A stretch of 32,000 nucleotides of DNA from Alphaproteobacteria bacterium. GTDB taxonomy: Bacteria > Pseudomonadota > Alphaproteobacteria > Micropepsales > Micropepsaceae. The position numbers were made by a program, and so were the translations under genes. Below the pieces are notes generated by a model. The model was not told the origin of the DNA. It did no database searches and saw only the letters and a program-made list of their open reading frames with translations. This document shows, piece by piece, positions 1-32,000 of the stretch. The stretch lies in the NCBI GenBank assembly GCA_947465395.1, contig CANIAL010000001.1:113672-145671 (forward strand). The letters are read 5' to 3'. Position 1 is the first letter of the stretch; every line of letters begins with the position of its first letter.

Positions 1-150
1 CGCTGGGTGGCGATGGCCGAACCGTTCCGGGGCGTTCTGGAATCGCCCATGGCCCTGTCCCTGGCGGCATGGGCCACGGGCGTCTGGGCTTCGGCCGCAT
101 CGCCCAACCCGCCCGCCTTTGACGACCTGCGCCCCTTTGACGAATTCTGA
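1..150 (+). CDS. 3' end of an unidentified CDS (partial, runs off the left edge)
   Basis: Frame 1 is open from position 1 to TGA at 148-150 (...AMAEPFRGVLESPMALSLAAWATGVW...DDLRPFDEF*). Third codon positions are GC-rich like the neighbouring genes. No family recognised. Confidence 0.35.
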   Translation, partial: RWVAMAEPFRGVLESPMALSLAAWATGVWASAASPNPPAFDDLRPFDEF

Positions 151-1009
151 CAGGCGCCTTCCGGTCGCGGCCGCCATCCGCGACGCCTATCGCTTCACCT
201 TTGAGCATCTGGGCGCGATCATCGGACTGATCTGGCTGCCCATGATCATCGGCACGGTGCTGGGATTTTTCATCAAGCAGCGCGCCTATCTGATTTTCGC
301 CAACGCCCTGGCGTCGGGCAATGACGCAAGGCTGGGTCCGGCCATGCTGGGACTGTTGTTCTATGGCCTGGCCTTCCTGCTGCTCACCGCCATGATGGCG
401 GTGCCGGTGACCGAGCTGGCGCTGGGCAAGCGGCAAAGCGGCACCCTGGCGCGATTTGCCTTTGGTCCCGCCGAATGGCGGCTGTTCAAATCCTCACTGG
501 GGTTGATGGCGTTCCTGATGGCGTCGCTGGTGCTGGCGGCCCTTGTGTCAAAGCTGGCGGTGCCGGCGGCCATGCAGATGGGCGCGGTGGCGCTGGCCAA
601 CCTGTTCATGGCGGGCTGGCTGCTGTTCTTCGCCATGCGGCTGGGGTTCCTGATGCCCGCCATCGCGGTCAGCGAAGATGCCGCCATCCTGCCGCGCAGC
701 TGGAAATTGTCGGCGGGAAATTTCTGGGCGCTGCTGGCGATCATGCTGGGTGCGGTGGGGCCGGTGCTGTTGCTGGCCGCGTTTGTGGAAATGCTGATCC
801 AGGGCCAGGCCGGGATCACGCCGGGCCTGCAAGGCCCCGCCTCGATGATGGCGGCGCAGCTGAACAGCGCCAGCCAGAACATGCCGCTGACAGCGGGGCT
901 GGATTTCCTGATGGCGCCGCTGGTGATGGGCCAGATGCTGGGCGCCGCGGCGGCGGCGTATCGCGCGCTGGCGGGCAGGGACAACCCGCTCGCTCCTGAC
1001 GGGCGCTGA
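119..1009 (+). CDS. Polytopic inner-membrane protein of unknown function
   Basis: 296-aa ORF with several long hydrophobic Ala/Leu/Met/Gly-rich segments (e.g. LGAIIGLIWLPMIIGTVLGFF, GLLFYGLAFLLLTAMMAV, LMAFLMASLVLAALV, LFMAGWLLFFAMRLGFLMPAIA). The start is uncertain: TTG at 119 or 137, and the first ATG at 242 lies inside the first TM segment. Its stop overlaps the next start by 1 nt (TGATG at 1007-1011). Confidence 0.6.
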   Translation: MTTCAPLTNSDRRLPVAAAIRDAYRFTFEHLGAIIGLIWLPMIIGTVLGFFIKQRAYLIFANALASGNDARLGPAMLGLLFYGLAFLLLTAMMAVPVTELALGKRQSGTLARFAFGPAEWRLFKSSLGLMAFLMASLVLAALVSKLAVPAAMQMGAVALANLFMAGWLLFFAMRLGFLMPAIAVSEDAAILPRSWKLSAGNFWALLAIMLGAVGPVLLLAAFVEMLIQGQAGITPGLQGPASMMAAQLNSASQNMPLTAGLDFLMAPLVMGQMLGAAAAAYRALAGRDNPLAPDGR

Positions 1010-2964
1010 TGTCCGCGCCGGATCTGGTCCAGGCAGCCCTGGCGCACCAGAAAAATGGCGAACATGAAATGGCGCTGGCCGGTTTTGACGCCGCGCTGGC
1101 CTTAACCCCCGATGACGCCGAAATACAGGCCAGCCGCGCCAACACGCTGGCCATACTGGGACGGCATGACGATGCGCTGGCCGGTTATGCCAGGGTCCTG
1201 GCGCTGCGCCCGGATGCGGCGGCCGCCTATTTCTATCGCGGGCACACATTGGCGGCGATGGGCCGGACAGCGGCGGCGCTGAACGATTATCAGCGCGCCG
1301 TGATGCTGGCGCCCGCTTTCCTGGCAGCCTTTATTGCGGCGGGAAAAATGCTGGAGGCGCTGAACCAGCCGCTTGCGGCGCTGGGCGCGTACCAGCGGGC
1401 GCTGGAATTGCAGCCCGGATCGGTGGAGGCGCTGTTCCATCGCGGCAACGCCCTGGCGACGCTGGAGCATTTCGCCAAAGCGGTGGAAAGCTATGATATC
1501 GCCCTGACGCGGACGGCGGATCAGGCCAATATCCGCAACAACCGCGCCTTGGCCCTGCAGCGGCTGTCGCGCTTTGCCGAGGCGATGGCGGATTACCGGC
1601 TGGTGATGGATCGGGCGCCCGGTCATCGCCAGGCGCTGGGCGGCCTGGCAATCGCGGCGCTGCATGCCTGTGACTGGCGCGGGCGCGACGACTTGCTGGC
1701 GCAGATGCAGGCGCGCATCGCGGACGGCAGCGCCGACATCGCCATGGGCACCTTGCAGGGTTACACGGGCGACCCCGTGCTGTTGCTGGAAAATGCGCGC
1801 GGCATACAGGCGCGGCGTTTGCCAACGCTGCCGCCGCCCTTGTGGCGGGGCAAGCCTTTTGCGGGGCCGAAGATCAAGCTGGCCTATTGCTCGGCGGATT
1901 TTAACCGCCACGCCACGGCGCATCTGATGGCCGAAGTGTTCGAGCGCCATGACCGTGACGCTTTCGAGGTGATCGCGATTGATTTCAGCAGGGATGATGG
2001 AAGTGCGGAACGGGCGCGCCTGACCCGCGCTTTCGACCAGTTTCATGTCGTGCGGGCCGAAAGCGATGCGGCCATTGCCGCGCGCATGGCGGAGATGGGC
2101 GTGGATATCGCGGTGGACCTGAAAGGCTTCACCAGCGAGGCGCGGCTGGGCATGTTTTCGGCGCGCCCCGCGCCGGTGCAGGTGAATTACCTGGGTTATC
2201 CCGGCAGCATGGGCGCGGCATACATGGATTATATATTGGGTGACGCGATCGTGACGCCGCCCGAACACCAACCCTTTTACAGCGAAACCATCATGGCGCT
2301 GCCGGATTGCTACCAGCCCAATGTTTCGGCGCGGGACGAAGACCCCATGCCGTCACGGGCCGAAGCGGGCCTGCCGGAGACAGGCCTTGTCTTTTGCTGC
2401 TTCAACAACAACTGGAAGATCGGCCCCCAGATGTTCGCCATCTGGATGCGGCTGCTGGCGGCCGTGCCGGGCAGCGTGCTGTGGCTGCTGGAAGACAATG
2501 CGGAAGCGGCTGGCAATCTGCGGCGCGAAGCGGCGGCGCAGGGCATCGCGGCAGATCGGCTGGTCTTTGCGCCGCGCGTCACCGCCCGCGCCCACATGGC
2601 ACGGCACAGGCTGGCCGATTTGTTCCTGGATACCTTGCCCTACAACGCTCACACCACCGCCAGCGACAGCATGTGGGCCGGCGTGCCGCTGGTGACATGT
2701 TTGGGGACAAGCTTCGCGGGGCGGGTGGGGGCCAGCATCGTCACCGCCATGGGGCTGCCGGAGCTGGTGACGAAGACGTTGGCGGATTACGAGGCGCTGG
2801 CGTTGGCCATCGCGCAAGACCCGGCGCGGCTGGCGGCGCTGAAGCAGAAGATGAAGGACGCTCGCGCAACCGCGCCCTTGTTCAACACTGTCCGCTTCAC
2901 GCGCAACCTGGAAGCCACCTATCGCACCATGCGCGACAAGTGGCTTGCTACTCCGCAGGTTTGA
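1009..2964 (+). CDS. TPR-repeat protein with C-terminal GT41 (SPINDLY/O-GlcNAc-transferase-like) glycosyltransferase domain
   Basis: The N-terminal ~200 aa are tandem 34-aa TPR-like units (ALA..AL.L.P....A...RG..L..LGR). The C-terminal half carries the COG3914/SPY-type pattern ([80 protein letters not shown]). Confidence 0.85.
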
Positions 2965-5824
2965 GTTTCTTGGCGGATGCGGCCTTCAGCAGCGGTTTCA
3001 AATATTGGCCCGTGTAAGAGCGGGCATTCTTCGCCACATCTTCCGGCGTGCCGCTGGCCACGATCTCGCCGCCGCCATCGCCGCCTTCCGGGCCAAGGTC
3101 CACGATCCAGTCCGCGGTCTTGATCACTTCCAGATTGTGCTCGATCACGACAATCGTATTTCCACTGTCCACCAGCTCCTGCAGCACCTGCAAAAGCTTC
3201 TTGACGTCATGGAAGTGAAGTCCGGTAGTGGGTTCGTCCAGGATGTAAAGCGTGCGGCCGGTGGCGCGGCGCGACAATTCCTTGCTGAGCTTCACCCGCT
3301 GCGCTTCGCCGCCCGACAGAGTGGTGGCCTGCTGGCCGATGGAGATATAGCCCAGGCCAACCCGCTTCAGGGTTTCCAGCTTTTCGGAAATGGACGGCAC
3401 CGCCTTGAACAGGTCCGCGCCCGCTTCCACCGTCATGTCCAGTACATCGGAAATGGAATGGTCGCGGAACTTCACTTCCAGGGTTTCGCGGTTGTATCGC
3501 TTGCCCTTGCAGACATCGCATTGCACGTAAACGTCGGGCAGGAAGTGCATCTCGATCTGGATGACGCCGTCGCCCTGGCAGGCTTCGCAGCGCCCGCCCT
3601 TGACGTTGAAGCTGAAGCGGCCGGGCGCATAGCCACGCGCCTTTGATTCCGGCAATTCAGCGAACCAGTCGCGGATGGGCGTGAAGGCGCCCGTGTATGT
3701 CGCCGGGTTGGAACGCGGCGTGCGGCCAATGGGCGACTGGTCGATGTCGATAACCTTGTCCAGGAACTCCAGCCCCTCGATACGGTCATGGGGCGCAGGA
3801 TGTTCGCGCGCCTGGGCCAGCTTGCGAACCGCGGCTTTGTACAGCGTCTCGATGGTGAGCGTGGATTTGCCGCCGCCGGAAACGCCGGTGATGCAGGTCA
3901 TGGTGCCCAGCGGAATGCTGGCGGTGACGTTTTTGAGGTTGTTGCCGCGCGCCCCCACCACTTTCAGCCAGCGGTTATGGAGGGCCGGCCGGCGCTTTGC
4001 CGGCACGGGAATATTCTCCACGCCCGTGAGGTATTTGCCGGTCAGGCTTTTCTTGCTGGCCATGATTTGGGCCGGGGTGCCTTCGGCGATGATGTGGCCG
4101 CCATGCACGCCGGCGCCCGGCCCCATGTCGATGACATAATCGGCCTGGCGGATGGCGTCTTCGTCATGCTCCACCACGATCACGGTGTTGCCCATGTCGC
4201 GCAGGCCCTTCAGCGATTCCAGCAATTTGCCATTGTCGCGCTGGTGCAACCCGATGCTGGGTTCGTCCAGCACGTAAAGCACGCCCGTCAGGCCCGAGCC
4301 GATCTGGGAGGCCAGGCGGATGCGCTGGCTTTCGCCGCCCGACAGGGTGCCGGAGGCGCGCGCCAGGGTGAGATAATCCAGGCCCACATTGTTCAGGAAT
4401 TTCAGCCGGGCGCGGATTTCCTTTAATATGCGCGCGGCGATCTCGTTCTGCTGCTTGCTCAGTTTCTTGTCTATGTCGCGGAACCAGGCATCGCCCAGCC
4501 GGATGGATTGCTCGCAGACCTGGCCGATATGAAGGCCCCCGATCTTCACCGCCAGCGCCTCCGGCTTCAGGCGATAACCCTTGCAGACATCGCAGGGCGC
4601 CTCGGCCTGGAAACGCGCCAGGTCTTCCTGCACCCAGGCGGAATCGGTCTCGGTCAGGCGGCGGTCCATGTTGGGGATCACGCCTTCAAAGGCCTTGCGG
4701 GTTTCATAGCGCCGCGCGCCGTCATCATAGGTGAAGCGGATTTCCTCTTCGCCCGAACCATTCAGGATGATGTCGCGGGCCTTTTTGGGCAGGTCTTCCC
4801 ACGGCACGTTCATGGAGAATTTATAGTGCCGCGCCAGCGCCTCCAGCGTTTGCAGGTAATAAGGCGATGACGTCTTGGACCAGGGCGCCACCGCGCCCTT
4901 TTTCAAATTCAGGCTTTCATCAGGCACCACCAGAGCGGGGTCGAAATAATTCTGCACGCCCAAGCCGTCACATTCCGGGCAGGCGCCATGGGGATTGTTG
5001 AAGCTGAACAGGCGCGGCTCGATTTCCGTGATGGTGAAACCGGAAACGGGACAGGCGAATTTCGACGACATCATGATCTGCTTCGGCTTGCCGTCTTTTT
5101 CCTTCTCGTCGGCAAACTCGGCGATCATCAACCCATCGGCCAGGCCCAAAGCTGTCTCGATGGAATCCGGCAAGCGGTTGCCGATGTCGGGCTTGACCAC
5201 GATACGGTCCACCACGATCTCGATGTCATGCTTGAACTTCTTGTCCAACGTGGGCGTGGCGCCGATGTCATAGAATTTCCCGTCCACCTTGGCGCGCTGG
5301 AAGCCTTTCTTCTGAAGCTCGGCCAGCTCCTTGCGGTATTCGCCCTTGCGGCCGCGCACGATGGGCGCCAGCAGGAACAGGCGCGTGCCTTCGGGCAGGG
5401 CCAGGATGCGGTCGGCCATCTGGCTGACGGTCTGGCTTTCGATGGGCAAGCCCGTGGCCGGTGAATAGGGCACGCCCACACGTGCGAACAACAGGCGCAG
5501 ATAGTCATAGATTTCCGTGACCGTGCCCACGGTGGAACGCGGGTTCTTGGATGTCGTTTTCTGTTCGATGGAAATGGCGGGCGAAAGACCCTCGATATGG
5601 TCCACGTCCGGCTTTTGCATCAGTTCCAGGAACTGGCGGGCATAGGCCGACAGCGATTCCACATAGCGCCGCTGGCCTTCGGCATAGATGGTGTCAAAGG
5701 CCAGAGAAGATTTGCCCGACCCCGACAGGCCCGTCAGCACGGTCAGCGTGTCGCGCGGAATCTCGACATCCACATTTTTCAGATTGTGTTCGCGCGCGCC
5801 GCGTATGGTGATGTTCTTGAGCAT
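2948..5824 (-). CDS. uvrA: Excinuclease ABC subunit A
   Basis: Canonical UvrA N-terminus [65 protein letters not shown]. Two ABC modules are present ([18 protein letters not shown]; [16 protein letters not shown]) with zinc-finger CxxC pairs. The tracked ORF extends to 5938, but the conserved start is the ATG at 5824. Confidence 0.97.
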
Positions 5825-6029
5825 TCCGTGTGTGCTTTTCCGTTTCAGGATGTCGAGATAACGCGCAGGCCGAGGCGCCGCATCAAGTTCCGCCGCCATG
5901 GACAAGGCTGCAGGGACAGCTCCCCATATAGGAAGCAAATGGAAAAGCGCCAGATGTGCGGGGCCAGGTTCCGGCAGGCGGCAGGTCTGTCAGGACATGG
6001 GTCATGGGCGCTGGGACATTTGTTGGGGA

Positions 6030-6058
6030 TTGACTCGAGTCACATGAGAACATAATAG
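6030..6058 (+). promoter_or_regulatory. Putative sigma70-type promoter reading toward ssb
   Basis: TTGACT at 6030-6035, followed by CATAAT at 6051-6056 (15-nt spacer) or TAATAG at 6053-6058 (17-nt spacer). It lies about 80 nt upstream of the ssb ATG, and its -10 region is overlapped by the GAAC-N7-GAAC box. Confidence 0.35.
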
Positions 6059-6062
6059 GAAC
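6048..6062. promoter_or_regulatory. LexA (SOS) operator of the alphaproteobacterial direct-repeat type
   Basis: Exact GAAC-ATAATAG-GAAC (GAAC-N7-GAAC) in the divergent uvrA/ssb intergenic region. It is the only such motif I found in that spacer. Confidence 0.6.
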
Positions 6063-6137
6063 AAATTGACTATGCGCAATGCATAGCCGTTCCGGGGCCT
6101 CTAAGGTTCGCCCCTCAATCGCAGCGAGGCAAGCGTC

Positions 6138-6608
6138 ATGGCGGGAAGCGTCAACAAGGTGATCCTGGTGGGCAATCTGGGCAAGGACCCGGAGGTGCGC
6201 CGCATGACGTCAGGCGATCCCGTCGTGAACCTGTCGGTGGCCACCTCGGAAAGCTGGCGGGACAAGGCCTCGGGCGAGAAAAAGGAAAAGACCGAGTGGC
6301 ACCGGGTGGTGATCTTCAACAAGAACCTGGCCGATGTGGCGGAGAAATACCTGCGCAAGGGCGCCAAGGTCTATCTGGAAGGCAGCTTGCAGACCCGCAA
6401 ATGGACCGACAAGGACGGGGCCGAGAAATACTCCACCGAGGTCGTGCTGCAGAATTTCAACGGCACGCTGGTGATGCTGGATGGCCGCAGCGGCGGCGGT
6501 GAAGGCAGCGGCGGCTCGTTTGGCGGCGGCGGTGCCGGCCGGTCCCAGGTCAGCGAAGGCGCGGCCAGCTTCCAGCGCGATGAGTTGGATGACGAGATTC
6601 CCTTCTAG
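6138..6608 (+). CDS. ssb: Single-stranded DNA-binding protein
   Basis: N-terminal OB fold with [21 protein letters not shown]...TEWHRVVIF, a Gly-rich linker, and the canonical acidic tail DDEIPF. Confidence 0.95.
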
Positions 6609-7242
6609 TCTTCGGGTCCCGGCGGCTTTTCTTTTCTGCTTGATGCTGTGTGGCTGCGCGGGTTCGTCCGGCGTGGCCGTGACCGCCATCACGCCGCCCG
6701 GTGCCGCCCGGGCCTATATTCCGCTGCACAAAAGCACCCATCTGGGCATGGACCAGGATGTGGGCGCCGGTGTCGCCATCGCGCCCGGCATCGCCGTCAC
6801 CAATGGCCATAACCGCAATCTGCTGGACCCGCGCCGGGTGATCGGGGAATCGGCGGGCTATGACCTTTTGTTTTTCCACACGGCGGATTTTTCGCCGCCG
6901 CTGGAGAGCGTTGCCCCCGCAGCCGGCATGGCCGTGACGGCCTATGGCCAGGGCGCCGGGAATGACCTTCGCCGCGCGCGGGGCGTGGTGCGCCAGATCG
7001 TGCCGGCGCCGGGCGGGACCGCCTATTTCACCTTTTCCAACCGCAAATCGGGCGCGGGCGATGCCGGGCCGGGCTTTTCGGGCGGCCCGGTGCTGGATGC
7101 GCAAGGCCGGTTGATGGGCATTGTCTTCGGTTTCAAGGACGATGAAAAAAGCCGCCAGAGACTCATTTACGCCTATGACATGGCGCGGGTGCGGGCCGAA
7201 CTTTCCGCATTGCAAAAGCCGCTTGCCACGCCTCAGAATTAG
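6589..7242 (+). CDS. Trypsin-like (S1 family) serine peptidase, predicted lipoprotein
   Basis: Signal peptide with lipobox-like [27 protein letters not shown]. Catalytic-triad-like motifs are present in order: VTNGHN (His), GYDLLFFH (Asp), GPGFSGGPV (Ser). Start is ATG at 6589 (or 6580); the tracked ORF start at 6481 lies inside ssb. Confidence 0.7.
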
Positions 7243-7265
7243 CGAGCCATAACAGCGGTTTACAC

Positions 7266-7287
7266 GGGGTTTTCCGGCCCCCCTTTT
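7266..7287 (+). terminator. Possible rho-independent terminator after the protease gene
   Basis: GGGGTT-TTCC-GGCCCC hairpin (4 G:C plus 2 G:U pairs) followed by CCTTTT, 24 nt downstream of the stop at 7242. The stem is short. Confidence 0.35.
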
Positions 7288-7366
7288 GCTGGTGCGCGGC
7301 ACTGCAAAATGCTAGGAATCGCGCCTGTTTTTTCCCGCCTTTTTTGCGGCACCTGAAGGGTCTTTT

Positions 7367-10102
7367 GTGAGCGACAATTCCACCACCGCCCCGCCGCCAG
7401 AAGGCATGCCCATCGCCTCGATCGCCATCGAGGACGAACTGAAGAAATCCTATCTCGATTACGCCATGAGCGTGATCGTCAGTCGTGCGCTGCCGGATGC
7501 GCGCGACGGTCTCAAGCCCGTCCATCGCCGCATTCTCTATTCGATGCACGAAAACGGCTATGACTGGAACAAGCCCTATCGCAAATGCGCCCGCATCGTG
7601 GGCGATGTGATGGGCAAGTATCACCCGCATGGCGACCAATCCATCTATGACGCCTTGGTGCGCATGGCCCAGGATTTTTCCATGCGCGGGCCCCTGATCG
7701 ACGGGCAGGGCAATTTCGGCAGCGTGGACGGCGATCCGCCCGCCGCCATGCGTTACACCGAAGCCCGCCGCGCCAAGCTGGCGCATGCCATGACCGAGGA
7801 TTTGGACAAGGACACGGTCAGCTTCCAGGAAAATTACGACGGCAGCGAACGCGAACCCACCGTGTTGCCGGCGCGCTTTCCCAATCTGCTGGTCAATGGT
7901 TCATCCGGCATCGCAGTGGGCATGGCCACCAACATCCCGCCCCACAATCTGGGCGAAGTGGCTGACGCCTGCCTGGCCTATATGGACGATCCCAGCATCA
8001 ATCTTGAGGCGCTGACCGAAATCGTGCCGGGGCCGGATTTTCCCACCGGCGCCCTGATCATCGGCAAGCAGGCGGCACGCGGCGCGCTGGCGCGCGGGCG
8101 CGGCTCGATATTGATGCGGGCGCGCTGCGCGGTGGAAGAAATCCGCAAGGACCGCGAAGCCATCATCGTCACGGAAATTCCCTACCAGGTGAACAAGGCT
8201 GTGCTGCAGGAACGCATTGCCGAACTGGTGCGGGACAAGCGCGTGGAAGGCATTTCCGACATCCGCGACGAAAGCGACCGCCATGGCATGCGCGTGGTGA
8301 TCGAACTGAAGCGGGATGCCTCATCCGAAGTGGTCCTGAACCAGCTTTATCGCTACTCCCAGCTCCAGACCAGCTTTGGCGTCAACATGCTGGCGCTGGA
8401 CGAGGGCCGTCCCGTCCAGATGAATCTCAAGGACATGCTGGTAGCCTTTGTCGCCTTCCGCGAGGATGTGGTGACACGGCGCACCAAGTTCGAACTGGCC
8501 AAGGCGCGCGACCGCGGCCATGTGCTGGTGGGCCTGGCGGTGGCGGTGGCGAATATTGACGAAATCATCCGCATGATCCGCGCCGCGCCCGATGTGGGAT
8601 CGGCGCGCGATTCCCTGATGGGCCGGGCCTGGCCCGCGCGTGACGTGGAATCGCTGGTCACGCTCATCGCCGATCCGCGCCATTTGGTGCTGGCCGACGG
8701 CACCATCCGCCTGACCGAAGAACAGGCCAAAGCCATCCTGGACCTGCGCCTGCAACGCCTGACGGCATTGGGCCGCGACGAAATCGGCGACGAAGCCCGC
8801 AAGCTGGGCGAGGCCATAAAGGATTATCTGGAGATTCTTGGCTCGCGCCCGCGCGTGCTGGGCATCATCCGCGAGGAGCTGGCCGTTGTCCGCAACGAAT
8901 TCGCCACGCCACGCAAGACCGAGCTGATTGATGCCGACATCGAGGTCGAAGACGAGGCGTTGATCGAGCGCGAGGAAGTGGCCGTCACCGTCACCCATGC
9001 CGGCTACATCAAGCGTACGCCCCTGGCCGACTATCGCGTGCAGGGCCGCGGCGGCAAAGGCCGCCAGGGCATGGCCACGCGGGACGAGGATTTCGTCACC
9101 AATCTCTTTGTCGCCTCCACCCATGCGCCCATGCTGTTCTTCTCCTCCACCGGCATGGTCTACAAGCTGAAGGTCTGGCGCCTGCCGGAAGCGCGCATCG
9201 CCGGCAAGGGCAAGGCCATGGTCAACCTTCTGCCGCTGTCGGAAGGCGAGCGCATCACCACCATCCTGGCGCTGCCCGAAAATGAGGCGGAGTGGGACAA
9301 GTTGAACGTTGTCTTTGCCACCCGTTCCGGCGATGTACGCCGCAACCAGCTCTCCGATTTCGCCAGCATCAACAAAAGTGGCAAGATCGCCATGAAGCTG
9401 GAGGCGGGCGACGGCATTGTCGGCGTCGCCACCTGCACCGAACAGGAAGATTTCCTGCTAACCACCTTGCGCGGCAAGGCCATCCGTTTCCCGGTCGCCG
9501 ATGTGCGCGTCTTCAAGGGCCGCGATTCCACCGGCGTGCGCGGCATCAAGCTGGTCAATGACGATCAGGTTGTCAGTCTTTCATTGCTCTATCATTCTGA
9601 CGCCGACAGCGCCGAGTCACGCACCTACCTCAGGCAGGCGGGCGCTGCGCGCCGTGTTGCCAGCGGCGAGGAGGAATCGCCCGAAGACGCTGCAGCTTTG
9701 GCGGCCGAAGAAGGCGCCGACAACAATGGCGAGGAAGTGGCCCTGACCGCCGAGCGCTATGCCGGCCTTGGCGCGCGGGAACAGTTCGTGCTGGCGGTGT
9801 CGGCCAATGGTTTCGGCAAGCGCACTTCGTCTTATGAATACCGCGTCACCGGCCGGGGCGGTTCGGGCATTGTCGCCATGGGCATGGGCAAGAAGAACAG
9901 CGCCATTATTGCCGCCTTCCCGGTGGAGGAAAATGACGACCTCATGCTGATCAGCGACCAGGGCCAGACCATCCGCGTGGCGGTCTCCAGCGTTTCCATC
10001 CAGGGCCGCGCCGCCCAGGGCGTCACCGTCTTCCGGCTGGATGACGGCGAACGGGCCGTGTCGGTGGAACGCATCGCGGACGCGGGCGGCGACCAGCAGT
10101 GA
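7367..10102 (+). CDS. gyrA: DNA gyrase subunit A
   Basis: GTG start. Motifs include [38 protein letters not shown], the active-site region AAMRYTEAR and the [23 protein letters not shown]. The C-terminal beta-pinwheel repeats carry an acidic insertion ([25 protein letters not shown]). Confidence 0.97.
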
Positions 10103-10614
10103 CAAATCCCAAAAAGCGGGTTGGCCTTTATCCCGGCACCTTCGATCCGGTGACGTTGGGGCATCTGGACATCATCAAGCGCGCCGTCAAGCTGGTGGAT
10201 CACCTGGTGATCGGTGTCGCAACCAATTCCACCAAAGAGCCGATGTTCACCCTGGACGAGCGCCTGGCCATGATGCGCCGCGAAGCCGCGCCGCTTGCCG
10301 AGGGCAGGGCCACCATCGAAGTGCAGGCTTTCGACATGCTGCTGGTGAAGTTCGCGGCCCATATCGGCGCGTCGGTCATCATTCGCGGATTGCGCGCCGT
10401 GTCAGACTTTGAATATGAATTCCAGATGGTGGCGATGAACCAGCGCCTCAACACGGAAATCGAAACCGTCTTCCTGATGGCCGACCCGCGCCACCAGGCC
10501 ATCGCCTCGCGCCTGGTGAAGGAAATTTCCAGGCTCGGCGGCGATGTCAGCGCCTTTACAACCCCCGCCATTGCCGCGGCATTGGTGCAACGCAGCTTGA
10601 AAAACAAGGACTAG
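10099..10614 (+). CDS. coaD: Phosphopantetheine adenylyltransferase
   Basis: [22 protein letters not shown] (T/HxGH nucleotidyltransferase motif) and typical length (171 aa). The GTG start overlaps the gyrA stop (GTGA at 10099-10102). Confidence 0.95.
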
Positions 10615-10620
10615 GACAGC

Positions 10621-11091
10621 ATGGCCAGTGACAGCGGAAATACCCTTACCCTCGACCTCAAATCCGGACCCGTCGTGATCAAGCTCAGGCCCGACCTGGC
10701 GCCCGGCCATGTGGCGCGCATCAAGGAACTGGCGGGGCAGGGCTTTTATGACGGCGTGGTGTTCCATCGCGTCATTCCCGGCTTCATGGCCCAGACCGGC
10801 GATCCCACCGGCACCGGCAGCGGCGGCTCGGAGCTGCCCAACCTCAAGGCCGAGTTCACCGCCACCGCGCACAAGCGCGGCACGGTGTCGGCGGCGCGCA
10901 CCAACAATCCCGACAGCGCCAACAGCCAGTTCTTCATCTGCTTCGACGACGCGCCCTGGCTGGACAAGCAATATTCGGTCTGGGGCGAAGTGGTGTCCGG
11001 CATGGAGCATGTGGACGCCATCAAGACGGGTGGCGAGAACGGCTCCATCTCCGGCGAGCCGGACAAGATCATCAAGGCCAGCCTCAGCTAG
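10621..11091 (+). CDS. ppiB: Cyclophilin-type peptidyl-prolyl cis-trans isomerase (cytoplasmic, no signal peptide)
   Basis: FHRVIPGFMAQTGDPTGTGSGGS and NSQFFICF cyclophilin signatures. An AAGGA sequence lies upstream of the ATG. Confidence 0.92.
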   Translation: MASDSGNTLTLDLKSGPVVIKLRPDLAPGHVARIKELAGQGFYDGVVFHRVIPGFMAQTGDPTGTGSGGSELPNLKAEFTATAHKRGTVSAARTNNPDSANSQFFICFDDAPWLDKQYSVWGEVVSGMEHVDAIKTGGENGSISGEPDKIIKASLS

Positions 11092-11123
11092 GGCAAAATA
11101 AACGGCAATATTTGGTGTGTGGC

Positions 11124-12305
11124 ATGGCCCGGCGGGGCCGGCCTAAAAGCGGGCGCTTGCGTTTGGAGTTTGTCTTGGCCGATCCCATTCCCTTTATTGA
11201 CCTGCAGGCCCAGCGCCGCCGCATGGGCTCGGCCCTGGACGCCGCCATCAAGGCAGCGGTGGAAGGCGGGCAATGGATATTGGGGCCGCAGGTGGCCCAG
11301 CTTGAAAAAGACCTGGCCGCCTTCACCGGCGTCAAGCATGTCATCGCCTGCGCCAACGGCACCGATGCGCTGCTGCTGATCTTGCGGGCCTGGGGCGTGG
11401 GTCCCGGCGATGCCGTTTTCGTGCCGGCCTTCACCTTTGCCGCCTCGGGCGAAGTGGTGGCGCTGGCCGGTGCCGTGCCGGTGTTCGTGGACGTGCTGCC
11501 CGACACGTTCAACATGGACCCGGCCAGCTTGGAAGCGGCCATCGCACTGGTGAAGCGCGAAGGAAAATTGACGCCAAAGGCGGTGATGCCGGTGGATTTG
11601 TTCGGCCAGCCTGCCGATTACCGTGCGCTTTCGCCCATCGCCAAACGCGAAGGCCTGAAGCTGCTCTGCGACACGGCCCAGGGCTTTGGCGGAATGCTGG
11701 ACGGCGTGCGAACGGGCGCCATAGGCGATGCCGCCGCAACCAGTTTCTTTCCGGCCAAGCCGCTGGGCTGTTATGGCGATGGCGGCGCCTGTTTCACCAA
11801 TGACGATGCGTTGAAGGATTTGCTGCTGTCGCTGCGCATGCACGGGCAGGGCGCCGACCGCTATGAGCATGTGCATATCGGGTACAACTCGCGCCTCGAC
11901 ACCATCCAGGCCGCGATCCTGATCGAAAAGCTGAAAATCTTTGCCGACGAGATTGAAACGCGCAACGCCGTGGCGGCGCGCTATGATGCGGCCTTCGCGG
12001 GCAACAACCGGCTGGTAACGCCGCATGTGATCGCGGGCGCCACCTCAAGCTGGGCGCAATACACGCTGCAGGTAAACAACCGCGCCGCGTTCCAGGCGGC
12101 GCTGAAAGAGGCGGGCGTTCCCACCGCCGTCTATTATCCCATCCCGCTGTCACGCCAGCGCGCCTATGCGCATTATCCGTCCGTGCCCACGCCGGTGAGC
12201 GAGGCCCTGTCGGAAAAAGTGGTGAGCCTGCCCATGCACCCTTACCTGGATGCGCCGACCCAGGACCGCATCATCGCGGCGGTGCTGGAAAACGCCGCCG
12301 GCTGA
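11124..12305 (+). CDS. DegT/DnrJ/EryC1/StrS-family PLP-dependent (sugar) aminotransferase
   Basis: IPFIDLQAQ..., ANGTDALLL, and SFFPAKPLGCYGDGGA (the PLP-lysine motif). The start is ambiguous: ATG at 11124, or TTG at 11175, which is preceded by GGAG at 11164-11167 and would give MADPIPFIDL. Confidence 0.85.
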   Translation: MARRGRPKSGRLRLEFVLADPIPFIDLQAQRRRMGSALDAAIKAAVEGGQWILGPQVAQLEKDLAAFTGVKHVIACANGTDALLLILRAWGVGPGDAVFVPAFTFAASGEVVALAGAVPVFVDVLPDTFNMDPASLEAAIALVKREGKLTPKAVMPVDLFGQPADYRALSPIAKREGLKLLCDTAQGFGGMLDGVRTGAIGDAAATSFFPAKPLGCYGDGGACFTNDDALKDLLLSLRMHGQGADRYEHVHIGYNSRLDTIQAAILIEKLKIFADEIETRNAVAARYDAAFAGNNRLVTPHVIAGATSSWAQYTLQVNNRAAFQAALKEAGVPTAVYYPIPLSRQRAYAHYPSVPTPVSEALSEKVVSLPMHPYLDAPTQDRIIAAVLENAAG

Positions 12306-12314
12306 TGCGGGCGG

Positions 12315-12343
12315 TTGTGAAGCGCATGCCCCCCTTGTATAAA
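12315..12343 (+). promoter_or_regulatory. Putative sigma70-type promoter for the PhyH-like gene
   Basis: TTGTGA (12315-12320), a 17-nt spacer, then TATAAA (12338-12343), about 30 nt upstream of the ATG at 12373. Confidence 0.3.
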
Positions 12344-12372
12344 TCGCGGGCAAGCCAAGCTGGGCATTTTTC

Positions 12373-13146
12373 ATGACACAGGACAGCGCCGTGCTGGAAA
12401 CCGCCCTGCGGGACGAATACCAGCGGCAGGGCTTTTTCATCCTGGAAGGCGTGGTGGACGATGCCGCGGTGGCCGCCATCAAGGCCGACATCGCCCGCAT
12501 TTCCGAAAAGGAAGGCCGGGCGCACACCTATTTCGACCGCAGCGGCAAACTGCGCCGCCTGGAAAAATTCACCGCCGAGAGCGAAAGCGTGGGCGCCGCC
12601 AACCGCCGCATCCTGGCGCTGCTGCAGGATGTGTTCGGCCAGCGCCATGTCCTGTTCAAGGACAAGTATAATTTCAAGCCGCCCGCGGGCGAAGGCTTCT
12701 TCGCCCATTATGACGGCGTCTTCAAATTCCTGGGCGCCGATGGCGCCGAGCATGATGGCTGGTATGAATACACCGATGATTTCGTCAATGCGCTGGTGGC
12801 GCTGGATGATTTCACGCCGGACAATGGCCCGCTGGAAGTCGCGCCCTGGCACAATGACGGCTTCGAGACATTGTTTCAGCGCACCAAGCAGAATGGCACG
12901 CCCGACCTGACCGAGGCGGAAGAGGCCAAGTGCAATTTCAAGCCCATCCTGATCCGCAAGGGCGGCGTGGTGGTGTTCAGCAACCGCTGTCCGCACCGCT
13001 CCAAGAAAAATCTCAGCGATGCCAGCCGCGGCAGCCTCTATCTCACCTACAATGCGGCGGCCATGGGTGATTTCTACGACGCCTATTTCCGCGACAAATC
13101 CGCCTCGCAGAACAAGACCTCCAAGAGTCTGTCCGGCGAGGTCTAG
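12373..13146 (+). CDS. Fe(II)/2-oxoglutarate-dependent dioxygenase, phytanoyl-CoA dioxygenase (PhyH) family
   Basis: N-terminal YQRQGFFILEGVV, HxD facial-triad motif FFAHYDG, ALVALDDFTPDNGPLEVAPWHN, and the distal His in VVVFSNRCPHRSKKNLS..R. This is the typical PhyH layout. Confidence 0.72.
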   Translation: MTQDSAVLETALRDEYQRQGFFILEGVVDDAAVAAIKADIARISEKEGRAHTYFDRSGKLRRLEKFTAESESVGAANRRILALLQDVFGQRHVLFKDKYNFKPPAGEGFFAHYDGVFKFLGADGAEHDGWYEYTDDFVNALVALDDFTPDNGPLEVAPWHNDGFETLFQRTKQNGTPDLTEAEEAKCNFKPILIRKGGVVVFSNRCPHRSKKNLSDASRGSLYLTYNAAAMGDFYDAYFRDKSASQNKTSKSLSGEV

Positions 13147-13154
13147 TCTGGTGT

Positions 13155-14114
13155 CTAGACTGGTGTCGAGGTCGGCGGCAGCGCGGGTATCTCGCGCAGG
13201 ACCGCGATTTCTTTAGCCGTCAGAACGTCCTTGTAGCGGCCGATATTGCGCGCCGATTGCGTCCAGTCATAGCTGGATGCGATTGCAGGATTCAAATTCA
13301 GCAGCGCACAGACCCGGTCGCGTTCCTGCTGGTGGTTGAGAACGAAATCCTCGAAGCGCACCAGCAGGGCATCGCGGTGCTGCCATTCGTCCCATGCCAC
13401 CAGCTTGCCCAACGCCGTCTGGTAGCGGGCGAATTCTTCCGCGCCGCCCAGCAGTCTTTTGCGGTTGGCGGCGTAGACGTCGCAGGGGTCGCGGGTCACG
13501 CCGATCACCTTGCGGCCCGCGCCGAAATAGAGTGTCGAGGTGATGGGCGACCAGAAGCTTCCGGCCTGGTCAAAGGCCGGCCGCGCGCTGGTGGGTGCTG
13601 CATAGAAAAGCGACCGGATCAGCGTCTGTGCGTGGTGCAGGAATTCTTCTTCGGGCACCGGCACGGGTTTCTGCGCGGTGATGTTGCGCCCGCGCGGCTG
13701 GCGGCCCGCCATGAAGCGCAGCCAGTCCAGGGTGGACAGCTCCAGAAGATCCTGCAGCGGGAAAATGCCAAAGGTGCAGGCGGTGATGTCTTTGATGAAT
13801 TGCGCGATGGCGGCGTCATAGCCTGGAATGCGCCGCGAAAAGCCATAGCCCAGGCGCGGCGGGATTCGCAGCTTGGCGCTGTCGGCGCCCAGCCGGGCCG
13901 CCAGCTTCGTGAACCGGATCAGCGCATAGCTGGCGTCGTCGGGATGAATCTCGCTGGCCAGCGACCGGTGCAGGGACGAAAGCCCGCCGCGTTCCTGCAG
14001 CAGGCGGAATTCCTGCCCATCCAGCGCGTCATTCACATCGCCGCGCCCGCACAGATAATCCAGGATGGCGCCGCTGCCCGAATTGCCCGTGCCCAATATG
14101 ATGATGGGGTCCAT
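13155..14114 (-). CDS. Sulfotransferase-fold (P-loop) protein; last gene of the phosphonate operon
   Basis: N-terminal PAPS 5'-phosphosulfate-binding-like loop IIILGTGNSGSGA. Also a central 3'-phosphate-binding-like motif VIGVTRDPCDVYAANRK, and the C-terminal pattern VRFEDFVLNHQQE...LLNL...RNIGRYKDVLTAKE typical of bacterial sulfotransferase-family proteins. Its start lies 3 nt from the upstream Fe-ADH stop. Confidence 0.55.
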   Translation of the reverse strand: MDPIIILGTGNSGSGAILDYLCGRGDVNDALDGQEFRLLQERGGLSSLHRSLASEIHPDDASYALIRFTKLAARLGADSAKLRIPPRLGYGFSRRIPGYDAAIAQFIKDITACTFGIFPLQDLLELSTLDWLRFMAGRQPRGRNITAQKPVPVPEEEFLHHAQTLIRSLFYAAPTSARPAFDQAGSFWSPITSTLYFGAGRKVIGVTRDPCDVYAANRKRLLGGAEEFARYQTALGKLVAWDEWQHRDALLVRFEDFVLNHQQERDRVCALLNLNPAIASSYDWTQSARNIGRYKDVLTAKEIAVLREIPALPPTSTPV

Positions 14115-14117
14115 GGC

Positions 14118-15206
14118 TTAATCCAGCGAACGGGAAATCAGGTCGGCGATGCCATGGCCCATGCTGCCGGTGAAATTCTCGGCCCGGCCCTTGGTGTGCA
14201 TCTCGGCTTCCAGCGCCAGGATGGCATCGGGCGGCGCAAAGGCGCGGATTTTCTCCGCCAGCGACAGGGATTGCAGCAATTCCAGCACCCGCCCCAGCAA
14301 CAGGCGCTCATGCGGCATCGCCGACAGGGTGTCCAAATTCAGTTCCAGCAGCCGCGTAAGCGTAAAGCTGCAGGCCAGGCCATGCGGCACGCCAAAATGC
14401 AATGTGACGGGATAGGAAATGGAATGGGCGATGGCCGTGCGCGTCTGGCAGATGGCCAAGCCCGCCAGGCAACTGGCATATTGCATGGCGCCGCGCGCAT
14501 CCACATCGCCGGGCCGCGCCAGGGATGCGGGCAGGGCATCCACCGCCAGCGCCAGCGCCTGCATGGCATGGGCGGCGCTGATGGGCGAGCGGTTCCTGTT
14601 CCACAGCGATTCCAGGGCATGGGAAATCGTGTCCAGGCCCGTGAACAATGTCTGGTCCGCCGGCAGTGACAGCAAAAGCCTGGGGTCCAGCAAGGCCGTT
14701 TGCGGATAGACTGCATCGCCCGCCACCGAATATTTCCTGTTGTCCTGGTGATCCCAGACGGTGGCGAAGGGCGTGACTTCCGAACCCGTGCCGGCCGTGG
14801 TGGGAATGGCGATCACGGGCAGCGCGGCGTTCCAGGCGCCGCCGCCGCGCAGTACATCACCCAGCAGGCGTGCATCCAGCAGTGCCGCTGACAGGATCTT
14901 GGCGGCATCCAGCGCGCTGCCGCCGCCCAGCCCGACGATATGCGTGGGCATGGCAAGTTTGTGCTGCGCGGCCAGGCGCTCCATGTCCGCCAGTTCGGGA
15001 TTGGGCGTCACCGCGTCATGCACCGACACCTGGCAATGGGTCAGCGCCGCCTGCGTTTGCGCCGTCAGGCCGCGCTTGCTGGCGCCGGCGGTGGTGACAA
15101 CAAGAACCCGCGACGCAGCCGGCACCAGCGCGCCCAGCCGGTCCAACGCACCCGGACCCGCGATCACCTGCACGGGATTGAAATAGCGGGCGGTCATGTC
15201 CGCCAT
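14118..15206 (-). CDS. Iron-containing (group III) alcohol dehydrogenase; candidate phosphonoacetaldehyde reductase
   Basis: Fe-ADH motifs GLGGGSALDAAK and IAIPTTAGTGSE, with His-rich metal ligands (ISHALE, AIAHSISYPVTLHFGVPHG). The specific role is inferred only from its position directly downstream of ppd (3-nt gap). Confidence 0.8.
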   Translation of the reverse strand: MADMTARYFNPVQVIAGPGALDRLGALVPAASRVLVVTTAGASKRGLTAQTQAALTHCQVSVHDAVTPNPELADMERLAAQHKLAMPTHIVGLGGGSALDAAKILSAALLDARLLGDVLRGGGAWNAALPVIAIPTTAGTGSEVTPFATVWDHQDNRKYSVAGDAVYPQTALLDPRLLLSLPADQTLFTGLDTISHALESLWNRNRSPISAAHAMQALALAVDALPASLARPGDVDARGAMQYASCLAGLAICQTRTAIAHSISYPVTLHFGVPHGLACSFTLTRLLELNLDTLSAMPHERLLLGRVLELLQSLSLAEKIRAFAPPDAILALEAEMHTKGRAENFTGSMGHGIADLISRSLD

Positions 15207-15209
15207 GGT

Positions 15210-16331
15210 TCAGGCCCGCGCCAGTTTGCAGAAGGAAATCTTGTTCTCTTCGGGCGAGCTGGCCGGGCGGCCCAGATTGTCGCGCGCGGCGCGCGAAATT
15301 TTCACTTCCAGCAGCCGGGCGCCGGATTGCGCGGCGATCAGCGGCCACGCGCGCGCTATGTCCTCTGCGCTGGACGCAAGCTGGTATTGGGAATAGCCGC
15401 AGGCCAAAGCGATAGCGCGAAAATCCATGCCGCCCGCAACGGTGGGCTGGCCGCCAACCGATTCATGGGCGGCATTGTTGAGCAGGATATGGATCAGGTT
15501 GGGCCGGCGGCTGCCGATAATGGGCAGCGCACCCATGTGCATCAAGACCGAACCATCGCCGTCCAGGCAGACCACGCGCTTGCCAGGCTGACCCAGCGCC
15601 ACGCCCAGCGCGATGGAGGCGGTGTGTCCCATCCCGCCCACAGTCAGGAAGTCGCGCTGCGGCTCGCCCCGCGCCACGCGCAATTCATAAACCTCGCGCG
15701 AGGCTTTGCCGGTGGTGGAGATCACCAGATCGCCGGGATCGGCCAGCGCCAATAGCTGCGCCAGCGCGTCTTCCCGGCTGAGGGACGACAATTCCGCCTG
15801 CGCCTGGCGTAGCTTGTATTTGCCGAACGCGTCCTTGCGTACCAGCAGCGCCACCGGCGCGCCATCTTGCTGGATGCGGGCAAAGGCCTGGTCCAGCACG
15901 GCTTCGGCGTCGCTTTGCGCGTCTAGCACCCAATGGGGAATTTCCAGCAGGTCAAGCTGGCCCGGCGTGATGCGGCCCTGCTTGACGTGCTGCGGCTCGT
16001 CCTTGACGCCGGGCTCGCCCCGCCAGCCGATGATCAGCAGCATGGGAATTCGGTAAACCTCGCGGTCGGCCAGCGAGGTGAGGGGATTGACCGTGTTGCC
16101 CAGGCCGGAATTCTGCATATAGACGGCCGCGAACCCGCCCGACGCCAGATGATATCCCGCCGCCAGCGCGATGGCGTTGCCTTCATTGGCCGTGATCACA
16201 TGTTCCTGGGGCGCGGCATTGTCCTCGATATAGGCGCCCAGGCTGCTGAGCAGGGAATCGGGAACGCCCGCAAACAGGCCCACTCCGCGCGCCTTGAGGC
16301 CGGCAAAGAACTGGTCGGGCGCGATGCTCAT
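15210..16331 (-). CDS. ppd: Phosphonopyruvate decarboxylase (ThDP-dependent)
   Basis: [31 protein letters not shown]...[13 protein letters not shown] and the ThDP motif [19 protein letters not shown]...[16 protein letters not shown]. The ATG at 16331 overlaps the pepM stop (ATGA). The tracked ORF start at 16388 is an upstream extension. Confidence 0.9.
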
Positions 16332-17629
16332 TTGGTGCCGGGGATCAGGCCGAGGATTTCGCTGATGGGCATCATCTGCGCGTCGCATTCCGCCGAACGC
16401 TGGTGCGCCAGGATCGAGCGCGCGGTGGTCACCATGGCGGGATAGGCGCTGCGCAGAAGCTGGTTGGCATAGATCACGATGTTGACGCCATGCGCCTGCA
16501 ATGCTTCTTCGGTGACGCTGTTGTAGCTGGATGGCACCACCACAAGCGTCTTCTTGTTTTCCAGGGTGGCGTACCAGCGGCAGAATTCGAATATCTCGTC
16601 CGGAGTCTTCTGGCGGCTATGGATCATGATCCCGTCGGCCCCGGAATCCAGATAGGCTTTCGCCCGCGCCCTGGCGTCGTCCATGCCCCGCTGCAGGATC
16701 AGGCTTTCAATGCGGGCGATGATCATGAAGTCTGAGGTCGCCTGGGCGTTCTTTCCCGCACTGATCTTGGCGCAGAAATTCTCGATGCTGTCCTGAGTCT
16801 GGGGCACGTCCGTGCCGAACAGCGAGTTCTTTTTCAGGCCGGTCTTGTCCTCGATGATCGCGGCCGAAACGCCCAGCCTTTCCAGGGTGCGCACGGTGAA
16901 TACGAAATGCTCGCTTTGCCCGCCCGTGTCCGCGTCATAGATGATGGGCTTGGTGGTGACTTCCAGCACTTCGTTCAACGTGGTCATGCGGGCCGACACG
17001 TCCACCGCCTCGATGTCCGGTTTTCCCTTGGCGGTGGAATCCGTCAGGCTGCTGCCCCACATGCCGTCGAATTCGCGCCGCCCGCCGGGCGTGTCCACAT
17101 GCGTGTTCTCGATGATCAGGCCGCTGAGCGCATTGTGGATGTCCAGGAAGCGCAGCAGCGGGCGTGCGTTCAAAAGGCGGCGCAGCTGCTTTAGCCGCAG
17201 ATCCGGCGTGGTGCCCACTTCCTTCATGGCCGCATGCAGCGCGGTGGAGGATATGCCGGGCGTATAGGGCACTTCCACCAGCTTGCCGCCCCATTGGGCC
17301 AGGGCGACGATGGCGCGCGCGCGCGTCTGCTGCTGCACGCCAGTCTGCCAGTCATCGCCATGCACCAGGAAATCCGGCTTGAGGCTTTTCAGATTGGCCA
17401 CGTAATCCAGCGTGGTCTGCGGCACGACCCGGCTGACGGCTTTGAGATTTTCCATCACCTCGCGCCGGTGCTCATAGGTCATGAAGGGAAGGCGTTTGTA
17501 GCTGGCGATAGCCTGGTCGGTGAGCAGGCCCACTGTTACCTCGCCCAGTTCCGCGGCCTTGCGCAGGATGTTGAGATGCCCCGGATGCACCATGTCGGCG
17601 CTCATTGCTACATAGACTTGCTTGGGCAT
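16328..17629 (-). CDS. pepM: Bifunctional HxGH-type cytidylyltransferase / phosphoenolpyruvate mutase fusion (433 aa)
   Basis: Residues 1-140 are a cytidylyltransferase-like domain ([29 protein letters not shown]). Residues ~145-433 are the PEP mutase domain with the PepM-diagnostic EDK-X5-NS ([12 protein letters not shown], aa 260-269) and YDADTGG. The conserved start is the ATG at 17629; the tracked 533-aa ORF start at 17929 is an Arg/Ser/Ala-rich extension that runs into the divergent gene. Confidence 0.9.
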
Positions 17630-17691
17630 GGGGCGAGACCTGTAGGGACGGCGCGGCGGCGCAATCCAATGCCCCCGCTCAGATAATTTCG

Positions 17692-17721
17692 ATACTAGAC
17701 AGGAGCTTAGAACACAATCAA
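17692..17721 (-). promoter_or_regulatory. Putative promoter of the phosphonate operon
   Basis: On the minus strand: TTGATT (17721-17716), an 18-nt spacer, then TAGTAT (17697-17692), about 60 nt upstream of the pepM ATG. This rests on the motif match only. Confidence 0.25.
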
Positions 17722-17730
17722 GTCCTTGAC

Positions 17731-17745
17731 GTTCATAATATGAAC
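17731..17745. promoter_or_regulatory. 15-bp perfect palindrome, candidate operator in the divergent pepM/regulator intergenic region
   Basis: GTTCATA-A-TATGAAC (7+1+7, perfect). It is immediately preceded by TTGACG (17726-17731) and ends 5 nt before the first in-frame ATG of the MarR-like gene. Confidence 0.4.
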
Positions 17746-17750
17746 AGTCT

Positions 17751-18434
17751 ATGGAAGCCATCGAAATCTGCGGCGCAGCCATGGCCCAAAGCCCCAAAGA
17801 GCCCAAACAGGCAAAGGCGGATGAAGCCCAGATCATGCTGGGCCTGCTGGACGCCGTCGAGCGCGATGGTCGCCAGTCCCAGCGCGGCATGGCCGCCGAA
17901 CTGGACATCGCCCTGGGCCTTGTGAACACCTATCTGGCCCGCTGCATTAAGAAGGGCTGGGTCAAGGCCCGCCAGGCGCCCGCGCGCCGGTATTTCTATT
18001 ATCTCACGCCCCGCGGCTTCACCGAGAAGTCCCAGCTCACCGCGCAATATCTGTCGTCATCCTTCGGTTTTTTCCGCCAGGCCAAGGGCGATTGCCAGGC
18101 CTTGTTCCAGGCGGCCCAGGCGCGCGGGCTGAAGCGGCTGGTGCTGGCGGGGAAATCCGACCTTGCTGAGATCGCAGTGATCTGCGCGGTGGATTGCGGC
18201 GTGGAAATCGTGGGCCTGGTGGACGCGCACACGCGCGACAAGTTCTTCCTCAAATTGCCGCTGGCCGCCAGCCTGGACAGGATCGCCGTTCCATTCGATG
18301 CGGTGGTGGTGACCGATCTCAGCACGCCGCGCCAGACTTGCGAAGAGATGATCGCGCGCATCGGCGCAGAGCGCGTGCTGATGCCGGAACTACTGCGCAT
18401 CCGGTTCCAGGCCGCACAGGAGAAGGCGGCATGA
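17751..18434 (+). CDS. EPS-associated MarR-type winged-helix regulator with a C-terminal Rossmann-like extension
   Basis: wHTH region [70 protein letters not shown] resembles the EPS-locus MarR subfamily. An extra ~120 aa has a beta-alpha-beta pattern ([32 protein letters not shown]...FDAVVVTD). Start is uncertain (ATG at 17751, 17781 or 17835). The stop overlaps the ABC gene start (ATGA). Confidence 0.65.
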
Positions 18435-20221
18435 GCAGCCGCAACGCTACCTACCGGGCCTTCCTGGCCGACCTGCGCCGCGCCAATGGCTGGCGGCTGC
18501 CGCTGCTGATCGGCTTGATGAGCGTGACGGCGTTCACGGACGGATTGTCGGTCACCTTGCTGTTGCCGCTTCTCACCCGCGTCGGCGTGGCCGGTTCGGC
18601 CAATGGCGGCGCCACCAGGATCATCAACCAAGCGCTTTCCTATATTACCCCCGCCGGCAGCGGCGTCGGCGCCATCCTGGTGATCATCTTGGTGGTGGCG
18701 TTGCTGCAGTTGGGCCTGAACATGCTGCAAGGCTGGTGGAGCTCCCATCTGATCCATCGCTACAGCCTAGGCTGGCAGATGCGTCTGTTTCGCGCCTTTC
18801 TGGGCGCCGACTGGCTTTTCCTGACCGGGCGCAAGGCGGGCGAACTCACCAGCGCAGCCGTGATCGAGACGGGGCGGCTGGGCGGCTCCTTCTATTATTT
18901 CACCCTGCTGGCCAGCACCATCGTCGCCTGCATCATCTATCTGTTGCTGGCCATGCTGATCACCTGGCGCGCGACCTTGCTGCTGATCGGGCTGGGCTTT
19001 GTCATGGCGCTTTCCATTTCGCGCCTGCACCGCATCAGCCGCGCCGCAGGCCAGCAGGCCGGTCCCCTCAATGCCGAGTTGCAGGTGCTGGTGGCCGAAA
19101 GCCTGTCGGGCGCCAAGATGATCAAGGCCGCGGTGGGCGAGCAGGTCATGGTGGACAGGGTGGAGAAAGTCTCCAACGCGCTCAACCGGGTGGGCTTCAC
19201 CCGCCTTTTCCTGCCCAATGTGGTGCGCGGCGTTTTCGAATTCATTTCCTTTACCGGGCTGGCGGTGTTTTTCGCCTATGGCATGATCCCGCTGCATGTG
19301 GCGCCGGCCGATGTGCTGGTGGTGCTGGCGTTGTTCCTGCGCCTGCTGCCGAAATTCACCAATGCCCAGACCCTGGTGCACGAGCTGAATGTGCATGTGC
19401 CGTCGATCCAGGTGGTCCAGGATCTCCTGGGCGATGCGCTGCAAGAGGCCGAGCGCAGCGGCGGCGTGGATAGCGGCTTCACCGTTCCCTTGCCCACGCG
19501 CCTAGACGTGGAAGGCCTGCACGCGGCCTATAAGGATCGCGCGGTTCTCAATGGCCTGACCCTCAGCCTGAATGTGCCCGGCATGGTGGGCATTGTGGGC
19601 GGCTCGGGCGCAGGCAAATCCACGCTGGTGCATGCATTGCTGGGATTGGTGCGGCCCAGCGGCGGCGCCATCAAGCTTGGCACGCATGACATGGGGGATG
19701 TGGCGCTGTCTGCCTGGCGACGCCGGATCGGCTATGTGCCGCAGGAGACGATGTTCTTCCATGCCAGCGTGGCCGAGAATTTGGCGCTGTCCATGCCATC
19801 GGCATCGCGCGCGGAAATCATCGCCGCGGCAAAGCTGGCCAATGCGCATGATTTCATCATGGCGCTGCCGCAGGATTACGACACGCCCATCGGCGACCAG
19901 GGCGTGCTGCTCTCGGGCGGGCAGCGCCAACGCCTGGGCATTGCCCGCGCATTGCTGGCAAAGCCGGTGTTGCTGCTGCTGGACGAACCCACCAGCGCCT
20001 TGGACCCGAAATCGGAAAATGAAATCCTTTCCACCCTGGTCGAACTGCGCCGGACGATGGGGATCGTGATCGTGGCGCACCGCCTGACCACGGTGCAGGC
20101 GGCGGACCAGATCTATGTGCTGGACAATGGCCGCGTGGTGGAATCGGGAAGCTGGGCCGATTTAATCGCCAAGCGCGACCGCTTCCATTCCCTGGCCAAG
20201 CTCCAGCAGATTGTGGCCTGA
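18431..20221 (+). CDS. Fused TMD-NBD ABC exporter (MsbA/PglK-like half-transporter)
   Basis: Six-TM N-terminal domain, then Walker [10 protein letters not shown], signature LSGGQRQR, Walker [13 protein letters not shown] and an H-loop (VIVAHR). AGGAG lies upstream of the ATG at 18431. The tracked ORF start at 18194 lies inside the regulator gene. Confidence 0.9.
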
Positions 20222-20223
20222 CC

Positions 20224-21108
20224 ATGAGCGCGATCACCAAGGGCATTGTTCTGGCGGGCGGCGCGGGGTCGCGGCTGTGGCCGCTGACCAGCGTTGCTAG
20301 CAAGCAGTTGCTGCCGGTCTATGACAAGCCCATGGTCTATTACCCGCTGACCACCCTGATGCTGGCCGGCATCCGCGACATATTGCTGATCTCCACGCCG
20401 ACCGAATTGTTGCGCTTCCAGTCGCTGCTGGGCGACGGCAGCCAATGGGGCGTCGCCATCCGCTATGCCGCCCAGCCCGAGCCGCGCGGCATCGCCCAGG
20501 CCTTCCTGATCGGCGAGGAGTTTATCGCGGGCCAGGGCTGCGCGCTGGTGCTGGGCGACAATATCTATTACGGCGCCGGGCTGGGTGAGCGCGTGCAGCG
20601 CGCCGCCGCGCAAAAGGGCGGCGCCACCGTCTTTTGTCACCAGGTGCCCAATCCCGGCGAGTTCGGGGTGGTGGAGATCGATGCGGACGGCCGCGCGCTT
20701 TCCATCGAGGAAAAGCCCAAGGCCCCCCGCTCCAACTGGATCGTGACGGGTCTTTATTTCTATGACGATGCGATCATCGATGTCGCCCGCAACCTCAAGC
20801 CATCGGCGCGGGGCGAGCTTGAAATCACCGACGTCAACCGCGCCTATCTGGCGCGCGGGTCCTTGCATGCCGAACAGCTGGGCCGGGGCTATGCTTGGTT
20901 CGATGCGGGCACGCAAAAGGCGCTGCTGCAGGCGGGCGAATTCATCCACACCATCGAGGAGCGCCAGGGCCTGAAGGTGGGCTGCCCCGAGGAAATCGCG
21001 TATCGCATGAATTATATCGACGCCGCCGCGCTGACCCGGCTTGCCAACGCGGCCCCGGGCAGCGATTACGGCATCTATCTTCGCAATATCCTTCAGCATT
21101 CGCGTTAA
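20224..21108 (+). CDS. rfbA: Glucose-1-phosphate thymidylyltransferase
   Basis: [52 protein letters not shown], the canonical RmlA N-terminus, and a length of 294 aa. Confidence 0.95.
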
Positions 21109-21118
21109 AAGGCCCGCA

Positions 21119-22366
21119 ATGACCAAGAACGACCTGAATTCCGTCCGCAACTGCCGTGTCTGCGATGCGCCCATCGAGGCCTTCATGTCGTTCGGGCAGC
21201 AGCCCATCGCCAATGGCTTTCTTACCTCGGCCCAGGTCGCGGACGAATATTTCTATGAAATGAAACCCGCCTTCTGCGCGCGCTGCTGCATGTTCCAGAT
21301 CATGGACCAGCCCGCGGCCGAGCGCATGTTCCATGGCGAATACGCATTTTTCTCCAGCACGTCGCGCTACATGCAGGCGCATTTCGCCAAATTCGCCAAG
21401 GAGGCGATGGAGACGGTTCTGGCCGGACGCGCCGATCCCTTTGTGGTGGAGCTGGGCAGCAATGACGGCATCATGCTGGGCAATTTCAAGGAAAAGGGCT
21501 TCCGCCATTTGGGCGTGGAGCCGTCCAGCAATGTCGCCGATGTGGCGCGGGCCAAGGGCATCAACAGCATCAGCGAATTTTTCAGCCCCGCATTGGCAGA
21601 GCGCATCGTGGCCCAGCACGGCCATGCCGATTTCATGTCGGCGGCCAATGTCATGTGCCACATTCCCGACATCAACGGCATCGCAGCGGGCGTGAAGACG
21701 CTGTTGAAGCCCGACGGCGTCTTCATGTTTGAGGACCCCTATCTGGGCGCGATGGTGGAAAAGACCTCCTACGACCAGATCTATGACGAGCATGTCTTCA
21801 TTTTCTCGGCCTTGTCGGTGCAGAATGTTTTTGCCCGGCATGGGCTTGAGCTGGTGGACGTGGCGCCGCAGATCACCCATGGCGGCTCCATGCGCTACAC
21901 CATCTCGCCCAAGGGTGCGCGTCCCGTCTCCGACTGCGTGGCAAAACAGTTGGCCTGGGAGCGCGGGCAGGGCCTGGACAATCCGGCCACCTGTGACCGC
22001 TTCCGCGCGAATTGCGAGGCCTCGCGCGACCAGTTGCTGACGCTCCTGGAAAAGCTGCGCCAGGAGGGCAAGCGCGTGGTGGGCTATGGCGCCACGTCCA
22101 AGAGCACCACCGTCACCAATTATTGCGGCATCGGCCCGCAGCATGTGGAGTTCATTTCCGACACCACGCCCATCAAGCAGGGCAAGCTGTCGCCGGGCGC
22201 GCATATTCCCGTGAAGCCTTACGCCGCCTTCGCGGACAATTACCCCGATTACGCCCTGCTGTTCGCCTGGAACCATGCGGCGGAAATCCGCGAAAAGGAA
22301 ACCAGCTTCACCGCGGCGGGCGGCAAATGGATCGTCTATGTGCCGAAAGTGGGTATTGAATCGTGA
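21119..22366 (+). CDS. NDP-hexose C-methyltransferase (TylC3/NovU/KijD1-like, SAM-dependent)
   Basis: About 415 aa. N-terminal Zn-ribbon-like CRVCDAPIEAFMSFGQQPIANGF plus a CxxC (FCARCC), a class I SAM fold (VVELGSNDG) and a C-terminal Rossmann-like domain (VVGYGATSKSTT). This architecture is typical of sugar C-methyltransferases. Start is the ATG at 21119. Confidence 0.72.
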   Translation: MTKNDLNSVRNCRVCDAPIEAFMSFGQQPIANGFLTSAQVADEYFYEMKPAFCARCCMFQIMDQPAAERMFHGEYAFFSSTSRYMQAHFAKFAKEAMETVLAGRADPFVVELGSNDGIMLGNFKEKGFRHLGVEPSSNVADVARAKGINSISEFFSPALAERIVAQHGHADFMSAANVMCHIPDINGIAAGVKTLLKPDGVFMFEDPYLGAMVEKTSYDQIYDEHVFIFSALSVQNVFARHGLELVDVAPQITHGGSMRYTISPKGARPVSDCVAKQLAWERGQGLDNPATCDRFRANCEASRDQLLTLLEKLRQEGKRVVGYGATSKSTTVTNYCGIGPQHVEFISDTTPIKQGKLSPGAHIPVKPYAAFADNYPDYALLFAWNHAAEIREKETSFTAAGGKWIVYVPKVGIES

Positions 22367-23463
22367 TCCCCTGGGCCTCGCCACAGGCGCAGTTCCGCGC
22401 CCATGAAACCGCCATTCGCCAGGCGGTGGACCGCGTCCTGACGGGCAGCGCCTATGTGATGGGCCCGGACGTGATGAATTTCGAACGCGCTTTCGCCGCC
22501 TATCTGGGCGCGGCGCATGTGGCGGGCGTGGCCAGCGGCACGGATGCGCTGATCCTGGCCTTGCGCGCCTTCGGCATCGGTCCCGGCGATGAAGTCATCA
22601 CGGTGGCCCATACGGCGGTCGCCACCGTGTCGGCCGTGCTGGCAGCAGGCGCCACGCCGGTGCTGGTGGATGTCGAACCGGATTTCTACACCATTGACCC
22701 GGCGGCCATCGAAGCGGCGGTGACGCCCCGCACCAAGGCCATCATCGCGGTGCATATCTATGGCCAGATGGCCGACATGGATGCGATCGTTCCGCTGGCG
22801 CGCCGGCTGAAGTTGACGCTGATCGAGGATTGCGCCCAGGCCGCCGGCGCCAGCCATCGCGGGCGCCGTGCGGGCAGTATAGGCGACGCCGCCTGTTACA
22901 GTTTCTATCCCACCAAGAATCTGGGCGGCATCGGTGACGGCGGCGCGGTTGCCTCCAACGATGGCGATTTCATCGCCCGCCTGCGCCGTTTGGCGCAATA
23001 TGGCTGGGACGAAAACCGCAAGACACAGGGCATCGGCGTCAATTCGCGGCTGGACCCGCTGCAGGCGGCGATCCTGTCAGCCAAGCTGCCGCATCTGGAT
23101 GCCGACAATGCCCGCCGCGCCGCCATCGCCGCGCGCTACAGCCAGGGTCTGGACAATCTGGGCCTGACCGTGCCGATGGTGCGTGCCGATTCCCGGCATG
23201 TCTTTCATCTGTATGTCATCGCCGCGGATAACCGCGTTGCGCTGATGGCGGCGCTGGCCAAGGCGGGCGTGGGTTCGGCCTTGCATTATTATCCCGCCAT
23301 TGACCGACAGGACGGCTATGCCCAGCGCGTCACCGTGCTGGGCGGCGGCTTGCCCGTGACCACGCGCCTGTCGGAACGCATCGTCTCGTTGCCCATGTAT
23401 CCCGAGCTGAGTGATGCGGATGTGGATGCCGTGATCGCGGCCGTCCGCGCCAGCCTGGCCTGA
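22363..23463 (+). CDS. DegT/DnrJ/EryC1/StrS-family NDP-sugar aminotransferase
   Basis: ASGTDALILALRAFGIGPGDEVI and SFYPTKNLGGIGDGGAV (PLP lysine). The GTG start overlaps the preceding stop (GTGA). Confidence 0.9.
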   Translation: MIPWASPQAQFRAHETAIRQAVDRVLTGSAYVMGPDVMNFERAFAAYLGAAHVAGVASGTDALILALRAFGIGPGDEVITVAHTAVATVSAVLAAGATPVLVDVEPDFYTIDPAAIEAAVTPRTKAIIAVHIYGQMADMDAIVPLARRLKLTLIEDCAQAAGASHRGRRAGSIGDAACYSFYPTKNLGGIGDGGAVASNDGDFIARLRRLAQYGWDENRKTQGIGVNSRLDPLQAAILSAKLPHLDADNARRAAIAARYSQGLDNLGLTVPMVRADSRHVFHLYVIAADNRVALMAALAKAGVGSALHYYPAIDRQDGYAQRVTVLGGGLPVTTRLSERIVSLPMYPELSDADVDAVIAAVRASLA

Positions 23464-23473
23464 GGCGCCCGCC

Positions 23474-24646
23474 ATGTCCCCCCGCCTCACCATCGTGATG
23501 CCGCTCCGGGGGCGCAATCTTTTCACCCTGCGGTTTTTGTATTACGCGAATCAGTTGCAGATGCCCTATCGTTTCCTGATCGCGGACGGGCTGGTGCATC
23601 CGAAGCTGGCCGAGGTGCTGGAAAATTCCCGGCGGCACTTCTCGGACCTGGACATCGAATATGTGCGCTATCCGGACGACAGGGAATTTGCGGATTTCTT
23701 TAACAAGATGGCCGACGCGTTGGGACGTGTGACAACGCCTTACGCGATGATTGGCGACAATGACGACTTCATCATGCCAGCCGGCGTAGAAAGGGCCATC
23801 GACTTCCTGGAATCCAATCCGGATTTCGTGGGTTACAGCGGCCGAATTTTGGGATTCTCGGCCTATTCCGGCTTGAGTGATCCGCAGCGCGGCCTGCGCG
23901 GGCGGCTGAACCGGCTTTACATGTGCTATCCGCAGCGGGACGCCAGTCAGGCCAGCGCGAGCGAGAGATTTCAGAACAGCATGTCGGGTCTTTGGCCATA
24001 TTACGCCATCATGCGGACGGAGGCACTGGCGACGGTGTGCCGGGAAATTGCCGAATTGTCATTTTCGGACCTGCAGGTCCATGAGGCATTTCACGTCCTG
24101 CGCGTGCTGACGATGGGGCGGGTGCGGCATGACGGCGGCGTCGCTACCCTCAACCGGCAATATGGAACCTCGTTGAATGCGTCCTTCAAGAAGGACTGGA
24201 TTCACCATCTGGTGCGCAGCCGCCTGACCCAGGACATTGCCGCCCTGGTTTCGCGCGTGGGCGATGCCGCGATTGTCGCGGGCGCCGATCCTGCCACCAT
24301 TCGTGAAGAACTCTATGCGATCATGGACGGAAAATTCCGCCAGATGGTCAAGGCCGCTTATGGTTCAATGCAGGAGGTCAAGCATGTCGCCCGCCGCCGC
24401 ATGCCCCGCCTCCTGCAATGGTACAAGAACCGTCCCCGGCTTGCCGTAAGGGCTGAGGAAAGGGCCCTGGCCGCCGCCATGGTGCATGACGGCGCATCGC
24501 CTTCCTATGTTGAGATATTTCACCAGGAAATCGCGGCCTTGCGCGCGATATTGTCGGGCACGGAGTTTGCGGACTTCATCCGCCCCTTTGAAGCGGTCTT
24601 TGCGGCCGGCGATTCGTCGCACCGCAAAGCCAGCAACCTGGAATAG
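23474..24646 (+). CDS. Uncharacterised protein with an N-terminal GT-A (GT2-like) glycosyltransferase-type domain
   Basis: LTIVMPLRGRN...FLIADG... and a DxD-like IGDNDDF, as in GT-A folds. I cannot place the C-terminal ~200 aa. G+C is lower than in the neighbours. Confidence 0.45.
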   Translation: MSPRLTIVMPLRGRNLFTLRFLYYANQLQMPYRFLIADGLVHPKLAEVLENSRRHFSDLDIEYVRYPDDREFADFFNKMADALGRVTTPYAMIGDNDDFIMPAGVERAIDFLESNPDFVGYSGRILGFSAYSGLSDPQRGLRGRLNRLYMCYPQRDASQASASERFQNSMSGLWPYYAIMRTEALATVCREIAELSFSDLQVHEAFHVLRVLTMGRVRHDGGVATLNRQYGTSLNASFKKDWIHHLVRSRLTQDIAALVSRVGDAAIVAGADPATIREELYAIMDGKFRQMVKAAYGSMQEVKHVARRRMPRLLQWYKNRPRLAVRAEERALAAAMVHDGASPSYVEIFHQEIAALRAILSGTEFADFIRPFEAVFAAGDSSHRKASNLE

Positions 24647-24649
24647 GCA

Positions 24650-25216
24650 ATGCAGATTCACAAAACCAAGCTGGACGGGTGCCTGGTCATCGAGCCGAAG
24701 CGGTTTGGCGATGCCCGCGGCTTCTTCCTGGAAAGCTATCACCAGGCGCGCTACCGCGAGGCCGGCATCCCGGACATTTTCGTTCAGGACAATCACTCGC
24801 GGTCCGCCAAAGGTGTTTTACGCGGCATGCATTTCACGGTGCGCCGGCCACAGGCCCAGATCGTGACGGTGATGCGCGGGCGCATATTCGATGTGGGCGT
24901 GGATATGCGCCCCGGTTCGCCCACATTCGGGCAGTGGTTTGGGGCGGAGCTGGGCGATGACGGCCCTTGCCAGATCTACATGGCGCCAGGCTTCGCGCAC
25001 GGCTTTTGTGTGCTCAGCGATTTTGCGGATCTTCATTACAAGTGCAGCGAATTCTACGACCATGGGGACGAGAGCGGGCTGTTGTGGAATGATCCGCAAG
25101 TGGCGATCCAGTGGCCGCTGGCGGCACCTGTGGTCAACCTGCGCGACGCTGGTTTCTTGTGTCTGCAAGATCTGACATCTGACAAGCTGCCCCACACCGG
25201 AGGCGGCTCAAAATGA
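24650..25216 (+). CDS. rfbC: dTDP-4-dehydrorhamnose 3,5-epimerase family
   Basis: VIEPKRFGDARGFFLESY...FVQDNHSRSAKGVLRGMHF...APGFAHGF, the canonical RmlC cupin motifs. Confidence 0.9.
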   Translation: MQIHKTKLDGCLVIEPKRFGDARGFFLESYHQARYREAGIPDIFVQDNHSRSAKGVLRGMHFTVRRPQAQIVTVMRGRIFDVGVDMRPGSPTFGQWFGAELGDDGPCQIYMAPGFAHGFCVLSDFADLHYKCSEFYDHGDESGLLWNDPQVAIQWPLAAPVVNLRDAGFLCLQDLTSDKLPHTGGGSK

Positions 25217-25250
25217 ATGCGGTTTTAATGTTTTCCAATCGGAGTTTCCA

Positions 25251-25871
25251 ATGACAGACAAAAATCCTGTTCGCCTGAATATCGGCTGTGGCGGGCGTCC
25301 GCTGCTGGATTATGTCAATGTGGACATGGACAGCCTGGACGATCTGCGCCGCCGCTATCCAGCCCAGACTTTTTCAGACGACATCATCCTGCGCAACCAC
25401 GACATCTTTAATCTGCCCTATGCCGATGGCACTGTAGACGAGGTGCGCGCGGACGGATTGCTGGAGCATCTTTCCTTTATCGACGAACCTCGGTTTTTTC
25501 ACGAGGTGAGGCGGGTCCTGAAGTCCGGTGGCAGCTTCGTGTTCAGCGTCCCGGATTTCGAGCAGGTCTGCAAGAACTGGTTGGCCGCCAAGGATGATTG
25601 GAAGGATTTCTACCGCATGGACGATGAAGCCATCGCCAAGCAGCACTGGTTCGGGACTTATACCTACAAAACAGACAATCGCTGGGGTTATATCGTGGCG
25701 ACGATCTATGGCAGCCAGCACGGCGAAGGGCAGTATCATCGCAACTGCTATTCGGAAGGCAAGATTCGCGCGATCATGGAACGGCTTGGCTTTGACGTTG
25801 CGTCCCTGAACAAAACGCTGTGGAAGGGCGACCGGGATCCCATGCTGGACACCGTGGCCGTCAAGCGCTGA
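25251..25871 (+). CDS. Class I SAM-dependent methyltransferase (small, Methyltransf_11-like)
   Basis: Motif I LNIGCGGRPLLDYVNVD, then DEVRADGLLEHL and LKSGGSFVFSVPD. GGAG lies upstream of the ATG. G+C is noticeably lower. Confidence 0.8.
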   Translation: MTDKNPVRLNIGCGGRPLLDYVNVDMDSLDDLRRRYPAQTFSDDIILRNHDIFNLPYADGTVDEVRADGLLEHLSFIDEPRFFHEVRRVLKSGGSFVFSVPDFEQVCKNWLAAKDDWKDFYRMDDEAIAKQHWFGTYTYKTDNRWGYIVATIYGSQHGEGQYHRNCYSEGKIRAIMERLGFDVASLNKTLWKGDRDPMLDTVAVKR

Positions 25872-25881
25872 GCGAGGATAA

Positions 25882-26853
25882 ATGGGCGGCGCCATCTTCC
25901 AGAACTGGTACGAAGGCAAGACGGTGGTCGTGACCGGTGGTTATGGCTATCTTGGCACCGGGCTTTGCGAGCGATTGCGCGGCGCAGGTGCGCGCCTGCG
26001 CCGTGCCACGCGCGGCCGGCCAAATATAGAAAACGATCGCGAAGCACGGGTCGGTGACATTAGCGATCCCGCTTTCTGCGCCCGGCTGGTGGATGGTGCG
26101 GATGCGGTGTTTCACTTCGGCGCCCAGACCAGTGTCCCGGATTCCCACGCCTGCCCGGGCGATGATCTGCGCGCCAATGCGCAAGCGACCCTGACGCTGC
26201 TGGAAGCCTGCCGCCATGGAGGCGACATGGCATTAGTTTATGCCGGTACGGCGACCGCTGTCGGGCTGCCCTCGCAAATGCCGGTCGGCACTGGTACGCC
26301 AGACCAGCCGGTAACGGTTTACGATGCGACCAAGCTGGCGTCAGAAAACCTGGTCGGGGTTTACCGCGCCAATGGCTGGGTCAAGGGCGTCTGCCTGCGG
26401 ATCGCCAATGTCTATGGCCCTGGACCAGCTAAATCGGCATCCGATCGGGGCGTCACCAACCGGATCATTGCCCGGGCGCTGGCGGGTCAGGACCTTGTCT
26501 ATTATGGCGATGGCAATTTGCTGCGCGACTATGTCTATGTTGACGATCTGCTGGACGCCTTCTTCCGGGTCGGCACGGCGGCCGGGAGTGCGGCGGAACG
26601 TTATTATGTCGTGGCCGGCGGGAAGGGCTACAGCTTGCGCGAGGTGTTCGAATTGATCGCCGACACGGTGGCGGGTTTGGGGCGCGCCCGCGTGCAAGTC
26701 AGTTCGGCGCCCTGGCCCGCTACCGCGCACGCAATCGACAGGCGCAACTTCGTGGCGGATATTTCGCCTCTGCGCGCCCTTTGCGATTGGCAGCCGACGA
26801 CGCCGCTTGCCGAGGGCGTTCGCAAGACGGCGCATTTCCTGGTGGAGGGCTGA
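25882..26853 (+). CDS. NAD-dependent epimerase/dehydratase-family SDR (candidate NDP-sugar ketoreductase or epimerase)
   Basis: VVVTGGYGYLGTGL (GxxGxxG) and the catalytic YDATK (YxxxK). Confidence 0.85.
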   Translation: MGGAIFQNWYEGKTVVVTGGYGYLGTGLCERLRGAGARLRRATRGRPNIENDREARVGDISDPAFCARLVDGADAVFHFGAQTSVPDSHACPGDDLRANAQATLTLLEACRHGGDMALVYAGTATAVGLPSQMPVGTGTPDQPVTVYDATKLASENLVGVYRANGWVKGVCLRIANVYGPGPAKSASDRGVTNRIIARALAGQDLVYYGDGNLLRDYVYVDDLLDAFFRVGTAAGSAAERYYVVAGGKGYSLREVFELIADTVAGLGRARVQVSSAPWPATAHAIDRRNFVADISPLRALCDWQPTTPLAEGVRKTAHFLVEG

Positions 26854-27270
26854 ATGTCGCTGCATTCCATTCGCGATGTGTGCCAGATCGCCCTGCCGCT
26901 TCATTCGCGCGGCGATGGCGAACTGATGGTGATGGAATCCGGGAAACAGGTGCCGTTTGCGGTGGCGCGGGTTTTCACGGTCCGCGCCGATGCCGGCGCC
27001 GTGCGCGGCCAGCATGCCCACAAACGCTGCACGCAATTCCTGGTCTGCGTGCAGGGCGAAATCGCCGTGGAATGCGATGACGGCGCCGCGAAAACCCAAT
27101 ATCTGCTGGATAGCGGCGGCAAGGGGCTTTTGATCCCGGCCTCGATCTGGGGCATGGAGACGTATCGCACGGATGGCGCGGTGCTGATGGTGCTGTGCGA
27201 CCGCCTCTATGAAGATGACGACTATCTGCGCGATTATGCGCAATTCCTGGAATGGCGAAACACACCATGA
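26854..27270 (+). CDS. FdtA/WxcM-like cupin, NDP-6-deoxy-hexulose 3,4-ketoisomerase family
   Basis: 138-aa cupin with FAVARVFTV...VRGQHAHKRCTQFLVCVQGEI and LLIPASIWG, matching the FdtA/QdtA-type pattern. The ATG directly abuts the upstream TGA. Confidence 0.78.
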   Translation: MSLHSIRDVCQIALPLHSRGDGELMVMESGKQVPFAVARVFTVRADAGAVRGQHAHKRCTQFLVCVQGEIAVECDDGAAKTQYLLDSGGKGLLIPASIWGMETYRTDGAVLMVLCDRLYEDDDYLRDYAQFLEWRNTP

Positions 27271-28214
27271 AAATCATTGTTACCGGCGCCCTGGGCCATA
27301 TCGGCTCTTACGTCGTGCGCGACCTTGCCGTCCGCTTTCCCGGCGCCGAGATCGTCATGATCGACAACATGATGACGCAGCGTTACCCGGCGCTGTTCAA
27401 CCTGCCGGCCACCGGCCGTTACCAGTTCCTGGAATGCGACATTACCAAGGCCGACCTTCGCCCCATCCTGGATGGTGCACATGTGGTGATCCACCTGGCC
27501 GCCATCACGGACGCGGCGGGCAGCTTCGGGCGCGCCGCCGAACTGGAAGCCAACAATTACCAGGCCACGGCCCGGGTGGCGGAAGCCTGTGTGGAGACCG
27601 GCGCCCGGCTGATCGCGCTGTCATCCACCAGCGTCTATGGCACCCAGGCCGCTGTGGTGTCCGAGGATTGCTCCGCCGAAGAACTCAAGCCGCAAAGTCC
27701 CTATGCCGAAACCAAGCTGAAGGAAGAGGCGCTGGTGACATCGCTGGCCGCCGGCAATGGCCTGAAGGCGGTGTCCTGCCGCTTCGGCACCATCTTCGGC
27801 GCCTCGCCCGGCATGCGTTTTCATACCGCCGTCAACAAATTCTGCTGGCAGGCGGTGATGGGCAAGCCGCTTTCGGTGTGGCGCACGGCCTATGAGCAGA
27901 AGCGCCCCTATCTGGACCTGGCGGACGCCAGCCGCGCCCTGGCGCATATCATTGAAAAGGATATTTTCGACGGGCGCATCTATAATGTCCTGACGTTGAA
28001 CGCCACCGTTCGCCAGATCGTGGAAAGCATCAAGGCTTTCGTGCCGGGTCTTGAGGTTTCCTTCGTGGACAACAAGATCATGAACCAACTGTCCTACGAA
28101 GTGTCTTGCGAGCGCTTCCAGGATACCGGCTTTTCCTTTTCGGGTGACCTGGGCCGGGGCGTGGGCGAGACCATCGCCCTGTTGCGCAACGCCAATGGCA
28201 GGGCGCCGGAATGA
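27267..28214 (+). CDS. NAD-dependent epimerase/dehydratase-family SDR
   Basis: MKIIVTGALGHIGSYV (GxxGxxG) and YAETK (YxxxK). The ATG at 27267 overlaps the preceding stop (ATGA). Confidence 0.85.
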   Translation: MKIIVTGALGHIGSYVVRDLAVRFPGAEIVMIDNMMTQRYPALFNLPATGRYQFLECDITKADLRPILDGAHVVIHLAAITDAAGSFGRAAELEANNYQATARVAEACVETGARLIALSSTSVYGTQAAVVSEDCSAEELKPQSPYAETKLKEEALVTSLAAGNGLKAVSCRFGTIFGASPGMRFHTAVNKFCWQAVMGKPLSVWRTAYEQKRPYLDLADASRALAHIIEKDIFDGRIYNVLTLNATVRQIVESIKAFVPGLEVSFVDNKIMNQLSYEVSCERFQDTGFSFSGDLGRGVGETIALLRNANGRAPE

Positions 28215-29308
28215 GCATGCTGGTCACCGGCGGCGCCGGCTTCATTGGTGCCAATTTTGTCCATCACCGCCGCGCCAGCCATCCGCAGGAGCGGCTGGTG
28301 GTGCTGGATGCGCTGACCTATGCCGGCAATCTGCAGAGCATTGCGCCGTTGCTGGACGCCGGCGAGGTTCATTTCGTGCGCGGCGACATCTGCGATGATG
28401 CATTGCTGGCGCGCCTGTTCGCGGAACATGATTTTGCGCAGGTGGTGCATTTTGCTGCCGAAAGTCATGTGGACCGCTCCATCGTGGCGCCCGATGCGTT
28501 TGTTCGCACCAATGTGAACGGTACCCTTTCGCTGCTGAAGGCCGCGCTGGCGGCGCACCGGAAGACCGGCACGTTGCAACGCTTCCACCATGTTTCAACC
28601 GACGAGGTCTATGGCTCGCTGGGGCTCAGTGACCCCGCCTTCCAGGAAACAACGGCCTATGCGCCGCGTTCGCCCTATGCTGCCAGCAAGGCGGCCAGCG
28701 ATCATCTGGTGAATGCTTATGGCCACACCTATGGCTTGCTGATCACCATCAGCAACTGTTCCAACAATTACGGGCCTTTCCATTTTCCGGAAAAGCTGAT
28801 TCCGCTGATGATCGTCAACCTTCTTCAGGGCAAGCCGTTGCCCGTATATGGCCAGGGCGCAAATATACGCGACTGGCTTCATGTCAGCGATCACTGCACG
28901 GCCATCTCCGCGATCCTGGACCGGGGCCGGGCGGGCGAGACTTATAATGTGGGTGGCAACAGCGAAGTGGCGAACCTGGAACTGGTGCACCAGCTTTGCG
29001 ATGCCTTTGACGCGCGTTTTTTGGGCGATCCAGATCTGCGCCGCCGGTTTCCCGCCAGCCCGGCCTCGCAAGGCCGCCCGTCCCGGGAGCTTGTTACCTT
29101 CGTGCAGGATCGGCCGGGGCATGATTACCGCTATGCCGTGGATACGTCCAAGATCTCCGCGGAGCTGGGCGTGCGCCCGCTTGTGGCACTGGCCGACGGC
29201 CTGGCCAGCACCATCGGCTGGTACCTGGACAATGAGGCCTGGTGGCGTTCGGTGATGACCGGCGAATATCAGAACTGGGTCAACTCCCATTACGGTGCGG
29301 CCAGTTGA
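28211..29308 (+). CDS. rfbB: dTDP-glucose 4,6-dehydratase
   Basis: MLVTGGAGFIGANFVHH, HFAAESHVDRSI, STDEVYG, YAASKAASDHLV and RPGHDYRYA, the canonical RmlB motifs. The ATG overlaps the upstream stop (ATGA). Confidence 0.95.
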   Translation: MSMLVTGGAGFIGANFVHHRRASHPQERLVVLDALTYAGNLQSIAPLLDAGEVHFVRGDICDDALLARLFAEHDFAQVVHFAAESHVDRSIVAPDAFVRTNVNGTLSLLKAALAAHRKTGTLQRFHHVSTDEVYGSLGLSDPAFQETTAYAPRSPYAASKAASDHLVNAYGHTYGLLITISNCSNNYGPFHFPEKLIPLMIVNLLQGKPLPVYGQGANIRDWLHVSDHCTAISAILDRGRAGETYNVGGNSEVANLELVHQLCDAFDARFLGDPDLRRRFPASPASQGRPSRELVTFVQDRPGHDYRYAVDTSKISAELGVRPLVALADGLASTIGWYLDNEAWWRSVMTGEYQNWVNSHYGAAS

Positions 29309-29351
29309 CGTTTTTGCTTTCGCCGCGCGGAATATTTTATCAGAGGCGGAT

Positions 29352-29921
29352 ATGCCAGCCCGGCGATTAAGTCTCCTGATACCGTGCCCGGCCCTGCGCA
29401 AACAGAAATTCTCGCTGTGGCTTAATTTCTTCCGCTGGGCATCGGCCTTCGCCGTATTGCTGAACCATGTCGGTGGAATTGTCCTGGTGCCCGTATCCAC
29501 CATTACCGCCGGTCAGAGATCCATCGGCGCATACGCATTCGCCCTTGTGTCGGGCTGGGGCGCATTGGCCGTGATGGTGTTCTTCGTGCTGAGCGGCTTT
29601 TTGGTGGGCGGCCAATATTACGAACAGCTTGTGGAAGGGCGCGGCGACATTCGCGTCTATTTCGTGAAGCGGCTTGTGCGGCTGGGGATCGTGCTGCTCC
29701 CCTGTCTTGTGCTGAGCGCCGTGGCGGGCCTGGGTTTTCACATGGCGCCGACCAGTCCCCTTAAATGGATCGTCGCAATGGGCGCGGTAGTGTTCAGCGT
29801 CGGCATCGCGTTTGCCTTGAGCCTTGTCATGGAAGTTAAAATCGTGCGCAAATGGCTGATCGGGGAAATCCGGCATGTTGGGAACCCCATCGGTCACACG
29901 ATGAAAGTTTTCCAGCCATGA
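29352..29921 (+). CDS. Acyltransferase-3 (OafA/WecH-type O-acyltransferase) family, truncated to 189 aa
   Basis: The family's N-terminal motifs are present with correct spacing: R-X10-H in FFRWASAFAVLLNH, then VFFVLSGFLVGG and FVKRLVRLGIVLLP. The ORF is roughly half the usual length of more than 330 aa. GAGGCGGA lies upstream of the ATG at 29352. Confidence 0.6.
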   Translation: MPARRLSLLIPCPALRKQKFSLWLNFFRWASAFAVLLNHVGGIVLVPVSTITAGQRSIGAYAFALVSGWGALAVMVFFVLSGFLVGGQYYEQLVEGRGDIRVYFVKRLVRLGIVLLPCLVLSAVAGLGFHMAPTSPLKWIVAMGAVVFSVGIAFALSLVMEVKIVRKWLIGEIRHVGNPIGHTMKVFQP

Positions 29922-30715
29922 CCGGACCGGACGCCGCCGCCATGAACTTCAGTTTCGTGATTCCCACCTTCAACCGGGCCGTCCTCGCCGGTAGTGCCGT
30001 TCGCAGCGCCTTGGCATGGCTGGGCGATCACACGGATGGCGAGATCATCGTGGTGGATGACGGCTCCACGGATGGCACCCGGGAACATTTGCAGCAGCAT
30101 TTCGCGCACGCCATGGCGCGCGGGGTGCTGCGCCTTGTGCCATTGGCGAAAAATGGCGGCGTTATCAAGGCCAAGAATGCCGGGGCGCGTGCGGCGAGCG
30201 GGACATGGCTGATCTTCCTGGATTCCGATGACGAGATCATTCCCGCCGCCGCAGCCGCCATGCGGCGCGAGACCACAGCTTTTCCGGAAGTCACCGCGAT
30301 TTTTTTCGGCTGCGAGAATTTTGTCTCGGGCGAATTGATCGGCAGACCGCTGGCTTCGCCCGTAACGGTGACCTTGCACGCATATCTCAATGGCCCGGAC
30401 CATGGCGAAAAATTGCCGGTGGTGCGCAGGGTCGCCGCCCGCCAATTTCCCTATGAGGAGCGGCTGAATGGCTGGGAAGGGCTGGCCTATGCCCGGATGC
30501 TGCGGGCCATAGGTCCCCTGGTCATTTCTCCCGTGGTGGCGCGCCGCTACCGGACCGATGGGGACGACAGGCTTTCTTCAAGCGAGGGGATACGCCGCCG
30601 GGCGCGCTCCATGGCCCTGGGCAACTGGTTGCTGGCGCGCGAATTCCTAGTGCATCTGAAACCTCATCGGACGTTGCGCCATCTGGCCAAGGCCGCATTC
30701 TACAGCCTGCGCTAG
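29918..30715 (+). CDS. Family 2 glycosyltransferase
   Basis: FSFVIPTFNR, IIVVDDGSTDGT and AKNAGARAASGTWLIFLDSDDE (DxD). The ATG at 29918 overlaps the upstream stop (ATGA); ATG at 29942 is an alternative. Confidence 0.85.
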   Translation: MTGPDAAAMNFSFVIPTFNRAVLAGSAVRSALAWLGDHTDGEIIVVDDGSTDGTREHLQQHFAHAMARGVLRLVPLAKNGGVIKAKNAGARAASGTWLIFLDSDDEIIPAAAAAMRRETTAFPEVTAIFFGCENFVSGELIGRPLASPVTVTLHAYLNGPDHGEKLPVVRRVAARQFPYEERLNGWEGLAYARMLRAIGPLVISPVVARRYRTDGDDRLSSSEGIRRRARSMALGNWLLAREFLVHLKPHRTLRHLAKAAFYSLR

Positions 30716-30786
30716 GCGCCCGCGGGGCCAGATTTGGCTCGTACTCCAGCGGCTTAGCGCCTATAAGGACCGGGCTGCAAAGGGCG

Positions 30787-31668
30787 ATGCACATGTCTGC
30801 GACCGGTCGGGAACAATACGGCATAGCCAGGGGGACCTGGGCGCAATATTGGCGCACGCATGTCAACACCGCGTTCCGCCGCCAGGTCGCGTATGGCGTC
30901 ATCGGCGGACTGGTTGGGCTTCTGGGCGGCGCGGTTTATTTCGCGATCACGCCGGATCAATATGATTCCAACGCCATCTTCGTGGTGGCGCCCAACAGCC
31001 TGGCGTCCAGCACCACCGGGAGCGGCCCTGGCGGCTCAGGCCTTGACGGGGCAGCGGCGTCAATCCTGGGCGGGGGATCGTTTTCGGAAGTCGATGTCTA
31101 TATGGGCCAGATACGGTCGCACGACTTCGTTGCGGGTTTTCTCGACAGCCATCCCGACGTGATCAAGGCCTATGGCAGCGCGCTCTCGGATGGCAGCGCG
31201 GGAGCGAATGGCAAGCTGCAGCCCGCGGTAGCCGACAGGTTTCGCAGCGGCTATATGCGGCTTACGCCCACTGCCTCAACGCGCATTTTCCAGCTTACGG
31301 TCAGCGCCCCCAATCCCAAGCTTGCGGCCAGTGTCGGCAAGCAGCTGCTGGCCAGCATGAACGACATGATCCGCAAATCCGCCATCGCAGAGCATCAGGG
31401 CCGCATCAATTTTCTTCGTGAGCAATTGGCGACAGCCGAGAATGTCATGCTGCGGGAATCGATCACAATTCTGGCCACGGAGGAATTGCGCACCCTGACC
31501 CTGGTGGCGGGGTCTGAGGATTACGGCGTCAAGGTCATTGATTCACCATCCTTCAGCGCGGCCAGGGCCTGGCCCCGCCGGTCCATCGTGTTTGGGCTGG
31601 GATTGATCAACGGCGTGCTTGCGGGCGCCTTTCTGTACTGGTTGCGCTATAGCCGCCGATGGTTCTGA
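30787..31668 (+). CDS. Wzz-like polysaccharide co-polymerase / chain-length determinant
   Basis: PCP topology: an N-terminal TM (VAYGVIGGLVGLLGGAVYFAI), a long soluble middle with coiled-coil-like sequence (INFLREQLATAENVMLRESI), and a C-terminal TM (SIVFGLGLINGVLAGAFLYWL). Confidence 0.6.
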   Translation: MHMSATGREQYGIARGTWAQYWRTHVNTAFRRQVAYGVIGGLVGLLGGAVYFAITPDQYDSNAIFVVAPNSLASSTTGSGPGGSGLDGAAASILGGGSFSEVDVYMGQIRSHDFVAGFLDSHPDVIKAYGSALSDGSAGANGKLQPAVADRFRSGYMRLTPTASTRIFQLTVSAPNPKLAASVGKQLLASMNDMIRKSAIAEHQGRINFLREQLATAENVMLRESITILATEELRTLTLVAGSEDYGVKVIDSPSFSAARAWPRRSIVFGLGLINGVLAGAFLYWLRYSRRWF

Positions 31669-32000
31669 CCTTTTTTCTGGCCGCTTTCGCCGCGTCAGCC
31701 TTCCTTTTATGGGTGGCCTATTCCGGCGATTCCGGCCTGATGCGTCCCAGCCTGCTGTCCCCGGCCATTCTGACGACTCTGTTGTTCCTGCTGGGCTATA
31801 TCTGGCGCCCGCTTTTATACCTGATCGATCCTTACCAGGCGGTGGTGTTCCGGGAGTATCACGACCAGTTTGATCCGGGAATGATTGCGCTGCTGATGCT
31901 GGCGGCGACCGTCGGCATTTTTTCCTTCAATATGGGTTTCCGCATGCGGCTGGGCGGGCGGATCGCGGCCAACCTGCCGGAACTGGAATGGCGCAATCGC
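31659..32000 (+). CDS. Polytopic membrane protein, possibly an O-antigen/EPS polymerase (Wzy-like); partial, runs off the right edge
   Basis: Not in the ORF track because it has no stop. From the ATG at 31659 the frame stays open to the window end: MVLTFFLAAFAASAFLLWVAYSG...LLSPAILTTLLFLLGYIW...MIALLMLAATVGIFSF. It overlaps the Wzz-like stop by 10 nt. The polymerase assignment rests on context only. Confidence 0.45.
   Translation, partial: MVLTFFLAAFAASAFLLWVAYSGDSGLMRPSLLSPAILTTLLFLLGYIWRPLLYLIDPYQAVVFREYHDQFDPGMIALLMLAATVGIFSFNMGFRMRLGGRIAANLPELEWRNR

What the first reader, a model, noticed from the sequence alone, without database searches (positions are those of the whole stretch)
13155..14114. 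Sulfotransferase-fold enzyme as the terminal gene of a phosphonate operon
The 319-aa protein shows the bipartite PAPS-binding pattern of sulfotransferases (GTGNSGSGA near the N-terminus; TRDPCDVYAANRK centrally). It begins 3 nt after the Fe-ADH stop, so it is almost certainly co-translated with the phosphonate enzymes.

I know of no characterised phosphonate pathway that uses a sulfotransferase. All of the following are speculative:
- O-sulfation of the HEP hydroxyl, giving a sulfo-phosphonate.
- Sulfation of the acceptor sugar.
- A repurposed P-loop fold that transfers the phosphonyl group itself from the CMP conjugate. No LicD-type phosphotransferase is seen in the window.
Basis: inference. 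Interest (0 to 1): 0.65.

Follow-up and report, generated by a model that had tools for sequence, protein, structure and literature searches.

The report
Sulfotransferase-fold enzyme ending a phosphonate operon
The last gene of a 2-hydroxyethylphosphonate (HEP) operon encodes a sulfotransferase-fold enzyme that has lost a key contact for the usual sulfate donor, so it may attach the phosphonate to a surface sugar polymer, a step whose enzyme is unknown for such HEP clusters.

Summary
A 319-aa ORF (13155-14114, minus strand) starts 3 nt after the Fe-ADH stop. It ends the operon PntC-Ppm / Ppd / Fe-ADH. Its AlphaFold model (pLDDT 90) matches only sulfotransferases.

The family is rare, about 22 protein clusters in its own clade among 5.8 billion. 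Its members sit next to three different donor-making cassettes:
- PAPS synthesis and recycling, in the closest relatives (54-61% identity). One of these lies at the same chromosomal locus as the window.
- The CMP-HEP phosphonate cassette, as here.
- A Campylobacter-type CDP-phosphoramidate-3'-phosphate cassette, in 32 marine loci.

Of 319 positions, only two separate phosphonate-linked from PAPS-linked members. One is the canonical serine that binds the 3'-phosphate of PAPS. It is Ser wherever the expected donor carries a 3'-phosphate, and Ala, Glu or Gln in every phosphonate-linked member. No LicD-type transferase is in the window.

Best reading (about 0.5): a phosphonyl transferase that uses CMP-HEP. 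Main rival (about 0.3): a true sulfotransferase, perhaps acting on the HEP hydroxyl. Nothing here is biochemically tested.

The parts
13155..14114 (-). Sulfotransferase-fold protein (319 aa) and terminal gene of the operon. Proposed CMP-HEP:acceptor 2-hydroxyethylphosphonyl transferase.
   Evidence: ORF. Fold. Weak PF13469 hit. Ala216 at the 3'-PB serine position. Context-correlated signature at positions 216 and 290.
14118..15206 (-). Phosphonate-type Fe-dependent alcohol dehydrogenase (PhpC-like), reducing phosphonoacetaldehyde to HEP.
   Evidence: PF00465 and PF25137. Best NCBIfam hit TIGR03405 Phn_Fe-ADH, 342 bits, below its 423.7 cut-off. Its stop lies 3 nt before the next ATG.
15210..16331 (-). 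Phosphonopyruvate decarboxylase (Ppd). The probable start is the ATG at 16331, overlapping the Ppm stop as ATGA. The mechanical ORF runs to 16388.
   Evidence: TIGR03297, 450 bits, above cut-off. ATGA overlap read.
16328..17629 (-). PntC-type cytidylyltransferase fused to PEP mutase (433 aa from the ATG at 17629). It makes phosphonopyruvate and, by analogy with Fom1, CMP-HEP. The mechanical ORF extends to a GTG at 17929.
   Evidence: PF01467 plus PF13714. TIGR02320, 395 bits. Homologues of 437-448 aa, 67-75% identical over 431 residues. Start read. Fom1 precedent from PMC6697681.
12373..13146 (+). PhyH-family 2OG/Fe(II) dioxygenase, convergent with the sulfotransferase-like gene (8 nt between the stop codons). 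A possible HEP hydroxylase.
   Evidence: PF05721. Best NCBIfam hit is methylphosphonate hydroxylase, 80 bits, far below its 500-bit cut-off. It recurs in phosphonate-linked loci L014 and L016 and on the P0002 contig.
17751..18434 (+). MarR-family EPS-associated regulator, divergent from the phosphonate operon.
   Evidence: PF13412. TIGR04176, 55 bits, below cut-off. Conserved at the same place in syntenic L067 (60% identity).
18428..31668 (+). Glycan biosynthesis and export genes that presumably supply the acceptor: ABC exporter, RmlA-type nucleotidyltransferase, sugar C-methyltransferase, DegT aminotransferase, isomerase, epimerases/dehydratase, GT2.
   Evidence: Pfam. The same gene set flanks homologues in L001, L014 and L067.

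Best explanation
The protein is a sulfotransferase-fold group transferase whose donor is not PAPS. Its proposed donor is the product of its own operon, CMP-2-hydroxyethylphosphonate (or a hydroxylated derivative).

Proposed pathway:
- PEP mutase and Ppd make phosphonoacetaldehyde.
- The Fe-ADH reduces it to HEP.
- The PntC domain fused to Ppm joins HEP to CMP.
- The terminal enzyme binds CMP-HEP where sulfotransferases bind PAPS.
- A general base, probably the family-invariant Glu35, activates an acceptor hydroxyl. The acceptor is most likely a sugar of the glycan built by the neighbouring genes, in the cytoplasm before ABC export.
- The hydroxyl attacks the phosphonyl phosphorus in line and CMP leaves. 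This is the same chemistry as sulfuryl transfer from PAPS with PAP leaving.

Shown here: the fold, the operon structure, the family's three donor-cassette contexts, and the context-correlated substitution of the 3'-phosphate-binding serine.

Inferred: the donor identity, the acceptor, the catalytic base and the reaction itself.
For: 1. Fold. The model matches only sulfotransferases.

2. Conserved cassette. The four-gene unit PntC-Ppm / Ppd / Fe-ADH / this gene recurs, tightly packed, in the window, L001, L012, L014, L015, L016 and the P0006 contig.

3. Cassette swap. L067 is the same chromosomal locus in a relative (gyrA 80%, coaD 83%, PPIase 80%, DegT 85%, RmlA 80%, ABC 70% identity). There the phosphonate genes are replaced by APS kinase, sulfate adenylyltransferase, pyruvate kinase, TauE and CysQ. 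The homologue is again the terminal, overlapping gene. Three more close relatives (L066, L068, L069) have such PAPS genes.

4. Phosphoramidate relatives. In 32 marine loci a distant clade lies 13-127 nt from a Cj1418-like gene. It sits inside a Cj1415-1418-type cassette. [quoted passage not shown]

5. Specificity positions. Of 319 positions only 216 and 290 separate phosphonate-linked from PAPS-linked members.
- Position 216 aligns with SULT1A1 Ser138, the 3'-phosphate-binding serine.
- It is Ser in all 4 PAPS-linked members, all 31 phosphoramidate-linked members, all 6 D-clade members and the stand-alone P0008. It is Gln, Ala or Glu in all 8 phosphonate-linked members.
- With those two columns removed, the window protein groups inside the PAPS-linked set (84% NJ bootstrap). 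The residue therefore changed together with context on separate branches.

6. Prediction test. A further clade with Glu at 216 (P0123) turned out to lie in a locus that begins with a phosphonate-type Fe-ADH (TIGR03405, 278 bits; 42-46% identical to the other Fe-ADHs). That locus also holds a cytidylyltransferase and shows no PAPS genes.

7. No other candidate transferase. No APS kinase, ATP sulfurylase, CysQ, LicD, TagF-type or EptA-type gene was found in the scanned window ORFs. For L001 the recorded Pfam hits list no LicD, and tblastn found no PAPS-cassette gene or LicD-like match there or in the other phosphonate-linked loci. The only unknown protein shared by the window and L001 (window 23474-24646) also occurs in PAPS-type L067 and L066, so it is not phosphonate-specific.
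Against: 1. The window protein is 54-61% identical to relatives that are almost certainly PAPS-dependent, and it branches among them. At that identity the reaction is usually conserved.

2. The 3'-PB arginine (Arg208) is invariant, including in phosphonate-linked members.

3. Every phosphonate context found is HEP type (Fe-ADH) and never AEP type. AEP clusters are far commoner (56% against 8.5% of ppm neighbourhoods, PMC8942020). That bias is expected if the HEP hydroxyl is the acceptor.

4. In the Glu216 clade (L078) a LicD-like phosphotransferase sits directly upstream, and LicD genes lie near P0018 in L007. A conventional phosphonyl transferase can therefore coexist with this family.

5. 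The D clade has Ser216 and Asn290 with no donor cassette. This undermines reading position 290 as a cytosine-versus-adenine determinant.

6. The marine phosphonate clade has Thr or Ser at position 215, which might partly replace the lost serine.

7. No coordinates of the model were available, so the residue mapping rests on sequence alignments. The tree is neighbour-joining only.

8. No biochemical data exist for any family member.
Confidence: 0.5

Rival explanations
1. It is a genuine O-sulfotransferase using PAPS, or APS given the lost 3'-phosphate contact. Its acceptor is the 2-hydroxyl of HEP, either free, as CMP-HEP, or already attached to the glycan. The product would be a 2-sulfooxyethylphosphonate decoration or a sulfate-activated intermediate.
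For: - Sulfotransferase fold.
- 54-61% identity to PAPS-cassette-linked homologues, and nested among them.
- Arg208 and the putative base Glu35 are conserved.
- All phosphonate contexts are HEP type, which offers a hydroxyl, in at least two deep lineages.
- A LicD-like transferase next to the homologue in L078 could install the phosphonate and leave this enzyme a tailoring role.
- CurM/OLS sulfotransferases, which sulfate a hydroxyl to activate it, are among the fold matches.
Against: - The 3'-PB serine is lost in every phosphonate-linked member (Ala, Glu or Gln) but kept in every PAPS-linked one. Nothing about a change of acceptor predicts that.
- The two discriminating positions lie in donor-binding motifs, not obviously in acceptor regions.
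- There are no PAPS genes in the window, although the syntenic relative carries a dedicated PAPS and CysQ operon.
- This reading leaves CMP-HEP without any consumer in the window, L001 or L014.
- O-sulfotransferases that use APS are, to my knowledge, not established.
Confidence: 0.22
2. It is a PAPS-dependent sulfotransferase that sulfates a sugar of the same glycan, as its PAPS-linked orthologues presumably do. On this reading it merely shares an operon with the phosphonate genes because both decorate the same polymer.
For: - Close orthology and the same glycan gene set as L067 and the P0008 contig.
- P0008 is a stand-alone member with no donor cassette nearby, so cassette linkage is not obligatory.
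Against: - The gene is translationally coupled to Fe-ADH in at least seven loci across three subclades.
- Loss of Ser216 is correlated with that context.
- No PAPS supply genes are present here.
- No other CMP-HEP transferase was found.
Confidence: 0.08
3. It uses CMP-HEP as donor, but the acceptor is the hydroxyl of another HEP unit. That would build HEP-HEP phosphonate ester dimers or a short poly(hydroxyethylphosphonate) chain, analogous to TagF polymerising glycerol phosphate from CDP-glycerol.
For: It explains both the loss of the 3'-phosphate contact and the exclusive link to HEP rather than AEP. It is also compatible with a LicD-like enzyme adding the first unit in L078.
Against: This is pure inference and I know of no such polymer. 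The window and the marine loci lack a LicD-type primer enzyme.
Confidence: 0.07
4. It is a non-transferase or regulatory nucleotide-binding protein, or a CMP-HEP hydrolase or kinase on a P-loop-like scaffold.
For: The canonical P-loop Lys/Arg is missing throughout the family. The Pfam score is below threshold.
Against: - There is no Walker A lysine, so a kinase or NTPase is unlikely.
- Invariant Glu35, Arg24, Gln183, Arg208 and Ser287 across all contexts argue for a conserved catalytic site.
- The fold matches are to sulfotransferases, not kinases.
Confidence: 0.05

Closest known systems
PAPS-dependent sulfotransferases of the Sulfotransfer_3 / TPST type (PF13469; e.g. human TPST1/2, CurM and OLS ST domains, mycobacterial Stf9)
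   Same: Same fold. A strand-loop-helix P-loop at the N-terminus. The RDPxD 3'-PB motif with the conserved Arg. An acidic residue about 24 residues after the P-loop, like the TPST catalytic Glu (from memory). Close relatives sit in PAPS-making operons.
   Different: Asn replaces the catalytic P-loop Lys/Arg in nearly all members (Cys, Tyr or Gln in a few). In this protein Ala replaces the 3'-phosphate-binding Ser. The Pfam score is below the gathering threshold. The genomic partner is a CMP-phosphonate pathway, not PAPS synthesis.
PntC / LicD-type phosphonyl tailoring pathway (Rice et al. 2019, PMC6697681)
   Same: A cytidylyltransferase fused to Ppm activates the phosphonate as a CMP conjugate for transfer to cell-surface glycans. 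The gene neighbourhood is a glycan cluster.
   Different: The characterised PntC enzymes preferentially activate AEP, and their gene neighbourhoods encode LicD-like phosphotransferases as the presumed transferases. Here the phosphonate is HEP, no LicD domain is present, and a sulfotransferase-fold protein occupies the terminal position.
Campylobacter jejuni O-methyl phosphoramidate pathway (Cj1415-Cj1418 donor synthesis; Cj1421/Cj1422 transferases)
   Same: The donor is a cytidine nucleotide carrying a phosphorus-centred group. In Campylobacter it is 3'-phosphorylated and so resembles PAPS (my comparison). Distant members of this family lie inside Cj1415-1418-like cassettes in 32 marine loci.
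   Different: The window has no such cassette. 
Fom1 / fosfomycin pathway
   Same: A cytidylyltransferase-Ppm fusion makes CMP-HEP.
   Different: In fosfomycin biosynthesis CMP-HEP is, as the title of the cited Fom1 paper puts it, a transient modification. To my knowledge it is later removed by hydrolysis and is not a group-transfer donor, and that cluster has no sulfotransferase-fold gene.
TagF-type CDP-glycerol glycerophosphotransferases
   Same: They work in a like manner: a hydroxyl attacks the phosphorus of a cytidine-nucleotide-activated group and CMP leaves.
   Different: The fold is unrelated and no homology was detected.

Membership tests
PAPS-dependent sulfotransferases (Sulfotransfer_3, PF13469; SULT/TPST fold) | Sulfotransferase alpha/beta fold | tested here: met
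   AF2 model with pLDDT 90.1. All 50 listed PDB matches are sulfotransferases or close sulfotransferase-family proteins; best E 7e-6, probability 1.0, TM 0.42-0.51.
PAPS-dependent sulfotransferases (Sulfotransfer_3, PF13469; SULT/TPST fold) | Score above the Pfam gathering threshold | tested here: not met
   20.5 bits against a cut-off of 27, covering residues 201-274 only. Many homologues do carry a recorded PF13469 hit.
PAPS-dependent sulfotransferases (Sulfotransfer_3, PF13469; SULT/TPST fold) | 5'-PSB loop with catalytic Lys/Arg (PKSGTT / GxxRSGTT) | tested here: not met
   The loop is GTGNSGSGA, with Asn11 at the Lys/Arg position. This is by motif inspection; the profile alignments did not cover this region. 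The substitution holds in nearly all family members (a few have Cys, Tyr or Gln), including the PAPS-linked ones.
PAPS-dependent sulfotransferases (Sulfotransfer_3, PF13469; SULT/TPST fold) | 3'-PB arginine | tested here: met
   Arg208 aligns with SULT1A1 Arg130 and is invariant in the family.
PAPS-dependent sulfotransferases (Sulfotransfer_3, PF13469; SULT/TPST fold) | 3'-PB serine eight residues after the arginine | tested here: not met
   Ala216 aligns with SULT1A1 Ser138. It is Ser in PAPS-linked and phosphoramidate-linked relatives, and Ala, Glu or Gln in all phosphonate-linked ones.
PAPS-dependent sulfotransferases (Sulfotransfer_3, PF13469; SULT/TPST fold) | Sulfuryl transfer from PAPS | not testable with these tools
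   This needs an enzyme assay. There are no PAPS synthesis or CysQ genes in the window, although they are present at the syntenic locus L067.
LicD-family phosphotransferases (PF04991) of PntC pathways | LicD domain | tested here: not met
   No PF04991 hit for this protein or any scanned window ORF. tblastn with a LicD-like query found nothing in the window.
LicD-family phosphotransferases (PF04991) of PntC pathways | Genomic coupling to a phosphonate cytidylyltransferase (PntC) | tested here: met
   It shares an operon with the PntC-Ppm fusion here and in at least six other loci.
P-loop NTPases / nucleotide kinases | Walker A motif GxxxxGK[ST] | tested here: not met
   GTGNSGSGA has no lysine. 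No kinase appears among the listed fold matches.
Phosphoramidate (MeOPN-type) transfer system | Adjacent Cj1415-Cj1418-like donor cassette | tested here: not met
   Absent from the window. Present next to the distant P0023 clade in 32 loci.

The most novel reading that the evidence does not exclude
This small sulfotransferase-fold family may be a set of interchangeable installers of anionic glycan decorations. The donor would be set by whichever cassette sits beside the gene: PAPS, CDP-phosphoramidate-3'-phosphate or CMP-HEP. It would be tuned by very few residues, with position 216 reading the 3'-phosphate. On this reading the window enzyme would be the first phosphonyl transferase with this fold, and the missing enzyme that attaches HEP to glycans. 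Its marine cousins, including ones in SAR11 (a Candidatus Pelagibacter protein is among them), would be the first sulfotransferase-fold phosphoramidate transferases. Related bacteria would swap sulfate for phosphonate at the same chromosomal locus by exchanging the cassette.
Probability: 0.4. Interest if true: 0.85.

Novelty: new variant of a known kind. Interest (0 to 1): 0.72.

Why it matters
How phosphonates other than AEP are attached to bacterial surface glycans is unknown. HEP is one of the most abundant phosphonates in marine high-molecular-weight dissolved organic phosphorus (PMC8931226).

This gene is a concrete, testable candidate for the missing HEP transferase. Purified enzyme can be assayed with CMP-HEP against PAPS.

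If the reading is right, it shows a sulfotransferase scaffold moved to phosphorus-centred group transfer by minimal changes in the nucleotide pocket. It also links three surface modifications (sulfate, phosphoramidate, phosphonate) as evolutionary alternatives installed by one enzyme family. And it gives a sequence signature for predicting the donor.

If the rival is right, the product would be a sulfated phosphonate decoration. I know of no report of one, and no paper linking a sulfotransferase to phosphonate biosynthesis turned up.

Tried and rejected
- The genome-contig scan with the family profile gave only 2 loci, so no named, cultured organism with this gene was found.
- A profile search from the phosphoramidate-linked clade returned no protein with a Campylobacter name.
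- I first read position 290 (Asn in cytidine-donor contexts, Ser/Phe in PAPS contexts) as a base-specificity determinant. I downgraded this because the D clade has Ser216 and Asn290 with no donor cassette, and I had no model coordinates to check contacts.
- P0018 (L007; Gln216, Asn290) was examined as a second test of the signature. The contig ends 663 nt upstream with no Fe-ADH. Only LicD fragments and other glycan genes lie nearby, so the result is uninformative.
- The promoter and terminator scan of 12300-18500 showed nothing above shuffled expectation and no convincing internal terminator.
- Literature searches for a sulfotransferase-like phosphonyl or phosphoramidyl transferase found nothing. 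Two key papers were not held: Taylor & Raushel 2018 (PMC5938747) and Yu et al. 2014 (PMC3993330).
- A kinase/NTPase reading was rejected because there is no Walker A lysine.
The Arg130/Ser138 numbering fits the alignment and agrees with the independent HMMER alignments to PDB sulfotransferases.
Full report
**Observation.** The ORF at 13155-14114 on the minus strand encodes 319 aa with GTGNSGSGA at residues 8-16 and TRDPCDVYAANRK at 207-219. Its ATG (14112-14114) follows the TAA of the upstream Fe-ADH gene (14118-14120) by exactly 3 nt. The operon is compact throughout. There are 3 nt between Ppd and Fe-ADH. The PntC-Ppm stop and the probable Ppd start form an ATGA overlap at 16328-16331. The upstream genes are:
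- a cytidylyltransferase-PEP mutase fusion (PF01467 plus PF13714; TIGR02320, 395 bits);
- phosphonopyruvate decarboxylase (TIGR03297, 450 bits);
- a phosphonate-type Fe-ADH (best hit TIGR03405, 342 bits, below its 423.7 cut-off).

So the operon should make HEP and, by analogy with Fom1 (PMC6697681), CMP-HEP. The true start of the fusion is most likely the ATG at 17629 (433 aa), as in homologues of 437-448 aa.

**Fold.** Pfam gives only a sub-threshold Sulfotransfer_3 hit (E 6e-4, 20.5 bits against 27) and NCBIfam gives nothing. An AlphaFold2 model built on 23 homologues is confident (pLDDT 90.1, pTM 0.86). All 50 listed PDB matches are sulfotransferases or close sulfotransferase-family proteins (TPST1/2, OLS and CurM ST domains, Stf9, SULTs; best E 7e-6). 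The fold claim is therefore confirmed. The PAPS-binding motifs are degenerate, though:
- Asn11 sits where the catalytic Lys/Arg of the 5'-PSB loop belongs. This is by motif inspection and holds in nearly all family members.
That pair binds the 3'-phosphate of PAPS (established knowledge of the 3'-PB motif).

**Rarity and contexts.** The family is very small. There are 23 protein clusters at E <= 1e-3 among 5.8 billion for the window protein. A profile search added only two more to its own clade. Using encoding-contig look-ups and 57 metagenomic loci, I classified members by neighbourhood with tblastn and profile scans.

- *Class A, PAPS-linked.* P0003, P0005, P0007 and P0010 are 54-61% identical to the window protein. 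In L067 and L069 the homologue sits in an operon with adenylyl-sulfate kinase, sulfate adenylyltransferase, pyruvate kinase, a TauE-family permease and a CysQ-type PAP phosphatase. L066 and L068 carry partial or variant forms (L066 has a pyruvate kinase-APS kinase fusion, CysQ and TauE; the short L068 contig shows a pyruvate kinase-like gene, CysQ and a second sulfotransferase). The L067 and L066 proteins were checked against NCBIfam. These are almost certainly true PAPS-dependent sulfotransferases.
- *Class B, phosphonate-linked.* The window, L001 (Porticoccaceae MAG), L012, L014, L015, L016 and the P0006 contig all carry PntC-Ppm / Ppd / Fe-ADH / homologue. P0002 (72% identical) has the same convergent PhyH gene.
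- *Class C, phosphoramidate-linked.* The P0023 clade is 21-28% identical to the window protein. It is marine and includes a protein from Candidatus Pelagibacter. It lies 13-127 nt from a PPDK-like gene in 32 loci, co-directional in 22 and divergent in 10. The surrounding cassette also encodes an APS-kinase-like protein, a class-I amidotransferase whose best NCBIfam hit is gamma-glutamyl-CDP-amidate hydrolase, and a nucleotidyltransferase. That is the Cj1415-Cj1418 set. In Campylobacter it makes CDP-phosphoramidate 3'-phosphate, the likely phosphoramidate donor (PMC11800397).
- *Class D, no cassette.* This clade shows no donor cassette. It sits among carbamoyltransferase, NeuB and glycosyltransferase genes.

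**Cassette swap.** L067 is the same chromosomal locus as the window in a related organism. Identities are gyrA 80%, coaD 83%, PPIase 80%, DegT 85%, RmlA 80%, ABC exporter 70% and MarR 60%. Between the MarR-like gene and the DegT gene, L067 has the PAPS operon ending in the sulfotransferase. The window has the phosphonate operon ending in its homologue, which is only 59% identical. In both, the transferase is the terminal, tightly coupled gene. The simplest reading is that the transferase consumes what the upstream genes make.

**Specificity positions.** I scanned all 319 positions for residues that separate phosphonate-linked from PAPS-linked members. Only two do so without exception, 216 and 290.
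- Position 216 is the 3'-PB serine. It is Ser in 4/4 PAPS-linked members, 31/31 phosphoramidate-linked members, 6/6 D-clade members and the stand-alone P0008. It is Gln (5), Ala (2) or Glu (1) in 8/8 phosphonate-linked members, and Gln or Glu in 8 more that cluster with them.
- Thus the serine is kept wherever the expected donor carries a 3'-phosphate, and lost wherever it is CMP-HEP, which has none.
- No APS-kinase-like gene is present in any phosphonate-linked locus.
- A neighbour-joining bootstrap with these two columns removed puts the window protein and P0002 together with PAPS-linked L067 and L068 (84%). It never recovers the PAPS-linked set as a clade without them. So the substitutions track context on separate branches, with three different replacement residues. 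This argues against simple shared ancestry.
- Position 290 is Ser/Phe only in PAPS-linked members and Asn elsewhere. It lies near the segment that by extrapolated alignment corresponds to the adenine-contacting T-S-F motif of SULTs (inference and memory). The D clade has Asn290 without any cytidine-donor cassette, so I leave its meaning open.

**A prediction test.** A further clade (P0022, P0119-P0123) has Glu at 216 and Asn at 290. The signature predicts a donor without a 3'-phosphate. The one look-up left (P0123) gave this gene order: Fe-ADH, methyltransferase, HAD phosphatase, NTP_transf_3 cytidylyltransferase, LicD-like protein, homologue, then glycosyltransferases.
- The truncated first gene is a phosphonate-type Fe-ADH (TIGR03405, 278 bits). 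It is 42-46% identical to the Fe-ADHs of the other phosphonate loci.
- The prediction held. The locus is again an HEP context with a cytidylyltransferase and shows no PAPS genes.
- The same locus carries a LicD-like phosphotransferase, however. This weakens the argument that the family must be the phosphonyl transferase.

**Weighing the readings.** For a phosphonyl transferase that uses CMP-HEP, I count these points:
- the three-cassette pattern of the family;
- the cassette swap at one locus;
- the context-correlated loss of the 3'-phosphate contact;
- the absence of PAPS genes;
- the absence of any other candidate CMP-HEP consumer in the window or in L001. The only unknown protein shared by these loci also occurs in the PAPS-type loci.

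Against it, and for a true sulfotransferase, perhaps acting on the HEP hydroxyl:
- 54-61% identity to, and nesting within, PAPS-linked enzymes;
- retention of Arg208;
- exclusive association with HEP rather than the much commoner AEP (56% against 8.5% of ppm neighbourhoods; PMC8942020);
- LicD-like genes near two outlying members.

The HEP-only link can be rationalised under the transferase reading. LicD enzymes handle cationic head groups such as choline and AEP, and neutral HEP might need another scaffold. That is inference only. I put the CMP-HEP transferase reading at about 0.5, sulfation of HEP at about 0.22, sulfation of a sugar at about 0.08, a HEP-on-HEP oligomerising variant at about 0.07, and other roles at about 0.05.

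**Mechanism proposed.** The steps below are inferred.
- CMP-HEP binds with its 5'-phosphate and phosphonate on the GNSGSGA loop.
- Its ribose sits near Arg208 and position 216.
- An invariant acidic residue (Glu35, spaced from the P-loop as the TPST catalytic Glu is) deprotonates the acceptor hydroxyl.
- In-line attack on phosphorus releases CMP and leaves a phosphonate monoester on the acceptor.
- I saw no obvious signal peptide or membrane segment by inspection, and the strand-loop-helix of the nucleotide site starts at residue 4 in the model. No predictor was run. The reaction would then be cytoplasmic, before export by the adjacent ABC transporter.

**Novelty.** Full-text searches found no report of a sulfotransferase-fold phosphonyl or phosphoramidyl transferase, and none of sulfotransferase genes in HEP clusters. 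The two surveys of phosphonate neighbourhoods do not mention one. The finding is a new variant of a known kind. It is a known fold and a known pathway logic (nucleotide-activated phosphonate), with a new and untested pairing. It is directly testable with purified protein.

Noticed in passing
window 17731-17745: A perfect palindrome, GTTCATA-T-TATGAAC, lies in the AT-richer divergent region between the phosphonate operon start (17629) and the MarR-like regulator start (17751). It is a plausible operator for that regulator.
   Followed up: no
window 13142-13165: The convergent PhyH gene and the sulfotransferase-like gene end 8 nt apart. The junction is a near-duplicated 12-mer (TCTAGTCTGGTG / TCTAGACTGGTG) whose CTAG cores supply the stop codon of each gene. 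No terminator hairpin lies between them. On the P0002 contig the two genes overlap by 4 nt.
   Followed up: partly
window 12373-13146 (+): The best NCBIfam hit of this PhyH-family dioxygenase is methylphosphonate hydroxylase (weak, 80 bits). It recurs in phosphonate-linked loci (L014, L016, the P0002 contig), and L001 has a faint 2OG-oxygenase-like ORF. It may hydroxylate HEP, so the transferred group could be a dihydroxyethylphosphonate.
   Followed up: partly
L067 5444-10004; L069 1256-5882; L066 10975-13827: The dedicated PAPS operons next to close homologues also carry a full pyruvate kinase and a TauE-family permease. L066 has a pyruvate kinase-APS kinase fusion. In place of ATP sulfurylase it has a small CTP_transf_like nucleotidyltransferase, 30% identical to the window PntC domain. 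The role of pyruvate kinase, and the nucleotide made in L066, are unexplained.
   Followed up: partly
L004-L006, L023-L063 (marine metagenome loci); P0029: A complete Campylobacter-type phosphoramidate donor cassette (Cj1415-1418-like) is widespread in marine bacterial glycan clusters. One member protein is named as coming from Candidatus Pelagibacter. The cassette is always paired with a sulfotransferase-fold gene. I found no report of phosphoramidate-decorated glycans in these organisms.
   Followed up: partly
L001 3140-4378: In the marine phosphonate loci a DAO-family FAD oxidoreductase gene overlaps the start of PntC-Ppm and looks like part of the cassette. The window has no counterpart.
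   Followed up: no
L002 5843-8004; L018 7775-9979; L020 1683-3876: D-clade homologues are always preceded by a protein of about 475 aa (TIGR04396 'surface carbohydrate biosynthesis protein') and a protein of about 240 aa with no family hit. A TIGR04396 protein also occurs in the phosphoramidate locus L004. The function is unknown.
   Followed up: partly
L078 996-5871: The Glu216 clade locus combines a phosphonate-type Fe-ADH with two SAM methyltransferases, a SerB-like HAD phosphatase, a LicC-type cytidylyltransferase, a LicD-like protein and the sulfotransferase-fold gene. This suggests a methylated or doubly modified phosphonate head group.
   Followed up: partly
window 1009-2964 (+): A TPR-repeat protein with a GT41 (O-GlcNAc-transferase-like) domain lies next to uvrA, outside the glycan cluster proper.
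   Followed up: no
window 16328-17929 and 15210-16388: The mechanical ORFs overstate both genes. PntC-Ppm most likely starts at 17629, not at the GTG at 17929. Ppd most likely starts at 16331 (ATGA overlap), not at 16388.
   Followed up: yes
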